The notes: generated from the letters alone by a model not told the origin. A stretch of 64,000 bases of DNA from an uncultured Gemmatimonadaceae bacterium (GCA_964574295.1 CAZNLY010000003.1:56881-120880), one strand, 5' to 3'. Positions 1 to 64,000 are shown, counted from the stretch's first letter. A program made the numbers and translations.

Positions 1-1539
1 CACGAACGCGAACGACTTGCCGTCGGGGGCCCACTGCGGGCTGATGTTGCGGCCGGAATCCATGTACGGCAGCAGCTCGCGGCGCCCCATGTCGAGGTCG
101 AAGAGGGCGATCCGCAGGTTGCCGAAGGCCAAGTCGGTGAAGTTCGTCTCCGGCCCCTCGTCGGTCACGTACGCAATCGTGTGCCCGTCGGGCGACCAGG
201 CGGGCATCAGCTGGGCGTACTTGTCGTTCGTGAGCTGGCGGAGCCCCGTGCCGTCGGCATTCACCACGAAGAGGTCGGAAATGCCGCCGTTCTGGCCGCT
301 GAAGGCCAGCTGCTTGCCGTCGGGGCTGAAGACGGGGGAGGTGATGCCGTTGAGGTCCACGTGGATCCGGCGGACCGCCTTGCCCTTCTTCGGGTCGAAC
401 ACGACGATGTCGTCGCCGTTGGCCACCTTGGCCACGAACACCAGGTACTTGCTGTCGGGGGACCACGACGCCGAGGAGCTCAGGTACCGGAAGGTCTCGT
501 AATTGGCGTCGAAGACCGACTTGGCGAGCCGCTTGAGCACCTTGCCGGTCTCGCCGTCGGCCAGGTAGAAGTCGATGAAGAAGTAGTTCTTCTCGCTCAG
601 GTAGGCGATCAGCTTCCCGTCGGGCGACAGCGCCGGCGCCACGTGGAGCTGGCCGCCGGAGTTGGCGCGGGTCAGGAGGGGCTTGCCGACGGCGGAGGCC
701 AGCTGGCGCGAGGCGACATCGGGGAGGTAGGTGGCCTGCACCCAGTCGCGCCACTGCACCGAGAGCTGCGCGAGTGAAATGCCCAACACCCGCTGGAAGG
801 CCCCCTCGATGCCGCCGCCGCCCATCGTGGCGGAGAGGATGGCGCCGACCGCCTCGTCGCCCCACCGCTGGCCGATGTATGCCCAGATGGCGTGCCCGAA
901 GCGGTACGGGAAGATGTACGGGTCATAGGTCAACTGCTGGATCGTGGGCAGCTTCCCCTGCAGCACGGCGTCCCGGAGCCACATCGCGGTTTCGGGATTG
1001 ATGGGCCCGATCGAGAGGTACTCCGCCATGCCCTCGGCAAACCAGAGCGGGGGGTTGACCTGCATGATCGTGGCCACGCCCGCGCCGGCCTTGCCGCGCG
1101 ACCAGGTGTCGTACTGGAACTGGTGCACCATTTCGTGCATCAGCACGTGGTCGAAATCGTGGTACGCCCCGGTGAAGGGCATGATGGCGCGGTGCTTGAG
1201 GAAATCGGTCACGCCGCCGGTCGCCTCGCCGATGTCGCCCCCCAGCGCGTTGGTCTGCTGGAAGTCGGAGTGCGAGGCGTACAGGATGATCGGCTTGACC
1301 TCCGTGAACTGGTGGTTGAGCAGCGTGGAGAGCCGGCCGTAGGAACGCTCCGCCATCCGCGCCGCGTCCATGGAGGCCTCGCGCTCGCGCGGGTAGAAGT
1401 AGATGTCGAAGTGCTTGGTGTGGATGATCTCGAAGTTGAACTTGGTGTACATCACCCGGTTCTGGCCGAAGTACTGCGCCGAGGCCGTCGCGGGGACGGC
1501 GGCGAGGAGGGCCAGGAGGAGCGGCAGCCGGAGGCGCAT
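1..1539 (-). CDS. Secreted HExxH metallopeptidase-like domain followed by TolB/WD40-like beta-propeller repeats. The C-terminus runs off the left edge of the window.
   Basis: Absent from the ORF track because no stop lies in the window. Manual reverse translation from the ATG at 1539-1537 gives the signal peptide MRLRLPLLLALLAAVPATASAQ, then 'FDHVLMHEMVHQFQYD' (HExxH), then repeated 'SPDGK..A(F/Y)' blades (ALSPDGKLIAY, WSPDSKYLVF, FSPDGKQLAF, WSPDGHTIAY, WAPDGKSFAF). The frame stays open to position 1. Confidence 0.7.
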   Translation of the reverse strand, partial: MRLRLPLLLALLAAVPATASAQYFGQNRVMYTKFNFEIIHTKHFDIYFYPREREASMDAARMAERSYGRLSTLLNHQFTEVKPIILYASHSDFQQTNALGGDIGEATGGVTDFLKHRAIMPFTGAYHDFDHVLMHEMVHQFQYDTWSRGKAGAGVATIMQVNPPLWFAEGMAEYLSIGPINPETAMWLRDAVLQGKLPTIQQLTYDPYIFPYRFGHAIWAYIGQRWGDEAVGAILSATMGGGGIEGAFQRVLGISLAQLSVQWRDWVQATYLPDVASRQLASAVGKPLLTRANSGGQLHVAPALSPDGKLIAYLSEKNYFFIDFYLADGETGKVLKRLAKSVFDANYETFRYLSSSASWSPDSKYLVFVAKVANGDDIVVFDPKKGKAVRRIHVDLNGITSPVFSPDGKQLAFSGQNGGISDLFVVNADGTGLRQLTNDKYAQLMPAWSPDGHTIAYVTDEGPETNFTDLAFGNLRIALFDLDMGRRELLPYMDSGRNISPQWAPDGKSFAFV

Positions 1540-1555
1540 GGCGCGGCGGCGGGGC

Positions 1556-1912
1556 TCAGGCCGGTGGGGTGAGGGCAGGGGCGTCATTCCAGAGGCGCTC
1601 GAGCTGGTAGAAGGCGCGGGCCTCGGGGTGGAAGAGGTGGACCACGAAGTCCACGAAGTCGAGGAGCACCCAGCGCCCCGACGGGAGTCCCTCGATGTGG
1701 TGGGGGTGCTGCCCCTGGCGGGCCAGGGCGTCGAGGACGGAATGCGCGATGCCCCGGACGTGTGCGTCCGAGGTGCCGGATCCGACCAGGAAGAAGTCCG
1801 TCGCGTCATGCAGTCCCCGCAGGTCCAGCACCACCAGGTCGCGCGCCTTCAGGTTGTCAGCCGCCTCAAGCGCGGTCCGGAGCGCCGGCGGGAGGGCGTG
1901 GGTGCGGGTCAC
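1556..1912 (-). CDS. rsfS: Ribosomal silencing factor RsfS (iojap family)
   Basis: These are the last 118 codons of track ORF 1556..2383. 'LKARDLVVLDLRGLHDATDFFLVGSGTSDAHVRGIA...WVLLDFVDFVVHLFHPEARAFYQLERLW' is the RsfS signature. The GTG at 1912 overlaps the upstream stop (GTGA). The longer track ORF is an Arg/Gly/Pro-rich extension. Confidence 0.85.
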   Translation of the reverse strand: MTRTHALPPALRTALEAADNLKARDLVVLDLRGLHDATDFFLVGSGTSDAHVRGIAHSVLDALARQGQHPHHIEGLPSGRWVLLDFVDFVVHLFHPEARAFYQLERLWNDAPALTPPA

Positions 1913-3744
1913 CCGGTTCCCCCAGCGGGTCGGGGCGGCGTGCCGTCCTCCACCTGGTAGAACACCGCCCAGGCGCCCTCGCCGACATGGGTGCCGAGCA
2001 CGCCGGTGGCCAGCGACACGAAGCAGTCCCTCGGCTGGTAGGCCGCCACCAGCGCCGTTCGCACCCGTTCCGCCACCTCCGGCGCCTCGGCGTGCACCAC
2101 GCCGAACCGGACCTGCTGCGGGCGGGGGTGGAGCCGCGCATCGAGCCGCGCCAGCACCTTGGCGATCAACGCCTCGCGCCCCCGCGCCCGGTCCACGGGC
2201 ACCACCCGGCCGGCCCCGTCGAGCGAGAGGATGGGCTTGACGTCGAGCAGCCCGCCGATCCACGCCTTGCCGCGGCTCACCCGGCCGCTGCGGAGCAGGT
2301 TGTCGAACTTGTCGACCGTCAGGAACACCCCCGACTGGTCCCGGACCCGCTCCAACTCCGAGGCGATGGCCTCGGCCGGCCACCCCTGTTCGGCCAGCTC
2401 GGCCCCGCGCAGCGCCAGCATTCCCGACCCGAGCGAGGCCGACTTGCTGTCCACGAGCCGAACGTTGGTGAGCCCGCCGGCCTTGAGGGCGGCCGCCCCC
2501 GCCTGGAAGGTGCCGGAAAGCCCCGAGCTCACCAGCACCGCGATCACCTGGTCGGCCTCGTGCCGCGCCTCGCGGAAGACCCGGACGAAGTCGGCCACCG
2601 TCGGCTGGGAGGTGGAGGGCAGCACCGTCGCGGTGCGCATCCGCCGGTAGAACTCCTCCGGCCGGAGCTGGACCCGGTCGAGCAGCACTTCATCGCCGAA
2701 GATGACCTGCAGGGGGACCAGCGTGATGCCGTGGCGATCGAGCACCGCATCGGGGAGGTCCGAGGCGCTGTCCGCGACCATCGCCACCGCCTTCTGCACC
2801 CCGTGCTGCAGGCCGCGGTGCTGGGCCCGCATGTCCTCGGCCTTGGTCTTCTCCAGCGCGCCCCAGCGGGACACGTAGGTAAAGACGGCGTCGGGCGTGT
2901 TGGTATGCACATGGGCGTGGAGGACGTCGCCCATCACCGCCACCACCAGCGAGCCCCCGAACCCGCGGAGCGCCGCGCGCACCTCGTTGGCCGCCGGCAG
3001 CTGCTCCCCCCGCACCACCACCTCGGTGCAATACTGGTAGTCCTGGTCCGCCTCGACGGCCACGTCGGCGGCGGGGACGCTGAATTCGCCGGTCTGCGCC
3101 GGCCCCGCGGCCAGGATCGGGTCGCCGTCGATGAACCGGACGACGCCCTCGATCATCCGCATGAAGCCCATCCCCCCCGCGTCGACCACCCCGGCTTCCT
3201 TGAGCGCCGCCATCAGCTCCGGCGTGCGGGCCAGCGCCTCCTCGCCCTCGGCGTGCATCCGGCGCATGAACTCCGCCAGGTCGGGCGAGCTGGCCGCCGC
3301 CCGCCGGGCGGCCGCGGCCGCCTCGCGCGCCACGGTCAGGATGGTGCCCTCGCGGGGGTCGTCGAGCGCGTCGTACAGCTTGTCCGACCCGGCGGTGAGG
3401 GCGGCGGCGAGTTCCTGGGGCGTGGCCGTCGCCTTCTGGCCCAGGGATTCCGCCACGCCGATGAGGAAGTGGGCCAGCATCATCCCCGAGTTCCCGCGCG
3501 CGCCGAGCACGGCGGCCCGGGCCATCGTCGAGGCGGTCTGGGGAAGCGAGGCGTCGCCGAGCGCCCGGAGGGCGTCGGCGACGGCGCGGAGGGTCAGGCT
3601 GAAGTTGGTGCCGGTGTCCCCGTCGGGGACGGGGAAGACATTGATGCGGTTGATCTCCTCGCGCCCCGCGGCGACCCAGTCCGAGGCGGCGAAGAGGGAC
3701 CGGGCCAGCCGGGGCCCGTCGATGTAGGCGATGCCGACGCCCAT
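1909..3744 (-). CDS. DAK2 (DhaL/FakA-like) domain protein fused to a C-terminal DegV (FakB-like) domain
   Basis: 611-aa ORF. The N-terminus has 'INRINVFPVPDGDTGTNF...GARGNSGMML' (DAK2/DhaL). The middle has 'YQYCTEVVV...GGSLVVAVMGDVLHAHVHTNTP' (YloV/FakA-like). Residues ~318-598 have 'AMVADSASDLP...VPLQVIFGDE...LPSTSQPTV...VLVSSGLSGTFQ' (DegV). Confidence 0.8.
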   Translation of the reverse strand: MGVGIAYIDGPRLARSLFAASDWVAAGREEINRINVFPVPDGDTGTNFSLTLRAVADALRALGDASLPQTASTMARAAVLGARGNSGMMLAHFLIGVAESLGQKATATPQELAAALTAGSDKLYDALDDPREGTILTVAREAAAAARRAAASSPDLAEFMRRMHAEGEEALARTPELMAALKEAGVVDAGGMGFMRMIEGVVRFIDGDPILAAGPAQTGEFSVPAADVAVEADQDYQYCTEVVVRGEQLPAANEVRAALRGFGGSLVVAVMGDVLHAHVHTNTPDAVFTYVSRWGALEKTKAEDMRAQHRGLQHGVQKAVAMVADSASDLPDAVLDRHGITLVPLQVIFGDEVLLDRVQLRPEEFYRRMRTATVLPSTSQPTVADFVRVFREARHEADQVIAVLVSSGLSGTFQAGAAALKAGGLTNVRLVDSKSASLGSGMLALRGAELAEQGWPAEAIASELERVRDQSGVFLTVDKFDNLLRSGRVSRGKAWIGGLLDVKPILSLDGAGRVVPVDRARGREALIAKVLARLDARLHPRPQQVRFGVVHAEAPEVAERVRTALVAAYQPRDCFVSLATGVLGTHVGEGAWAVFYQVEDGTPPRPAGGTG

Positions 3745-3757
3745 GTGGCGCGCGGCC

Positions 3758-4204
3758 CTACTCGGCGACGACCGTGACGCGGACCTCGGCGTGCACCTCG
3801 GGATGGAGGCGCACCGTGACGGTGTGGTCGCCCAGCGCCTTGATCGGGTGGTCGAGCTCCACCTTCCGCTTGTCGATGGCGTGGCCCTGCGCGGCGAGCG
3901 CGTCGGCCACGTCGTGCGAGGTGATCGACCCGAACAGCCGTCCTTCCTCGCCGGCCTTGCGGGTGAAGGTCAGCACGGCGCTCCCGAGGCGGCCGGCGGC
4001 GGCGGTGGCCGCGTCCTTCTCGGCGGCGAGCCGGACGGTCCGGGCGCGCGTCTCGGCGACGATCCGCTTCTTGTTCCCCTCGGTGGCCTCGTACGCCAGC
4101 CCCCGGGGCAGGAGGAAATTCCGGGCGTAGCCCGGCTTGACGCGCACCAGTTCCCCGGCCTTGCCGAGGGACTTCACGTCGTCGCGCAGGATGACTTCCA
4201 TCAT
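3758..4204 (-). CDS. rplI: 50S ribosomal protein L9
   Basis: 'MMEVILRDDVKSLGKAGELVRVKPGYARNFLLPRGLA', 148 aa. The start ATG overlaps the upstream stop (ATGA at 4201-4204). The 440-aa track ORF is a spurious 5' extension. Confidence 0.9.
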   Translation of the reverse strand: MMEVILRDDVKSLGKAGELVRVKPGYARNFLLPRGLAYEATEGNKKRIVAETRARTVRLAAEKDAATAAAGRLGSAVLTFTRKAGEEGRLFGSITSHDVADALAAQGHAIDKRKVELDHPIKALGDHTVTVRLHPEVHAEVRVTVVAE

Positions 4205-5160
4205 GGGTTTGATCCCCCGAGTGAAGGCGGCGGGATGCGCCGCCGGAAATCCAGCCAGTTGTCCGCCAGGCCGAGGAGGGCGAGCCCGCCCACGGCGAAT
4301 GGCAGGAGGAAGAAGGCGCTCCCCGCGAGGAGCACCACGAAGATTCGCGGCGCGGGGCGAAGGGCCGCCGCCAGCACCGCCAGTCCCCGGAGCAGGTAGA
4401 GCCCGCCTCCGAAGGCCAGGAGGCTCGCCGCCGGACCGTAGGCCGGCGTGGCCGCCGCGAAGAGCACCCCCAGCAGGCCCAGCACCACCAGCCACACGAG
4501 GTGATCCGAGAACCGGAACCCCTCGAAGCTCCCGGGCACGGGGGCCGCCGCCCGCCCGGTGATCCGCGGCGCCAGGAGCGCCGCCAGGCAGAGTCCCACC
4601 AGCACGAGCAGGGCCAGTACCCCGGGGAAGAACGGCGCCATCGGCCGGATCCCCTCGCCCAGGGCCTGGAGCGCGGCCGTCGTCTCCGGGCTCGGGCTTG
4701 CCCCGCCCTGGTTCAGCAGGTCGGCCACCGCGCGCTGGGCGGCCAGCCCCTGCTGGACCACCGCAAACTCGAGGTCCGACCAGTGCACGCCCTTCACGAC
4801 GGCCAGCAGGACCGTCCCCGCCACGGCGGCGAACGTCCCCTGAAGCGCGCGGGCCGACGCCGACCCCCGGCCCAGGAGGAGGAAGAGCACGCCCATTCCG
4901 CTCGAGACGACGGCGGCCGCCCGCACCATCTCTTCCAGGAGGGTGCCGGGCTGGGCCGCCCAGAGCGCCAGCCAGAGGACGAGCGTCACGAGCCAGAGCC
5001 AGGCCCGCCGGCCGTGGGGCCGCCCGACCGCCACCAGCACGGCGAGCGGCCCCGCCAGGAAGGCGGTCATGACCGGCCACGTGAAGAGCAGGTAGCCGAG
5101 CACCGCCAAGCGGGCCCGGAGGGAGAGGGGACGTCCCTCCGGGGGCCGCTCACCGGCCAT
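4201..5160 (-). CDS. Polytopic membrane protein, DUF2232/YybS-like (assignment from position and topology only)
   Basis: 319 aa with multiple hydrophobic helices. It lies between rpsR and rplI, which from memory is where YybS sits in Firmicutes. It is coupled to rplI by an ATGA overlap. Confidence 0.5.
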   Translation of the reverse strand: MAGERPPEGRPLSLRARLAVLGYLLFTWPVMTAFLAGPLAVLVAVGRPHGRRAWLWLVTLVLWLALWAAQPGTLLEEMVRAAAVVSSGMGVLFLLLGRGSASARALQGTFAAVAGTVLLAVVKGVHWSDLEFAVVQQGLAAQRAVADLLNQGGASPSPETTAALQALGEGIRPMAPFFPGVLALLVLVGLCLAALLAPRITGRAAAPVPGSFEGFRFSDHLVWLVVLGLLGVLFAAATPAYGPAASLLAFGGGLYLLRGLAVLAAALRPAPRIFVVLLAGSAFFLLPFAVGGLALLGLADNWLDFRRRIPPPSLGGSNP

Positions 5161-5162
5161 GG

Positions 5163-5384
5163 TCAGCCGCCGTGGCCCTTCAGGTACGGCAACAGGGCGA
5201 GGGTCCGCGCCCGCTTGATGGCGGTGCTCAGCTGACGCTGGTGCCGGGCGCAGGTGCCCGAGAGCCGGCTCGGGAGGATCTTCCCGCGCTCGGAGAGGAA
5301 CCGCGACAGCGTGCGCTCATCCTTGAAATCCACCACCCGCACGCCCGACTCGCAGATGGTGCAGGTCTTCTGGGGCCGCCTCAT
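5163..5384 (-). CDS. rpsR: 30S ribosomal protein S18
   Basis: 'MRRPQKTCTICESGVRVVDFKDERTLSRFLSERGKILPSRLSGTCARHQRQLSTAIKRAR', 73 aa. The ATG at 5384 overlaps the rpsF stop (ATGA). Confidence 0.9.
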   Translation of the reverse strand: MRRPQKTCTICESGVRVVDFKDERTLSRFLSERGKILPSRLSGTCARHQRQLSTAIKRARTLALLPYLKGHGG

Positions 5385-5722
5385 TCGTCGTCCTCCCCGT
5401 CGCTCTTCTCGGCGACCGCGGGGACCGGCTGCGCCCCCTCGTTCACGACCACCAGGAAGCGCAGGACGCCGGGCTCGAGCTTGACCGCGCGCTCGAACTC
5501 GGGAAGCGCCTCCGGGGAGGTCTCCACCTTGGCGATGACGTAGTAGCCGGTGTCGTGCTTCTGGATCGGGTAGGCGAGGGTCCGCTTGCCCCAGTGGGAC
5601 ACCTGCGGGGCCTCGGTGCCGGGCTGCGCCAGCAGCGCGTGGAAGCGCTCCAGACGCTCGGTGATGGCGGCCTCTTCGAGGGCGGAATCGAAGATATAGA
5701 CCGCCTCGTACAGTCGGGTCAT
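5381..5722 (-). CDS. rpsF: 30S ribosomal protein S6
   Basis: 'MTRLYEAVYIFDSALEEAAITERLERF...HWGKRTLAYPIQKHDTGYYV' with an acidic tail. The Shine-Dalgarno AAGGAAGG lies just upstream. Confidence 0.9.
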   Translation of the reverse strand: MTRLYEAVYIFDSALEEAAITERLERFHALLAQPGTEAPQVSHWGKRTLAYPIQKHDTGYYVIAKVETSPEALPEFERAVKLEPGVLRFLVVVNEGAQPVPAVAEKSDGEDDE

Positions 5723-5790
5723 GACACCTTCCTTTGGTCGGTTGCCCCGGCCCTGGTGCGGAGCCGAGGAGGATGATTTGTGAGGGGCAA

Positions 5791-5819
5791 AGTATAACGG
5801 GGGCAGGGACTTGAGTCAA
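5791..5819 (-). promoter_or_regulatory. Sigma70-type promoter candidate for the rpsF-rpsR-(membrane)-rplI operon
   Basis: The minus strand reads TTGACT (5819-5814), a 17-nt spacer, then TATACT (5796-5791). This sits about 62 nt upstream of the rpsF ATG. Confidence 0.5.
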
Positions 5820-5874
5820 AGGGCGGGGAACCCGCTATCTTCCGCGTTCGGACCCCCGCCAGGAGACCCGCCCC

Positions 5875-6543
5875 ATGCAGCTTCGCTCCATCCAGGTCGG
5901 CACGCCGAAGAGCTACGGCACCGAGGGCGCGGAGGACTCGCTCGACCGGCCGTGGACCAGTGCCATCGCCAAGCAGCCGGTGGCAGGGCCGGTCTGGATC
6001 GGGCGGCAGGGGGTGGCTGGCGACATGCAGGCGGACCGGCGTGTGCACGGGGGGCCGGACAAGGCCGTCCTGGCCTACTCGGCCGACCACTACCCGCGCT
6101 GGCGCGAGCAGCTGGCACGGGCCGACCTCGGCCCGGGGTGGTTCGGCGAGAACCTGGCGATCGAGGGTGCCACCGAGGCTACCGTGTGTGTCGGTGACCG
6201 CATCGCGATCGGACCGGCGCGCCTCGAGGTGAGCCAGCCGCGGGGGCCCTGCGCCACGATCAACCGGCGGTTCCACCGCAAGGACATGGTGAAGCTGGTC
6301 CAGGAGAGCCGCCGCTCCGGTTGGTACCTGCGGGTGCTGACCGAGGGATGGGTGGAGGCGGGGATGCCGGTGGTCCTGCACGACCGGCCCTACCCCCAAT
6401 GGACGGTCTGGGTGGCCACGGACCTGATGGCGGCGCGTGCGGTGCGGCGGGAGGAGTGCGAGCGCCTGGCGGCCTGCCCGGCGCTGAGCGCGAGTTGGCG
6501 CGGCAGCCTGCTGGCCGCCGCGCCCGCCCGCCGGGAAGGCTAG
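5875..6543 (+). CDS. MOSC domain-containing protein (YiiM-like)
   Basis: 'DRRVHGGPDKAVLAYSADHY...FGENLAIEG...VCVGDRIAIGPARLEVSQPRGPC...GWYLRVLTEGWV'. Confidence 0.8.
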   Translation: MQLRSIQVGTPKSYGTEGAEDSLDRPWTSAIAKQPVAGPVWIGRQGVAGDMQADRRVHGGPDKAVLAYSADHYPRWREQLARADLGPGWFGENLAIEGATEATVCVGDRIAIGPARLEVSQPRGPCATINRRFHRKDMVKLVQESRRSGWYLRVLTEGWVEAGMPVVLHDRPYPQWTVWVATDLMAARAVRREECERLAACPALSASWRGSLLAAAPARREG

Positions 6544-7256
6544 TCGCGCCGGTTGCCGAAGAGCCGGAGCAGGGAAATGAAGAGGTTGATGAAGTCGAGG
6601 TAGAGGCTCAGGGCGCCGACGATCGCGTAGCTCGCCGCCTGGCCGCCCTGCAGTTCGAGCGCCATGCCGCGCAGCCGCTGGCTGTCGTAGGCAATGAGCC
6701 CCGAGAAGACCAGCACGCCCACCACGCCCATCACGAACTGCATCGCGTCGTTCCGCCAGAAGATGCTCACGATGCTCGCCAGGACCAGCCCGACCAGCCC
6801 CATGAACATGAAGCGGCCCATGCCGGTCAGGTCGCGCTTGGTGACGCTGCCGTACACCGCCAGCGCCCCGAACATGCCGGCGGTGACGAAGAACGCGCTC
6901 GCCACCGACGCACCGGTATAGGCCAGCAGGATGAGCGAGAAGGTGACGCCGGTGAGGGCGGAGTAGGCGAGGAAGAGGGTGCCGGCCGTGGACGGGGCCA
7001 GCTTGGCCACGCGGGCCGAGAGGAACACCACGAGGACCAACTGGAGGATCACCACGCCCCAGAAGAGCAGCGGCACGCGGACGAGGGTGCCGACCGCCGC
7101 CGGGGAACTGGCAATGGCGAGCGCCACGACCGCGGTGACCGCCAAGCCGCCGAACATCCACCAGTACACGCCGCGCATGAACGCCGCGACCTGTGCCGAC
7201 TGCACGTCGCTGACGAAGCCTGGGCGCCCCTGGACGGCGCCAATGGGATTGGCCAT
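6540..7256 (-). CDS. Bax inhibitor-1/YccA family membrane protein
   Basis: 238 aa with about 7 TM helices. 'FMRGVYWWM...' at the N-terminus and 'GALSLYLDFINLFISLLRLFG' at the C-terminus are typical of the BI-1 family. Confidence 0.85.
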   Translation of the reverse strand: MANPIGAVQGRPGFVSDVQSAQVAAFMRGVYWWMFGGLAVTAVVALAIASSPAAVGTLVRVPLLFWGVVILQLVLVVFLSARVAKLAPSTAGTLFLAYSALTGVTFSLILLAYTGASVASAFFVTAGMFGALAVYGSVTKRDLTGMGRFMFMGLVGLVLASIVSIFWRNDAMQFVMGVVGVLVFSGLIAYDSQRLRGMALELQGGQAASYAIVGALSLYLDFINLFISLLRLFGNRRD

Positions 7257-7268
7257 GTATGAAGTCTC

Positions 7269-8366
7269 CTAGACGTTGAATCGAAACAGCATCACGTCGC
7301 CGTCCTGCACGACGTACTCCTTGCCTTCTGCGCGCGCCAGGCCCTGCTCGCGCGCCCCCTTCCACCCGCCCACGCGCACGAAGTCGGCGTACGCCACCGT
7401 CTCGGCGCGGATGAACCCGCGCTCGAAATCGCTGTGGATGACGCCCGCCGCCTGGGGGGCGCGGTCCCCGCGGTGGATCGTCCAGGCCCGCACTTCCTTC
7501 TCACCGGCCGTGAAGTAGCTCTGCAGCCCGAGCAGGTGATAGGCGGCGTGCGCAAGCCGGTCGAGACCAGACTCCGTGAGCCCGAGCGAGGCCAGAAACT
7601 CCGCCCGGTCGGCCGGGTCGAGCTCGGCCAGTTCGGCCTCCACCTGGGCAGAAAATGTAACCACTTCCGCCGGTTCGTTGTTCCGCGCCAGCTCCGCGGC
7701 GAGCGCCGCCACGTGGGCGTTGCCGGTGGTGATTTCCGACTCCCCGACGTTGGCGGCGTACAGCACCGGCTTGGCGGTGAGGAGGTTGAAGCTGCGGTAG
7801 GCCGGGGCCTCCTCGGCCGTGGGGACCACGGTCCGGGCCGGGAGGCCCGAGGAGAGGGCCTTCTGGAGCGCCTCGAGCAGTCGTGCCTCCAGCTTGGCCT
7901 GCGGGTCGCCCGACTTGGCGGCCCGGGCGGTCTTCTCGAGGCGCTTCTCGACCGAGGCGAGGTCGGCCAGCCCGAGCTCGATGTTGATGATCTCGCGGTC
8001 CCGGGCCGGGTCCACGCTGCCCATCACGTGCTGGATGTCGTCGTTGTCGAAGCAGCGCACCACGTGGACGACGGCGTCCACCTCGCGAATGTTGGCCAGG
8101 AACTGGTTGCCGAGCCCCTCGCCCTGGCTGGCCCCCTTGACCAGGCCGGCGATGTCGAGGAACTCGACCGTGGCGGGCACCGTCCGCTCGGGCTGGACGA
8201 GCGCCGCGATGGCGTCAAGGCGGGGGTCGGGCACCTGCACCACGCCGGTGTTGGGCTCGATGGTGGCAAAGGGGTAGTTGGCCACCAGCGCCCCGGCGGA
8301 GGTGAGGGCGTTGAACAGCGTCGACTTGCCGACGTTCGGGAGGCCGATGATGCCGAGTCTGAGCAC
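7269..8366 (-). CDS. ychF: Redox-regulated ribosome-binding ATPase YchF
   Basis: 'LRLGIIGLPNVGKSTLFNALT...ANYPFATIEPN...FLDIAGLVKGASQGEGLGNQFL...' through '...YVVQDGDVMLFRFNV'. GTG start at 8366, 365 aa. The 959-aa track ORF is a 5' artefact. Confidence 0.9.
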   Translation of the reverse strand: MLRLGIIGLPNVGKSTLFNALTSAGALVANYPFATIEPNTGVVQVPDPRLDAIAALVQPERTVPATVEFLDIAGLVKGASQGEGLGNQFLANIREVDAVVHVVRCFDNDDIQHVMGSVDPARDREIINIELGLADLASVEKRLEKTARAAKSGDPQAKLEARLLEALQKALSSGLPARTVVPTAEEAPAYRSFNLLTAKPVLYAANVGESEITTGNAHVAALAAELARNNEPAEVVTFSAQVEAELAELDPADRAEFLASLGLTESGLDRLAHAAYHLLGLQSYFTAGEKEVRAWTIHRGDRAPQAAGVIHSDFERGFIRAETVAYADFVRVGGWKGAREQGLARAEGKEYVVQDGDVMLFRFNV

Positions 8367-8477
8367 GCGGAAGTATCGCCGGGGCGGGGCGGGAGTGGAA
8401 GCGGGGCGCTGGCGCACGGCCGCGCCATCCGGGTACACTTCGGGGGCGGGAGGATTCCCCTCGCAAGGCAGGTGTCC

Positions 8478-10379
8478 ATGTCTCCGACCCAGAGCGCCCC
8501 CGGCGGCCAGCCGGCCTCGGGCGCCCCCGACGTCCGGCAGCGCGCCGTGGTGCGCTTCGCCGGCGACTCCGGCGACGGCATGCAGATCACCGGCTCCCGG
8601 TTCACCGTGGAGACGGCCCTGGCCGGCAGCGACCTCGCCACCTTCCCCGACTTTCCCGCGGAAATCCGCGCCCCGGTCGGCACCACCTTCGGTGTCTCCG
8701 CCTTCCAGATTCATTTCGGATCCGTGGAAGTGGCCACCGCCGGCGACGAGCTCGACGTGCTCGTGGCCATGAATCCGGCGGCCCTCACTACCAACCTGCG
8801 GGACCTCCGCCCCGGCGGCACCCTGATCGTCGATGCCGGGGCCTTCACGGAGCGCAACCTCCTCAAGGCCGGGTACGCCAAGAACCCGCTCGAGGACGGG
8901 AGCCTCTCCGAGTACCGGCTCCTGGCCATCGACATCGGGAAGCTGACCGAGGCCGCCGTCGAGGGGATGGAGATCGGAACGAAGCAGACGGCGCGCTCCC
9001 GCAACATGTGGGCACTTGGGCTGGTGCTCTGGATGTACGGCCGCGACCGCACCGCCACGGTGGACTGGCTGCAGAAGAAGTTCCGCGACGAGCCCGCGGT
9101 GGCGGCGGCCAACGTGGCGGTGCTCAACGCCGGGCACGCCTTCGGCGAGACCGCGGAGCTGCCGAGCTTTCTCCGCCCGGTGCAGGTCGGGGCGGCGCCG
9201 GCGGAACCCGGCGTGTACCGGACCGTGAGCGGGACCGAGGCGGTGGCGTGGGGACTGGTGGCAGGCCTCAAGGCGGCGGGGATCGAGCGGATGGTCTTTT
9301 CGGGGTATCCGATCACCCCGGCGTCGCCGGTGCTCCAGCTGCTGGCCACGCTGCGGGCGCACGGCGTCGTCGCCTTCCAGGCGGAAGACGAGATCGCCGC
9401 GATCGGCGCCGCGATCGGCGCGGCCTTCGCGGGGGCGCTGGGGGTCACCTCGTCGTCGGGCCCCGGGATTGCGCTCAAGACCGAGGCGCTGGGGCTCGCG
9501 ATCGCCACCGAGCTGCCGCTCGTGGTCATCGACTCCCAGCGGGCGGGGCCCTCCACCGGCATGCCCACCAAGACGGAACAGTCCGACCTGTTCCAGGCCG
9601 TCCTCGGCCGCAACGGCGACGCCCCGATGCCGGTCCTGGCGGCGGCGACGCCGTCCGACTGCTTCGACGTGGCCATCGAGGCCGTTCGCCTGGCTACCAA
9701 GTACATGACGCCGGTCTTCCTCCTGACCGACGGCTACCTGGCCAACGCCGCCGAGCCGTGGCGGATTCCCGACCCGGCCACGCTGCCCAGGTTTCCAGTG
9801 CATTTCCGGACCGAGCCGGCGGGGTTCCACCCCTTCCTGCGGGACCCCGCCACGCTGGCCCGGCCATGGGCAGTGCCCGGCACGCCGGGGCTTGAGCACC
9901 GGATCGGCGGCATCGAGCGGAGCGCCTCGTCGGGCAACATCTCCTATGAGCCGGAAAACCACGCCGCGATGACCGCGGCCCGCGCGGCCAAGGTGGCGGG
10001 GATCGCGAGCGACATCCCGGACCAGGCGGTGTCGCAGGGCGAGGACGCGGGGGAGCTGGCCATCGTGGGGTGGGGCTCCACCTTCGGCCCGATTCACATG
10101 GCGGTGCAGCGGGCGCGCGCGGAGGGGCGGCGGGTGTCGCACATCCACCTCCGCTACATCGCGCCCTTCCCGCGAAACCTGGGCGACCTGCTCCGGCGCT
10201 TCGACCGGGTGCTGGTCCCCGAGATGAACAACGGGCAGCTCGTGATGCTGCTCCGGGCCGCCTATCTCCTGCCGGCGGAGCCGCTCACGCAGGTCAACGG
10301 CAAGCCGTTCAAGGTGTCCTCGGTGCTCGAGGCCATCCGGGAACGAACCCGTGGCAACGGGAAGGGAGGTGCCGCATGA
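8478..10379 (+). CDS. korA: 2-oxoglutarate/2-oxoacid:ferredoxin oxidoreductase, alpha subunit (fused gamma-alpha type)
   Basis: From the ATG at 8478: 'VVRFAGDSGDGMQITG...FPAEIRAP.GT..GVS.FQIHF', then 'GYPITPASPVLQ...SSSGPGIALKTEALGLA...ELPLVVIDSQRAGPSTGMPTKTEQSDL'. The Shine-Dalgarno AAGGCAGG lies upstream. Confidence 0.85.
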   Translation: MSPTQSAPGGQPASGAPDVRQRAVVRFAGDSGDGMQITGSRFTVETALAGSDLATFPDFPAEIRAPVGTTFGVSAFQIHFGSVEVATAGDELDVLVAMNPAALTTNLRDLRPGGTLIVDAGAFTERNLLKAGYAKNPLEDGSLSEYRLLAIDIGKLTEAAVEGMEIGTKQTARSRNMWALGLVLWMYGRDRTATVDWLQKKFRDEPAVAAANVAVLNAGHAFGETAELPSFLRPVQVGAAPAEPGVYRTVSGTEAVAWGLVAGLKAAGIERMVFSGYPITPASPVLQLLATLRAHGVVAFQAEDEIAAIGAAIGAAFAGALGVTSSSGPGIALKTEALGLAIATELPLVVIDSQRAGPSTGMPTKTEQSDLFQAVLGRNGDAPMPVLAAATPSDCFDVAIEAVRLATKYMTPVFLLTDGYLANAAEPWRIPDPATLPRFPVHFRTEPAGFHPFLRDPATLARPWAVPGTPGLEHRIGGIERSASSGNISYEPENHAAMTAARAAKVAGIASDIPDQAVSQGEDAGELAIVGWGSTFGPIHMAVQRARAEGRRVSHIHLRYIAPFPRNLGDLLRRFDRVLVPEMNNGQLVMLLRAAYLLPAEPLTQVNGKPFKVSSVLEAIRERTRGNGKGGAA

Positions 10380-11380
10380 CGGCCACCCCGGCGCCGGTCA
10401 AGCTGCAGCCCAAGGACTTCGCCTCCGACCAGGAGGTACGCTGGTGCCCTGGGTGCGGCGACTACGCCATCCTCAAGGCGGTCCACAAGACGCTCGCCGA
10501 CCTCGGCGCCCGGCGGGAGGACACGGTGTTCGTGTCGGGCATCGGCTGCTCCTCGCGCTTTCCGTATTACATGTCCACCTACGGGTTCCACACGGTGCAC
10601 GGCCGGGCGCCCGCCATCGCGACGGGGGTCAAGCTGGCCAACCCCGCGCTCGACGTCTGGGTCATGACCGGCGACGGCGACGGGCTCTCGATCGGCGGGA
10701 ACCACATGCTGCACGTGCTGCGGCGGAACGTGGACCTGCAGATCATCCTCTTCAACAACGAGATCTACGGGCTCACCAAGGGGCAGTATTCGCCCACGTC
10801 TCGGCAGGGGACCAAGAGCCCCACCTCGCCCCAGGGCTCGATCGAGCTGCCGCTCTCGGCGGCCACCTTTGCCCTGGGCGCCGGGGGGCGCTTTGTGGCG
10901 CGCGGCATCGACACCCAGCAGGCGCCGCTGGTCGAGGTGCTCAAGCGGGCGCACGCCCACCGGGGCGCCTCGTTCGTCGAGGTGTTCCAGAACTGCATCG
11001 TCTTCAACGACGGGGTGTTCGACGAGTTCACCGAGCGGGAGGTGGCCGACGACCGGCAGGTGCACGTGCGGCACGGCCAGCCGCTGCTCTTCGGGAAGGA
11101 CCGGAAGTCGGGGCTGCGGTTCGACCCGTCATCGCTCGCGCTCGAGGTGGTGCGCCTGGGCGAGGGTGGGGCGGCGATGGAGGACATCCTGGTCCACGAC
11201 GAGACCAACCGGGCGCTGGCGGGGATGCTGGCGGCGCTGCAGCCGCCGGACCCGGTGGCGATCGGGGTGCTCTACTGCTCACCGGCCCCGGACTACACCA
11301 CCGCCGTGTACCAGCAGCCGGCCGCCGGGTCGGCGGACCTCGGCGCGCTGCTCAGGCAGGGCAAGACCTGGACGGTCTGA
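10376..11380 (+). CDS. korB: 2-oxoacid:ferredoxin oxidoreductase, beta subunit (TPP-binding)
   Basis: '[14 protein letters not shown]...[23 protein letters not shown]...[15 protein letters not shown]...[11 protein letters not shown]'. The ATG overlaps the korA stop (ATGA at 10376-10379). Confidence 0.85.
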
Positions 11381-11402
11381 GCCTCGCTACCGCGCGAGGC
11401 TC
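11379..11402. terminator. 9-bp GC hairpin at the convergent korB/hppA junction (candidate bidirectional terminator)
   Basis: GAGCCTCGC (11379-11387), loop TACCGC, then GCGAGGCTC (11394-11402). The korB TGA (11378-80) and the hppA TAG (complement of 11387-89) both lie inside the structure. There is no U-tract. Confidence 0.35.
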
Positions 11403-13438
11403 GCGAACCAGGGGGCCAGCACCAGGCTCACCACGCTCATGAGCTTGATCAGGATGTTCATCGCCGGCCCGGCGGTGTCCTTGAACGGGTCGCCCACCGT
11501 ATCGCCCACGACGGCCGCCTTGTGCGGGTCGCTCCCCTTGCCGCCGTGGGCGCCTCCCTCGATCTGCTTCTTGGCGTTGTCCCACGCGCCGCCGGCGTTG
11601 GCCATGAAGAGCGCCAGGAGGACGCCCGACACCGTCGCCCCCGCCAGCAGGCCGCCCAGCGCCTCCACCCCGAGGAGCGCACCCACGAGCACGGGCGCCA
11701 GGAGGGCGGTCACCCCCGGCACGATCATCTCGCGGAGTGCCGCGCGGGTGGAGATGTCCACGCAGCGCGCGCTGTCCGGCGGGGCGGTCCCCTCCATCAA
11801 CCCGGCGATCTCGCGGAACTGACGGCGCACCTCGTCCACCATCCCCTGGGCGGCGCGGCCGACGGCGGTCATCGTGAGCGCGCCGATGACGAACGGCAGC
11901 GCCCCGCCGATGAACATCCCGACCACCACCCGCGGGTCCACCATGTCCAGCCGAAGCACCTCGCCGGGCGGCGCCACCGCCGTGGCGAAGGCGGAGAAGA
12001 GGGCGAGCGCCGTGAGCGCCGCCGACCCGATGGCAAAGCCCTTGCCGATGGCCGCGGTGGTGTTGCCGAGGGCATCGAGGCCGTCGGTAATGCGGCGGAC
12101 CTCGGGCCCGAGCCCGCTCATCTCGCTGATGCCGCCGGCGTTGTCGGCGATCGGGCCGTAGGCGTCCACCGTCATCGTCACGCCGACGGTGGCGAGCATC
12201 CCCACCGCGGCGATCGCGATGCCGTAGAGATCGGCCGCCCAGTAGGAGGCGACGATGGCGCCGGCAATGAGAAGGATCGGGAGCAGGGTGGACATCATCC
12301 CGACCGACAGGCCGGCGATGATGTTGGTGGCGGGGCCGGTGGTGGAGGCGCGGGCGATGTCCGTCACCGGCCGCCCCGAGGTGTAGTACTCGGTCACCGC
12401 CCCGATCGCGACGCCCGCGATGGTGCCGGCGAGGACGGCGTAGAAGGCGCCCAGCGCCGGCCGGCCGGCCATCCCCAGGGGATGGCGGCTGGCCAGCCAC
12501 CAGGCCGCCGCGAGGAAGAGCACGGCCGCGACGAACGTCGTGGTGCGCATGGCGGTGGCCGGGTTGCCCTGCCGGAGCACGCGCATCGCGGCAATGCCCA
12601 CGAGGGAGGCGCCGAGGCCGGCCAGCACCAGGAGGATCGGGAGGGCGACGGCGTGCGCCCGGAAGGCGTTGGGAATGGCGGGGCTCGACGCGGCAAGCGC
12701 GAGGGTCGCGATGACGGCGCCGACGTAGCTCTCGAAGATGTCGGCGCCCATCCCGGCCACGTCGCCGACGTTGTCGCCGACGTTGTCGGCGATCGTGGCC
12801 GGGTTCCGGGGGTCGTCCTCCGGGATCCCCGCCTCCACCTTGCCGACCAGGTCGGCGCCGACATCGGCCGCCTTGGTGTAGATGCCGCCGCCCACCCGCG
12901 CAAAGAGCGCGATCGACGACGCCCCCATGGCGAACCCGCTCACGATCTCGGCATAGGCGAGGAACCCCGGCGAACCCGCCGCGCCCGGGGCCAGCGCCAG
13001 CCAGGATACCGTCCCGATGCCGAGGAGCCCGAGCGCCGCAACGGCCAGGCCCATCACCGCCCCCCCCTGGTAGGCGAGGGAGAGCGCCTTCCCCTGGCCC
13101 TGCGCGCGCGCCGCTTCCGCCGTCCGGACGTTGGCCTTGGTCGCCGCCTTCATCCCGACCAGTCCGGCCAGCACCGAGCAGAGCCCGCCGAAGAGGTAGG
13201 CCGCCCCGGTCCAGGGGCCGATGGCCCACGAGAGCAGCGCGGCCACGCCGAGGAGGAAGGGCGCCAGCGCCAGGTACTCACGGCGGAGGAACGCCATGGC
13301 CCCGCGCTCGATGAGGCCCGCGATTTCCTGCATCCGGGGCGATCCCGCCGGTTGACGAGTGACCGCACGGTAGATCCCGAGGGCCACCAGCAGCCCGGCG
13401 ACGCCGCCGGCCGTGGCGAGGAGCGGGAAGGGGGTCAT
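11387..13438 (-). CDS. hppA: Membrane-bound proton-translocating pyrophosphatase
   Basis: '[53 protein letters not shown]' and '[15 protein letters not shown]', '[18 protein letters not shown]', '[11 protein letters not shown]'. The ATG at 13438 overlaps the pth stop (ATGA). Confidence 0.9.
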
Positions 13439-14001
13439 GCGTTGTAGCGGTTCATGGCGGCCTCGATCCCGTCGGCGAGCCAGCACTCGACGGCCTCGGC
13501 CATGGGATCGAGGAGGGGCGCGATCTGCTCCCACTCCTCGGCGGGGAACTCCTCGAGGACGAACTCGGCCAGGTCGTCGAGGCCGGCGGGCACGGGGCCC
13601 ACCCCGATGCGGAGCCGGGCGTAGTCCTGGCGCTGGAGCGCCCCCTCCACGCTCTTGAGCCCGTTATGCCCGCCGGCCGACCCGGCGCCCCGGAGCCGGA
13701 ATCGTCCCACCGGGAGGGCCACGTCGTCCACCAGGACCAGCAGGTGCTTGGAGGGGTCGAACCCCGGAAACGAACGGAGCGGGGCCAGCGCGGCCCCGCT
13801 CCGGTTCATGTAGGTCGTCGGCTTGACGAGGCGGACCTCGAGGCCGTCGCGCGTGCCACCCGCCACTCGCGCCCGCTCCGCGCGGCGGAACCCGCCGAGG
13901 TGCCAGCGACGGGCGAGGTGGTCGGCCAGGCGGAATCCCGCATTGTGCCGGGTCCGCTCATACTCCGGCCCGGGATTGCCGAGCCCGAGGATGGCGCGCA
14001 G
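13435..14001 (-). CDS. pth: Peptidyl-tRNA hydrolase. The start is uncertain and is probably the CTG at 14001.
   Basis: The track ORF (13435..13866) lacks the conserved N-terminus. The same frame upstream reads '[23 protein letters not shown]', the Pth catalytic N-terminus. There is no ATG, GTG or TTG upstream of 13866 in this frame. The CTG at 14001-13999 lies 4 nt after the rplY stop. Confidence 0.8.
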
Positions 14002-14005
14002 TGCG

Positions 14006-14665
14006 CTATTCCTTCGCTTCCTCGGCCTCGTCCTCGGCCTTCGGCTTCCGGATGAGCTCCGGCTCCGCCGTCGTGGCCTCGGCCGTCGGGGCGGCCACCT
14101 CTTCGGCCCGCGGCGCCACCACGGTGCAGACCACGGCGTTCGGGTCGGTCAGGATCTGGCCGTTGGCCAGGGAGAGGTCGCGCACGAACATCGAGTGCCC
14201 GATGGTCAGCGCGGTCACGTCCACCTCGAGCCGCTCCGGGATGTCCGCCGGGAGGACCCGGATTTCGACGTCGCGGCTCACGAAGTCGAGCACACCGCCG
14301 AAGTTCCGGACGCCGTCGGGGACGCCGTTGAGGTGGATGGCCACCCGCACCGTGACTTCCTCGTCGGCGTGGATCTCGTAGAGGTCCATGTGCACGATGG
14401 TCGAGGAGCGGAGCGCGTCGCGCTGGATCTCGCGGATGAGCGCCTTGACCGGGGCCCGGCCGTCGACCGTCACGTCGAGGACGGTGCTGGCCGTCATGCC
14501 GGGGAGCACGCGGGAGAGGAGCGTCGCGTCGATGGCGAGCGGCTCCGGTTCACGACCGTGGCCGTAGATGACGGCGGGAATCTGCCCCGCGCGACGGAGC
14601 GCACGCGCGCTGCCGGTTCCGGTCTGCTGGCGGGAGGCCGCCGTGAGGTTCACCTGGGTTGCCAT
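14006..14665 (-). CDS. rplY: 50S ribosomal protein L25/general stress protein Ctc
   Basis: 'LTAASRQQTGTGSARALRRAGQIPAVIYGHG...' with a long C-terminal domain and acidic tail, 219 aa. Confidence 0.85.
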   Translation of the reverse strand: MATQVNLTAASRQQTGTGSARALRRAGQIPAVIYGHGREPEPLAIDATLLSRVLPGMTASTVLDVTVDGRAPVKALIREIQRDALRSSTIVHMDLYEIHADEEVTVRVAIHLNGVPDGVRNFGGVLDFVSRDVEIRVLPADIPERLEVDVTALTIGHSMFVRDLSLANGQILTDPNAVVCTVVAPRAEEVAAPTAEATTAEPELIRKPKAEDEAEEAKE

Positions 14666-14685
14666 GATCCAATCCTTCGGGTAAC

Positions 14686-14701
14686 GGGCGCCGCGGCGCC
14701 C
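14686..14701 (-). other. Perfect 16-nt GC palindrome directly after the prs stop codon
   Basis: GGGCGCCGCGGCGCCC abuts the prs TGA (complement of 14702-04). It lies 20 nt upstream of the rplY ATG, which has the Shine-Dalgarno GAAGGA. Possible attenuator or processing hairpin. Confidence 0.3.
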
Positions 14702-15655
14702 TCAATCGAACAGCGAGCTGACCGACTGGTCGCTGTGGGTATATCCGACCGCCTTGGCCAGGAGGCCCGCGATCGAGAGTACGGTGAGCTGCGGAAACCG
14801 CCGCTCGGGCGGAATGGCGATCGTGTTCGTGACCACCACTTCCTTGACGGGCGACTTCGTGAGCCGCTCCACGGCCGGCCCCGAGAGCAGGGCGTGGGTG
14901 GCGCAGCAGTAGACGTCGCGGGCGCCCAGCCGCTTGAGCGCGTGCACCGCCTCGGACATCGTCCCGGCGGTGTCGATCATGTCGTCCGGGATGACGCAAT
15001 CCCGGTCGGCCACCTCGCCGACGACGTTGACGACCTCGGCGATGTTGGCCGACGGGCGCCGCTTGTCGATGATGGCCAGCGTGGCGTTGAGCCGCTTGGC
15101 GAACCCGCGGGCCATCTTGGCCGAGCCGACGTCGGGCGCCACCACCACCGGATCCGTCAGGCGGATCTGGCGGAAGTGGTTCACGAACGCCGGCGCCGCA
15201 TACAGGTGGTCCACCGGGATGTCGAAGAACCCCTGCATCTGGTGCTGGTGGAAATCCATGCCCAGCACGCGATCGGCCCCGGCCATCGTCACCATGTTGG
15301 CCACGAGCCGCGCGCTGATGGCCACCCGCGGCTGGTCCTTGCGGTCCTGCCGCGCATACCCGAAGTAGGGAATGACGGCGGTGACCCGCGCCGCACTCGC
15401 CCGCTTGGCCGCGTCGATCAGGAGCAGCAGCTCCATGAGGTTGTCGGCGGGCGGGTTCGTGGACTGGATGAGGTAGACATCCCGCCCGCGGACGTTTTCG
15501 TCGATCTTGACGAAAATCTCGCCGTCGGCAAACCGCTTGATCGTCACCTTGCAGAGCGGCGTGGCAAGGTGCTGCGCCACTTCCTCGCCCAACGGCCGGT
15601 TGGCCGTTCCGCTGAGGAGCAGCATCTGGCTGCGTTCAAAGGAAATGGGCGCCAT
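14702..15655 (-). CDS. prs: Ribose-phosphate pyrophosphokinase
   Basis: 'LLLSGTANRPLGEEVAQHL...DGEIFVKIDENVRGRDVYLIQST..PAD.NLMELLLLIDA.KRASA.RVTAVIPYFGYARQDRK'. Alternative in-frame ATGs lie at 15670 and 15622. Confidence 0.9.
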   Translation of the reverse strand: MAPISFERSQMLLLSGTANRPLGEEVAQHLATPLCKVTIKRFADGEIFVKIDENVRGRDVYLIQSTNPPADNLMELLLLIDAAKRASAARVTAVIPYFGYARQDRKDQPRVAISARLVANMVTMAGADRVLGMDFHQHQMQGFFDIPVDHLYAAPAFVNHFRQIRLTDPVVVAPDVGSAKMARGFAKRLNATLAIIDKRRPSANIAEVVNVVGEVADRDCVIPDDMIDTAGTMSEAVHALKRLGARDVYCCATHALLSGPAVERLTKSPVKEVVVTNTIAIPPERRFPQLTVLSIAGLLAKAVGYTHSDQSVSSLFD

Positions 15656-15665
15656 AGAGCCCCCA

Positions 15666-15695
15666 AACATAACCGTGAGACTCGGGGCGAGTCAA
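15666..15695 (-). promoter_or_regulatory. Sigma70-like promoter candidate upstream of, and overlapping, the prs 5' end
   Basis: The minus strand reads TTGACT (15695-15690), an 18-nt spacer, then TATGTT (15671-15666). The predicted TSS near 15659 is only about 4-5 nt before the ATG at 15655. The ATG at 15670 lies inside the -10 element. Confidence 0.3.
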
Positions 15696-15733
15696 CTTGC
15701 GCGCTGACAACGGGATGGAGGGCGGGGGGAGGA

Positions 15734-15804
15734 TTGGCCCTGGTGGATTCGAACCACCATTCGCAGATCCAAAGTCTGCTGTCCTGCCATTGGACGAAGG
15801 GCCA
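15734..15804 (-). tRNA. tRNA-Gln (anticodon UUG)
   Basis: Manual fold of 71 nt: acceptor TGGCCCT/AGGGCCA, D arm GTCC..GGAC, anticodon arm GCAGA-CTTTGGA-TCTGC, T arm GGTGG-TTCGAAT-CCACC, discriminator A. CCA is not encoded. Confidence 0.9.
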
Positions 15805-15877
15805 GCGACCCCAAAGGTAAAGCGTTGGGGCGGAAGGAGAAAGGAGCGGCGCCCGGCGATCCTGCCGACGCGGCGGG

Positions 15878-16741
15878 TCAGCCTCCCACCATGATCGGGA
15901 TGAGCCGCCCGTGCTTCCGCCCCAACATCAGTTCGGCCTCCGACCGCTCGGCCGGTGTCCGGTACACGGCAGCGAGGGTGGATCCGGAGCCGGTCATCCG
16001 GCAGAGGAGAGGATGCGTGGCCGCGAGCGCCTCGAACGACGCGCGGAGCGCCGGCCGCCGCGCAAAGACCACCGATTCGAAGTCATTGCCGGACATCCGC
16101 GCCACGTCGCCCCAGGTGCGGAGGGCCTCGAGGTCGAGCGCCAGTCCGCCGCGGCGCCGACTCTCCGCGCCCTCATCCACCCAGGCGTAGGCGTCCCGCG
16201 TGGAGACCCCTTCACCCGGAACCACCAGGAGCGCGGGCGCCGCCGGCAGCGGCGGCAGGCGGAGCATCCGGTCGCCGTGTCCCCAGCCGAGTGCCAGGCG
16301 GGCTCCGCTCAGGAAGAAGGGGACGTCGCTGCCGAGCCGCGCGGCGAACTGCAGCAGTTCGTGGCGCGGGACGGCGTTGCCGGCGAGCTGGTTGGTGAGC
16401 GTCAGCGCGGCGGCCGCGTCGCTGGAGCCGCCTCCCAGCCCAGCCTCCACCGGCACGCGCTTCTCGAGGGTCAGGTGGACCCCGAACCGGCGGCCGGTGG
16501 CCTGCAACACCATGTTGGCCGCTCGCACCGCCAGGTTGTCGGCCGGCGGGCCGAGCTCCGCGCCCCGTACCTCGATGGTGGCGGCGCCGCCATCGCGCCG
16601 TTCGGCGGTGAGCTCATCGGCCAGGTCGGTCAGGCAGAAGAGGGTCTCGATGCCGTGGTAGCCGTCGGCCTCCCGCGCCAGCACCCGGAGGAACAGGTTC
16701 AGCTTTGCCGGGGCGCGCTGCACCAGCCGCTCGTCAGGCAT
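15878..16741 (-). CDS. ispE: 4-(cytidine 5'-diphospho)-2-C-methyl-D-erythritol kinase
   Basis: 'APAKLNLFLRVL.READGYH.IETLF...KR.PVEAGLGGGSSDAAAAL' (GHMP kinase motif). The ATG at 16741 overlaps the upstream gene by 8 nt. Confidence 0.85.
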   Translation of the reverse strand: MPDERLVQRAPAKLNLFLRVLAREADGYHGIETLFCLTDLADELTAERRDGGAATIEVRGAELGPPADNLAVRAANMVLQATGRRFGVHLTLEKRVPVEAGLGGGSSDAAAALTLTNQLAGNAVPRHELLQFAARLGSDVPFFLSGARLALGWGHGDRMLRLPPLPAAPALLVVPGEGVSTRDAYAWVDEGAESRRRGGLALDLEALRTWGDVARMSGNDFESVVFARRPALRASFEALAATHPLLCRMTGSGSTLAAVYRTPAERSEAELMLGRKHGRLIPIMVGG

Positions 16742-17753
16742 TCGCCGGTCCCTCGCGCGCCGTCGACGCCAGGCCGAGGCCGGTCCGGGCCGCCGACCAC
16801 GCACCGAGCAGGGTGATGGGAATGAAGGTGGTCACGTGGTAGCCCACCGCGTAGGCCACCGCCTGGCTCGCCCCGATGCCGTACACGCCGAGCACCGCCG
16901 TGATGACCGCCTCGAACGGGCCCACGTACCCGGGGGCCGAGGGGATGGCGATGCCGAAGGCGAGGATCCCCTGCAGCACCACCGCGCCCCGGTAGCCGAC
17001 CGGCAGGTCGAACGCCTGAAATGCCAGGTAGAAGGAGAGTGCGTTCGCCAGCCAGAGGACGACTGACCAGGCCACGACGCCGGCGAGGCGGCCCGGCGAC
17101 CGGAGCACCCCGAGCCCCTGCCTAAGTCCCTCGAGGAGCTCGATGAGGCGGAGCGCCACCCGGTCCGACCGAATGAGCCGCCGCACCACCCGTTCGGCGG
17201 CAATGGGGAAGGTCACCACGAGCCCCGCGGCGACGAGCGCGGCGGCGGCGAGGGCGCCGGCGGTGGTGGCAGCGTGGCGGATCGGAATCCCGCCGATCTG
17301 GAGGTCGGGCGGCATCCCGGGCAGCAGCAGCCCCAGTGCCAGGAGGCCCACCACCGTGAGCGCATCGAAGACCCGTTCCACGCCGATGGAGGCCAGGGAG
17401 GTCGAGAGCCTGGCGCCAGTGAGGCGGCTCCCCGCGACGGTGCGCACGAGTTCACCGGCGCGAAACGGGAGGAGGTTGTTGGCGGCGAACCCCATCGCCA
17501 CGGCGTGCCAGAGCGGGATCCAGGGGTAGGCGCCGCCGTCCTCGCGCCGGAGCAGGAGGCGCCAGCGGAAGACGCGGAGGGGAAAGAGCAGCGTGGCCGC
17601 GACGACCGCCGCCAGCAGCCAGCCCGCCCGGACCGCGCGCAGGTAGCCCAGGGTGGAATCGAGATCGACCTGCCGGAAGGCCCACCAGAGGAGCAGGGCG
17701 GAGAGCGCGACCGCCAGGATGGCGTGCGTCGCGCGGTGCCGCGCGGGAATCAC
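16734..17753 (-). CDS. Lysylphosphatidylglycerol-synthase-TM-region / UPF0104 (flippase-like) membrane protein
   Basis: 339 aa with about 8 TM helices. 'FRWRLLL...', 'GFAANNLLPFRAGELVR' and 'PSAPGYVGPFEA' are typical of this family. The GTG start overlaps the upstream stop (GTGA at 17750-17753). Confidence 0.7.
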   Translation of the reverse strand: MIPARHRATHAILAVALSALLLWWAFRQVDLDSTLGYLRAVRAGWLLAAVVAATLLFPLRVFRWRLLLRREDGGAYPWIPLWHAVAMGFAANNLLPFRAGELVRTVAGSRLTGARLSTSLASIGVERVFDALTVVGLLALGLLLPGMPPDLQIGGIPIRHAATTAGALAAAALVAAGLVVTFPIAAERVVRRLIRSDRVALRLIELLEGLRQGLGVLRSPGRLAGVVAWSVVLWLANALSFYLAFQAFDLPVGYRGAVVLQGILAFGIAIPSAPGYVGPFEAVITAVLGVYGIGASQAVAYAVGYHVTTFIPITLLGAWSAARTGLGLASTAREGPANA

Positions 17754-19369
17754 GCCGTGGGCTCGAGCGCGAGTGGAACGAGGTCGAGGAGTTCGTCGAG
17801 GAGGGGGCGAAGGGCGGGGAGGGCGGCCCCGGCCCGCAGGAGCGCGGCGAGCTCGCGGCGGACGGTGTCGGCCCTGCGGAGGGCGGCGTCCCCTCGGTAG
17901 AGCAGGGAGGCAATGTCCACCGCCTCCTCGGCGGCGGAGGCGGGCCGCGGGGCCGGCGGTGCCGCGGCCCCGTTGCCGCGGGGGGCCTCGCCCGAAAGGC
18001 GGGCGTAGGTCAGGAAGCTGCCGGCCAGCGTGGCGTCCTCCCGCGGGCCGGAACTTGGCGCACTGGGTGCGAGCACTTCGACCGGGACGGCGTCCTCGTC
18101 GGGGGCCAGCGCCTCAATCGGCACCACCGCCTCGGCCCCCTGGCCCAGCACCGCGGCCAGGCCGGCCAGCTCAGTGGCCGCCTGCGCCGGGTCGGTGCGA
18201 GGGGTGAGACCGCGGATCAGCGAGCCGGCCGAGCGGAGCGCCGCGCAGAAGCCGAGGGGATCGCCGGTGGCGCTCCCGGTGACGACGGCCATCCGGGCGG
18301 CGCGCCCGAACGCGTCGAGGGCGTGCCCGATGCTGGGCGCCGCCGCGAGCCGCGGGGAATCGAGGGCGCCGGTGAGGCTGTAGAGCCGAAGGTCGCGTTC
18401 GGTGGCGGTGCCCGCCCGCTCGAGCTCGTCGGCGGCGTGCACCAGGTACTCGCCATGGGTCATCATCTCGACCGAGCCAAGCGTCACCGCGCTCGGCGGC
18501 TCCGCCCCGGCCCCCACCTGCACCAGGCTGGGCTGGCCGTCCGGGGCCAGCGCGGCGATATCCAGGACATCGCGGTCGTCGGCCAGCCGCCGGATGAGGA
18601 GCACGGCAAACCGGCGGGCCTCGGGCGAGTCCGTGGCCGGCTTGCCCTGGTCGGCCACGTCGCGCGAGGCGCGGGTGAGGGCCTGGGCGGCGGCGTCGAA
18701 GACCTCGACGACGCCGCTGGGCGGGGCCGGGGTCCTGAGCAGCGCGCCCACGGCGAGCTCGAGGCTGTCGAGCAGCTCGGGCAGCGGTGCCAGGTCGGAG
18801 AGCGCCGCCAGTCCGCGGAGCGACTGCATCCGCTTGAGGATGTTGTGGAGCGGCTCGCGCGCCGCGGGATCGGCCTCGAGGGCGCGCGCAGCGCGGTCGA
18901 GGGCGCTGGCCACGAGCGCCCCCTCGCGCGCCACGAAGGCGCGGACCCCGGCGTTGAGCTCGCCGCGGCTCCGGGCGGCGGGGCGGCTCCCCTCCGGGGG
19001 GCGGCCGCTGATGGACTCGAGGGTCTGGGAGAGCCGCTCGGCGCGGGCGGTGTCATCGGCCGTCCAGGTGCGGGCCTGCCGGACGAGGGCGCGGAGGTCG
19101 TCCACCGCCTGCCCGACGATCTCGGCGAGCATCGCGTCCCACGGCCGGACCTGCTGATGGTAGGCCCGCGCCACCCCCTCGAGCGCGCCGGCGGCCCGGG
19201 TGATGTCGGGCTGGTTGGCCATGAGCGCCGACCCGCGGAGGGCCCGGGCGTACCGCACGAACTCGTCGGCGGGCGGTCCGCCGTCGGTGCCGGCCAGCCG
19301 CGCGAGCCGCTCGAGGTACTCACCCGCTTCGAGCGCGAAGAAATCCGTGGGGCCGAGGGGAGTTGGCAT
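17750..19369 (-). CDS. Hypothetical Ala/Leu-rich cytoplasmic protein with two degenerate (His-less) HPt-like motifs
   Basis: 539-aa ORF with consistent high GC3. It has no TM helix and no signal peptide. Residues 9-70 and 171-210 resemble HPt helices, with 'RYARALRGSA' and 'KRMQSLRGLA' in place of 'RxAHxLKGxA'. Confidence 0.55.
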   Translation of the reverse strand: MPTPLGPTDFFALEAGEYLERLARLAGTDGGPPADEFVRYARALRGSALMANQPDITRAAGALEGVARAYHQQVRPWDAMLAEIVGQAVDDLRALVRQARTWTADDTARAERLSQTLESISGRPPEGSRPAARSRGELNAGVRAFVAREGALVASALDRAARALEADPAAREPLHNILKRMQSLRGLAALSDLAPLPELLDSLELAVGALLRTPAPPSGVVEVFDAAAQALTRASRDVADQGKPATDSPEARRFAVLLIRRLADDRDVLDIAALAPDGQPSLVQVGAGAEPPSAVTLGSVEMMTHGEYLVHAADELERAGTATERDLRLYSLTGALDSPRLAAAPSIGHALDAFGRAARMAVVTGSATGDPLGFCAALRSAGSLIRGLTPRTDPAQAATELAGLAAVLGQGAEAVVPIEALAPDEDAVPVEVLAPSAPSSGPREDATLAGSFLTYARLSGEAPRGNGAAAPPAPRPASAAEEAVDIASLLYRGDAALRRADTVRRELAALLRAGAALPALRPLLDELLDLVPLALEPTA

Positions 19370-19375
19370 CTCGAC

Positions 19376-20137
19376 TCAAGTTAGGGCAGGGGGGGAATCT
19401 CGGAAAGCCTTGCCGGCGCGCCCGGCGTCCATCAGCTCCCGCATGGTCCGCACGGCGGCCTCCATCCCGTCGAAGACGGCCCGGCTCACGATGCTGTGCC
19501 CGATGTTGAGCTCCTCGATCTGGGGAACCGCGGCCACGGGACCGACGTTGAGGTACGTCAGGCCGTGGCCGGCGTGCACCGCGAGGCCGAGGTCGGCGGC
19601 GTGTTCCGCCGCCTGCCGCAGGTGGGCCAGGGCGGCGGGGTCAGTGCGCCAACGCCGGGCGTATTCGCCGGTGTGGAGTTCGATGGCGGGGACGCCGAGG
19701 TCCTTGGCGGCATCGATGGCGTCGAGGGTGGGGTCGATGAAGAGGCTCACCCGGCACCCCGCCTCCTCGAGCCGGCGAATGGCGGCGCGGAGCCTGGCGT
19801 CGCGCGAGCTGACGCGGAGCCCGCCCTCGGTGGTCACCTCCTCCCGGCGCTCCGGGACGAGGGTGGCCTGGTGCGGACGGAGCCGGCAGGCGAGCGCCAG
19901 GGTTTCGTCGTGCAGCGCCAGCTCGAGGTTGAGGGGCGGCGGCACCGTGCGCGCGAGCGCGTGGATGTCGGCATCCTGGATGTGGCGGCGATCCTCGCGC
20001 AGGTGGGCGGTGATCCCGTCGGCGCCGCCGGCCAGGGCCGCGCGCGCCGCCGCCACCGGGTCGGGTTCGTCGGTGCGCCGCGCCTGCCGCAGGGTGGCAA
20101 CGTGGTCGATGTTCACGTACAACCGGAGTGGCGTCAT
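19376..20137 (-). CDS. pdxJ: Pyridoxine 5'-phosphate synthase
   Basis: '[17 protein letters not shown]...[16 protein letters not shown]...NLE.A....TLVPE.R.E.TTEGGL...IELHTG.YA...HAGHGL.Y.N'. Confidence 0.9.
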
Positions 20138-20197
20138 TGCTCGCGCTCCGTGCGCCGTTTACGTTTCGTGCAGACCCCGACACAAGGCGGAAATCCC

Positions 20198-20644
20198 GTG
20201 CCCCAGCGCCTCGTTCCCCTGTTGTTCCTTGTCGCGGCGTGCGCCGGCGGCAGCGCCGGGTCGGCGGCCAACAGCTCCCCCGAAAACACCGTCAAGGCGT
20301 TCCTGGCCGCGGCGCGCGACACCAACACCGCGCTGATGGCCAACTACTGGGGCGGGCCCGATGGCCCCGCGGGCCAGACCAAGAAGCCGGCGGACTACGA
20401 GAAGCGCATCGACATCATGCAGCGCTACCTCGTCAACGACTCGGTCTCCGTGGTGTCGATCGGCAAGGTGTCGGGCAGCCCCGACCAGGTGTCGGTGACG
20501 GTCCGGATCTTCCGCGGCAACTGCCGGAGCCTGGTGCCGTTCACGGCCGGGCCGTGGAAGCACCTCTGGCTGATCCAGGACATTGACCTGTCCGCGGCCG
20601 GCAATCCGGCCCGCAAGTGCGACGCGAACGGCAACCCGATCTAG
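20198..20644 (+). CDS. Hypothetical small lipoprotein
   Basis: GTG at 20198, preceded by AAGGCGG. The N-terminus 'VPQRLVPLLFLVAACAGG' is a lipobox (L-V-A-A-C). 148 aa. This is the 3' part of track ORF 19496..20644. Confidence 0.6.
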   Translation: MPQRLVPLLFLVAACAGGSAGSAANSSPENTVKAFLAAARDTNTALMANYWGGPDGPAGQTKKPADYEKRIDIMQRYLVNDSVSVVSIGKVSGSPDQVSVTVRIFRGNCRSLVPFTAGPWKHLWLIQDIDLSAAGNPARKCDANGNPI

Positions 20645-20663
20645 CGCGGCGAACGGCGCCGCG
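20645..20663. terminator. Hairpin that fills the entire 19-nt gap between convergent genes
   Basis: CGCGGCG (20645-51), loop AACGG, then CGCCGCG (20657-63). It is flanked directly by the TAG at 20642-44 (+) and the TGA at complement 20664-66 (-). There is no U-tract. Confidence 0.35.
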
Positions 20664-21059
20664 TCATTCGGTGAGCTCGATCAGGGTGCCGGCGGTGGAC
20701 TTGGGGTGCAGGAAGGCAATGCGGCAGCCGCCGGCGCCCTGGCGGGGCGCCTCGTCCACCAGCTGGAACCCGGCGGCCCGGGCCGCCGCGAGGGCGGCGT
20801 CGAGGTTCCGCACCCGGTAGCACACATGGTGAATGCCGGGCCCGCGGCGCTCCAGGAACCGGGCAATCGGCGAGTCCGGGTCGACGGGCTCGAGCAGCTC
20901 GACCTCGGACTCGCCGAAGGACAGCGACGCGATGCGGGCGCCGTCGGCCTGTTCCTCGTGATGGGGGGTGAGTCCCAGCACGTCGTGGTAGAACCGCAGC
21001 GCCTCCCCGAGGTCGCGCACCGCGATCCCGACATGGGCAATGCGTGGGGTGTCCGGCAC
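20664..21059 (-). CDS. mce: Methylmalonyl-CoA epimerase (VOC/glyoxalase family)
   Basis: 'IAHVGIAVRDLGEALRFY.DVLGL......E......V....G....ELLEP....SPIA.FLE.RGPGIHHVCY.V.....A........G......AP..GA.G..IAFLHPKST.G.LIEL'. GTG start at 21059, 131 aa. Confidence 0.8.
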   Translation of the reverse strand: MPDTPRIAHVGIAVRDLGEALRFYHDVLGLTPHHEEQADGARIASLSFGESEVELLEPVDPDSPIARFLERRGPGIHHVCYRVRNLDAALAAARAAGFQLVDEAPRQGAGGCRIAFLHPKSTAGTLIELTE

Positions 21060-21151
21060 GGGCGCTCCGGTTGGAAGTCGTGAGGTTCGCAACAACTTAA
21101 CTGCGGGGCGCGCGGCTGCGCACCCTGCCGCACACGAAAGGCAGTTCGGAC

Positions 21152-21484
21152 ATGGGGCAGCACACACTCGACGTGACGGAAACCACCTTCGCTTCCGAGG
21201 TGGAGCAGCGGAAGGGACTCGTGCTCGTGGACTTCTGGGCCACCTGGTGCGGGCCCTGCCTGATCATTGCGCCGGTGCTCGACCAGCTGGCCAAGGACTA
21301 CGAGGGCAAGGTGCGGGTGGCCAAGCTCGACGTGGACACCAACCAGCGGGTGGCGGCGCGGTTCAACGTCCGCTCCATCCCGTCCATCCTCTTCTTCAAG
21401 GACGGCAAGCACGTGGACACGGTCATCGGGGCGCAGCCCAAGCCGGTGATCGAGTCGAAGATCCAGCACCACCTCGCGGCGTAA
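21152..21484 (+). CDS. trxA: Thioredoxin
   Basis: 'LVLVDFWATWCGPCLIIAPVLDQLA..Y.GKV.VAKLDVD.N......F.VRSIPSILFFKDG' with the WCGPC active site, 110 aa. Confidence 0.9.
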   Translation: MGQHTLDVTETTFASEVEQRKGLVLVDFWATWCGPCLIIAPVLDQLAKDYEGKVRVAKLDVDTNQRVAARFNVRSIPSILFFKDGKHVDTVIGAQPKPVIESKIQHHLAA

Positions 21485-21508
21485 GGCGCCGCAGCCCGGG
21501 CCGCCCCC

Positions 21509-22552
21509 ATGGGCGGCCTGGCCCGCCGAGGGCCTATGCGCGTCAGCGGCACCCGCCTCCTGCATTCCGCGATCCGCCTGAGCGACGTGGCCTTTCCCGC
21601 GTCGGAAACGCTCCTCGCGCGCACCCGCCTCATCTATGTCCACCTCGACAACCTGCTCTCGTTCGCCAAGCGCGACCGGGACGGCAAGGTGGATGCCTAC
21701 TTCCTGGGCTATCTCCCCGACGAGTTGATCCTCCTCTTCTTCCAGAAGGGGGAGCTGGTCACAGCGGCGGGAATCGGGTCGGGGCAGCGGGGCATCCTGC
21801 CGGTGGCCGAGGCGGTCCGCCGCCTCAAGGCGGATCCCGAACGGGGCGAGGCCGCCTACTGTGCCGCCCCGCTGGCCCAGCTGGAGCTCATGTACCAGGC
21901 GTGCGCCGCCCCGGCCGAGCCCTATGTGGTGGACTCGAAGCACCCGGAGCTCGTGTTCCCGCGGGTGGCGGAAGAGGGGCTGACGGGCGCGCTGGAAATC
22001 ATCTCCAACGGGCGCGTCAACTACCTCCAGTTCGACCACGGGAAGTTCACCGGCGGCTTTTTCTACGCCAAGCCGGACACGGTATCGCTCCCCGCCTATA
22101 TCGAGGGGCTGTTCCATCCCGGCGTCGACGGCGCCCAGCCCGCGCTCGCGGTGAGCGGCGTCCCGCCCGCCGCCGGCCTCCCGGTGCAGGCCCTCGCCTC
22201 GCAGGTGCGGATGTACCGCGAGCTCTTCCTGCGGATTTCCCACGCCATCGAGAGCGAACTGCCGGAGGAGGGTCTCCGCCGGGTGGATCGTGTCACCGCG
22301 CGGATCCTCCCCGTCCGCCCCGCCCTCGAGGCACTGCTGCCGTCGAACGGCGGCGATCCGTCGATGGTGGCCACCGCGGCCGCCGAGCTCACCAGCGTGC
22401 TCGCGGCGTGGACCGGGGCACTGCTCACCGAGGTGGAGGTGGTGTCGCCCGGCGCGGGTCCCCGGATCCTGCAGGAAGCCACCCGCGAGCAGCGCCATCT
22501 CCTGCAGGCTGCCGGCTTCTATGCCCACTTTCCCTGGAGCCTCTCCTGGTAG
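21509..22552 (+). CDS. Hypothetical cytoplasmic protein (no family recognised)
   Basis: 347-aa ORF with no TM helix or signal peptide and coding-like GC3. An alternative start lies at 21536 (MRVSGTRLL). It follows trxA after a 24-nt gap. Confidence 0.5.
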   Translation: MGGLARRGPMRVSGTRLLHSAIRLSDVAFPASETLLARTRLIYVHLDNLLSFAKRDRDGKVDAYFLGYLPDELILLFFQKGELVTAAGIGSGQRGILPVAEAVRRLKADPERGEAAYCAAPLAQLELMYQACAAPAEPYVVDSKHPELVFPRVAEEGLTGALEIISNGRVNYLQFDHGKFTGGFFYAKPDTVSLPAYIEGLFHPGVDGAQPALAVSGVPPAAGLPVQALASQVRMYRELFLRISHAIESELPEEGLRRVDRVTARILPVRPALEALLPSNGGDPSMVATAAAELTSVLAAWTGALLTEVEVVSPGAGPRILQEATREQRHLLQAAGFYAHFPWSLSW

Positions 22553-23382
22553 CGCCGGGCACCCTGTACGTCGTCGCCACGCCGCTCGGTCACCTGGGAG
22601 ACCTCACCGCCCGCGCCGCCGACACGCTCCGCTCCGTCCCCCTGGTGGCCGCCGAGGACACCCGGCGCACGCGCATCCTCCTCGACCACCTCGGCGCGCA
22701 TCCCCGCCTGCTGGCGGTGCACGAGCACTCCGAGGCGGAACAGGCGCCGAGCGTGGTGGCGCACCTCGCAGAGGGGCGTTCCGTGGCGCTGGTGACCGAC
22801 GCCGGCACCCCGGGGGTGAGCGATCCGGGCGCACGCCTCGTCCGCGCGGTGCGCGACGCCGGCCTGCCTGTCGTCCCCGTTCCCGGCCCGTCCGCCGTGG
22901 CCACCGCGCTCTCCGCCTCGGGCGTCCCGGCGGACCGGTACCTCTTCCTCGGCTTCCCGGCCCGGAAAGGGAAGGAGCGCGCCGCCGACCTCGCGCGGGC
23001 CGCCTCGGAGCGGTGGGCGGTCGTCTTCTATGAGGCGCCGGCCCGCCTGGCGGGCCTGCTCGCCGACCTCGGCGAGGCCTGCGGCCCCGACCGGACCGCG
23101 GTGGTGGCACGCGAGCTGACCAAGGTGCACGAGGAGTTCCGGCGGGGGACGCTCAAGGAGCTCGCGGCCTGGTATGACGCCCACCCGCCCAAGGGGGAGG
23201 TCACGCTTGTCCTCGAGGGGGCGGCGCTGGAGGACCCGGCGCCCGATGCGTCCACGGTCCGCGAGGCGGCGGCCGCCCTTCTCGCCCAGGGGCTCAGCCG
23301 GAAGGACGTGGTGGGCCGGTTGACGGCATCCACCGGTCTTTCCCGTAATGCCGTGTACCGCCTCGTGATGGAGCTGCCGTGA
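22546..23382 (+). CDS. rsmI: 16S rRNA (cytidine1402-2'-O)-methyltransferase. The start is uncertain: CTG at 22546 or 22534, or GTG at 22408.
   Basis: 'GTLYVVATPLGHLGDLTARAADTLRSVPLVAAEDTRRTR.LL.H......L...HEH.E......V...L..G.SVALV.DAGTPGVSDPG..LV.A....G..V.P.PG.SA...AL..SG'. The nearest in-frame canonical start upstream of this conserved N-terminus is the GTG at 22408, 145 nt inside the previous gene. Confidence 0.8.
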   Translation: MVAPGTLYVVATPLGHLGDLTARAADTLRSVPLVAAEDTRRTRILLDHLGAHPRLLAVHEHSEAEQAPSVVAHLAEGRSVALVTDAGTPGVSDPGARLVRAVRDAGLPVVPVPGPSAVATALSASGVPADRYLFLGFPARKGKERAADLARAASERWAVVFYEAPARLAGLLADLGEACGPDRTAVVARELTKVHEEFRRGTLKELAAWYDAHPPKGEVTLVLEGAALEDPAPDASTVREAAAALLAQGLSRKDVVGRLTASTGLSRNAVYRLVMELP

Positions 23383-24044
23383 TCCGACCCGCCGTCGCCC
23401 TTGCCCTGGCCCTCGCGGCGGCAGCGCCCCTGCCGGCCCAGGACGAGGGGGTCACGATCGGGCGCCTCCACTACGACGGCGGGGGCGACTGGTACGCCAA
23501 CCCATCGAGCCTGCCCAACCTGCTGGCCGCGGTGCGCCGGGAAACGAGCATCCGGACCACAGAGCGCGAGGTGGTGGTGAGCCTGGCAGAGCCGTCGCTC
23601 TGGGAGGTGCCGTACCTGTACATGACGGGCCACGGCAACGTGCGCTTCAGCGACGACGACCTGGTGACCCTCCGCCGCTTCCTGCTGCGGGGCGGCTTCC
23701 TCCACGCCGACGACAACTACGGGATGGACAGTTCGCTGCGGCGGGAGCTCGCACGGCTCTTTCCTGACCGGCCCCTCGAGGAAGTGCCGCTGGACCATCC
23801 GATCTATCACATGGTCTACGACTTTCCGCGGGGCGTGCCCAAGATCCACGAGCACGACGGCAAGCCGGCGCAGGGATTCGGCATCTTCCTCGACGGCCGG
23901 CTCGCCGTCTACTACACCTACCAGTCCGACCTCGGCGACGGCTGGGAAGACCCCGACGTGCATCGCGACCCTCCCGAGATCCGGGAGCAGGCGCTTCGCA
24001 TGGGCGTGAACCTCGTCGCCTACGCGGTGGCGACCGGCCAGTGA
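23379..24044 (+). CDS. Secreted DUF4159-type protein (class-I glutamine-amidotransferase-like fold family)
   Basis: Signal peptide MIRPAVALALALAAAAPLPAQ. 'LHYDGGGDWYANPSSLPNLL...VPYLYMTGHGNVRFSDDDLVTLRRFLLRGGFLHADDNYG' matches my memory of DUF4159. The GTG overlaps the rsmI stop (GTGA). Confidence 0.7.
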   Translation: MIRPAVALALALAAAAPLPAQDEGVTIGRLHYDGGGDWYANPSSLPNLLAAVRRETSIRTTEREVVVSLAEPSLWEVPYLYMTGHGNVRFSDDDLVTLRRFLLRGGFLHADDNYGMDSSLRRELARLFPDRPLEEVPLDHPIYHMVYDFPRGVPKIHEHDGKPAQGFGIFLDGRLAVYYTYQSDLGDGWEDPDVHRDPPEIREQALRMGVNLVAYAVATGQ

Positions 24045-27000
24045 CCGCCGCCACCCGCACCGCCCTCGATGGGCTGGCCCGGCCGCGGGGCCGGATGGCC
24101 TCTGCCATCGGAGGATTGCTGGCGTTGGCGGTGGCGCTGACGGCACTCGCCGCCGCGGCGTGGCTTGCGCGCGGGGGCGTCGTGCGGACCCCGTGGTGGG
24201 TGCCGGCGGCGTGGGTCGCCGCGGTGGCCGGTGCGTCGGCTTGCGCGCTCCTGGCCATCCGGCGGGTGCGGGCCGCCGGGCCGACCGCGATTGCGCTGAG
24301 GCTCGAACGTGAGGGGCACTGGCGGCGCGGTGCCCTCACCGGCGTCCTGGACACCCCCGCCGCTGGCGTCAGCGGCGACCTGCTCACCCTGGCCGATCAG
24401 GCGCGCGCCGACGAGCTGGCGGTCCGCGGGGCCGTGGCCCTGGCGCCATTCGACGCCGCCCTCCGCACCGAGCGGCGCCTGGGCATCGGCCTCCTCCTCC
24501 TGGCCGTGCTGGGCCTCCTCGGCGCGGGGCCGACCCGCGCCCCGGTGCACCTCCTCTGGCACCCGGCCGGCGCGCTGGCCCTCGCCCTCGGCGACGTGTC
24601 CATCGACGCCAGCGCGCGGGCGGTGGACCGCGGCGCCGGGGTGACGCTCACCATCCGCGCTCCGGGCCGGACCCACGCGACGCTCTGGCGACGGGAGCCG
24701 GGGGAGGGGTGGGGCCCCGTGGAGCTGGCGCTCGACGCCTCGGGCGAGGCGCGACTCACCACCGATGGCCTCACGAGCGATCTCTTCGCGCACGCCACGA
24801 GCGGCGGGCGGTCGTCGGACACCCTGCGCATCGAGGTGCGCGTGCCGCCGTTCCTCGGCGCGGCAGCCGTCACCGCCCACTACCCGGCCTATCTCGGATT
24901 GGAGGAGGAGCCGGTGGCCTTCGGCCCCGATTCGCTGCTCCTTCCGGAAGGGACCCGGCTCTCGGTCGAGGGCGAGGCCACCGCCGACTTGGCGTCCGCC
25001 GAATGGGCGGGGCCGCGCGACACCGTCCGGCTCGAGGTCGATGGCCACAGCTTCCGCGGGCGCATCGTTCCCGACGCCTCGGGTGCCTACCGGCTCATCG
25101 TGACGACGACCTCGGGCGTGGCGCTCGGGGGCGACGACGCGGCGTTGGCCATCCGTATGGTGCCCGATGCCGCCCCCGAGGTGGCAATCCCGGTCCCGGG
25201 CGAGGACACCCTCGCGCCACTCGGTCTCCGCATTCCGCTCGTGGTGGACGCCCGGGATGACCACGGGCTCACCCACGTCACGGTGGTGAGCCGTCGCATC
25301 AGCCGCCTCGGCGTGGCCGACGCGGAGCGGCGCGAGGTGGTGGCGCTCCCGGAGGGGGCGCCCGATCGCGTGATGGCGCCGTTCCTCCTCGACCTGGAGC
25401 AGCGTGCGCTCCTGCCGGGCGACACCGTGCGCTACTACGCCGAGGCGGTGGACAACGCCCCGCGGCCGCGCGTGGCGCGCTCCCGCGACTACGTGCTGCG
25501 GTTGCCGACGATGGCGGAGGTGCGCGCGGCGGAACGCGCGGCGAGCGAGTCGGTGGGGCAGCAGCTCGACAGCCTGGCCGCGGAAAGCCGGCGCCTGCAG
25601 CGGCAGACGGAAGATCTCTCGCGCGAGGCGCAGCGGCCGGGGGAGGGCGCGGCCACGCGCGGGGAGCAGTCCCTCTCCTTCGAGGCGGCCAAGCGGGCCG
25701 AGGCGGTGGCCCGGCAGCAGGAGGCGCTGATCCGGCAGGCGGAGGAGACGCGCGAGGCGATCGACGCCCTGCAGCGGGCCGCGGAGCAGTCGGGGATGGA
25801 CGACCCCGAGGTGCAGCGCCGGTTGCAGGAGGTGGCGGAGCAACTCGACCGCGCGCTGACGCCCGAGCTTCGGGAGCAGCTGCAGGCGCTGCAGGAGGCC
25901 CTGCGCGACCTCGACGCCGCGCGCACCCAGCAGGCGCTGGAGCAGCTGGCGGAGGCGCAGCGGCAGCTCAAGGAGGCGCTCGAGCGCAGCCAGACCCTCT
26001 TCGACCGCGCCGCACTGGAGGGGGACCTCGCGAATCTTGCCGCCGAGGCGCGGGACCTCGCGCAGGCGCAGCAGGAATGGGCCGACCAGATGAGCCGGAT
26101 GGATTCCGCACGGGCCGCCGCCGAGCAGGCGGCGCTGGCGGAGCGGGCCGACTCGCTGGCGGCGGGGCTCTACCAGGCGGCCTCCGAGGCGGCTGCCAAG
26201 CAGTCGGAGGCGGCGGGAGAGCGGATGGAGGCCACCGCGGCCCAGGCCGATTCCGCGGCCGGCGCGATGGACGCCGCGGCAAAGGCGGCGAGCCAGGGGC
26301 AGCGGCAGGCCGCCCGCCAGCAGGCACAGAAAGCGGCGGGCCAGCTCTCCAAGGTGAGCCAGGAGCTCGACCAGCAACGGGAATCGATGCAGGAGGAGTG
26401 GCGCCAGGAGGTGGTGGACGCCATCGACCGGATGATGGCGGAGACGAGTCGCCTGGCCGACCGCCAGCTCGCCATCACCGAGGCGCTCCGGTCGGGTGAG
26501 GCACCCGCCAATTTCCGGGCCCAGCAGGCAGCGGTGGAAGCCGGCGTCGAGCAACTCACCGAACAATATCGGAAGGCGGCGGGCGAGCACGCGCTGGTAC
26601 CGCCGCAGATCGGGACGACGCTGGAGGCGGCGCGGCGCCAGATGGCCGACGCGCGCGACGCACTCTCGACGGCGGCACCGGGAGAGCGGACGGCGGTGGT
26701 CCGCGCCGGCGAGGCGGTGGACGCCCTCAACGCCGCCGCCTACCAGATGCTGCGGGCCCGCGGCGACGTGCAGGGGGCCGGCTCCGGCTCGGGGCTGCAG
26801 GAAGCCATGGAGCGGATGGCCCAGCTGGCGCAGCAGCAGGGGGCGGTGGGCCAGCAGGGCGCTCAGCTCCTCCCGATGCTCGGCGCGGGCGGCGCCCAGG
26901 AGCAGCTTCGACAGCTCTCCGCCCAGCAGCGCGCGCTGGCCGACCAGCTCGAGCGGCTCCGCGCCGAGACCCAGTCCGCCGGCACGGCGGAACTGGCCGA

Positions 27001-27322
27001 GGAGGCGCGGGACCTCGCCCGGCAACTCGAGGCGGGGCGCCTCGACCGGCGGACCGTCGAGCGGCAGGAGCAGCTCTACCGTCGAATGCTGGATGCCGGG
27101 CGCACGCTGCAGGGTGAGGAGCGCGACGACCAGAAGGAGCGGCAGAGCACGACCGCGACGGGAGACAGCGTCCGCCTCCCCCCGGCGCTCCGCGCCCGGC
27201 TCGACGACGGTCGCGGCGCGCTCCGCATTCCGACCTGGGAGCAGCTCCAGCAACTGTCTCCCGAGGATCGCCGCCTGGTGCTCGAGTACTTCCGGCGGCT
27301 GGCGGAGGGAGCGCCCCGATGA
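24041..27322 (+). CDS. Membrane-anchored 1093-aa protein, DUF4175-like, with a beta-rich region and a roughly 550-aa Q/A/E/R-rich coiled coil
   Basis: About three N-terminal hydrophobic helices (residues ~20-45, 50-72, ~145-165). A beta-rich segment spans 200-480, coiled-coil-type sequence spans 490-1040, and the C-terminus is 'LVLEYFRRLAEG'. GTGA overlap upstream and ATGA overlap downstream. Confidence 0.6.
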   Translation: MTAATRTALDGLARPRGRMASAIGGLLALAVALTALAAAAWLARGGVVRTPWWVPAAWVAAVAGASACALLAIRRVRAAGPTAIALRLEREGHWRRGALTGVLDTPAAGVSGDLLTLADQARADELAVRGAVALAPFDAALRTERRLGIGLLLLAVLGLLGAGPTRAPVHLLWHPAGALALALGDVSIDASARAVDRGAGVTLTIRAPGRTHATLWRREPGEGWGPVELALDASGEARLTTDGLTSDLFAHATSGGRSSDTLRIEVRVPPFLGAAAVTAHYPAYLGLEEEPVAFGPDSLLLPEGTRLSVEGEATADLASAEWAGPRDTVRLEVDGHSFRGRIVPDASGAYRLIVTTTSGVALGGDDAALAIRMVPDAAPEVAIPVPGEDTLAPLGLRIPLVVDARDDHGLTHVTVVSRRISRLGVADAERREVVALPEGAPDRVMAPFLLDLEQRALLPGDTVRYYAEAVDNAPRPRVARSRDYVLRLPTMAEVRAAERAASESVGQQLDSLAAESRRLQRQTEDLSREAQRPGEGAATRGEQSLSFEAAKRAEAVARQQEALIRQAEETREAIDALQRAAEQSGMDDPEVQRRLQEVAEQLDRALTPELREQLQALQEALRDLDAARTQQALEQLAEAQRQLKEALERSQTLFDRAALEGDLANLAAEARDLAQAQQEWADQMSRMDSARAAAEQAALAERADSLAAGLYQAASEAAAKQSEAAGERMEATAAQADSAAGAMDAAAKAASQGQRQAARQQAQKAAGQLSKVSQELDQQRESMQEEWRQEVVDAIDRMMAETSRLADRQLAITEALRSGEAPANFRAQQAAVEAGVEQLTEQYRKAAGEHALVPPQIGTTLEAARRQMADARDALSTAAPGERTAVVRAGEAVDALNAAAYQMLRARGDVQGAGSGSGLQEAMERMAQLAQQQGAVGQQGAQLLPMLGAGGAQEQLRQLSAQQRALADQLERLRAETQSAGTAELAEEARDLARQLEAGRLDRRTVERQEQLYRRMLDAGRTLQGEERDDQKERQSTTATGDSVRLPPALRARLDDGRGALRIPTWEQLQQLSPEDRRLVLEYFRRLAEGAPR

Positions 27323-29043
27323 GGCGGGCCGCGGCGGTGCTGATGGCCCTGGCGGCGTGGGCCCTGCCGCTTCGCGCCCAGGGCGACGCAATGACCCGCG
27401 CTTTCGAGCAGGAGCGACGCGGCAACTACGCCGGCGCCGCGGACGCCTACCTCGAGGCGCTCCGCGCGAACCCCGGCAACCTCTCGGCGCTCCTCGGGCT
27501 CGAGCGCGTGCTGGTGCCGCTCCGGCGCGAGTCCGAACTGGCCGGCCCCGCCAGCGCCCTCCTGGCCAGCGACCCCGCCAATACGGTGGCGTATTCCGTG
27601 GCGATGCGGGGATGGGCGGCGGCGCGTCGGCCGGACAGCATCGCCGCGGTGGCGCTCCGCTGGGCCAGGGTGGAGCCGGGCAGCGAGACGCCCTACCGCG
27701 ATTGGGGCAACACCCTGCTCGGACTGCAGGATCCGGCCGGGGCCAGGAAGGCATATCTCACGGGTCGCGAGGCGCTGGGCGAGCCGGCGGCGCTGGCCGG
27801 CGAGCTGGCGCTGTTGGCGGGCGCCACCGGGGACTGGCGCACCGCGGCGCGGGAATGGGGCGCGGCCATCGAGCGCTACCCGGGCTACCGGCTCACGGCG
27901 CGCAACGCCCTGCTGCGTGCCCCGGAGGCGAGCCGCGACGACATCCTGCGTGAGCTGTCGCACCAGTCGCCGGCGGGGCGGCGGCTCGCGGCGGAGCTCG
28001 AGGTGCAATGGGGCGATCCAGCCGCGGGGTGGACGCTGCTTGCGGCCAACCTCCCGGCCTCCAACCCCGAGGCCCTCGAGGCGCTGCGCCAGTTCCTCGA
28101 CGCCGCGCGCGGCGGGGAGGGGCCCGAGGCGGCGCGCGTCCGCGGCAACGCCCTCGAACAGGTTGCCGCGCGAACCTCCGGCCAGGCGGCGTCCCGGACC
28201 CGGCTCGAGGCGGCCCGCGCCTACGCCGACGGGGGGGACCCGGCCGCCGCGCGCCGGATGCTGGGCCAGCTCGCGTCCGACACCACCGCCCCTCCCGACA
28301 TGGCCGCCGGCGCCACCGCGACGCTCGTGACGGTGCTCCTCCGCGAGGGCGACGTCGAGGAGGCGGCCCGGCAGCTGGCCCGCTACCGCTCGGCGCTCGG
28401 GGAGGACAACGCGGAGCGGCTCACGCTGCAGGTGGCCGACGGCTACCTCCGGCAGGGGCAGCTGGCGGCGGCCGAGGCCCTCCTGGACTCGGCGGGCAGC
28501 GTCGAGGCCATTGCGCGCATCGGGCGGATCCGGCTCTATCAGGGGGACCTGGCCGGCGCCGCCAAGGCGCTGGGCGCGGCGGGCCCCTTTGCGGGGAGCC
28601 GCGAGGAGGCCACCCAGCGGACGGGGCTGCTCGCGCTCATCCAGCCGATTGCGCAGGACTCGCTGCCGGCGCTCGGCGCCGCGCTCCTGGCGCTCGAGCG
28701 GGGCGACAGCGCCACGGCGGTGCAGGGGCTGGTGGCGGTGGCCGCCACCCTCCCCCCGAACGGAGGCGGCGCCGGCATCCTGCTCCTGGCCGGCCGGATC
28801 GAGGCCGCGCGCGGCCAGGCCGACGCGGCGGAGCGGCTCCTCCGCTCGGCGGCGGACTCGACCGCGCCGGCCACGGCCCCGAGCGCGGAGCTGGAACTGG
28901 CGCGCCTCCTGTTGGCGCTGGGCCGCACCGCCGACGCCGAACGCGAGCTCGAGCACCTGATCCTGGCCTATCCCGGCAGCGCGGTCGTGCCCGAGGCCCG
29001 GCGGCTCCTTGACACGGCGCGTGGCGGAGTGCCGGAGAGCTGA
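27319..29043 (+). CDS. Secreted TPR-like repeat protein
   Basis: Signal peptide MRRAAAVLMALAAWALPLRAQG. The protein is Ala/Leu-rich with repeating helical-pair motifs ('G.Y..A...Y..AL...P.N', 'LARLLLALGRTADAERELEHLILAYPGS'). Confidence 0.6.
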   Translation: MRRAAAVLMALAAWALPLRAQGDAMTRAFEQERRGNYAGAADAYLEALRANPGNLSALLGLERVLVPLRRESELAGPASALLASDPANTVAYSVAMRGWAAARRPDSIAAVALRWARVEPGSETPYRDWGNTLLGLQDPAGARKAYLTGREALGEPAALAGELALLAGATGDWRTAAREWGAAIERYPGYRLTARNALLRAPEASRDDILRELSHQSPAGRRLAAELEVQWGDPAAGWTLLAANLPASNPEALEALRQFLDAARGGEGPEAARVRGNALEQVAARTSGQAASRTRLEAARAYADGGDPAAARRMLGQLASDTTAPPDMAAGATATLVTVLLREGDVEEAARQLARYRSALGEDNAERLTLQVADGYLRQGQLAAAEALLDSAGSVEAIARIGRIRLYQGDLAGAAKALGAAGPFAGSREEATQRTGLLALIQPIAQDSLPALGAALLALERGDSATAVQGLVAVAATLPPNGGGAGILLLAGRIEAARGQADAAERLLRSAADSTAPATAPSAELELARLLLALGRTADAERELEHLILAYPGSAVVPEARRLLDTARGGVPES

Positions 29044-30341
29044 TGCGCCGCCGCGACTTCCTCCGCGGGGCGGCGTCGGCCGCCGCAGGCCTGGCGTTCG
29101 CGTCCCCTCGCGCCGGCCTCGCCCGGCGCGCCCCATATGTCCTGGTGCCGATGGACGACGCGCAGGCCGACCACCTCAAGGCGTACGGCCTCGTCTTCCG
29201 ACTGCTGGAGCGGGGCGGCCGGGCGGAATGGTTCCTCAACTACCGGAACGGGGCCTTCCTCCTCCCCTCGGATCCGATCACCGAGCGCGACGCGGCGCTG
29301 GCCGGGGTGACCGTCGAGCCGCTGGGCGAGGCCAGCCTGATCGGCATCCGGGCCGACATCGACGCCGGCAACATGGAGGCGGTGCCGCTGGAGAAGGCCC
29401 CGCGCGTGGCGGTGTACGTGCCGCCCAACGCCGCGCCGTGGGACGACGCGGTGACGATGGCCCTCCGCTACGCGGGCATCACCTTCGCCAAGGTGTGGGA
29501 TCCGGAGGTGCTGCAGCCGGGCGGCGCCGGCCTGGCCCGGTTCGACTGGCTGCACCTGCATCACGAGGACTTCACCGGGCAGTACTCCAAGTTCTACATC
29601 ACCTACGCCGGCGCCCCCTGGCTGGCCGAGATGGTGGAGCAGAACACCGCGATGGCCCGCACCCTCGGGTTCCCCAATGTCCCGGCGGAGAAGCGCGCCG
29701 TGGCGGAGGCCATCGCCGCCTACGTGGCCCAGGGCGGGTTCCTCTTCGCGATGTGCGCCGCCACCGAGACGCTGGACCTCGCGCTCGCGTCGGCCGGGGT
29801 GGACATCGCGGCGGCCTACGCCGACCAGACGCCGATGGACCCGAATGCCAGCGCCCGGATGGACTGGAGCCGCGCCCTCGCCTTCCAGGGGGCGCGCCTC
29901 GAGCTGAGCCCGACCGTGTCCCAGTTCTCCGACATCGACGGCCACGAGGTGAACGCCCTCGGCCGCCGCCAGCAGCTCGGCAGCTTCCGGCTCTTTGCCT
30001 TCAGCGCCAAGATCGACCCGGTGGCCACCATGCTGGTGCAGAACCACCGGGAGTCGATTCCCGACTTCTACGGCCTCACCACCTCGTTCCGGAAGACCCG
30101 GATCAAGCCGGGGGTGACGATCCTGGCCGACGAGCCCGGGGCGCCCTGGGCCAAGTACCTCCACGGGGAGCATGGCAAGGGGACGTGGACGTTCTACGGC
30201 GGGCACGACCCCGAGGACCCGCAGCACCAGATCGGCGACGCCCCGACCGACCTGTCGCTCCATCCGCACTCCCCGGGCTACCGGCTGATCCTCAACAACG
30301 TCCTCTTTCCGGCCGCGAAGAAGAAGGAACTGAAGACATGA
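29043..30341 (+). CDS. Tat-exported hypothetical protein, possibly GATase1/ThuA-like
   Basis: Twin-arginine signal 'MRRRDFLRGAASAAAGLAFA'. 'FDWLHLHHEDFTGQ...' and 'GGFLFAMCAATETLD' echo the 'YLYMTGHG...GGFLHADD' pattern of the DUF4159 gene. 432 aa. TGATG 1-nt overlap upstream. Confidence 0.55.
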   Translation: MRRRDFLRGAASAAAGLAFASPRAGLARRAPYVLVPMDDAQADHLKAYGLVFRLLERGGRAEWFLNYRNGAFLLPSDPITERDAALAGVTVEPLGEASLIGIRADIDAGNMEAVPLEKAPRVAVYVPPNAAPWDDAVTMALRYAGITFAKVWDPEVLQPGGAGLARFDWLHLHHEDFTGQYSKFYITYAGAPWLAEMVEQNTAMARTLGFPNVPAEKRAVAEAIAAYVAQGGFLFAMCAATETLDLALASAGVDIAAAYADQTPMDPNASARMDWSRALAFQGARLELSPTVSQFSDIDGHEVNALGRRQQLGSFRLFAFSAKIDPVATMLVQNHRESIPDFYGLTTSFRKTRIKPGVTILADEPGAPWAKYLHGEHGKGTWTFYGGHDPEDPQHQIGDAPTDLSLHPHSPGYRLILNNVLFPAAKKKELKT

Positions 30342-32845
30342 GCGGGGAGCGCCTGGCGCCGGAGGTCCGCGCGCGGCTGGCCGCCGAGATCCGCGCCGCC
30401 GGCGGGCGGGAGGTGTCATTCGTGGCCGACATTGACGGCGAGGGGGTCGTCGTGGCGGCGCGGGCGGTGGCGCGCGGTACCGTGCACATGGTGCTGGCCC
30501 TGCCGGGAGTGGCGCAACGCGGACAGATGCTCCTCCACAACCACCCGAGCGGCACCCTCGAGCCCTCCGACGCCGACCTGGCGGTGGCGGCGCGGCTCCA
30601 CGACGGCGGGGTGGGCTTCGGCATCGTGGACAACGCCGGGGAGCGGCTCTACGTGGTGGTGGAGGTGCCCCGGGCGCCAAGCATCCGGCGGCTGGATCCG
30701 TACGCGGTGGTGGAGGCCCTGGGCGAGCACGGTCCCGTGGCGCGTGTCCTCGGTCAGTATGAGGACCGCCAGGCGCAGCGCGACATGGCGGCGTTCATTG
30801 CCGATGGGTACAACGACGGCGGGGTCCAGGTCCTCGAGGCGGGCACCGGGGTGGGGAAGTCGTTTGCCTACCTCGTTCCGGCGCTGCAGTGGGCGCGCGC
30901 CAACGGCGAGCGGACCGTGGTCTCGACCAATACCATCAACCTCCAGGAACAACTGGTCGGCAAGGACCTGCCGCTCCTGCGCGAGGCGCTGGCCGACGGA
31001 GACTGGCAGCCGCGCTTTGCCCTCCTCAAGGGGTGGCGGAACTACGTCTGCCTGGCGCGGCTGCAGCACGCGGGGCACGGGCAGCAGAATCTCCTCGAGC
31101 CGGAGCGGCAGGACGAGCTGGTGTCGCTCGCGGAGTGGGCGGCCCGCACCGGCGATGGCACCCTGAGCGACCTTGCCGTTCCGCCGACGGCCGAGGTGTG
31201 GGACGAGATCTGCGCCGAGGCCGACCTCTGCACTCGGGTGCAGTGCGCGCACTTCGACCAGTGCTTCCTGTTCCGAGCGCGCCGCCGGGCGGCCGAAGCG
31301 GACGTGGTGGTGGTGAACCACCACCTGCTCGCGGCCGACCTCGCGGTGCGGCAGGCGTCCGACAACTGGGAGGAGGCGGCGGTCCTCCCGCCCTACAAGC
31401 GGCTCATCCTCGACGAGGCCCATCACCTCGAGGACGTGGCGGCCTCGCACCTCGGCACACAGGTCACGAGCCGGGGGGTGCAGCGGCTGCTGGGCCGGCT
31501 GGAGCGGAACCGCCGGGGGCTGGTGCCCGCCTTGAGCGCGGAGCTTGCAGGGCGAACCGACCTGCTGAGCAAGGCGAGCCTCGACCTGGTTCGGGAGCGC
31601 CTGGCGCCGGCGGTGGGCGACGCTCGTCGCGCCGCGGAGCAGCTCTTCCTCCGGCTCCACGGACTGGCGGAGGACGGCCACGGCGGCCAGCGGCGGCTCA
31701 CGGATGAGTTCGCCGAGGATCCGGCGTGGAGCGAGGGGCTCCGCGCCGAGCTCGATGCGCTGCTGGCCAGTTTCGACCTCATCAAGACGCACGTGGAGAC
31801 GGTGGCCGACCGACTGGCACAGGTCGAATCGACGGAGCGGGGCGACCAGCTCCTGCAGGAGATGCGCGCGGTGGTCCGGCGGCTCGCGACCACCTCCGAC
31901 GGGCTCAACCGCACCCTGCGGCCGGGGCAGGGGGGCGAGGCCACGGTGCGCTGGATCGAGCGCTCCGGCGCCAGGCGCCAGCACACGCAGCTGGCGGCGG
32001 TGCCGCTCGACCTGGCGCCCGTCCTCCGGCAGCTGCTGTTCGAGCGGGTGGAGACGGTGGTGCTCACCAGCGCCACCCTCGCCGCCGGCGGTGAGTTCGA
32101 CTTCCTCGAGCGCCGGCTCGGCCTCGCGGTGCCCCCGAGCCCGGTCACCACCCGGGAAATCTTCCCCTCGCCCTTCGACTACCCCTCGCAGTGCCTCTTC
32201 GGCATCCCTGACGACTTCCCCGACCCGCGGGAGGACGAAGCGGCGCACGACGCCGCGCTGGCCCAGGCGGTCACCGACCTTGCCCACGCCGGCGACGGGG
32301 GGCTGTTTGTGCTCTTTACCAGCCACGCCGCATTGCGCCGTGCCGCCGCCCAGCTACGGATGATGCTCGACCCGCGCTGGCCGCTGATGGTGCAGGGAGA
32401 GGGCAGCCGGGACGCGCTCCTCCGCCGGTTCCGCGAGGCCGGCAACGCCATCCTCCTCGGCACCGACTCCTTCTGGGAGGGGGTGGATGTTCCCGGCAAG
32501 GCGCTGCGCGGGCTCGTCCTCTGCAAGCTGCCGTTCAAGGTGCCGAGCGAGCCGATCACGGCCGCACGGCTGGAACGCCTGGCCGAGGCGGGGGAGGACG
32601 GGTTCATGGGGTACCTGCTCCCGCACGCCGCGCTCAAGCTCAAGCAGGGGTTCGGCCGTCTCATCCGCACCGCCACCGATGTGGGGGTGGTCTTGCTGCT
32701 CGACCGGCGCGTGCTCACCAAGCGCTACGGGCCGCTGGTTCTGGCGGGCCTGCCGCGGGCGGAGCGTGTGACCGGCCGGTGGGGCGAGATCCGCATCAAG
32801 TGCGAGGACTTCTTTGCCCGCCATGGGCTGGGGGTGCTGGAGTGA
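30338..32845 (+). CDS. dinG: DinG/XPD-family Fe-S ATP-dependent DNA helicase with an N-terminal RadC-like JAB/MPN domain
   Basis: 835 codons from the ATG at 30338 (ATGA overlap). 'LLHNHPSGTLEPSDADL' is the JAMM/RadC motif. 'EAGTGVGKSFAY' is Walker A. A Cys cluster 'YVCLARL...ICAEADLCTRVQCAHFDQC' is present. 'LILDEAHHLED' is the DEAH box. C-terminal helicase motifs are 'LLGTDSFWEGVDVPG' and 'QG.GRLIRT..D.G'. Confidence 0.8.
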   Translation: MSGERLAPEVRARLAAEIRAAGGREVSFVADIDGEGVVVAARAVARGTVHMVLALPGVAQRGQMLLHNHPSGTLEPSDADLAVAARLHDGGVGFGIVDNAGERLYVVVEVPRAPSIRRLDPYAVVEALGEHGPVARVLGQYEDRQAQRDMAAFIADGYNDGGVQVLEAGTGVGKSFAYLVPALQWARANGERTVVSTNTINLQEQLVGKDLPLLREALADGDWQPRFALLKGWRNYVCLARLQHAGHGQQNLLEPERQDELVSLAEWAARTGDGTLSDLAVPPTAEVWDEICAEADLCTRVQCAHFDQCFLFRARRRAAEADVVVVNHHLLAADLAVRQASDNWEEAAVLPPYKRLILDEAHHLEDVAASHLGTQVTSRGVQRLLGRLERNRRGLVPALSAELAGRTDLLSKASLDLVRERLAPAVGDARRAAEQLFLRLHGLAEDGHGGQRRLTDEFAEDPAWSEGLRAELDALLASFDLIKTHVETVADRLAQVESTERGDQLLQEMRAVVRRLATTSDGLNRTLRPGQGGEATVRWIERSGARRQHTQLAAVPLDLAPVLRQLLFERVETVVLTSATLAAGGEFDFLERRLGLAVPPSPVTTREIFPSPFDYPSQCLFGIPDDFPDPREDEAAHDAALAQAVTDLAHAGDGGLFVLFTSHAALRRAAAQLRMMLDPRWPLMVQGEGSRDALLRRFREAGNAILLGTDSFWEGVDVPGKALRGLVLCKLPFKVPSEPITAARLERLAEAGEDGFMGYLLPHAALKLKQGFGRLIRTATDVGVVLLLDRRVLTKRYGPLVLAGLPRAERVTGRWGEIRIKCEDFFARHGLGVLE

Positions 32846-33468
32846 GCGGAACCAGACCGTCGAAGATCGTCTGCGTGGGCCGGAACTACGCGGAACACGC
32901 GAAGGAACTCGGCAACGAGATCCCCGAACGGCCCCTCCTTTTCTTCAAGCCGCCGAGCGCCATCCTCGCGCCGGGAGAGCCGATCCTCCTGCCGGCGGCC
33001 TCGAGCCGGGTCGAGCACGAGGCGGAAATCGGGGTGGTCATCGGCCGGCGGCTCCGCCACGCCACACCCGAGGAGGCGGAGCAGGGGATCGGGGGGTTCA
33101 CCTGCGTCAACGACGTGACGGCCCGCGACCTCCAGAAGGTGGATGGCCAGTGGGCCCGGGCCAAGGGATTCGACACCTTCTGCCCGGTGGGGCCGCGAAC
33201 GGTGTCGGGGCTCGACTGGCGGACGCTCGAGGTCATCGGGCGGGTCAACGGACAGGTGCGTCAGCGGGGCGCGACCTCCCAGATGCTGTTTTCGATCCCG
33301 CAGCTCCTGTCTTATATATCGGGGGTCATGACCCTCGAGCCGGGGGACCTGATCGCCACCGGGACCCCGTCGGGGGTCGGCCCGCTGGCCGACGGCGATG
33401 TGGTGGAAGTCGAGATTCCCGGCATCGGTATCCTGTCCAACCCCGTGCGGAGCGAAACGCCCCGATGA
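32842..33468 (+). CDS. Fumarylacetoacetate hydrolase (FAH) family protein
   Basis: 'KIVCVGRNYAEHAKELGNEIPERPLLFFKPPSA......PI..P......HEAE.GVVIG...........I.G.T..ND.TARD.Q.....W...KGFDTF.P.GP...........NG...Q........F.I..L...IS..MTL.PGD.I.TGTP.GVG'. The GTG overlaps the helicase stop (GTGA). Confidence 0.85.
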   Translation: MSGTRPSKIVCVGRNYAEHAKELGNEIPERPLLFFKPPSAILAPGEPILLPAASSRVEHEAEIGVVIGRRLRHATPEEAEQGIGGFTCVNDVTARDLQKVDGQWARAKGFDTFCPVGPRTVSGLDWRTLEVIGRVNGQVRQRGATSQMLFSIPQLLSYISGVMTLEPGDLIATGTPSGVGPLADGDVVEVEIPGIGILSNPVRSETPR

Positions 33469-34661
33469 TCTCTCCCAGCAAGCGCCTCGGCACCCTCCCC
33501 GGCTATCCCCTCGCCGAGTTGCCCGGCATCAAGCGGCGCCTGATGGCGGAGGGGAAGGACATCATCGACCTCGGCGCGGGCGACAACGACACGCCGCCGC
33601 CGCCACTCGCGCTCGAGGCGATGCGGAAGGCGCTCGAGAATCCCGCCAACAGCAAGTACGGGTTCCAGCAGGGGCACCCCGCGTTCCGCCGCGCCGCCAG
33701 CGACTACGTCCACCGCCGGTTCGGGCACCGGTTCGATCCCGCCACCGAGCTCGCACCGCTCATCGGCTCCAAGGAGGGGATCGCCCACCTGCCGTTTGCC
33801 TTCCTGAATGCGGGCGACGTGGCCATCGTTCCCGAGCCGGGCTACCAGGCCTACCTCGGCGGCACGGTGCTGGCCGACGGGGTGCCCCACATCGCGCCGC
33901 TGCGCGCCGAGCGGGGGTTCCTGGTCGACCTCGAGGCCATTCCGGACTCGGTCCTCCGGCGCACCCGGCTCCTCTTCCTCAACTACCCGAACAACCCGAC
34001 GGCGGCGGTGGCCCCGCTCGACTACCTCGAACGCGTGGTGGCCGCCTGCCGGAAGCACGACATCCTCCTGGCCTACGACAACGCCTATTGCGACATCACC
34101 TTCGACGGGTATCGGGCGCCGAGCATCTTCGACGTGCCGGGGGCGGCGGAGGTGGCCATCGAGTTCTTCTCGCTCTCCAAGAGCTTCTCGATGACGGGGT
34201 GGCGGATCGGGTTCGCGGTGGGGCGGCCCCAGCTCGTGGCGCCGCTGACGCAGGTCAAGACGTACACCGATACGGGGCCGTTCCTGGCGGTGCAGGAGGC
34301 GGGCGCCGCCGTGCTCGACCGGGCGGAGGAGTTCACCGCGCCGATCTGCGCCGAGATCGCGCGGCGGCGCGATGCGGCGGTGCCGGCGCTCCGGGCGGCG
34401 GGATTCCAGGTCGAGTCGCCGCGCGCGGCGATGTACCTCTGGGTGGCGCTCCCGGCCGGCGTGGCGTCCAAGCCGTTCGCCATGCATGCGCTCCAGGAGG
34501 AGGGCGCGCTCGTCCTGCCGGGGAGCGCCTTCGGGCCGGCGGGTGAGGGCTACTTCCGGATCGCGCTCACGGTGCCTGCCAGCCGACTCGTCGAGGCGGT
34601 GGCGCGGCTCTCGCGCGCGCTCGCCACGCTGCCGCATGCCGGGGGCGTCGGCGCCGCCTGA
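33465..34661 (+). CDS. Class I/II pyridoxal-phosphate aminotransferase (LL-diaminopimelate-aminotransferase-like subgroup)
   Basis: 'DIIDLGAGDNDTPPP...LIGSKEGIAHLPFAFLNAGD...VPEPGYQAY...LNYPNNPT.A.A.......V..A.......AYDNAY..I.FDGY...S......A..V.IEF.SLSKSF.MTGWRIGFAVG'. ATGA overlap with the FAH gene. Confidence 0.85.
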   Translation: MISPSKRLGTLPGYPLAELPGIKRRLMAEGKDIIDLGAGDNDTPPPPLALEAMRKALENPANSKYGFQQGHPAFRRAASDYVHRRFGHRFDPATELAPLIGSKEGIAHLPFAFLNAGDVAIVPEPGYQAYLGGTVLADGVPHIAPLRAERGFLVDLEAIPDSVLRRTRLLFLNYPNNPTAAVAPLDYLERVVAACRKHDILLAYDNAYCDITFDGYRAPSIFDVPGAAEVAIEFFSLSKSFSMTGWRIGFAVGRPQLVAPLTQVKTYTDTGPFLAVQEAGAAVLDRAEEFTAPICAEIARRRDAAVPALRAAGFQVESPRAAMYLWVALPAGVASKPFAMHALQEEGALVLPGSAFGPAGEGYFRIALTVPASRLVEAVARLSRALATLPHAGGVGAA

Positions 34662-35451
34662 GCTCCGGCTGCCCCGGCCGGCTCCTGCGCCGGTCGGGGC
34701 GTGGCTGGCGAGCCTCGCGGTGCACGCCGCGGCGCTCGCGGTGCTGCTCGTGCTCCTTGTCCCTCCCGGCCAGCGGCCTCGGGGCCTCCCGCTCGCCGCG
34801 CTCCTGCCACCCCCGAGCCCACGGATCATCGGGTACCTCGTCTTGTCCCCGCCCCCGCCTTCACTGACGTCACCCGATGGCGTGCGCTCGGCGCCGGCCA
34901 TTGCGGCCGCCAAGCGTCCACCGAGTGTCCCCGCCGATTCGATCCCGGTGCACTCCCCGCGCACCGACGCGATCCCCACCAGTGGCGTCACGACACCCAC
35001 CCAACCCGCGCTCGGCACCGGCCTCCTCTGGGACCGGCGCGCGGGAGCGCCGACCTACGTGAACCGGAGCCACGCCGAGATGACCGACAGTGCCGTGGAG
35101 GCCATGGTCCAGCAGTACTGGGACTCTCTGGCGAGGCTGCCGGGGGGAGGGCAACTCCTGCTCCCCACTTGGACGGCCACCATCGCTGGGCAGGAGTTCG
35201 GCCTCGACCAACAGTGGGTGACGGTGGCGGGGGTGAAGGTGCCGGCCGTCCTGCTCGGCCTGATCCCGATCGGCGTGGCGGGGAACCAATCGGAGGCGCT
35301 GGACAAGGTGGGGCAGGGAAGGGAGGAGGACTATCAACGCTCGCGGGCGGGGCAGGAAGCGGCGGCCGACCAGCGCGAGCAGATCAAGGCGATGCGGGAG
35401 CGGAGCGAAGCCGAGCACGAACTGCGGAAGAAGCAACGGGAGGCGCCCTGA
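34636..35451 (+). CDS. Hypothetical N-terminally anchored protein with a Pro-rich linker and a charged C-terminal helix
   Basis: The ATG at 34636 overlaps the aminotransferase by 26 nt. TM segment 'WLASLAVHAAALAVLLVLLV', then a Pro-rich stretch, then the C-terminus 'REQIKAMRERSEAEHELRKKQREAP'. 271 aa. Confidence 0.45.
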   Translation: MPGASAPPELRLPRPAPAPVGAWLASLAVHAAALAVLLVLLVPPGQRPRGLPLAALLPPPSPRIIGYLVLSPPPPSLTSPDGVRSAPAIAAAKRPPSVPADSIPVHSPRTDAIPTSGVTTPTQPALGTGLLWDRRAGAPTYVNRSHAEMTDSAVEAMVQQYWDSLARLPGGGQLLLPTWTATIAGQEFGLDQQWVTVAGVKVPAVLLGLIPIGVAGNQSEALDKVGQGREEDYQRSRAGQEAAADQREQIKAMRERSEAEHELRKKQREAP

Positions 35452-35459
35452 GGGGCGCC
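35442..35459. terminator. Small GC hairpin at a convergent junction, with the stop codon in its loop
   Basis: GGCGCCC (35442-48), loop TGAG, then GGGCGCC (35453-59). The TGA at 35449-51 is the stop of the plus-strand gene. Confidence 0.25.
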
Positions 35460-35475
35460 CCTGCGGGCAGGCTGC

Positions 35476-35886
35476 CTACACGCACATCTCCGACACCCCG
35501 TCCGCCCCACGCACCACCTGGAACGGGCCCATCTTCAGGTCCAGCTCCGGTACCTCGACGAAAAAGGTCAGGACGTCGCCCTCGAGGGTGCCGGCGTACG
35601 TGGCCGGATGGGAGGGGCGGCCGTCAATCGGAGCCGGCCCACCGCCCGCGGAGTGCCGGCCCGTGGCGGTCCACTTGCCCTTCGAGTCCAGATTCCACCC
35701 CGGGTCAATCGTGCCGGCGCCGCACGCGTACTCCACGCTCCCGCCCAGCATCGAGAGGGTGAGCGTGGCATCCGGGCTGCCCCACTTGCCTTCCAGTTCG
35801 GGCGCCGTGATGTCATTGCACGCCACGAGCGCCGCCGCCAGGACCGCCGCGGCACCGACCGCCCGCATCATCCGTCCAGTTCGCAT
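35476..35886 (-). CDS. Hypothetical lipoprotein
   Basis: The ATG at 35886 has the Shine-Dalgarno GGAGGG 4 nt upstream. 'MRTGRMMRAVGAAAVLAAALVACNDI' contains a lipobox. 136 aa. Confidence 0.6.
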   Translation of the reverse strand: MRTGRMMRAVGAAAVLAAALVACNDITAPELEGKWGSPDATLTLSMLGGSVEYACGAGTIDPGWNLDSKGKWTATGRHSAGGGPAPIDGRPSHPATYAGTLEGDVLTFFVEVPELDLKMGPFQVVRGADGVSEMCV

Positions 35887-35951
35887 CGTGCCCTCCGGGC
35901 CATTCCGGAGTGTGGACGATTCCGGCCGGTCCTGCCACACACGGCCCCCCA

Positions 35952-36563
35952 TCACCCCGTCCGGTCCCGGAACATGCTCCAGGTCTCCAATTCCGGGCCG
36001 ACCCGGGCGTGGCCCACCACCCGGTATCCGAAGTGCAGGTAAAGCGGGACGTTACGGGGAAGTTCGGTGGTCAGGCTCACCCCGGTGGATTCGGAGTGCC
36101 GGAACGCCGCCCCGTGGACCGCTTCGAGCAGGCATCGGGCCAGCCCGGTGCCCTGCGCGGCGCGCCGGACCCCGATCATGCCGAGGTGATGGTGCGGTGT
36201 GACGGGATCGAAGGCGTGGCTGGCGGCGCCGTAGGCGTCGTACCGGGCTCGCTCCGCCTTCCCGAGCTCGCGCCACACCGCCTCCCGGCGCTCGTCGAAC
36301 CAGGCGGCGGGAGTGGGGTTCCCCGGGAGGTTCACCAGCGCGGCCGCGGCCAGGCTGCCCTCGTCGGCAGGGATGCCGAGCATCAGGTCGCCCCGCGCGA
36401 CGCGCGCCGCCACGAAGAGGCCGATCAGGGTGCGGAGGCGCGTGTCATAGCCGGGCTTGGCGCCCAGCACGAAGCGCATGACCGGGTAGTCGTGGAAGGA
36501 CTCGCAGAGGGCCGCGAGGACCTGCTCCGCGGCATCGGGGGGGAGCGGGAGGACGTCCGCCAT
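35952..36563 (-). CDS. GNAT family N-acetyltransferase
   Basis: 'HHLGMIGVRRAAQGTGLARCLLEAVH...' (the Q/RxxGxG/A acetyl-CoA motif) and the C-terminal 'LYLHFGYRVVG'. ATG at 36563, 203 aa. Confidence 0.7.
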   Translation of the reverse strand: MADVLPLPPDAAEQVLAALCESFHDYPVMRFVLGAKPGYDTRLRTLIGLFVAARVARGDLMLGIPADEGSLAAAALVNLPGNPTPAAWFDERREAVWRELGKAERARYDAYGAASHAFDPVTPHHHLGMIGVRRAAQGTGLARCLLEAVHGAAFRHSESTGVSLTTELPRNVPLYLHFGYRVVGHARVGPELETWSMFRDRTG

Positions 36564-36589
36564 CGGGAGCCGCGGGGCGCCGGAGCCCG

Positions 36590-37249
36590 CTACGAAAGCA
36601 CCTTGTAGGCGTGGCGCCAGTCGTTCCGCAGGAACCCCGGAATGCACCAGAGCATGCAGAGGGGCTCGATGGCGCGCGCGGCCTCGGCGTGCCCGAGGTC
36701 GGACGTCTGCCACCCGAACTGCGTCAGGATCTGGCTCACGGCGGCGCGGGCGGTGCCGTCGTTGCCGCAGATGAACATCGTCGGGGGGCCGCCGTCGAGC
36801 TCGGGATCCACCATCAGGGCGTTGCCGACGCTGTTGAACGCCTTGACGAAGCGGGCGTCCGGGAACTCCCGCTGGAGGCGCTCTATCAACGAGTCGTCGA
36901 GGGTCGTGAAGAACTTGAGCACGCCGTTCACGGGTGGCGCGTCGGCGATCGGGTTGGTGGTGTCGATGACGACCTTGCCCGCCAGGTTGACGGCCCCCGC
37001 CGCGCGGAGCATGGCCGACGCCGCCGTGCCCTTGGCGGCGAGCACGAGCAGCTCCCCCTCCGCGGCCGCCTCCGCCACGCCCGTGATGCGGACGCCGGGA
37101 TGGGCCGCACCCCAGGCGGCGAGCTTGTCCGGGCTTCGGGTGCCCACCACCACCTCATAGCCCTTGTTGAGGAAGCCGGCGGCCAGGGTCTGGGCCACGA
37201 CCCCGGAGCCGAGCATGCCGATGCGCATCGGGGCATCTCCTTCGTTCAT
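36590..37249 (-). CDS. NAD(P)-binding oxidoreductase, NADPH-dependent F420 reductase (NpdG)-like
   Basis: 'MRIGMLGSGVVAQTLAAGFLNKGYEVVVGTRSPDK' is a Rossmann GxGxxA motif. 'KVVIDTTNP' and 'FVKAFNSVG' are also present. The ATG at 37249 overlaps the gltX stop (ATGA). An alternative start lies at 37228. Confidence 0.7.
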   Translation of the reverse strand: MNEGDAPMRIGMLGSGVVAQTLAAGFLNKGYEVVVGTRSPDKLAAWGAAHPGVRITGVAEAAAEGELLVLAAKGTAASAMLRAAGAVNLAGKVVIDTTNPIADAPPVNGVLKFFTTLDDSLIERLQREFPDARFVKAFNSVGNALMVDPELDGGPPTMFICGNDGTARAAVSQILTQFGWQTSDLGHAEAARAIEPLCMLWCIPGFLRNDWRHAYKVLS

Positions 37250-38655
37250 GCGGCTCCGCGGAGCCGCGCCAGGCTCTCCTCCCGTCCCACCACCACCAGC
37301 AGCTCATTGACCGGCTCCGACACGGTGGAGCCCGTCAGCACGACACGCACCGGCTGGAGCAGGTCGCCGAGCTTGGCGCCGCGGGCCGCGGCCAGCGCCT
37401 TGAGGTCCTCCAGCAGGTGCTCGGAGGTCCAGCGCCCGGCGGGCACGGCGGCCAACGCCTCGGCCACCGCGCGGAGGTTCTCCTGGAATGCCGGGCCGAG
37501 CTTCCGGGCCAGCTGCTCGCCCTTGTCGTCGCGCACCACCCTGCTCGCGTCCACCCGGGCGGCCACCTGCTCGGCCACGTGGAGGATGGTGCGGGAGCGC
37601 GCCTTGACGGCGTCGATCACCGGCCGGAGATCGCGGCCGGTGGCAACCCCCATCCGCTCCAGCTCACGCCGGGTGGGCGCCAGCAGCTCGTCGGCGGAGA
37701 GCGCGGAGAGGTATTGGCCGTTCATCCACTCCAGCTTGGCAAAGTCGAACACCGCCGGCTTCTTCTGGATCCCCTCGAGCGAGAACGCCGCGATCATCTC
37801 CGCCTCGGGGAGGATCTCGCGGTCGCCGCCGGGGCTCCAGCCGAGGAGGGCCAGGAAGTTGCGCATGGCCAGCGGAAGGATGCCCTTGTCCTGGTAGTCG
37901 CCGACGGCGGTGGCGCCGTGCCGCTTGGAGAGCTTCTTGCCGTCGGCGCCGAGGATCATGGGCACGTGCGCAAAGATCGGCGGCTCGTGGCCGAGCGCCC
38001 GGTACAGGACGATCTGCTTCGGGGTGTTGGAGACGTGGTCGTCGCCGCGGATGACGTGCGTGATCCGCATGGCGATGTCGTCGGACACCACCGCGAGGTT
38101 GTAGATCGGAGTGCCGTCGCTCCGCAGGATGATCAGGTCGTCGAGGTCGTGGCCCTGGAAGCTGATCCGGCCGTGGACGGCGTCGTCCCAGGCGATCTCG
38201 CCCGTGGGCATCCGGAACCGTATGGCGAACGGGGTGCCGGCGGCGGCGCGCGCCGCGGATTCCCCCTCCGGCAGGCGGCCGCAGCGACCGTCGTACCGGA
38301 ACGCGGTCTTCTGGCCGGCCATCGCCTTCCGCTGGGCCTCGAGCTCGGCCGCGGTGCAGAAGCAGCGGTAGGCCTTGCCCTCCGCCAGCAGCCGCTCGGC
38401 ATCGGCCTTGTGCCGGGCCCCCTCGGCGCCCTGGAAGAACGGCCCCTCGTCCCAGGTGATGCCCAGCCAGGTGAGCCCGTCGAGGATGACCTGCGTGTGG
38501 GCGTCGGTACTCCGCTCGCGGTCGGTGTCCTCGATCCGGAGCACGTGGACCCCGCCCATCCGCTTGGCAAAGAGCCAATTGAAGAGGGCCGTGCGAGCGC
38601 CGCCGACGTGGAGGTAGCCGGTGGGGGAGGGGGCGAAGCGGACGCGGACAGTCAT
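37246..38655 (-). CDS. gltX: Glutamate--tRNA ligase
   Basis: 'MTVRVRFAPSPTGYLHVGGARTALFNWLFA...RIEDTD.ERS' and 'KLSKRHG' (KMSKS). I prefer the ATG at 38655, because the track's TTG start at 38670 lies inside the terminator U-tract. Confidence 0.9.
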   Translation of the reverse strand: MTVRVRFAPSPTGYLHVGGARTALFNWLFAKRMGGVHVLRIEDTDRERSTDAHTQVILDGLTWLGITWDEGPFFQGAEGARHKADAERLLAEGKAYRCFCTAAELEAQRKAMAGQKTAFRYDGRCGRLPEGESAARAAAGTPFAIRFRMPTGEIAWDDAVHGRISFQGHDLDDLIILRSDGTPIYNLAVVSDDIAMRITHVIRGDDHVSNTPKQIVLYRALGHEPPIFAHVPMILGADGKKLSKRHGATAVGDYQDKGILPLAMRNFLALLGWSPGGDREILPEAEMIAAFSLEGIQKKPAVFDFAKLEWMNGQYLSALSADELLAPTRRELERMGVATGRDLRPVIDAVKARSRTILHVAEQVAARVDASRVVRDDKGEQLARKLGPAFQENLRAVAEALAAVPAGRWTSEHLLEDLKALAAARGAKLGDLLQPVRVVLTGSTVSEPVNELLVVVGREESLARLRGAA

Positions 38656-38668
38656 CGGAGTACCACCC

Positions 38669-38706
38669 AAAAAAGGACTGAGGACCGAAGTTTGGCCCTC
38701 AGTCCT
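38669..38706 (-). terminator. Canonical rho-independent terminator after tRNA-Ser(GCU)
   Basis: The minus strand reads AGGACTGAGG-GCCAAACTTCGGT-CCTCAGTCCT followed by TTTTT: a 10-bp perfect stem, extendable by G.U plus 2 GC pairs, with a 6-U run. It starts 7 nt after the tRNA 3' end and ends 13 nt before the gltX ATG. Confidence 0.8.
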
Positions 38707-38713
38707 CGAACGA

Positions 38714-38805
38714 CGGAGCGGGGGGGATTCGAACCCCCGATAGGAGCTTTAGACCCCTATAACGGTTTAGCAAACCGCCGCCTTCAGCCACTCGGCCACC
38801 GCTCC
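38714..38805 (-). tRNA. tRNA-Ser (anticodon GCU)
   Basis: Manual fold of 92 nt: acceptor GGAGCGG/CCGCTCC, D region GCCGAGTGGCTGAAGGC, anticodon arm GCGGT-TTGCTAA-ACCGT, a long variable arm, T arm GGGGG-TTCGAAT-CCCCC, discriminator G. Confidence 0.9.
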
Positions 38806-38932
38806 CGGCGAGCGAGGAAACTGCCATCGGAGAAGGGTTTACGCAACCCCGAGGGGGGCGTGTGCGATGGGTGGTTCCGGCGGCGTCTTATGACTATCTT
38901 GCCCCCTCCACTCAAGAACCCTGGAGTCCCTG

Positions 38933-39565
38933 ATGCGCATGTCCCTGCGGGCGGCCGCGCTCGCGATCGGATCGGGAATCGGCCTGCTGGCGTGCTATCC
39001 CGAGCAGCCGACCGAGTCCGGTGACCTCGCCTCGGTCGTCACGCTCTACGACGTCAGCTTCCAATTCGGCGACGCTGCGACCTACTACATCGTCATTCCC
39101 GACAGTGTGGTTCATCTGGGCCCCGCCGGGGGCTCGGATCCCTTCGACCATACCTACGACAGCCTGATCGTCGCCCGGACGGCCGCGAACATGAACGTGC
39201 GCGGCTACACCCGCGTGCTCGACCCCGCCACGGCCGACCTGATCCTGAGCCCGGCGGTGCTGGTCACCAACAACTACGACTTCGAGTCGGTGGACTGGTG
39301 CGTCGTGTGGGGGTGGGCCTATCCGGGCTGTGCCGGGTGGGTGCCGGACTACCCGACCGATGTGGTGGGGTACGAGTACAGCGCGGGCACCATCATCATC
39401 CCGATGGCGGACGCCACCGTCGCGGCGCCGCCGGTGGTGTGGAACGCGGCCCTCAACGGGGTCCTGAACGGCAACACCCCCGGCTCGCTCGCCGCGGCCA
39501 TCACCGACGGTATCGACCAGGCCTTCTCCCAGTCCACCTACCTCTACCACACGGCCACGCCATGA
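38933..39565 (+). CDS. Lipoprotein, DUF4136-like
   Basis: 'MRMSLRAAALAIGSGIGLLACYPE' contains a lipobox. The C-terminal 'GTIIIPMADA....PPVVWNAALNGVL' resembles the DUF4136 pattern from memory. GGAG lies 7 nt upstream of the ATG. Confidence 0.6.
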   Translation: MRMSLRAAALAIGSGIGLLACYPEQPTESGDLASVVTLYDVSFQFGDAATYYIVIPDSVVHLGPAGGSDPFDHTYDSLIVARTAANMNVRGYTRVLDPATADLILSPAVLVTNNYDFESVDWCVVWGWAYPGCAGWVPDYPTDVVGYEYSAGTIIIPMADATVAAPPVVWNAALNGVLNGNTPGSLAAAITDGIDQAFSQSTYLYHTATP

Positions 39566-40176
39566 CCTCCCGACTCCGCGCAGCGATCGTCTTCGCCGCC
39601 CTCGGCCTGGCCGCGGCGGCTCCCGCGTCGGCGCAGGTACTGGGGGGCTTCACGTACACCTGGGCCACCCCCGGCGGCGACCTCTCCGACAACTTCATCG
39701 GCAACGACAGCTGGGTCGGCGTGTCCATGGAGGTCCGGCGCCTGCTCAACCCGAACGCGTCGGTCGGCCTCTCGGTGGGCTACACCGCCTTCTACGAGAA
39801 CACCACCGATCCGCTCTTCCTGCCGGGCGGCACCGTGTCGGGCGAACAGTACCGGTCGATGAACATGTTCCCGATCCTGGCCACCGGGCACCTCTACAGC
39901 AAGGCGGGCGGGAAGATCCAGACCTACATCGGCCTCGGGATTGGCGCGTACGTCATGAAGCAGCGGATGGACGTGGCGGACACCGAGGTGAAGACCTCGA
40001 ACGTGGTGGTCGGCTTTGCCCCGGAGCTCGGCTTCATCCTGAACAAGGGCAACCGGAACGAGATCGCGATCTTCGGCCGGTACAACTACCCCGCCAACGC
40101 CGGCACGTACATCGGCGGCGAGTCGGGCTCCTACCAGTACCTGAGCGTCGGGGTCTCGCTGCTCCGGCACCAGTAG
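39562..40176 (+). CDS. Outer-membrane beta-barrel protein (OmpW/porin-like small barrel)
   Basis: Signal peptide 'MTSRLRAAIVFAALGLAAAAPASAQ'. The sequence shows alternating amphipathic beta-strand patterns and aromatic girdle residues, with a C-terminal 'YQYLSVGVSLLRHQ'. ATGA overlap with the lipoprotein gene. Confidence 0.6.
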   Translation: MTSRLRAAIVFAALGLAAAAPASAQVLGGFTYTWATPGGDLSDNFIGNDSWVGVSMEVRRLLNPNASVGLSVGYTAFYENTTDPLFLPGGTVSGEQYRSMNMFPILATGHLYSKAGGKIQTYIGLGIGAYVMKQRMDVADTEVKTSNVVVGFAPELGFILNKGNRNEIAIFGRYNYPANAGTYIGGESGSYQYLSVGVSLLRHQ

Positions 40177-40199
40177 CACCGGCGGCGCGAGACGCGCGC

Positions 40200-40238
40200 G
40201 GGGAGGCCGGCCAGGCGTCGAGCCCGGCCGACCTCCCC
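40200..40238. terminator. 13-bp (one mismatch) GC hairpin between the OMP gene end and the tRNA-Ser(UGA) 3' end
   Basis: GGGGAGGCCGGCC (40200-12), a 13-nt loop, then GGCCGACCTCCCC (40226-38). The plus strand continues GTTGACGTTCTT. It lies 24 nt after the OMP TAG and 30 nt after the tRNA 3' end. Confidence 0.4.
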
Positions 40239-40267
40239 GTTGACGTTCTTGCCGGCCTTCCTTGAAG

Positions 40268-40354
40268 CGGCGTGGGTGAGATTCGAACTCACGGAACCGT
40301 TTCCGGTTCGGCGGTTTTCAAGACCGCTGCCTTCAACCACTCGGCCACCACGCC
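40268..40354 (-). tRNA. tRNA-Ser (anticodon UGA)
   Basis: Manual fold of 87 nt: acceptor GGCGTGG/CCACGCC, D region GCCGAGTGGTTGAAGGC, anticodon arm GCGGT-CTTGAAA-ACCGC, an 18-nt variable arm, T arm GTGAG-TTCGAAT-CTCAC, discriminator G. Confidence 0.9.
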
Positions 40355-40399
40355 CTGCCGACAATATAGGGGCCGCCGCCCCGGCGGGGCGACCCGCCC
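40355..40399 (-). promoter_or_regulatory. Two short GC hairpins after the DUF2723 stop, then a TATATT -10-like box 8 nt upstream of the tRNA-Ser(UGA) 5' end
   Basis: The minus strand reads TAG-GGGCG-GGT-CGCCCC-GCC-GGGGC-GGCG-GCCCC-TATATT-GTCGGCAG-(tRNA). TATATT (40368-40363) is the only AT-rich hexamer here. There is no convincing -35. Confidence 0.3.
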
Positions 40400-42559
40400 C
40401 TAGTTCCGCTCCCCCCGCACGATGTTGAGCTGGACCGCGGCGGCGATCGAGTCGGCCTTGTCGGCCTCCCCGGTGATGCCCTGCGCCCGGAGGACGACCC
40501 CCGCCTCGCGGTAGATGATCCCGTAGAGCGAGAGGATCGAAGCGGAGGGCGGGTCCACCCACCCGCGGGGCCGTTCCACCGCCGCGCTCTGCCAGTGGTA
40601 CGTGTCCCAGAGCAGCTTCCGGGTGACCGGCACATCCACGAAGCCGAGCGCGCGCGACATCACGATGCCGTTCCCCTCCTGGATCGGCCGCGGCATCAGC
40701 TTGCGCACGAGGCCGGTGGTCAGGAGGTACTCCGAGAGCCCGAGCGTCACGTCCGGATAGTTGCCGCTGCTCCAGCTGAAGTAGATCGGCCGCTTGCCGA
40801 GGTTGTCGCGAATCAGCGCCAGGGCGGCGATGTCCTGCAGCATCAGGTAGTCCTGCCCGAACCGCACCACCAGGCTGTCCACCCGCATGCCGGTGTTCTT
40901 CCGCACCGCGATCGCCTCGGGGAGGCTGTCGAGCTGCCCCGTGGTGAAGCTCGAGAGGACCGAGCCCTCGGGGTGCGGCCACGCCACTTGGGCGGGCGCG
41001 GTGCTGTCGCCGAGCGCCACGCCGGTCTCGGCCGGGCCCAGGCGCCAGAGGGGCGCCGCGTCGGCGGGCTGGAACTCCGGCGTGACCCGCCGCTGCAGCT
41101 GGCGGAGGTGCCAGCGCGTGTTCATCAGCGAGAGGTTGGCGAGCGTCACGTCGGGGCGGACGCCCAGCACTTCCTGCGCAAACCAGAGCGGGAAGGTGTC
41201 GTTGTCGCCCGCGGTGATGAGGATGCCGTAGGGCTCCACCGACTCGAGCATGTCGATGGCCAGGTCGCGCGCGAGGTATTCGTGGGCGCGGGAGGCGGTC
41301 ACGTGGTTGCCCGCCAGCGGCACGAGGCCCAGCAGGAAGACCGGCGTCGCCGCCACCCAGCGCCGTGCCTCCGGCAGCCGGTCGGCCAGGGCGTCGGCAA
41401 GGCTGCGATACATCGCCCCGAGCCCCAGCGCCACCAGCACCCCGAAGTAGGCGAACGACCCCATGAAGAAGTAGTCCCGCTCGCGGACCTCGCGGGCCAG
41501 GTCGCGCGTGGGGTGGATCGAATACCCGTACTTGAAGTTCAGGTAGAAGATGAGGGCGATCGTGAGCGTGCCGAACATCGCCAACGCTGCCAGGCCGGCC
41601 CGACGGTCCTTCCGGATGAGCTCGACGAGCCCGAAGATCCCGATGACGCCGAAGAGCGCCGCGAACGGTCCGGCGGCGACACCCCAGTCCCGGGCGAACT
41701 GCCAGCGGAAGTACTGGAAGTAGTTGGCAATCTGGGAGGGGAAGTCCGCCTGCCGGTCGAGCACCGACGGCTTGGCGTACTGGACGCGGTTGATCACGTC
41801 CATCAGCGCCTGGCTGAAGAAGCCGACCGGCTCGCCCTCGTTGATCGGCGGGAACTGCCCGGCGCGGATCGGGAGGAAGAGGTAGTTGAGCGACACGCCG
41901 AGCGCGACCGCCACGAGGACGCCGCCCCAGACCCAGGGCCGCTTGACCACCGTCCAGTCGGTCCAGAGGATGTAGATGGCCACCGCCGGTGCGGCGAGGA
42001 GGCCCATCAGGTGGTTCGTGGTGGACAGCGCGGTGATGTACGCGATCAGGATGACCCAGCGGTCGCGGTGCGGCCCGGGCTCGTCGTCCCCCCAGTGAAC
42101 CGCCAGCCAGGTGACCAGCGCCATCGAGAGCAGGGAGACGGTGTACACCTTCTCGTTGACGGTGGACTGGTTCCACACCGTCCACGACGTGGCGGAGACG
42201 AGGGTGCCGGCTGCCGCCGCCAGGAGGCGGCCCCACCGGACCGGGACGATCGTCCGGAGCCACCGCTCTGCGATCAGGAACCAGAGCGCCGCCGAGACCG
42301 CGCTCCCGAACGCCGCAAAGAGGTTGATCCGGCGGGCGTACTCCGCCGCGAGCGGCAGCAGCCCCCAGGCGTGCGCCATGACCACGAACAGCGGGTTGCC
42401 CGGCGGGTGGGGAATGCCGAGGACGCGGGCCGCCGCGATGTACTCGGAGGTGTCCCAGAAGGCCGTCGTCGGCGCCAGGGTCAGGTAGTAGATGCCGAAC
42501 ACGACGAGCCCCATCAGGGCGGCCCAGCGGTAGGGAGTCTCGGGCTTGGATGTCGTCAC
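40400..42559 (-). CDS. DUF2723 domain membrane protein (GT-C-type glycosyltransferase-like, TMEM260-related family)
   Basis: 'YYLTLAPTTAFWDTSEYIAAARVLGIPHPPGNPLFVVMAH' is the DUF2723 N-terminal signature. There are about 10-12 TM helices and a soluble C-terminal domain. GTG start at 42559, 719 aa. Confidence 0.8.
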   Translation of the reverse strand: MTTSKPETPYRWAALMGLVVFGIYYLTLAPTTAFWDTSEYIAAARVLGIPHPPGNPLFVVMAHAWGLLPLAAEYARRINLFAAFGSAVSAALWFLIAERWLRTIVPVRWGRLLAAAAGTLVSATSWTVWNQSTVNEKVYTVSLLSMALVTWLAVHWGDDEPGPHRDRWVILIAYITALSTTNHLMGLLAAPAVAIYILWTDWTVVKRPWVWGGVLVAVALGVSLNYLFLPIRAGQFPPINEGEPVGFFSQALMDVINRVQYAKPSVLDRQADFPSQIANYFQYFRWQFARDWGVAAGPFAALFGVIGIFGLVELIRKDRRAGLAALAMFGTLTIALIFYLNFKYGYSIHPTRDLAREVRERDYFFMGSFAYFGVLVALGLGAMYRSLADALADRLPEARRWVAATPVFLLGLVPLAGNHVTASRAHEYLARDLAIDMLESVEPYGILITAGDNDTFPLWFAQEVLGVRPDVTLANLSLMNTRWHLRQLQRRVTPEFQPADAAPLWRLGPAETGVALGDSTAPAQVAWPHPEGSVLSSFTTGQLDSLPEAIAVRKNTGMRVDSLVVRFGQDYLMLQDIAALALIRDNLGKRPIYFSWSSGNYPDVTLGLSEYLLTTGLVRKLMPRPIQEGNGIVMSRALGFVDVPVTRKLLWDTYHWQSAAVERPRGWVDPPSASILSLYGIIYREAGVVLRAQGITGEADKADSIAAAVQLNIVRGERN

Positions 42560-42569
42560 GAACGCTCCG

Positions 42570-44099
<1,530 letters not shown>

Positions 44100-44128
44100 G
44101 GGACTCCCTGAAGGTGACTGACGAACGC

Positions 44129-44722
44129 TCAGGACGACACCGGGAGCGGCACCGGCCGTCCGGCCCGCGCGGCGGCGAGCACCACCTCGGGGAGCAACCG
44201 GTGCTCCTCGGCCAGCACCCGCGCGGCCAGCGCCTCGGCGGTGTCACCCGGTTGCACCGGCACGCGCCGCTGGGCGAGGATCTGGCCCCGGTCGTACACC
44301 TCGTCCACGAGATGCACCGTCGGGCCCGACTCGGTGGCCCCAGCCGCCAGCACCGCCTCGTGGACGCGCCGCCCGTACATGCCGGGCCCGCCGAAGGCGG
44401 GGAGGAGGGCCGGGTGGATGTTGACGATCCGGCCCCGATACTTCTGCACCACGCCGGCGGGCACCAGCTTGAGGTACCCGGCCAGCACCACGAGGTTGGC
44501 CTCGCGCCGGCCGAGGCGCGTGATCCACTCGGAGGCGTCCGACGGATCCGCGAACACCTCCGCCGCCACGCCGGCCTTGCGCGCCCGCTCGAGCGCGCCG
44601 GAGTCTGCACGGTTGCTCAGGACGAGCACCACCCGCGCGGGGGCCTCTCCCTGAAGCCGGTCGAGCAGGGCTTGCAGGTTGCTGCCGCTCCCCGAAGCAC
44701 AGACCGCAACCCGGTACGCCAT
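44129..44722 (-). CDS. purN: Phosphoribosylglycinamide formyltransferase
   Basis: 'RVAVCASGSGSNLQALLD...VVLVLSNR.D.GAL.RA...G........LVVLAGY.KLVP......Y.GRI.NIHPALLPAFGG.GMYG..VH.AVL..G...SG.TVH.V....D.G.I..Q'. ATG at 44722, 197 aa. Confidence 0.9.
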   Translation of the reverse strand: MAYRVAVCASGSGSNLQALLDRLQGEAPARVVLVLSNRADSGALERARKAGVAAEVFADPSDASEWITRLGRREANLVVLAGYLKLVPAGVVQKYRGRIVNIHPALLPAFGGPGMYGRRVHEAVLAAGATESGPTVHLVDEVYDRGQILAQRRVPVQPGDTAEALAARVLAEEHRLLPEVVLAAARAGRPVPLPVSS

Positions 44723-44756
44723 GGCGCGGGAAAATAAGGGGGCGGACCCCGCCTCC

Positions 44757-45329
44757 CTAGGGGGTGGGGTCCCGCCGCGCCCCAAGGATGCGCTCGACCG
44801 CGGCGCCCAGGTCCGCCACCACCGGGAACCCGGCCGCGGCCGCGTGGGCTGCGTGCTCGGCGCCGGTGCCGGTCCGGACCAGGATCGCGCGTCCGCCCAG
44901 GGCGCGGACTGGCTCCAAATCGCTGAGCCGGTCCCCGACGCCCCAGCTTGCCTCCGGGTCGAGCCCGAGGTCCCCGATCGCCTGGCGGTAGAGCAGGGTG
45001 CCGGGCTTCCGGCAGTCGCATGGGCCGGTCACCGCCGGATAGTGGGGGCAGTGATAGGTGGCGTCGAGCCGCGCCCCGCCGAGCTCGCACAGCTCGCCGA
45101 CCCGCCGCTCCACCTCCCGATATTCGGTCGGCGTGATGAACCCCTGCGCCAGCCCCGACTGGTTGGTGACGACCACGACGGCGTAGCCGGCGGCATTGAG
45201 CCGCACCACCGCCGCCGCGGCCCCGGGGAGGAGCCGTACCCCTTCCCGATCGCGCAGGAAGCCCGGGTCGTCGACGAGTGTTCCGTCGCGGTCGAGGAAC
45301 ACGGCGGGCCGGCCGGCGGATGCCGTCAT
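44757..45329 (-). CDS. gmhB: HAD-IIIA phosphatase, D-glycero-D-manno-heptose-1,7-bisphosphate 7-phosphatase-like
   Basis: 'AVFLDRDGTL', 'VVVTNQSG' and 'YHCPHYP....GPCDCRKPG' (the Zn-binding CxH...CxC of GmhB), plus 'VGDR.SD'. The ATG overlaps the selA stop (ATGA). Confidence 0.75.
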   Translation of the reverse strand: MTASAGRPAVFLDRDGTLVDDPGFLRDREGVRLLPGAAAAVVRLNAAGYAVVVVTNQSGLAQGFITPTEYREVERRVGELCELGGARLDATYHCPHYPAVTGPCDCRKPGTLLYRQAIGDLGLDPEASWGVGDRLSDLEPVRALGGRAILVRTGTGAEHAAHAAAAGFPVVADLGAAVERILGARRDPTP

Positions 45330-46696
45330 TCGCCGAGGGCCGCGGCCACGGCAGCCGCCACGTCAGGGAAGCCCTCCTCCGGCAGCGTCCGTGGGTCCAG
45401 CACCACGGCCCCGTCCAGAATCCGCCCGACCACGGCGGGGTGCCCCAGGCGGAGCGCCATCGCGAGTCGCTCGGCGCCGCGCGCACCCGGCTCGACCCGG
45501 ACGACCGTGGTGGGGAGCACCGCACCGGGGAAGGAGCCGCCGCCGGCCATCGACGCTCCCGCCACGAGCGCCGGCGCCGGGTGCCCGGACGCGGCCCTCG
45601 CGATGGCTCCGGCCAGCACGGTTGCGCGCCGTTCGAGGGTTCCGGCGTCGAGGGCGAGCATCCGGAGCACCGGCACCTCGCGGAGGGCGACGGCGGGGTC
45701 GCGGTAGAGATCGAGCGTGGCCTCGAGAGCCGCGAGGGTCAGCTTGTCGGCGCGAAGGGCGCGGGCCAGCGGGTTGGCCCGGCAGCGCGCCACGAGCGGC
45801 GCTGCCCCCACGAGGCACCCGGACTGCGGCCCGCCGAGGAGCTTGTCGCCCGAAAAGATGACGAGGCCGGCGCCTTCGGCCACGGCGTCGGGCACCCGGG
45901 GCTCGGAGGTGAGGCCCCAGGGGGAGAGGTCGGCCAGCAGGCCGCTGCCGATATCGTGGAGGAAGGGGAGTGCGTGTCGCTCGGCGAGGGCGGCGAGGGC
46001 GGCCCGGTCCGGGGTGTGGACGAACCCGACTTGGTCGAAGTTCGACCGGTGCACCGCCAGGATGGCGCCGGTGGCGGGACCGATGGCCGCCTCGTAGTCG
46101 GCGAGGTGGGTTCGGTTGGTGGTGCCCACCTCGCGGAGTCGCGCGCCGCTCCTGGCAAGGATGTCGGGCAGCCGGAATGACCCGCCGATCTCCACCAGCT
46201 CGCCACGGGACACCAGCACCTCGGTACCGGCCGCCACCGTGTTGAGCGCCAGGACCAGCGCCGAGGCGGCGTTGTTCACGACCAGCGCGTCCTCGGCCCC
46301 GGTGAGTTCGGCCAGCAACCGGCGGCCGTGATCGGCGCGCTGGCCGCGCACGCCGGCCTGCAGGTCGAACTCGAGGGTACTGTAGCCCGCCGCGACCGCG
46401 GCGATCGCCTCGAGGGCGGCGCGGGCCAGCGGGGCACGCCCGAGGTTGGTGTGCAGGACGACGCCGGTGGCGTTGAGGACCGGCCGGAGGCTCCGCGCGG
46501 CCAGCCGTTCGGCCCGTTCCGCGACATCGGTGCTCCAGTCGGCCGGTGGGCCGGCCCGCCCGCGCCGGGCGGCGGAGACCGCCTCCCGCGCCGCGGCCAC
46601 CACCAGGCTGCGCGGAGCCACCTCGAGCAGCGCGGCGATGCCCGGTTCCTGGAGGAGCCGCTCCACCGAGGGCAGGGTGCGCCGGTCGTCCGTCAC
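45326..46696 (-). CDS. selA: L-seryl-tRNA(Sec) selenium transferase
   Basis: 'LPSVERLLQ...LRPVLNATGVVLHTNLGRAPL...STLEFDL..G.RG.R......LL..LTGAEDALVVNNAA.A..L.LN......EV.VSRGELVEIGG.FR.PD.......L.EVGTTN.T...DY..AI...T..I..VH.SNF...GF........L..........D.GSG...FSGDKLLGGPQ.G'. GTG at 46696 (GTGA overlap), 456 aa. Confidence 0.85.
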   Translation of the reverse strand: MTDDRRTLPSVERLLQEPGIAALLEVAPRSLVVAAAREAVSAARRGRAGPPADWSTDVAERAERLAARSLRPVLNATGVVLHTNLGRAPLARAALEAIAAVAAGYSTLEFDLQAGVRGQRADHGRRLLAELTGAEDALVVNNAASALVLALNTVAAGTEVLVSRGELVEIGGSFRLPDILARSGARLREVGTTNRTHLADYEAAIGPATGAILAVHRSNFDQVGFVHTPDRAALAALAERHALPFLHDIGSGLLADLSPWGLTSEPRVPDAVAEGAGLVIFSGDKLLGGPQSGCLVGAAPLVARCRANPLARALRADKLTLAALEATLDLYRDPAVALREVPVLRMLALDAGTLERRATVLAGAIARAASGHPAPALVAGASMAGGGSFPGAVLPTTVVRVEPGARGAERLAMALRLGHPAVVGRILDGAVVLDPRTLPEEGFPDVAAAVAAALGE

Positions 46697-47940
46697 TGGT
46701 TCGGGGGCCTCGGCGGCGGGCGCTGGGGGGCGGGCGTCGCAGCGCTGTCCTTTGCCGCACCAGTGGCGGAGTCGGCCTTCGCCTTGGGCACCTCGAGGGG
46801 GCCGCGCACATTGGCCGCCGCGCGATTGGCGTTCCGGACGGAGTCCACCTCGACGAGGTAGGTGGTCCCGGGTGCCCACGCCGCGCCGACGCGCAGGAGG
46901 AGGGCGGTCTCGAGCGGCTGGCGCGTCGGCTTGACCGTGTCTGCCGTCGGGCGGAGGGCCAGTCCTGGCTTCGGCCCCGCCGGCTTGGTCGTATCGACGG
47001 GAGGGGCCGGCGCCGGGTAGGCCGAGTCGTGGAGGGGCTTGCTCAGCAGCGAGAGCACCGCTACGCGGGTCGAATCGGGTAGGCGGAGGACCCGCACCGC
47101 ATCCACGGAGAATCGCTGTGTCGGATCCAGCGGCTGGGTAAAGGTCAGTGTCGCGGTCAGGGAGTCGGTCACGGCCGCCCGGGAGAGGCGGGGACCGACG
47201 GAATCGTGCGGGAAGACCCAGAGCTCGCCGGCGCCGGTGCTGTCGGCGGGCACCGGCACCGAATCCCACGCCTCGCGCGGATCGAAGCGCAGGTTGCGGT
47301 TCTGGTCCAGCACGCCGAACACCACATACGCGCCCGCGGGGATCGGCGTCAGCACGAACCGCCCGGTGGAATCGGCCAGGAGCCGATAGCGGAGACTGTC
47401 GGGAAGCAGGAGCGCCTCGACGAGCGCCAGCGGGGCGGGGCGCCCCGTCGTCCAATCCCAGACGCGTCCCGTCAGCTGGTGCGTCGGCAGGGGAGCGCCG
47501 GTGGTGAAGGTCACTACCGTCGAGCTATCGCTCCGGTTCCGGCGGATGTCCATCACCCCGGGAAGGAGCTGCACCCGGTAGACCCGATCGGGTTGCCACC
47601 CTTCGGCGGGGCGGACCACCACCCGGCTCCGCTTCCAGCGCACCTTCGGCACCTTGTCCGAGGGGGAGAGGATGACGAGGCGCTCGAGGTCTCCAGTGCC
47701 GAGCCCCATGTTGGGGCTGCCACCCTCGGAGACGGTCTCGTTGAAGAGGAACTCGACGTCGCCGCTGAAGTCGGGATACACCGCAAGCGAATCAGGGATA
47801 GTGGCCATGAGGCCGGGGGGCCGGGCGTCGGGCGGACCGCCGGGCGGCGGCTCGATCTTGGCGCAGGCCAGGGGGGCCAACGCGGCGAGCGCGGAGCACG
47901 CCGCCCGGAGGATCGGCGCCCCCGACCGCCTCACGCGCAT
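46693..47940 (-). CDS. Lipoprotein with Ig-like (SbsA/Big-type) beta-sandwich domains
   Basis: 'MRVRRSGAPILRAACSALAALAPLACAK' contains a lipobox. Repeated '...V.F...PL.....Y.V......V.D...N' type segments are present, with a Pro/Ala-rich tail. The ATG at 47940 overlaps the valS end by 10 nt. Confidence 0.6.
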   Translation of the reverse strand: MRVRRSGAPILRAACSALAALAPLACAKIEPPPGGPPDARPPGLMATIPDSLAVYPDFSGDVEFLFNETVSEGGSPNMGLGTGDLERLVILSPSDKVPKVRWKRSRVVVRPAEGWQPDRVYRVQLLPGVMDIRRNRSDSSTVVTFTTGAPLPTHQLTGRVWDWTTGRPAPLALVEALLLPDSLRYRLLADSTGRFVLTPIPAGAYVVFGVLDQNRNLRFDPREAWDSVPVPADSTGAGELWVFPHDSVGPRLSRAAVTDSLTATLTFTQPLDPTQRFSVDAVRVLRLPDSTRVAVLSLLSKPLHDSAYPAPAPPVDTTKPAGPKPGLALRPTADTVKPTRQPLETALLLRVGAAWAPGTTYLVEVDSVRNANRAAANVRGPLEVPKAKADSATGAAKDSAATPAPQRPPPRPPNQ

Positions 47941-50591
47941 CCGAGGCGGTGGCGCTTCTCGGCCAGCACGGCGGCCTGCTCCTGCCATGCGGCGAGCTTG
48001 TCCCGCTCCGCCTGCACCACCGCGGCCGGCGCGCGCGAGACGAACTGGGGATTGTCGAGCTTCTTCCGCTGGCTCTCCACCAGCTGCCCGAGCCGCGCCA
48101 CCTCGGCGCCGAGGCGGGCGCACTCGCGGGGGAGGTCGAGGGCGTCGCCGAGGGGGACGAACACCGAGCGGCCGTCGGAGAGCACCGCGTGCCCGCCGGG
48201 CTCGGAGGGGGCCTCGCCGAAGCGGACCTCGTTGGCCTTGGTGAGGCGCCGGATGGTGCCCGACTCGGAGGTGAGCGCGGCGTCCGCCGCCGAGACCCAG
48301 AGGCGCACCGGCTGCCCGGGCGCGATGCCGTACTCCGCGCGGATCTGGCGGACCGCACCGATCAGCTCCTGCACGAGGCCGAACTGCCGGAGCGCGGCGG
48401 CGTCGGTGGCCCGGTCGTCGGGCTGCGGCCAGGCGGCCACGCTGATCGAGGCGGCGGCGTCCCGGCCGGGGAAGCGCTTCCAGAGTGTCTCGGTGATGAA
48501 CGGCATCACGGGGTGCAGGAGCCGCAGCGCGACGTCGAAGGTGCGGGCCAGGACGGCCCGGGCCACGTCGCCGCCCGGCTGGTCGCCGTAGAGGCGCGGC
48601 TTGACCTGCTCGATGTACCAGTCGGCGAGGTCGCTCCACAGGAAGTGGTAGACGGCGGCCGCGCCCTCATTCAGCCGGAACTTCTCGAAGGCCTCGGTGG
48701 CCTCCCGGACGGTGGCGTCGCACCGCGCGATGATCCACCGGTCGGCGAGCGCCAGCTCGTCGGGGCGCACCACGTCGCGGTACCGTCCGGCGAGCGGGCG
48801 CGTCGGCCCGTCGAGCGCGCCAAGGATGAACCGGCCGGCGTTCCAGAGCTTGTTGGCAAAGTTGCGGCCCGCGGAGAAGGACACCTCGAGGTCGGCCGGG
48901 TCGAGGATCAGGTCGGTGCCGACGGCCATCCCCGAGATGACGGTGTAGCGGAGCGCGTCGGCCCCGTAGCGCTCGACCACCTCGAGCGGATCGATTCCGT
49001 TGCCGAGCGACTTCGACATCTTCCGGTGCTGGGTGTCGCGCACCGTGCCATGCAGGTACACGGTGTCGAACGGCACCGAGCCCCGGAACTCGAGGCCGGC
49101 CATGACCATCCGTGCCACCCAGAAGAAGAGGATCTCGGGCGCGGTCACGAGCGTGTGGCCGGGGTAGTAGCGCCGGAGGTCGGGCGTCTCCGCTGGCCAC
49201 CCGAGGCTCGAGAAGGGCACCAGCCACGACGAGAACCAGGTGTCGAGGACGTCCTCATCCTGCCGCACCGGCCCGCCGCAGTGCAGGCAGGCGGTCAGGT
49301 CGGTCCGGGACACGCTCACCTTGCCGCACTTCCCGGACTCACAGTACCAGACCGGGATCCGGTGCCCCCACCAGAGTTGTCGGGAAATGCACCAGTCGCG
49401 GATCCCCTCCATCCACTGGCCGTACTCGACGCCGCGCCGCTCCGGGATGAACCGCAGGTCGCCCTGCTGCCAGGCGCGGAGGGCGGGGGCGGCGAGCGGG
49501 GCCATCCGGACGAACCACTGTTCCGAGAGCCGCGGCTCGACAATGGTGCCGCACCGGTAGCAGTGGGCCACCGCGTGCCGGTGCGGCTCCACCTTGTCCA
49601 GCAGTCCCAGCGCCTCGAACTCCCGCACCACCTGCTTCCGGGCCGCCTCGCGGGTGAGCCCGCGGAAGCGGGCCGGCGCGTTGTCGTTCACGTGGGCGGA
49701 GGGGGTCAGGATGTCGAGGACCCGGAGGTTGTGCCGCCGGCCGATCTCGAAGTCGAGGGGATCGTGGGCGGGCGTCACCTTGACCGCCCCGGTGCCGAAG
49801 GCGGGGTCGATGGCCTCGTCGGCCACGATGGGCACCTCGCGGTCGACCACCGGCAGCCGCACCGACGTGCCAACCAGCGCCGCATAGCGCGCATCGTCCG
49901 GGTGCACCGCCACGGCGGTGTCGCCGAGCATCGTTTCGGGGCGGGTGGTGGCCACGGTCAGGTGCCCGCCGCCGGCCAGCGGATACCGGAGGTGCCACAG
50001 GTGGCCGTCGCGCTCCTCCTTTTCCGCCTCCTCGTTCGAGAGGGCGGTGAGACAGCGGGGGCACCAGTTGATGATGTAGTTGCCGCGGTAGATGAGCCCC
50101 TTCTCGTGCAGCCGCACGAACACCTCGCGCACCGCGCGCGAGAGCCCCTCGTCGAGCGTGAAGTACGTGCGGCTCCAGTCGCAGCTCGCGCCGATGGCCT
50201 TGAGCTGGTCGAGGATCGTGGCGCCGGTCTCCTCCACGTGCTGCCAGACCCGTGCGACGAACGCCTCCCGCCCGAGGTCGAAGCGGGTCTTTCCCTCCGC
50301 GGCCAGGGCGCGCTCCACCACGTTCTGGGTGGCGATGCCGGCGTGGTCGGTGCCGGGCAGCCAGAGGACCTCGCGGCCCCGCATCCGCTCGAAGCGGATG
50401 GCGGCGTCCTGGATGGTGTTGTTGAGGCCGTGGCCCATGTGCAGCTGCGCCGTCACGTTTGGCGGCGGCATCATGATCACGTAGGGGGCGCGGCCAGGGC
50501 GGGGGGCAAAGAGGTCCTGCTCGGTCCACCACTGGTAGAGGGCGCGCTCGATGGGGCCGGGCTGGTACTGCGGGGCGAGCTCCGCGGTCAT
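47931..50591 (-). CDS. valS: Valine--tRNA ligase
   Basis: 'YVIMMPPPNVTAQLHMGHGLNNTIQD' (HIGH), 'HRKMSKSLGNGIDP' (KMSKS) and a C-terminal coiled coil. The ATG at 50591 overlaps the upstream stop (ATGA). The track ORF adds 128 spurious Arg-rich codons. Confidence 0.95.
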   Translation of the reverse strand: MTAELAPQYQPGPIERALYQWWTEQDLFAPRPGRAPYVIMMPPPNVTAQLHMGHGLNNTIQDAAIRFERMRGREVLWLPGTDHAGIATQNVVERALAAEGKTRFDLGREAFVARVWQHVEETGATILDQLKAIGASCDWSRTYFTLDEGLSRAVREVFVRLHEKGLIYRGNYIINWCPRCLTALSNEEAEKEERDGHLWHLRYPLAGGGHLTVATTRPETMLGDTAVAVHPDDARYAALVGTSVRLPVVDREVPIVADEAIDPAFGTGAVKVTPAHDPLDFEIGRRHNLRVLDILTPSAHVNDNAPARFRGLTREAARKQVVREFEALGLLDKVEPHRHAVAHCYRCGTIVEPRLSEQWFVRMAPLAAPALRAWQQGDLRFIPERRGVEYGQWMEGIRDWCISRQLWWGHRIPVWYCESGKCGKVSVSRTDLTACLHCGGPVRQDEDVLDTWFSSWLVPFSSLGWPAETPDLRRYYPGHTLVTAPEILFFWVARMVMAGLEFRGSVPFDTVYLHGTVRDTQHRKMSKSLGNGIDPLEVVERYGADALRYTVISGMAVGTDLILDPADLEVSFSAGRNFANKLWNAGRFILGALDGPTRPLAGRYRDVVRPDELALADRWIIARCDATVREATEAFEKFRLNEGAAAVYHFLWSDLADWYIEQVKPRLYGDQPGGDVARAVLARTFDVALRLLHPVMPFITETLWKRFPGRDAAASISVAAWPQPDDRATDAAALRQFGLVQELIGAVRQIRAEYGIAPGQPVRLWVSAADAALTSESGTIRRLTKANEVRFGEAPSEPGGHAVLSDGRSVFVPLGDALDLPRECARLGAEVARLGQLVESQRKKLDNPQFVSRAPAAVVQAERDKLAAWQEQAAVLAEKRHRLGCA

Positions 50592-51013
50592 GCGCGCTGG
50601 GCGTCCGGCGCGCCGGCGAAGGCGCCGGCGAGGTCGTCCTCGCCGTGGACGAGGATGCTGTTGATGATGCCGTCGAGGCCGGGCACCTGGTTGGCCACGC
50701 GGAAGGCGTGCGCTCGGGCGGCGCGGTCGGGGACCCAGCCGGTCAGCTCGACGGTGCCGCGGCTCACCGCGAGGGCCCCGAGCTCGTGCGGCGCGAGGGC
50801 GGGATCGTCGGTGAGCGCGGCGCGGACGGCGCCGGCCAGCGCCACCGCCGAGGGGCCTCCCCGGCGGGTGAAGGCCCGCGCCTCGTCGGCCAGCCGGCCG
50901 CGGGTCACCCGCCCGAGCCAATTCGCGAGCCAGAGCCCGCCGGCCATCCCGGCGCCGAACCCGACCACCGACCACCCGAGGATCTCTCCCCGGCTCATTC
51001 GCTCCCGGCTCAC
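50588..51013 (-). CDS. Membrane-anchored BON domain protein
   Basis: TM segment 'ILGWSVVGFGAGMAGGLWLANWL'. The BON-like segment is 'LAVSRGTVELTGWVPDRAARAHAFRVANQVPGLDGIINSILV'. I prefer the GTG at 51013, which has AAGGAG 5 nt upstream; the track start is the ATG at 51031. Confidence 0.6.
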   Translation of the reverse strand: MSRERMSRGEILGWSVVGFGAGMAGGLWLANWLGRVTRGRLADEARAFTRRGGPSAVALAGAVRAALTDDPALAPHELGALAVSRGTVELTGWVPDRAARAHAFRVANQVPGLDGIINSILVHGEDDLAGAFAGAPDAQRA

Positions 51014-51043
51014 GTGCGCTCCTTGTGCCATTCGAGGCTAAGA

Positions 51044-51060
51044 CGCGTTAAGTTAACACG
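51044..51060. promoter_or_regulatory. Imperfect 8-1-8 inverted repeat in the only AT-rich patch of a divergent intergenic region (operator candidate)
   Basis: CGCGTTAA-G-TTAACACG, with 7 of 8 arm positions complementary. It lies between the BON gene (-) and the small ORF/thrS (+). Confidence 0.25.
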
Positions 51061-51109
51061 TTCGCCGATGTTCTCGCAGACACCCTTTGCTCCCGATGTC
51101 GGGTGATCC

Positions 51110-51262
51110 ATGGCTGACGAACGCCCCCGCATTCCGGCCGCCGACCTGGGCCGCTGGCTCCTCGTGGCGGCGCTGCTGCTCGCGGGCATCGCGCTGTACT
51201 TCCGCTACGCCCCGGGCGCCGAGCCGCTCGTCCATCCCGCCCCGCCGGAAGCCGCCCCGTGA
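51110..51262 (+). CDS. Small (50 aa) single-pass membrane protein candidate, translationally coupled to thrS
   Basis: Below the track's length cut-off. The sequence is MADERPRIPAADLGRWLLVAALLLAGIALYFRYAPGAEPLVHPAPPEAAP. G/C occupies the third position in 45 of 50 codons. The TGA at 51260-62 overlaps the thrS GTG at 51259-61 (GTGA). The Shine-Dalgarno is weak (GGGTGA, 3 nt spacing). Confidence 0.45.
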   Translation: MADERPRIPAADLGRWLLVAALLLAGIALYFRYAPGAEPLVHPAPPEAAP

Positions 51263-53184
51263 GCACCATTCGCTTGACCCTTCCTGACGGCTCGGTGCGC
51301 GAGGTTCCCTCGGGGACCACGAGTCGTGCCGTGGCCCAGCAGATCGGCCCCGGCCTGGCCAAGGCGGCGCTCGCCGCCCGGGTGGATGGGGCCATCCGGG
51401 ATCTCGACCGCCCGATCGAGCACGACGCCACCTTTGCCGTCCTGACCGACCGCGACCCGGCGGCGCTGGAGGTGCTCCGGCACAGCGCGGCGCACGTCCT
51501 GGCAACGGCGGTGCGGGAGCTGTACCCCGGCGCCGGCATCGGCTTCGGGCCCGCCATCGAGGACGGCTTCTACTACGACTTCGAGGTGCCGCGGCCCTTC
51601 ACCCCCGAGGATCTCGAGGCCATCGAGCGGAAGATGACGGAGGTCGCCGAGCGCGACTTCCCCTTTGTGCGCGAGGTGGTGGACCGCGCCGAGGCCAACC
51701 GGCGGTTTGCCGACGACCCGCTCAAGCTCGAGCGGATCGGCGAGCTGGGCGACGACGAGGTGATCTCGGTCTATACCGACGGGCCGTTCCAGGACCTCTG
51801 CCGCGGCCCGCACCTCCCCTCCACCGGCCGGCTCAGGCACTTCAAGCTGCTGAGCGCGGCCGGCGCCTACTGGCGGGGGGACGAGCACCGCCAGATGCTG
51901 CAGCGCATCTACGGGACGGCGTGGTTCAAGAAGGAGGACCTCGCCGCGTACGTCCACCGGCTGGAGGAGGCCCGCAAGCGCGATCACCGCAAGCTGGGCA
52001 AGGAGCTCGACCTCTTCGTCTTCCACCCCTCGTCGCCGGGGTCCGCCTTCTGGACCGACCGGGGCACCACGCTCTACCGCGAGGTCAACGACTACATCCG
52101 GGAGCTGCAGCGGAGGGCGGACTACCAGGAGATCAAGACCCCGCTCCTGTACAACAAGCTGTTGTGGGAGCGCTCGGGGCACTGGGGCAAGTACCGCGAG
52201 AACATGTTCCTGGTGCTCGACAACGAGTCCGGCGAGCACGACATCTCGCTCAAGCCGATGAACTGCCCGTCGCACCACCTCCTCTACGGGATGCGCAAGC
52301 ACTCGTATCGCGAGCTCCCGGTGCGCTACGGCACCTTCGACGTCCTCCACCGCAACGAGGTGACGGGCGCCCTCTCCGGGCTCACCCGGGTGCGCCAGTT
52401 CCAGCAGGACGACTGCCACATCTACCTGCGCGGCGACCAGATCGCCACCGAGGTGCGGTCGGTGGCGCAGATGATCCTCGAGGTGTACGCCACCTTCGGG
52501 CTCACCGCCACGCTCAAGTTCGCCACCCGGCCGCCGGAGCGGATCGGCACCGACGAGATGTGGGACCGCGCCGAGGCTGATCTGCGCGCCGCGCTGGAGG
52601 CCACCGGGCTGCCGTACGAACTCAAGGCGGGTGACGGGGCCTTCTACGGCCCGAAGGTGGACTTCGACGTGTCCGATTCCATCGGGCGGAAGTGGCAGCT
52701 CGGCACCATCCAGCTCGACTACGCCGCGCCGGAGCGGTTCGACCTGACCTATGTCGGCGAGGACAACGCCGAGCATCGGCCGGTGGTCATCCACCGGGCG
52801 ATGTGCGGCTCGTTCGAGCGGTTCATCGCCATCCTGATCGAGCACTTCGCGGGCGCGTTCCCGGTCTGGCTCTCGCCGGAACAGGTGCGGGTCCTGCCGA
52901 TTTCCGACGAGCAGGCGGCCGCGGCCGAGCGAGTGGTCGCGCGGCTTCGGGTCGACGGGATCCGCGCCCGGACGGACGCCGGGGGCACCACCCTCAATTA
53001 TCGGATTCGCGAGGGGGAGGTGGCCAAGGTCCCGTACATGGCGGTGGTGGGCCAGCGGGAGGCGGAGGCCGGCACGGTGGCCGTCCGGGTGCGCGGGGCG
53101 GGGAACAAGCAGGAGGTGCTCCCCATCGAGGAATTCGCGGCGCGGGTGGCGGCCCAGGTCCGCTCCCGGGCGCTCGCCCCCTAA
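51259..53184 (+). CDS. thrS: Threonine--tRNA ligase
   Basis: 'IRLTLPDGSVREV..GTT...VA..I' is the TGS domain. 'HSAAHVLA.AV' is the editing-domain motif. 'RDHRKLGKELDLF' and class II motifs '...FRNE.SGAL.GL.RVR.F.QDD.H', 'GAFYGPK.DF' are also present. 641 aa. Confidence 0.95.
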   Translation: MSTIRLTLPDGSVREVPSGTTSRAVAQQIGPGLAKAALAARVDGAIRDLDRPIEHDATFAVLTDRDPAALEVLRHSAAHVLATAVRELYPGAGIGFGPAIEDGFYYDFEVPRPFTPEDLEAIERKMTEVAERDFPFVREVVDRAEANRRFADDPLKLERIGELGDDEVISVYTDGPFQDLCRGPHLPSTGRLRHFKLLSAAGAYWRGDEHRQMLQRIYGTAWFKKEDLAAYVHRLEEARKRDHRKLGKELDLFVFHPSSPGSAFWTDRGTTLYREVNDYIRELQRRADYQEIKTPLLYNKLLWERSGHWGKYRENMFLVLDNESGEHDISLKPMNCPSHHLLYGMRKHSYRELPVRYGTFDVLHRNEVTGALSGLTRVRQFQQDDCHIYLRGDQIATEVRSVAQMILEVYATFGLTATLKFATRPPERIGTDEMWDRAEADLRAALEATGLPYELKAGDGAFYGPKVDFDVSDSIGRKWQLGTIQLDYAAPERFDLTYVGEDNAEHRPVVIHRAMCGSFERFIAILIEHFAGAFPVWLSPEQVRVLPISDEQAAAAERVVARLRVDGIRARTDAGGTTLNYRIREGEVAKVPYMAVVGQREAEAGTVAVRVRGAGNKQEVLPIEEFAARVAAQVRSRALAP

Positions 53185-53187
53185 CCT

Positions 53188-53216
53188 CCCGGCCGGGGCC
53201 TTCGGCGGGTATGTTT
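53188..53216 (+). terminator. Intrinsic-terminator-like hairpin after thrS
   Basis: CCCG(G)CCG-GGGCCTT-CGGCGGG (7 bp with one bulge) followed by TATGTTT. It begins 4 nt after the thrS TAA. Confidence 0.35.
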
Positions 53217-53248
53217 GGGGCAACGAACCCCGAACCCCCGGACCTCCC

Positions 53249-54439
53249 GTGAGCGACGCCACCACCCCCGTCATCCTCTCCGCCGTCCGCACCCCCATTG
53301 GCCGCTATCTCGGCGGCCTGTCGTCCTTTACGGCCCCGCAGCTCGGGGCCGTCGTCATTCGTGAGGCGCTGCGCCGCGCCCGCGTTGAGGGGGGCGCGGT
53401 GGACGAGGTGGTGATGGGGCACGTGCTCCAGGGGGGCGCCGGCCAGGCCAGCGGACGGCAGGCGATGATCCACGCCGGCGTGCCCGGCACGGTGCCGGCC
53501 CTCACCATCAACAAGGTGTGCGGATCGGGCCTCAAGGCGGTGATGCTCGCCGCCCAGGCCATCAAGGCGGGGGACGCCCAGTGTGTCGTGGCCGGCGGGC
53601 AGGAAGCGATGTCCGCCTCGCCGCACTACGTGTACGGCATGCGCGGGGGGATCAAGGCCGGCAACCAGACGATGGTGGACGGCATGATCCACGACGGCCT
53701 CTGGGACAGCTTCGGCAACAACCACATGGGCGACTACGCGGAGTACACGGCGAAGAAGGCCGGCGTCTCGCGCGAGGACCAGGACCAGTTTGCCCTCGAG
53801 AGCCACCAGAAGGCGGTGGCGGCCATCGAGGCTGGGGCGTTCAAGGCGGAGATCGTGCCGGTCGAGGTGGCCTCGAGGAAGGGCCCGCCGGCCGTCTTCG
53901 ACACCGACGAATGCCCGCGCAAGGACACGACCCGCGAGTCGCTGGCCAGGCTCAAGCCGGTCTTCCAGAAGGACGGCAGCGTCACCGCCGGCAACGCCCC
54001 CGGGCTCAACGATGGGGCGAGCGCGCTGGTGGTGGCCTCGCTGGCCTTCGCCAAGGCGCACGGGCTGGCGCCGTTGGCGCGGGTCACGGCGTACGCCACC
54101 GGCGGCGGCGAGCCCAGGGACCTCTTCTTCGCGCCGATCGTCGCCGTGCAGAACCTCATGAAGAAGGCCGGCACCTCGATCGGCCAGTACGACCTCATCG
54201 AGGCCAACGAGGCGTTTGCCGTCCAGGCCCTGGCCGACGGCCGCGCCCTCGGCTGGGACTGGGCCCGGGTCAACGTGCGCGGCGGCGCCGTGGCCCTCGG
54301 GCACCCCATCGGCGCCTCGGGCGCCCGCGTGCTCACCACCCTGCTCCACGCCATGAAGGACCGTGGCGCCCGGACGGGACTCGCAACCCTCTGCCTCGGC
54401 GGCGGCAACGCCGTGGCGCTCAGCGTGGAGGCCCTGTGA
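53249..54439 (+). CDS. Acetyl-CoA C-acetyltransferase (thiolase II)
   Basis: 'VILSAVRTPIGRY.G.LS...A..LGA.VI.EAL.RA......VDEV.MG.VLQ.G.GQ...RQA...AG.P..VPA.TINKVCGSGLKAV' has the active-site Cys. The C-terminal 'NV.GGA.ALGHPIGASGAR...TL.H.M........GLATLC.GGG....L' is also present. Confidence 0.9.
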   Translation: MSDATTPVILSAVRTPIGRYLGGLSSFTAPQLGAVVIREALRRARVEGGAVDEVVMGHVLQGGAGQASGRQAMIHAGVPGTVPALTINKVCGSGLKAVMLAAQAIKAGDAQCVVAGGQEAMSASPHYVYGMRGGIKAGNQTMVDGMIHDGLWDSFGNNHMGDYAEYTAKKAGVSREDQDQFALESHQKAVAAIEAGAFKAEIVPVEVASRKGPPAVFDTDECPRKDTTRESLARLKPVFQKDGSVTAGNAPGLNDGASALVVASLAFAKAHGLAPLARVTAYATGGGEPRDLFFAPIVAVQNLMKKAGTSIGQYDLIEANEAFAVQALADGRALGWDWARVNVRGGAVALGHPIGASGARVLTTLLHAMKDRGARTGLATLCLGGGNAVALSVEAL

Positions 54440-55005
54440 CGAGCAAGACCGACGCCCCGATCCTCGCGACACTTCCCGCCGTGTCCACCGGACGGCGCCT
54501 GATCACCGTGGCACTCGGCGCGCTCCTCGTGGCGCTGGCCGCGCAGGTCCGCGTCCCGCTCCCCTTCACTCCGGTGCCGGCGACGCTGCAGGATCTCGCG
54601 GTCCTGGTGGTGGGCGGGGTGTTCGGTGCCGCGGCCGGCCTCGCCGCGCTGGTCACCTACCTGGCGCTCGGGCTCGCGGGGTTCCCGGTCTTCTCCGGCG
54701 GGGCGTCGGGACTCGCGTGGCTGATGGGGCCCACCGGCGGATACCTGCTCGCCTTTCCGGTTGCCGCCTTCGTGGCCGGGCGCGTTGCGGCGCAGGGCGG
54801 GCTCCCGCGCGCGCTGGCCGGTGCCTTCCTCGGGATGGTGATCATCCACCTGGGCGGCGTGGCGCAGCTCGCGGTGCTCACCGGCAGCGCCGCCTCGGCG
54901 GTCCAGCTCGGGACGGTGCCGTTCCTGGCGGCGGGACTCGTCAAGGTGGTCCTGGCGGGGGCGCTCATCGCCGGCCTCGCGCCGCGGGTCGCCCGCTGGC
55001 GCTGA
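54436..55005 (+). CDS. bioY: Biotin transporter BioY
   Basis: '[27 protein letters not shown]...[32 protein letters not shown]' is the BioY signature. The GTG overlaps the thiolase stop (GTGA). 189 aa. Confidence 0.85.
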
Positions 55006-55888
55006 ACCTCCGGGAGGTCGGTCCGGGGTGGGGCGGGGCACTCAAGGCCACGCTCTGGTCGGTTCTCTTTGCGGTTGTAGGGCTGGCTCTCGGCATCCCG
55101 GTCACCATCGGGGTGGGGGTGTTGCTCGGGGCCGGCGCCGACAGCAACTGGTACACCACGCCCGGGCTCGCCCAGGCGATGGCGCAGGGCGTCGGGCTGA
55201 CCCTCGGGTTCGGGGTGGCCACCTTCCTCATCGGGCGGTTGGCGCTGCGGAAGAGCTGGGCCGAGCTCCGCTGGCGGGGCACCGGGGCGCCGGTGTCCGG
55301 GTTCGGTCGGGGCCTGCTGCTCGGTGCCGTGGCGGCCGCGGTGGCGCTGGTGCTCGGGCTCCTGGTGGCGGGCGCCGACTGGTCCGCCGAGGGCGGCCGG
55401 TGGGGCGAGTGGGGAGCGGCCGTGGGCGGCACCGCCGCGGCGCTGGCCCTCCCCGCCTTGAGCGAGGAGCTGATGTTTCGCGGCCTCCCGCTGGTGCTGT
55501 TCGCGAGGGTGCTGGGGCGGTGGCCGGCGGTGGTGGTCACCTCGCTGCTCTTCGGCCTCTCGCACTGGGCCAATCCGGGGGTGACGGCGCTCGGCATCGC
55601 CAACATCTCGCTGGCGGGCATCCTCCTCGGCGTGGCGTTCTTCGCGCCGGGCGGGCTCTGGACGGCGTGGGGCGTGCACCTCGGGTGGAACCTGGCGCTG
55701 GCGGCCCTCGGCGCCCCCGTGAGTGGGTTGCCGCTCGGCATCCCGAGCATCGCATACCTTCCCGGCGAGCCGGCCTGGCTCACCGGGGGCGGGTTCGGTC
55801 CCGAAGGGGGCCTTCTGGCCACGGCGGCGATGGCCGCGGCCGTCGCGGTGGCCGCCCGGTGGCGGCGCAATGTGGGGGAGGGAACGAC

Positions 55889-55892
<4 letters not shown>
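55002..55892 (+). CDS. CPBP family intramembrane glutamic endopeptidase (CAAX-protease-like). The start is uncertain: CTG at 55002 or GTG at 55113.
   Basis: '[12 protein letters not shown]' (EExxxR), 'SLLFGLSHW' (FxxxH) and 'GVHLGWNLA' (HxxxN). The first in-frame canonical start (GTG at 55113) would delete the first TM helix. CTG 55002-04 overlaps the bioY TGA 55003-05 (CTGA). Confidence 0.7.
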
Positions 55893-56737
<845 letters not shown>

Positions 56738-56765
56738 TCCCGTCCACCCTCGCGTGAGTGCATCC

Positions 56766-57827
56766 ATGGACCTCTTCAAGGACATCGCCAGCCACGAGCA
56801 CGAGCAGGTGGTCTTCTGCCACGAGCCGGCGTGCGGCTACTTCGGCATCATCGCCATCCACGACACCACCCTCGGCCCGGCGCTGGGCGGCACCCGCTTC
56901 TGGAAGTACGACTCCACCGACGCCGCGATCACCGACGCGCTGCGGCTGGCCAAGGGGATGACCTACAAGGCCGCCGTGGCGGGGTTGAGCCTGGGCGGGG
57001 GCAAGTCAGTGATCATCGGCGACAACAAGCGGACCGACCGGGAGGCGCTCTTCCGGGCGCACGGCCGCTTCGTCGAGTCGCTGGGGGGGCGGTACATCAC
57101 CGCCGAGGACGTGGGGACCAGCCCGGCGGACATGGAGTTCGTGCACTACGAGACGAACCATGTGGCGGGCCTGACGGGGCTCTCCGGGGACCCGTCGCCC
57201 GTCACGGCGCACGGCGTCTACGTGGGCATCAAGGCCAGCGCCAAGGCGCAGTGGGGCAGCGACGTGCTGACCGGCAAGACGGTGCTCGTGCAGGGCTGCG
57301 GGCACGTGGGGCAGTACCTCTGCAGCTACCTGAAGGCCGAGGGCGTCAAGCTCATCGTGACCGACGTGGACCAAGCCAAGGTCAAGAAGGTGGTGGACGC
57401 CACCGGGGCCACCGCCGTCGCGCCGGACGCCATCTACGACCAGGCGGCGGACGTCTTCGCCCCCTGTGCGCTGGGCGCGATCGTCAACGACGACACCCTG
57501 AAGCGGCTCAAGGTGACGATCGTGGCGGGCGGGGCCAACAACCAGCTGGCCGAGCCGCGGCATGGCGACGTCTTGGCGGCGAAGGGCGTGCTCTACGCGC
57601 CCGACTACGTGATCAACGGGGGCGGGCTCATCAACGTGTACGGCGAGATCCACGGCTGGAGCGCGGAGCGCTCGAAGAAGAAGGCCGGCGAGATCTACGA
57701 CACCCTGCTCAAGGTGTACGACATCGCCGCGCGCGAGAAGATTCCCTCGTACGTCGCGGCCGACCGATTGGCCGAGGGCCGGCTCCGCCAGGTGGGCGGG
57801 ATGCGCCCGATGTGGCTCCCGGGGTGA
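56766..57827 (+). CDS. ldh: Leucine dehydrogenase (Glu/Leu/Phe/Val dehydrogenase family)
   Basis: '[23 protein letters not shown]...[20 protein letters not shown].....[27 protein letters not shown]' aligns from residue 1 with the Bacillus LeuDH sequence as I recall it. The track start at 56721 adds 15 codons. Confidence 0.9.
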
Positions 57828-58276
57828 CCGTGGCCGAGACCATTCCCATCGCCTCCGACCACGCCGGAGTCGAGCTCAAGGAGCGGCTCAAGCGCGAGCT
57901 CGTGGCGCTCGGGTACCAGCCGCTCGACCTCGGCACCGACTCCACGGCGTCGGTGGACTATCCCGACTTCGCGCATCCCCTGGCGGCCAAGGTGGAGCAC
58001 GGCGAGGCCCGGCGCGGGGTGCTCCTGTGCGGCACGGGCTTGGGCATGTCCTACGCGGCCAACCGGCACCACGGCGTGCGCGCCGCGGTGGCCTGGAGCC
58101 CAGAGATCGCCGAGCTCTCCCGCGAGCACAACGACGCCAACGTGCTCGTCCTGCCCGCGCGGTACGTGAGCGAGGAGCAGGGGGTGGCCATCCTGCGCAA
58201 GTGGCTGGACACGCCGTTTGCCGGGGGACGGCACAGCCGGCGCGTGGAGAAGATCGAGGACGGGGAGGAGACGTGA
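57824..58276 (+). CDS. rpiB: Ribose-5-phosphate isomerase B
   Basis: '[17 protein letters not shown]...GY...[13 protein letters not shown]......V.......[19 protein letters not shown].....[16 protein letters not shown]'. The GTG overlaps the ldh stop (GTGA). Confidence 0.9.
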
Positions 58277-59532
58277 CCGGACACCACACCGCCACGCTGC
58301 GCGAGGCCGATCCGGCCGTGGCGGCGATCGTCGACCGCGAGCTGCGGCGCCAGCGCGACGGGCTCGAGCTGATCGCGAGCGAGAACTTCGCGAGCCGGGC
58401 CGTGATCGACGCCATGGGCACGCCGCTCACCAACAAGTACGCGGAGGGGTACCCGGGCAAGCGGTACTACGGCGGCTGCGAGGTGGTGGACGAGGTGGAG
58501 CGGCTCGCCATCGAGCGGGCCAAGCGCATCTTCGGGGCGGCGCACGCCAACGTCCAGCCGCACAGCGGCGCCCAGGCCAACCTCGCCGCGTACCTGGCGC
58601 TGATCGCCCCGGGTGACCTCCTGATGGGCATGTCGCTTCCGCACGGCGGCCACCTGACCCACGGCGCGTCGGTCAACCACAGCGGCATCATCTTCAGGGC
58701 CACGCAGTACGGGGTGGACCCGGCCACCGGGCGCATCGACTACGACGCGGTCCGGGATCAGGCCCGCCGCGAGCGCCCGAAGCTGCTGATCGCCGGGGGC
58801 AGCGCCTACGCGAGGATCATCGACTTCGCCGCCTTCCGGAGCATTGCCGACGAGGTCGGGGCGTTCCTGCTGGTGGACATGTCCCACTTCTCGGGGCTGG
58901 TGGCCGGCGGGGTGTACCCGTCGCCGGTGCCGCACGCCCACGTCACCACCACCACGACGCACAAGACGCTGCGGGGGCCGCGAGGCGGCATGATCCTCTG
59001 CGGCGAGGCGTTCGCGAAACAGGTGGACAAGGCCGTCTTTCCGGGACACCAGGGCGGGCCGCTCATGCACGTCATCGCCGCCAAGGCGGTGGCCTTCGGC
59101 GAGGTGCTGGAGCCAGGGTTCAGGACCTACGCTCGGCAGGTGGTGGCCAACGCGCATGCCCTGGCCGAGGGGCTGCTCGAGCGCGGATTCGCCATCGTCT
59201 CGGGGGGCACCGACTCGCACTTGATGCTCGTGGACCTCCGTCCGAAGGGCCTCACCGGCAAGGTGGCGGAGCAGCTGCTGGACCGGGCCGGCATCACCGT
59301 CAACAAGAACACGATCCCCGACGATCCCCAGTCGCCGTTCGTCACGAGCGGCATCCGGCTCGGGACGCCGGCGCTCACGACCCGCGGAATGGGAGTCAAG
59401 GAGATGCGGCGGGTGGCGGTGTTGATCGACCGGGTCCTGGTCGGGCAGGACGACCGGACCGTCGAGACGGTCCGACGCGAGGTCGAGACGCTGGCCCGCG
59501 CCTTTCCGCTGTACGAGGCCGCCCGGTCGTGA
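58273..59532 (+). CDS. glyA: Serine hydroxymethyltransferase
   Basis: '[58 protein letters not shown]' and '[14 protein letters not shown]' (the PLP lysine). The GTG overlaps the rpiB stop (GTGA). Confidence 0.95.
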
Positions 59533-59927
59533 ACGACCTGGCGTTCGTCTCGAGCGTGCTGACGCGCATCCGCGCGCGGCACGGCGGGTACGACGAGCGG
59601 GCCTACCTCTTCGTGCTGGGCGCCATCGAGTACGTCCAGGCACGCCTGCCGGCGCGCCGGCACCTGGCCGGCTCCGAGGTGGCGTGGGCGTGCCGGGACC
59701 TCGCCTGGGAGCAGTTCGGGCTGCTGGCGCCGGCGGTCTTGGCGCACTGGGGCATCACCTCCACCCGGTCCGTCGGCCAGATCGTCTTTGCGCTCGTGGA
59801 TGGAGGCCTCCTCGTGGCCCAGCCGGGCGACTCGGAGGAGGACTTCGTGGACGTGTTCGAGTTCGGCCAGGCCTTCCGCGATGGATATGCCTGGGGCAAG
59901 GGAACGCTGCACCTGCTGGAGACCTAG
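59529..59927 (+). CDS. Minf_1886-like family protein (uncharacterised)
   Basis: '[17 protein letters not shown]......RHL.G.E....[23 protein letters not shown].....[12 protein letters not shown].....DSEEDF..VFEF..AF' matches my recollection of this family's pattern. The GTG overlaps the glyA stop (GTGA). Confidence 0.5.
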
Positions 59928-59941
59928 CACGGGAGGGGACC

Positions 59942-60136
59942 ATGGACGGGATGGATTGGCCGGCGTGCCAGAAGTGCAACACCGGGAAGCTGATTCCGCT
60001 GTCCGACTACGGCCGCGAGGGGGCGCCGATCACGTACAAGGCGTGGGTCTGCACCAATCCGGAGTGCGGCTTCAACCTGCGGATCGACAACGGCGAGATC
60101 TCCTTCGGCAGGGTCATCGGACAATCCTACAAGTAG
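59942..60136 (+). CDS. Small zinc-ribbon protein (64 aa), hypothetical
   Basis: The ATG at 59942 has GGGAGGGG upstream. Two Cys pairs are present, 'CQKC' and 'CTNPEC'. This is the 3' part of track ORF 59684..60136. Confidence 0.5.
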   Translation: MDGMDWPACQKCNTGKLIPLSDYGREGAPITYKAWVCTNPECGFNLRIDNGEISFGRVIGQSYK

Positions 60137-60164
60137 GGGTGAGGAGGGAGGACGGACTGGCGCC

Positions 60165-61712
60165 ATGCGCATCCCGGTCCTGACCCCCGCCCAGGCGGCC
60201 GAGTGGGACCGGCGCGCCGCCAGCGCCGGCATCCGTGTCGAGACGCTGATGGACGCCGCCGGGCGCGCCAGCGCCGCGGTGCTGGCGGCGCGCCACGGGC
60301 CGGCGCTTCGGGGCGGCGTGCTGGTGGCCGCCGGCCCCGGAAACAACGGCGGCGACGGCTGGGCCCTCGCGCGCGCCCTGCATCACCTTGCCGTGCCGGT
60401 CTGGGTGACCCAACTCGCCGGCAGGCCCTCTCCCCCGAACCAGCAGGCTCGTGTCCTCGCCCTCGCCGACGGCGTGCGGGAAGTCGAGCCCGAGGGACCG
60501 TGGCCTTCCGTGACGCTGGCGGTGGACGCCATTCTCGGCACCGGGGCCACCGGCGCTCCGCGCCCCGCCGCCGCGGCCCTCCTCGAGCGGTTGCGCGACC
60601 TTCGCGTCCCCGTGGTGGCGCTCGACGGCCCCACTGGGGTGGATCTCCTGACCGGCGCCGTCTGGGGCACCGCGGGTGCAACCCTCTCGATCACCTTCGG
60701 CGCCCCTCGTCGCGGGCACCTGATCGCTCGCGACGAGGTGGGCGACATCGCGGTGGTGGACATCGGGCTGCCCCCGCCGGACCCTTCCTGGCCGGTGCTG
60801 GTCACCGACGCTGCGACGGCGTCCTGGCTGGCGCCGTTTCCGGCCCGCGCGCACAAGGGCACCCGCGGCCGGGTGGTGGCCGTGGGGGGCGACGCCGGCA
60901 TGAGCGGCGCACTCCGCCTCGCGGGGCGCGCCGCCTTCGCGGTGGGGGCGGGGCTGGTATTCGCGGTCGCCCCCGAGGCCACCGCCGCCGCGCTCGTGGC
61001 GGCGGAGCCCGACCTGCAGGTGCGGACCCACCCGCTCGCGGGCGCACTGTCGGCCGAGCTACGTGACCTGCTGGCGCAGGCCGATGCCGTGGTGCTGGGC
61101 CCGGGACTCGGCCGCGGAACCGATCGGCGCGAGTTCGTGCGGTCCGTCTTGGCCGCGGCCCCGCGAGCGGTGCTCGACGCCGACGGCCTCGTCGCCTTTC
61201 AGGGGGCGGTGCCGGAGCTTCGTGGCCTTGCCGCCGGGCGCCCGCTCCTCCTCACCCCGCATCCCGGTGAATTCCGCGGGCTCTTCCCGCACCTGGCCGC
61301 CTCGCTCGACACCGACCCGTGGGGGGCCGCCGAGGCCGCGGCCGCGGAGTGCGGCGCCACGGTGCTCCTCAAGGGAGTGCCGAGCGTGGTGGCGTACAGG
61401 GGCGGCGGGAGTCTCACGGTCGCGGCGGGTGGGCCGGGCCTCGCCACCGGCGGGAGCGGCGACATCCTCTCGGGGCTGGCGGGCGGCGCCCTGGCCGCAG
61501 GCCTCCCGCCCGAGCGTGCTGCGGCGCTCGCCGCCCAGGCCCTCGGGAGGGCGGGAGACCTCGCCGCCCGCCGCGTGACCGCGCGCGCAATGCGCCCGAT
61601 GGACGTGCTGGCCGCGCTGCCCGACCTCTGGCGCGCGTGGTCCATCCTGCGGGACGCCCCGCCGCGCGCGGTGCCGCCATTCCTCGCCGACCTGCCCCGT
61701 CCCCTCGCGTGA
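60165..61712 (+). CDS. nnr: Bifunctional NAD(P)H-hydrate repair enzyme (epimerase / ADP-dependent dehydratase)
   Basis: 'LMDAAGRA.A........VLV.AGPGNNGGDG.ALAR.L' is the YjeF-N domain. 'AHKGTRGRV..VGG..GM.GA..LAG.AA...GAGLV' and 'LLTPHPGEF' and 'VLLKG......' and 'G.A.LATGGSGD.LSG' belong to the carbohydrate-kinase domain. Confidence 0.85.
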   Translation: MRIPVLTPAQAAEWDRRAASAGIRVETLMDAAGRASAAVLAARHGPALRGGVLVAAGPGNNGGDGWALARALHHLAVPVWVTQLAGRPSPPNQQARVLALADGVREVEPEGPWPSVTLAVDAILGTGATGAPRPAAAALLERLRDLRVPVVALDGPTGVDLLTGAVWGTAGATLSITFGAPRRGHLIARDEVGDIAVVDIGLPPPDPSWPVLVTDAATASWLAPFPARAHKGTRGRVVAVGGDAGMSGALRLAGRAAFAVGAGLVFAVAPEATAAALVAAEPDLQVRTHPLAGALSAELRDLLAQADAVVLGPGLGRGTDRREFVRSVLAAAPRAVLDADGLVAFQGAVPELRGLAAGRPLLLTPHPGEFRGLFPHLAASLDTDPWGAAEAAAAECGATVLLKGVPSVVAYRGGGSLTVAAGGPGLATGGSGDILSGLAGGALAAGLPPERAAALAAQALGRAGDLAARRVTARAMRPMDVLAALPDLWRAWSILRDAPPRAVPPFLADLPRPLA

Positions 61713-63292
61713 TCCGGCTGGTCGTGGTCGCCACCCTGCTCCTGACCGCCGCCGCTGTGCCCGCCGCGGCGCAGGCGTCGCGCACCTGGAGTCTCGACGA
61801 CCGGATGGTCATCGGCGACTGGACCCGAATCAGCGCGGTGGCGGCCGGCCCCGACCGGGTGTACTTCGCGTCGCCGAACGGCGTGCTGGTCTACCGGCCG
61901 ATCGAGCGCCGGTGGGAGGGGGTCTACGACGCGCCCGCTCCGAATGCACTCGACTACGTCGTGTCCGGCATGCTCGACCCGCTCGACTATTCCCTCTGGC
62001 TCCGCCTGGCCGCGGGGTGGGCGCATTTCCAGCCCGACCTCCAGCTCTGGGAGATGGGGCAGGTGGCGGGGCGGCTGCTCGACTTCGCCTTTGACGAGAC
62101 GGCCCCGACGGCGGGGCTCTTTCTCCGGACCGCGACCGGATGGCAGCGCCTCCCCCCGGGTGCCCTCGTCCCCATCCCCTCGCAGCAGGGGCCGGCCAGG
62201 CCCAGCCGACCCGCCACGGTGGAGCAGGCAGCCGCCGCCAACCCCATCCTGCGCACTTCGGCCGGGGCGTTCCTCCTCGATCCCGCGATGCGCGCCGCGC
62301 GGTATACCTCCGCCGCTCCCTCCTTCGACAGGCGCGGCTGGTTCCTCGGCACCGACGGTGTCGGCGCGCTCTTTCTCGAGGACGGCTCGCTCTCACCGCT
62401 CCGTCTGTCGTTCGGGATCGCGGGGCCGGTGGTCGGGGCGGTGCATGCCGTGCCCGGTGGCGTCTGGGTGGTGAGCAATGCCGTGGGGAACCAGCGTGCG
62501 GGGCTGAGCTTCGTGGCCGGCGACCTTTCCACCTCCTCCCTCGGGTACGGCCCCCCGGCCACCGGCTACGCGTTCCTCACCGCCCGGCGCCTGATTGGCG
62601 TGGGCGACGCCCTCTGGGCCGCCACCGATGCCGGGGTTCTCCGGTTTCCAGTCACCGATCCGCTGTCGTTCACCCGATTCGACGAGACGAGCGGACTGCC
62701 CGACCGCCGCGTGACCTCCCTCTCCTCCCGACGCGGGGTGGTGGTCGCGGCGACGAGGCGTGGCCTGGCGCGGTTCGTGGACAGTGCCACCGTCGAACCC
62801 CTCGCGCCGCGGTACGTCTACGAGGCGCTGGCCGTCCTGGCGGGCCCGGACACCGCGTGGGTCGGCACCGAGAACGGACCGCGCGCCGCGGTCGCCGACC
62901 GGCCGGAACTCTTTCGTCCGCTCGGCGTGGAGGCGAGCGCGGCCCTCGCCCGGCCTGTCGTGGACCTGGCCTGGCTCGGCGACACGCTTACCGGCCTCAC
63001 GCGCGACCAGTTCCTCTGGCGGCTGCCGGGGAGTGACGAGTGGCAGATCGGGGCGCCGATGTCGTCAATCCTCGGCCCGCTCCGGCGCCTCGTGGCCGAC
63101 GGCGACGGATTCTGGGTGGCGGGCGACGCCGGCGTCGGCTGGAGCCGGCTCGATGGCGCCCCGATCCGTCCCCTCCTCGTCGGTGGCGACCTCCCGGCGA
63201 TGCCGCTCGACCTGGCGGTGGACGGCACCTTCCTCTGGGTCGGCACCGCCAACGGGCTGGTGCGGTTCCGGCTGTCCGAGGTGCGGCCATGA
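61709..63292 (+). CDS. Secreted beta-propeller protein (two-component-regulator-propeller-like repeats)
   Basis: The GTG at 61709 makes a GTGA overlap. Signal peptide 'VIRLVVVATLLLTAAAVPAAAQA'. Repeats include '...LWAATDAGVLRF', 'SGLPDRRVTSLSSRRGVVVAATRRGLARF', 'AWVGTENG', 'FWVAGDAGVGW' and 'LWVGTANGLVRF'. Confidence 0.55.
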   Translation: MIRLVVVATLLLTAAAVPAAAQASRTWSLDDRMVIGDWTRISAVAAGPDRVYFASPNGVLVYRPIERRWEGVYDAPAPNALDYVVSGMLDPLDYSLWLRLAAGWAHFQPDLQLWEMGQVAGRLLDFAFDETAPTAGLFLRTATGWQRLPPGALVPIPSQQGPARPSRPATVEQAAAANPILRTSAGAFLLDPAMRAARYTSAAPSFDRRGWFLGTDGVGALFLEDGSLSPLRLSFGIAGPVVGAVHAVPGGVWVVSNAVGNQRAGLSFVAGDLSTSSLGYGPPATGYAFLTARRLIGVGDALWAATDAGVLRFPVTDPLSFTRFDETSGLPDRRVTSLSSRRGVVVAATRRGLARFVDSATVEPLAPRYVYEALAVLAGPDTAWVGTENGPRAAVADRPELFRPLGVEASAALARPVVDLAWLGDTLTGLTRDQFLWRLPGSDEWQIGAPMSSILGPLRRLVADGDGFWVAGDAGVGWSRLDGAPIRPLLVGGDLPAMPLDLAVDGTFLWVGTANGLVRFRLSEVRP

Positions 63293-64000
63293 CCGGCATC
63301 CCGCTGGGCAAGGGCGCCGAGTTCGACCGGATTCGCGCCATCGCCGGCGCGCTTGGCGCCGACGCGAGCGCCCTCGGCAACGACACCGCGGTTCTTCCAC
63401 CGGGCTTCGGCGAGGTGGTGCTCAGCACCGACCTCAGCGTCGAAGGCGTCCATTTCCGGCGGGAGTGGCTCGGCTGGGAGGAGATCGGCTGGCGGGCGGC
63501 GTCGGGCGCGCTGTCCGACTTGGCCGCCGCGGGCGCCGAGGTGGTGGGCCTGACGGCGAGCATCGGCGCCCCGGCCGGGGAGCCGGCGGATCACCTTGTG
63601 GCGCTCATGCGGGGCGTGGGGGCGGCGGCCAGGTCGGTGGGGGGCAAGGTGCTCGGCGGCGACCTTTCCCGCGCACCGGCGTGGGTGGTGGACGTGACCG
63701 TGGTGGGACGGACGGCGAAGCCGATGGGCCGGGTCGGTGCGCGCCCGGGCGACGGGCTCTGGGTGACCGGCAGCCTCGGCGGCGCGCGGGCGGCGCTCCT
63801 GGCGTGGGAGCAGGGGGGCGTGCCCGCGGTGGGGGCCCGGGAACGCTTCGCGCGGCCGGTGGCACGGATCGCGGAGGGGCGCTGGCTGGCGGCGCACGGC
63901 GCCACGGCGATGATGGACATTTCCGACGGGCTGGGCGGCGACGTCGGGCACCTGGCGGCGGCGTCCGGCGTGCGGATCGACGTGGACCTCGAGCAGATTC
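63289..64000 (+). CDS. thiL: Thiamine-monophosphate kinase. The 3' end lies beyond the window.
   Basis: Not in the track because no stop lies in the window. Manual translation gives 'MTGIPLGKGAEFDRIRAI......GNDTAVL......VLSTD..VEGVHFRREW....EIGWRA...ALSDLAA.GAE..GL..S.G.P.......L...M.G......S.G..V.GGD....' then '...ARPGD.LWVTG.LGGA' then 'MMDISDGL..D..HLA.AS'. ATGA overlap upstream. Confidence 0.85.
   Translation, partial: MTGIPLGKGAEFDRIRAIAGALGADASALGNDTAVLPPGFGEVVLSTDLSVEGVHFRREWLGWEEIGWRAASGALSDLAAAGAEVVGLTASIGAPAGEPADHLVALMRGVGAAARSVGGKVLGGDLSRAPAWVVDVTVVGRTAKPMGRVGARPGDGLWVTGSLGGARAALLAWEQGGVPAVGARERFARPVARIAEGRWLAAHGATAMMDISDGLGGDVGHLAAASGVRIDVDLEQI

What the first reader, a model, noticed from the sequence alone, without database searches (positions are those of the whole stretch)
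23379..30341. Four-gene, fully extracytoplasmic module: DUF4159 / giant DUF4175-like coiled-coil anchor / TPR / Tat-exported GATase1-like protein
Four consecutive genes are joined by GTGA (24041), ATGA (27319) and TGATG (29043) junctions. Every product is predicted to leave the cytoplasm:
- A Sec-signal DUF4159-type protein.
- A 1093-aa protein with about three N-terminal TM helices, a beta-rich region and a roughly 550-residue Q/A/E/R coiled coil ending in 'YFRRLAEG'.
- A Sec-signal TPR-like protein.
- A protein with a textbook twin-arginine signal (RRRDFLRG).

The first and fourth proteins share a '...(T/H)GH/HH..F....GGFL(H/F)A' pattern, which suggests two paralogous GATase1/ThuA-like modules. 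From memory, DUF4159 proteins usually occur with MoxR-AAA+/DUF58/VWA 'Bat/aerotolerance'-type loci. None of those partners is in this window. No member has a known biochemical function. The composition suggests an envelope-spanning scaffold, with a very long coiled-coil ruler plus folded periplasmic modules, one of them exported already folded and possibly loaded with a cofactor. The module is also translationally chained to rsmI upstream and to the JAB-DinG gene downstream.
Basis: partly seen in the sequence, partly recalled or inferred. Interest (0 to 1): 0.58.

Follow-up and report, generated by a model that had tools for sequence, protein, structure and literature searches.

The report
Conserved four-gene envelope operon, FCB bacteria
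Four tightly packed genes in this Gemmatimonadales genome form a real operon of unknown function for proteins exported from the cytoplasm; the same gene order recurs in several related phyla, and the fourth protein looks like an exported cysteine hydrolase from a family nobody has described.

Summary
Four ORFs (23379-30341, + strand) overlap by 4, 4 and 1 nt.

- p1 is a clear DUF4159 protein (229 bits).
- p2 has three TM helices and a roughly 925-aa periplasmic part. It misses the Pfam DUF4175 threshold, but its syntenic orthologues reach 60 bits and close homologues are named DUF4175.
- p3 is a TPR protein with a Sec leader.
- p4 has no Pfam family. Bacteroidota homologues are mislabelled 'asparagine synthetase B'.

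A confident AF2 model of p4 (pLDDT 89.9) has a class-I glutamine-amidotransferase fold. Its only cysteine (C238) sits at the nucleophile elbow, and H388-x-x-E391 follows the next strand.

The order p1-p2-p3-p4 holds in 29 of 34 Gemmatimonadota loci. It also occurs in Eisenbacteria, Latescibacterota, Marinimicrobia and Krumholzibacteriota. In Bacteroidota p4 mostly stands alone, and some copies carry a T9SS tail.

The twin-arginine leader is limited to the window's subclade; elsewhere the leader is Sec-type. That weakens the 'exported folded with a cofactor' idea. p1/p4 paralogy is not supported by sequence: they share only the superfamily. No MoxR, DUF58 or VWA gene is in the window.

Best reading: an inner-membrane-anchored periplasmic complex carrying a thiol amidohydrolase. 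The mechanism is inferred, not shown.

The parts
22549..23382 (+). Context, not part of the module: rsmI-like methyltransferase. Its stop overlaps the p1 start (GTGA).
   Evidence: Translation. TP_methylase Pfam hit on the identical gene. Syntenic across Gemmatimonadota only.
23379..24044 (+). p1: secreted DUF4159 protein, 221 aa. It belongs to the GATase1-like clan but has Asp (D111/D112) where a nucleophile Cys would sit.
   Evidence: PF13709 at 228.6 bits, E = 6.6e-68. The family profile hits PDB 4I66 at E = 3e-22. The Pfam clan assignment is stated in PMC4702930. Across phyla these residues are invariant: H85, D111, D112, H157, H159, D160, E190, D191.
23379..23441 (+). Sec-type signal peptide of p1 (residues 1-21, ...PLPAQ|DEG; cleavage site approximate).
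   Evidence: The N-terminal 12-mer has a hydropathy of 2.50. Orthologues all have a hydrophobic leader before the conserved LTI(A/G)RLxYxGGGDWY. No SignalP run was possible.
24041..27322 (+). p2: DUF4175-family inner-membrane protein, 1093 aa.
   Evidence: No Pfam or NCBIfam hit for the window protein. Syntenic orthologues (tblastn E = 1e-32 to 1e-58) hit PF13779 at up to 60.6 bits. Close homologues are named 'DUF4175 family protein'.
24104..24541 (+). p2 membrane anchor: TM1 about residues 22-44, TM2 about 55-73, an Arg-rich loop at 74-146 (12 K+R, predicted cytoplasmic), and TM3 about 147-167.
   Evidence: Kyte-Doolittle windows and loop charge counts. The topology is inferred from the positive-inside rule.
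24548..25510 (+). p2 periplasmic beta-rich region (residues about 170-490), probably Ig-like domains.
   Evidence: Gly/Pro/Thr/Val-rich and almost free of Gln. Only weak profile hits to PKD/Ig domains: KIAA0319L E = 0.0012, titin E = 0.5. It holds the invariant residues G198, P282, G304, D376, D406, D407 and D471.
25508..27319 (+). p2 periplasmic helical, coiled-coil-prone region (residues about 490-1093). It includes a 213-residue unbroken stretch (609-821) and a conserved C-terminal motif ...RQE.L..RMLDAGR...EYFRRL.
   Evidence: Composition and heptad score of 0.55 against 0.46 +/- 0.018 in shuffles. Hits to designed antiparallel coiled coils and MCP helical bundles. Conserved C-terminal columns.
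27319..29043 (+). p3: secreted TPR protein, 574 aa. Leader MRRAAAVLMALAAWALPLRAQ|GD.
   Evidence: TPR_14 at 38.8 bits, TPR_16 at 36.1, TPR_19 at 34.5, all above their cut-offs. The leader 12-mer has a hydropathy of 2.28. A TPR gene of 610-680 aa lies directly upstream of p4 in 19 of 31 non-Gemmatimonadota loci.
29043..30341 (+). p4: exported protein of an unnamed family with no Pfam model, 432 aa. It has a small N-terminal alpha/beta domain (about 31-118) followed by a class-I GATase-like domain (about 119-425).
   Evidence: No Pfam or NCBIfam domain. More than 8000 homologous clusters. At least 50% identity across FCB phyla. AF2 model at pLDDT 89.9, pTM 0.88. Foldseek hits to 2gk3, 3fij, 7d53, 1t0b and GH42 middle domains, E = 4e-6 to 1e-3.
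29043..29132 (+). p4 twin-arginine-type leader (M-RRRDFLRG-AASAAAGLAFA...; residues 1 to about 30).
   Evidence: The sequence matches the RRxFL motif. Pfam TAT_signal scores only 15.1 bits against a 22.7 cut-off. R3, R4 and F6 are invariant in 30 Gemmatimonadales homologues. The h-region is weakly hydrophobic at 1.47. The motif is confined to loci L001-L023.
29553..29570 (+). p4 His/acid-rich motif H171-L-H173-H174-E175-D176 (DWLHLHHEDFTGQ), at the end of the third strand of the GATase-like domain.
   Evidence: 85-95% conserved among the 50%-identity cluster representatives. Its position comes from the model's secondary structure.
29754..29756 (+). Codon of C238, the only Cys in p4 and the candidate nucleophile, at the strand 233-237 to helix 239-249 elbow.
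   Evidence: Codon TGC. Single Cys. Conserved in 73 of 82 representatives. Secondary structure.
30204..30215 (+). Codons of H388-D-P-E391 (GGHDPED), the candidate His/Glu of the triad, directly after strand 380-385.
   Evidence: H is conserved in 54/59 representatives, P in 57/57 and E in 47/56. The layout is analogous to the 'HPE' of class-I GATases (established knowledge). It was not verified by 3D superposition.
30338..32845 (+). Context, not part of the module: JAB/RadC-DinG fusion helicase. Its start overlaps the p4 stop (ATGA).
   Evidence: Translation. RadC and Helicase_C_2 Pfam hits on the identical gene. It follows p4 in Gemmatimonadota only, and about 2 kb is inserted in L001 and L013.

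Best explanation
This is a genuine, vertically conserved envelope operon of the FCB superphylum. The four parts are shown by the data:
- p1 is a secreted DUF4159 protein. It has a GATase1-like fold with an invariant His/Asp cluster and no thiol.
- p2 is a DUF4175-family protein held in the inner membrane by three helices, with about 925 residues in the periplasm (an Ig-like beta region followed by about 600 helical residues).
- p3 is a secreted TPR protein.
- p4 is an exported member of an undescribed family with a class-I glutamine-amidotransferase fold.

The mechanism is inferred. p2 is the membrane-anchored scaffold. p3 is the adaptor for p4; this is the tightest gene pair. p4 is a periplasmic thiol amidohydrolase that uses C238, H388 and E391 on an amide bond of an envelope component, for example a peptidoglycan-peptide or gamma-glutamyl-type linkage. 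p1 is a second, non-thiol GATase1-like partner, either substrate-binding or metal-dependent. The module works without ATP in the periplasm. It is related to, but here separate from, the MoxR-associated DUF4159/DUF4175 loci.
For: - Domain assignments.
- Export signals and topology. Six of 29 aligned p4 homologues (alignment A3) carry a T9SS sorting domain, so the family acts outside the cytoplasm.
- Synteny: all four genes lie in the same order in 29 of 34 Gemmatimonadota loci. The same order occurs in Eisenbacteria, Latescibacterota, Marinimicrobia, Krumholzibacteriota and FCB-group MAGs. The TPR-p4 pair occurs in 19 of 31 non-Gemmatimonadota loci.
- p4 fold: AF2 model at pLDDT 89.9. Foldseek hits include triad-bearing GATases (SpuA 7d53, lin1909 3fij, TrpG 1i1q, CTP synthase) as well as triad-less ones.
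- Candidate triad: the single Cys sits at the strand-helix elbow and H-x-x-E follows the next strand. Conservation is 89%, 92% and 84% among the 50%-identity representatives.
- Purifying selection: p4 is at least 50% identical across phyla. p1 has about 37 invariant columns across phyla.
Against: - There are no biochemical or genetic data for any of the four families; the literature searches found none.
- The triad geometry was not checked in 3D, because no coordinates or alignments were available.
- The best Foldseek hit (STM3548, 2gk3) and the ThuA and GH42M hits are non-catalytic GATase1-like domains.
- The conserved HxHHED motif together with Cys and His could instead be a metal site.
- p4 stands alone in 7 of 7 Bacteroidota loci, so it does not need p1-p3. 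One Latescibacterota genome tolerates a mobile island between p3 and p4.
- No evidence of physical interaction could be obtained.
- The substrate is a guess.
Confidence: 0.5

Rival explanations
1. The module is a non-catalytic scaffold or metal-handling system of the Bat/MoxR type. p1 and p4 are degenerate GATase1-like binding domains, and the Cys/His/Asp cluster binds a metal. The complex is assembled or remodelled by a MoxR AAA+ ATPase with DUF58/VWA partners encoded elsewhere in the genome.
For: - A MoxR (AAA_3, 209 bits) gene follows p4 directly in Latescibacterota L071 and L076, and lies 1.5 kb downstream in L055.
- The top fold hit and several others are non-enzymatic GATase1-like domains.
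- p1 and p4 both have His/Asp-rich invariant motifs.
- The window's clade uses a Tat-type leader, which is typical for cofactor-containing proteins.
- From memory only: DUF4159 and DUF4175 genes in Alphaproteobacteria and PVC bacteria sit next to MoxR-DUF58 genes.
Against: - MoxR is adjacent in only three of 80 loci, all from one phylum, and is not followed by DUF58 or VWA.
- None of these partners is in the 64-kb window.
- Most p4 homologues use Sec leaders or T9SS, which argues against cytoplasmic cofactor loading.
- Myxococcota DUF4159 loci have no MoxR within 10 kb.
- Cys and His sit exactly at the catalytic positions of the fold.
Confidence: 0.25
2. These are two independent units that happen to be neighbours: a DUF4159-DUF4175 pair and a TPR-p4 pair. 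Each has its own function, and ancestral gene order keeps them adjacent.
For: - The TPR-p4 pair occurs without p1-p2 in L059, L064, L067, L068 and L072, and p4 occurs alone in Bacteroidota, Kapabacteria and Cloacimonadota.
- In Myxococcota, DUF4159 pairs with a different large membrane protein (PF07090) and no p4.
- An integrase/RM island splits p3 from p4 in L076.
Against: - The same order p1-p2-p3-p4, with short or overlapping junctions, is kept across at least five phyla whose flanking genes all differ.
- No locus was seen with p1-p2 lacking p4 downstream. This is biased, because the loci were collected through p4.
Confidence: 0.15
3. The adjacency is accidental and comes from genome compaction. 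There is no functional relation among the four genes or with their neighbours.
For: Eleven co-directional genes from 21.1 to 35.5 kb are packed with overlaps, including the clearly unrelated rsmI, JAB-DinG and FAA hydrolase.
Against: The flanks change between phyla while the four genes stay together in order.
Confidence: 0.03
4. p4 is what database names say, an asparagine synthetase B or glutaminase subunit acting in the cytoplasm.
For: NCBI names for the Pedobacter homologues. GATase-like fold.
Against: - No Asn_synthase or GATase_7 domain was found in any of 29 members.
- AsnB uses an Ntn (class II) glutaminase domain, not this fold (established knowledge).
- The family has signal peptides and T9SS tails.
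- There is no synthetase partner gene.
Confidence: 0.01

Closest known systems
Pfam DUF4159 (PF13709); solved example Hoch_4089 of Haliangium ochraceum, PDB 4I66
   Same: p1 matches the model end to end (2-201 of 202, 229 bits). The p1 family profile finds 4I66 at E = 3e-22. Pfam places the family in the GATase1 clan on structural grounds (PMC4702930).
   Different: The FCB-type p1 has invariant GGGDWY, TGHGN, HADD, HEHD and DGWED motifs that Hoch_4089 lacks. Myxococcota DUF4159 genes pair with a PF07090 membrane protein, not with DUF4175/TPR/p4. No function is known for any member.
Pfam DUF4175 (PF13779). From memory, TIGR02302 is the alphaproteobacterial counterpart.
   Same: Same architecture: N-terminal TM helices followed by a long, low-complexity, Gln/Ala-rich extracytoplasmic region. 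Orthologues of p2 hit the model over positions about 190-760.
   Different: The window protein is too divergent to score at all. No TIGR02302 hit was found for any FCB orthologue. In Rhodobacter a TIGR02302 protein belongs to the CenKR envelope regulon (PMC9275681), but its equivalence to p2 was not tested.
Class-I glutamine amidotransferase-like superfamily: triad-bearing members (PuuD/SpuA and peptidase C26 such as lin1909, TrpG, GuaA, PyrG) and non-catalytic members (ThuA, GH42 middle domain, STM3548)
   Same: The p4 model has this fold. A Cys sits at the nucleophile elbow and His-x-x-Glu follows the next strand, as in the catalytic members.
   Different: - Identity is about 11%, and there is no sequence-level hit to any PDB chain or Pfam GATase model.
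- p4 has an extra N-terminal domain and about 100 residues of insertions.
- p4 is exported, whereas the characterised members are cytoplasmic (established knowledge).
- There is no synthase partner.
- A His-rich HxHHED motif replaces the usual GG oxyanion loop.
Bacteroides aerotolerance (Bat) and other MoxR-DUF58-VWA loci
   Same: Both encode envelope-located products of unknown biochemistry and include a TPR protein (like BatC). A MoxR gene follows p4 in Latescibacterota.
   Different: The window and 77 of 80 loci have no MoxR, DUF58, VWA/BatA or BatD gene. The link rests mainly on memory of other phyla.
Periplasmic TPR adaptor plus cell-wall hydrolase pairs (NlpI with MepS/Prc; CpoB with PBP1B) in E. 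coli
   Same: A secreted all-TPR protein is encoded next to, and conserved with, a putative Cys hydrolase. p3 gives weak YbgF/BamD-type TPR hits.
   Different: This is an analogy only. There is no homology beyond the TPR repeats, p3 is not a lipoprotein (it has no Cys), and no interaction or substrate is known.

Membership tests
DUF4159 (PF13709) | Full-length match to the Pfam model above the gathering score (25.9 bits) | tested here: met
   p1 scores 228.6 bits, E = 6.6e-68, over model positions 2-201 of 202. The identical gene carries PF13709 in the precomputed table.
DUF4175 (PF13779) | Match to the Pfam model above the gathering score (27.3 bits) | tested here: not met
   Window p2 has no hit at E <= 0.1. 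However, syntenic orthologues L058, L075, L071 and L060 score 60.6, 60.4, 33.1 and 30.0 bits. Homologues 53-66% identical are named 'DUF4175 family protein'. p2 is therefore filed as a divergent relative by transitivity.
DUF4175 (PF13779) | Architecture: N-terminal TM helices plus a long low-complexity extracytoplasmic region | tested here: met
   Three hydrophobic helices within residues 22-167, then about 925 residues with an A/Q/E/R-rich helical half.
TPR proteins | TPR repeat models above their gathering scores | tested here: met
   p3 hits TPR_14 at 38.8 bits (cut-off 23.5), TPR_16 at 36.1 (32.7), TPR_19 at 34.5 (25) and TPR_21 at 26.5 (25.5).
Tat (twin-arginine) substrates | (S/T)-R-R-x-F-L-K motif followed by a weakly hydrophobic h-region | tested here: inconclusive
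   RRRDFLRG and the AASAAAGLAFA h-region (hydropathy 1.47) fit the pattern. R3, R4 and F6 are invariant in the clade. But Pfam TAT_signal scores 15.1 bits against a 22.7 cut-off, and there is no NCBIfam Tat model hit. No TatP run or experiment was possible.
Tat (twin-arginine) substrates | The Tat leader is a property of the whole protein family, implying a folded or cofactor-bearing cargo | tested here: not met
   Only L001-L023 have the RR motif. L024-L080 have Sec-type leaders ending A-x-A just before LLVPMD. Some members are T9SS cargo.
Class-I glutamine amidotransferase-like superfamily | The characteristic alpha/beta fold | tested here: met
   AF2 model at pLDDT 89.9. Foldseek probability is 1.00 to 2gk3, 3fij, 3soz, 7d53, 1t0b and 2a9v, with E = 4e-6 to 5e-4. 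Weak BPL_N hits occur in 4 of 29 members.
Class-I glutamine amidotransferase-like superfamily | Catalytic Cys at the nucleophile elbow plus His and Glu after the following strand | tested here: inconclusive
   C238 follows strand 233-237 and starts helix 239-249. H388/E391 follow strand 380-385. They are conserved in 89%, 92% and 84% of representatives. Spatial proximity could not be measured.
Class-I glutamine amidotransferase-like superfamily | Glutaminase activity coupled to a synthase domain or subunit | not testable with these tools
   No synthase-like gene is nearby. A periplasmic location makes a coupled amidotransferase unlikely (inference).
Asparagine synthetase B (the database name of p4 homologues) | Ntn glutaminase domain (GATase_7 or GATase_6) plus an Asn_synthase domain | tested here: not met
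   Neither domain appears in p4 or in any of 29 family members. The name appears on WP_115404660.1 and RZL37573.1.
Bat / MoxR-DUF58-VWA systems | MoxR-class AAA+ (AAA_3) gene in the locus | tested here: not met
   tblastn with the L071 MoxR finds nothing in the window. A Pfam survey of about 45 window ORFs finds no AAA_3. MoxR is present next to p4 only in L055, L071 and L076.
Bat / MoxR-DUF58-VWA systems | DUF58 and VWA (BatA/BatB) genes in the locus | tested here: not met
   No DUF58 or VWA hit in the window ORFs or after the MoxR gene in L071. The rest of the genome could not be examined.

The most novel reading that the evidence does not exclude
p4 founds a new family of exported Cys-His-Glu hydrolases on the glutamine-amidotransferase fold. 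The family is at least 50% identical from Gemmatimonadota to Bacteroidota and is hidden under the name 'asparagine synthetase B'. With its TPR partner and the DUF4159/DUF4175 pair it forms a previously unrecognised, ATP-independent envelope-maintenance machine specific to the FCB superphylum. This would give both DUFs their first functional context.
Probability: 0.3. Interest if true: 0.65.

Novelty: new variant of a known kind. Interest (0 to 1): 0.5.

Why it matters
- DUF4159 and DUF4175 are widespread families with no known function. The held literature mentions them only in passing: five papers, none on function.
- The p4 family is larger and better conserved than many named enzyme families. 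It has more than 8000 clusters at 90% identity, is found in at least 598 GTDB species genomes, and is at least 50% identical across phyla. Yet it has no Pfam or NCBIfam model and carries a wrong name.
- Showing that it is an exported thiol hydrolase tied to a fixed set of envelope partners would correct that annotation and define a new branch of the GATase1 superfamily.
- It would also give a testable handle on envelope biology in Gemmatimonadota and other poorly studied FCB phyla. Tractable Bacteroidota such as Pedobacter and Mucilaginibacter carry the p4 gene and could be used for genetics.

Tried and rejected
1. The first AF2 run used 30 close homologues (at least 73% identical) and gave pLDDT 49, which is unusable. 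Adding the 50%-identity representatives fixed it.
3. Profile searches of the p4 family against PDB sequences found nothing meaningful.
4. hhalign of the p1 family against the p4 family aligned 16 columns at 16% probability, so direct paralogy was rejected.
5. The p2 profile against the PDB gave only compositional coiled-coil hits and weak Ig/PKD hits.
6. A search for recurrent neighbours of stand-alone p4 found only housekeeping genes: YjbQ-like, signal peptidase I and MTAP. In Pedobacter the neighbours were rlmH, cyclophilin, an OMP, a porin and lpxK. No new partner emerged.
7. tblastn of p1 against plasmids, meant to reach annotated alphaproteobacterial loci, found only one Corynebacterium resistance plasmid.
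8. DUF4159 loci in Myxococcota were checked for MoxR, and none was found.
9. NCBIfam was checked for a TIGR02302 link to the p2 orthologues, and none was found.
10. Rfam, tRNA and promoter/terminator scans showed nothing inside the module.
11. Literature searches on the Bat/MoxR link and on 'asparagine synthetase B' with T9SS gave nothing relevant.

Full report
**What is in the sequence**

The window has 72% G+C and comes from a Gemmatimonadales bacterium: the closest named homologues are all from that order.
- p1: 23379-24044, 221 aa
- p2: 24041-27322, 1093 aa
- p3: 27319-29043, 574 aa
- p4: 29043-30341, 432 aa

All four show the codon-position G+C pattern of real genes. Each begins at the first possible start codon of its open frame. 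The overlaps GTGA, ATGA and TGATG are therefore not a matter of choice. The same four proteins, residue for residue, are on record from other assemblies.

The gene upstream is an RsmI-type methyltransferase and the gene downstream is a JAB/RadC-DinG fusion helicase. Both overlap the module by 4 nt. However, eleven co-directional genes from 21.1 to 35.5 kb are packed this way, and they include plainly unrelated ones: thioredoxin, FAA hydrolase and an aminotransferase. Overlap by itself therefore says little.

**The four proteins**

- **p1** is an unambiguous DUF4159 protein: PF13709 at 228.6 bits, covering the whole model. It has a hydrophobic Sec-type leader. A profile of p1 and its orthologues finds the structural-genomics entry 4I66 (Hoch_4089) at E = 3e-22. 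Pfam places DUF4159 in the glutamine-amidotransferase-like clan on structural grounds (PMC4702930). The FCB-type p1 proteins share about 37 invariant columns, including TGHGN, GGFLHADD, PKIHEHDG and DGWED. Hoch_4089 lacks these motifs. This is a His/Asp cluster that looks functional.
- **p2** gets no Pfam or NCBIfam hit. Its syntenic orthologues in other phyla (tblastn E = 1e-32 to 1e-58) do hit DUF4175 at up to 60.6 bits against a 27.3-bit cut-off. NCBI and JGI name homologues that are 53-66% identical 'DUF4175 family protein'. It has three hydrophobic helices at about 22-44, 55-73 and 147-167, with an Arg-rich loop between the second and third. By the positive-inside rule this places about 925 residues in the periplasm. 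These comprise a Gly/Pro/Thr-rich, probably Ig-like part up to about residue 490, with only weak PKD/titin hits, and a helical, heptad-biased part. The helical part has a 213-residue unbroken stretch and a conserved C-terminal motif, and several Gly-rich linkers interrupt it.
- **p3** is a TPR protein with a Sec-type leader.
- **p4** has no family in Pfam or NCBIfam.

**The p4 family**

p4 is the most conserved of the four.
- More than 8000 clusters at 90% identity match it.
- A scan of one genome per species found at least 598 species that encode it.
- The encoding species are Gemmatimonadota, Eisenbacteria, Latescibacterota, Krumholzibacteriota, Marinimicrobia, Calditrichota, Cloacimonadota, Kapabacteria and Bacteroidota, which together make up the FCB superphylum. 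Identity to the window protein never falls below 50% among the 80 best loci kept.
- Bacteroidota members are named 'asparagine synthetase B' in NCBI. No asparagine-synthetase domain is present in any of 29 members scanned, so the name is wrong.

A first structure prediction from close homologues failed at pLDDT 49. A second, using an alignment that included the 50%-identity representatives, gave pLDDT 89.9 and pTM 0.88. Foldseek against the PDB returns class-I glutamine-amidotransferase-like domains at probability 1.00:
- non-catalytic members: STM3548, a ThuA-like protein and GH42 middle domains;
- catalytic members: lin1909, SpuA, GMP synthase subunit A, TrpG and CTP synthase.

In the model the protein's single cysteine (C238) lies at the junction of strand 233-237 and helix 239-249. 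This is the nucleophile elbow of the fold. H388-D-P-E391 follows strand 380-385, the place of the 'HPE' motif of the catalytic members (the motif rule is established knowledge). Among the 50%-identity representatives, C238 is kept in 73/82, H388 in 54/59, P390 in 57/57 and E391 in 47/56. I could not measure distances in the model, so the triad is a strong lead, not a result. The family also has a conserved DWLHLHHEDFTGQ motif and an N-terminal PMDxxQxxHLKAYG domain. A metal site is a live alternative.

**Location**

In the window's subclade (loci L001-L023) p4 starts with M-(K/R)-R-R-x-F, followed by a long, weakly hydrophobic leader. This is the twin-arginine pattern, although the Pfam TAT_signal model stays below threshold. 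All other family members, including other Gemmatimonadota, have ordinary Sec leaders that end A-x-A just before the conserved LLVPMD. Six of the 29 aligned members carry a type IX secretion sorting domain.

The family therefore works outside the cytoplasm. The Tat leader is a local switch of export route, not evidence for a cofactor. Neither p1 nor p3 contains any cysteine, so none of the three soluble proteins is a lipoprotein.

**Is the gene set a unit?**

I searched all 80 loci with HMMs built from the four families and tallied the results.
- Among the 34 Gemmatimonadota loci with enough upstream DNA, 29 have p1-p2-p3-p4 in this order. Three more have p1-p2-p4 with no detectable TPR gene.
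- The full set in the same order, with nearly the same protein sizes, is also found in Eisenbacteria, Latescibacterota, Marinimicrobia, Krumholzibacteriota, an 'FCB group' MAG and two unclassified MAGs.
- In these other phyla the flanking genes are entirely different. In L071, for example, they are Mur ligases, DUF4432 and a sigma factor.
- rsmI and JAB-DinG flank the module only within Gemmatimonadota.
- Among the 31 non-Gemmatimonadota loci, the tightest link is TPR-p4 (19 loci), followed by p2 (12) and p1 (10). No other gene recurs.
- In seven of seven Bacteroidota loci p4 has none of the partners directly upstream.
- One Latescibacterota genome has an integrase and restriction-modification island inserted exactly between p3 and p4.

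The module is thus real and old, but it is built from two separable pairs, and p4 can function without the rest.

**Relation to MoxR/Bat loci**

- None of these is in the window. A tblastn with a MoxR query found nothing, and a Pfam survey of about 45 ORFs found only housekeeping genes.
- In Latescibacterota a MoxR (AAA_3) gene does follow p4, but no DUF58 or VWA gene follows it.
- In Myxococcota, DUF4159 genes pair with an 830-890-aa PF07090 (GATase1_like) membrane protein, with no MoxR within 10 kb.

The recurring theme I could document is therefore 'DUF4159 plus a large membrane protein plus a second GATase1-like domain', not MoxR.

**p1 and p4 as paralogues**

Profile-profile comparison aligns only the 16 columns around GGFL(H/F)A, at 16% probability. 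That short alignment puts p1 D112 opposite p4 C238. Both proteins belong to the same fold superfamily: p1 by Pfam clan, p4 by fold search. Nothing closer can be claimed.

**Mechanism**

*Shown:* four extracytoplasmic or membrane products; conserved co-linearity across phyla; a GATase1-like fold for p4 with Cys, His and Glu at the catalytic sequence positions; and strong purifying selection on p1 and p4.

*Inferred:* p2 anchors the system in the inner membrane and extends a long scaffold into the periplasm. p3 is the adaptor for p4, by analogy with periplasmic TPR adaptors of cell-wall enzymes such as NlpI and CpoB. p4 hydrolyses an amide bond of an envelope component through a thiol mechanism. 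p1 provides a second, non-thiol site.

I give this about 0.5 overall. Confidence is much higher for 'conserved envelope module' (about 0.85) and lower for 'p4 is an active hydrolase' (about 0.4). The substrate is a guess.

The main rival, at 0.25, is a non-catalytic or metal-handling scaffold of the Bat/MoxR type. Two independent neighbouring pairs get 0.15. Accidental adjacency and the asparagine-synthetase annotation are essentially excluded.

**Novelty and interest**

The DUFs are catalogued and the fold is known, so this is not a new kind of system. The four-gene architecture and the p4 family are not described in the literature held here, and the catalytic-looking triad in an exported GATase1-fold protein is new.

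I rate it a new variant of a known kind, with interest 0.5. It is a solid, testable 'conserved hypothetical' module rather than a surprise.

Noticed in passing
L084 (NZ_CP015623.1, Corynebacterium crudilactis plasmid pCRULAC1) 11953-13140: A stand-alone DUF4159 gene 49% identical to p1 sits next to a dihydrofolate reductase gene. Both lie inside a multi-resistance region full of IS26, Tn3 and aminoglycoside and sul2 genes. This looks like a captured chromosomal fragment from an FCB-type bacterium, possibly marking the origin of that dfr gene.
   Followed up: partly
L076 1-9800 versus L071: Two Latescibacterota genomes are 92-94% identical downstream of p4 but differ upstream. L076 carries an integrase, an Eco57I-type RM methylase and a specificity-domain gene inserted exactly at the p3/p4 junction.
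   Followed up: partly
window 29043-29132 and loci L001-L080: The export route of p4 switches within one phylum. Twin-arginine leaders occur in L001-L023, and Sec-type leaders occur in the remaining Gemmatimonadota and in all other phyla. This is a clean natural example of a Sec-to-Tat (or Tat-to-Sec) change on a highly conserved mature protein.
   Followed up: yes
window 30338-32845 (+): A JAB/RadC-like domain is fused to a DinG-type helicase (835 aa). It follows p4 in Gemmatimonadota loci at 44-86% identity. The fusion itself was not examined.
   Followed up: no
window 21485-22552 (+): This 338-355-aa protein has no Pfam hit and lies between thioredoxin and rsmI. It holds the same position in several Gemmatimonadota loci (L001, L016-L020, L025, L027, L030, L037) but not outside the phylum.
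   Followed up: partly
L085 10001-14670 and L086 10001-14511 (Myxococcota): DUF4159 (about 270 aa) is followed by an 830-890-aa membrane protein with a PF07090 GATase1_like domain and a conserved protein of about 395 aa with no Pfam hit (MLALDSLV...). This is a different conserved DUF4159 module with no similarity to p2, p3 or p4.
   Followed up: partly
window 45326-47524 (-): A SelA (selenocysteine synthase) domain occupies residues 281-714 of a 732-codon open frame. Only tRNA-Gln and two tRNA-Ser genes were found in the window, and no tRNA-Sec. The length of the N-terminal part and the true start were not checked.
   Followed up: no
window 17750-19375 (-), 53734-56836 (-), 61271-63292 (+), 34249-35451 (+): Several long open frames with coding-like G+C3 have no Pfam hit at E <= 1e-4. 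Some may be wrong-frame shadows in this 72% G+C DNA, and others may be real orphan genes.
   Followed up: no
p4 C-terminus, window 30300-30338: The last residues, ...NNVLFPAAKKKELKT, are almost invariant across phyla: a basic tail ending in K-T. In T9SS-tailed homologues the sorting domain follows this point. The role of the tail is unknown.
   Followed up: no
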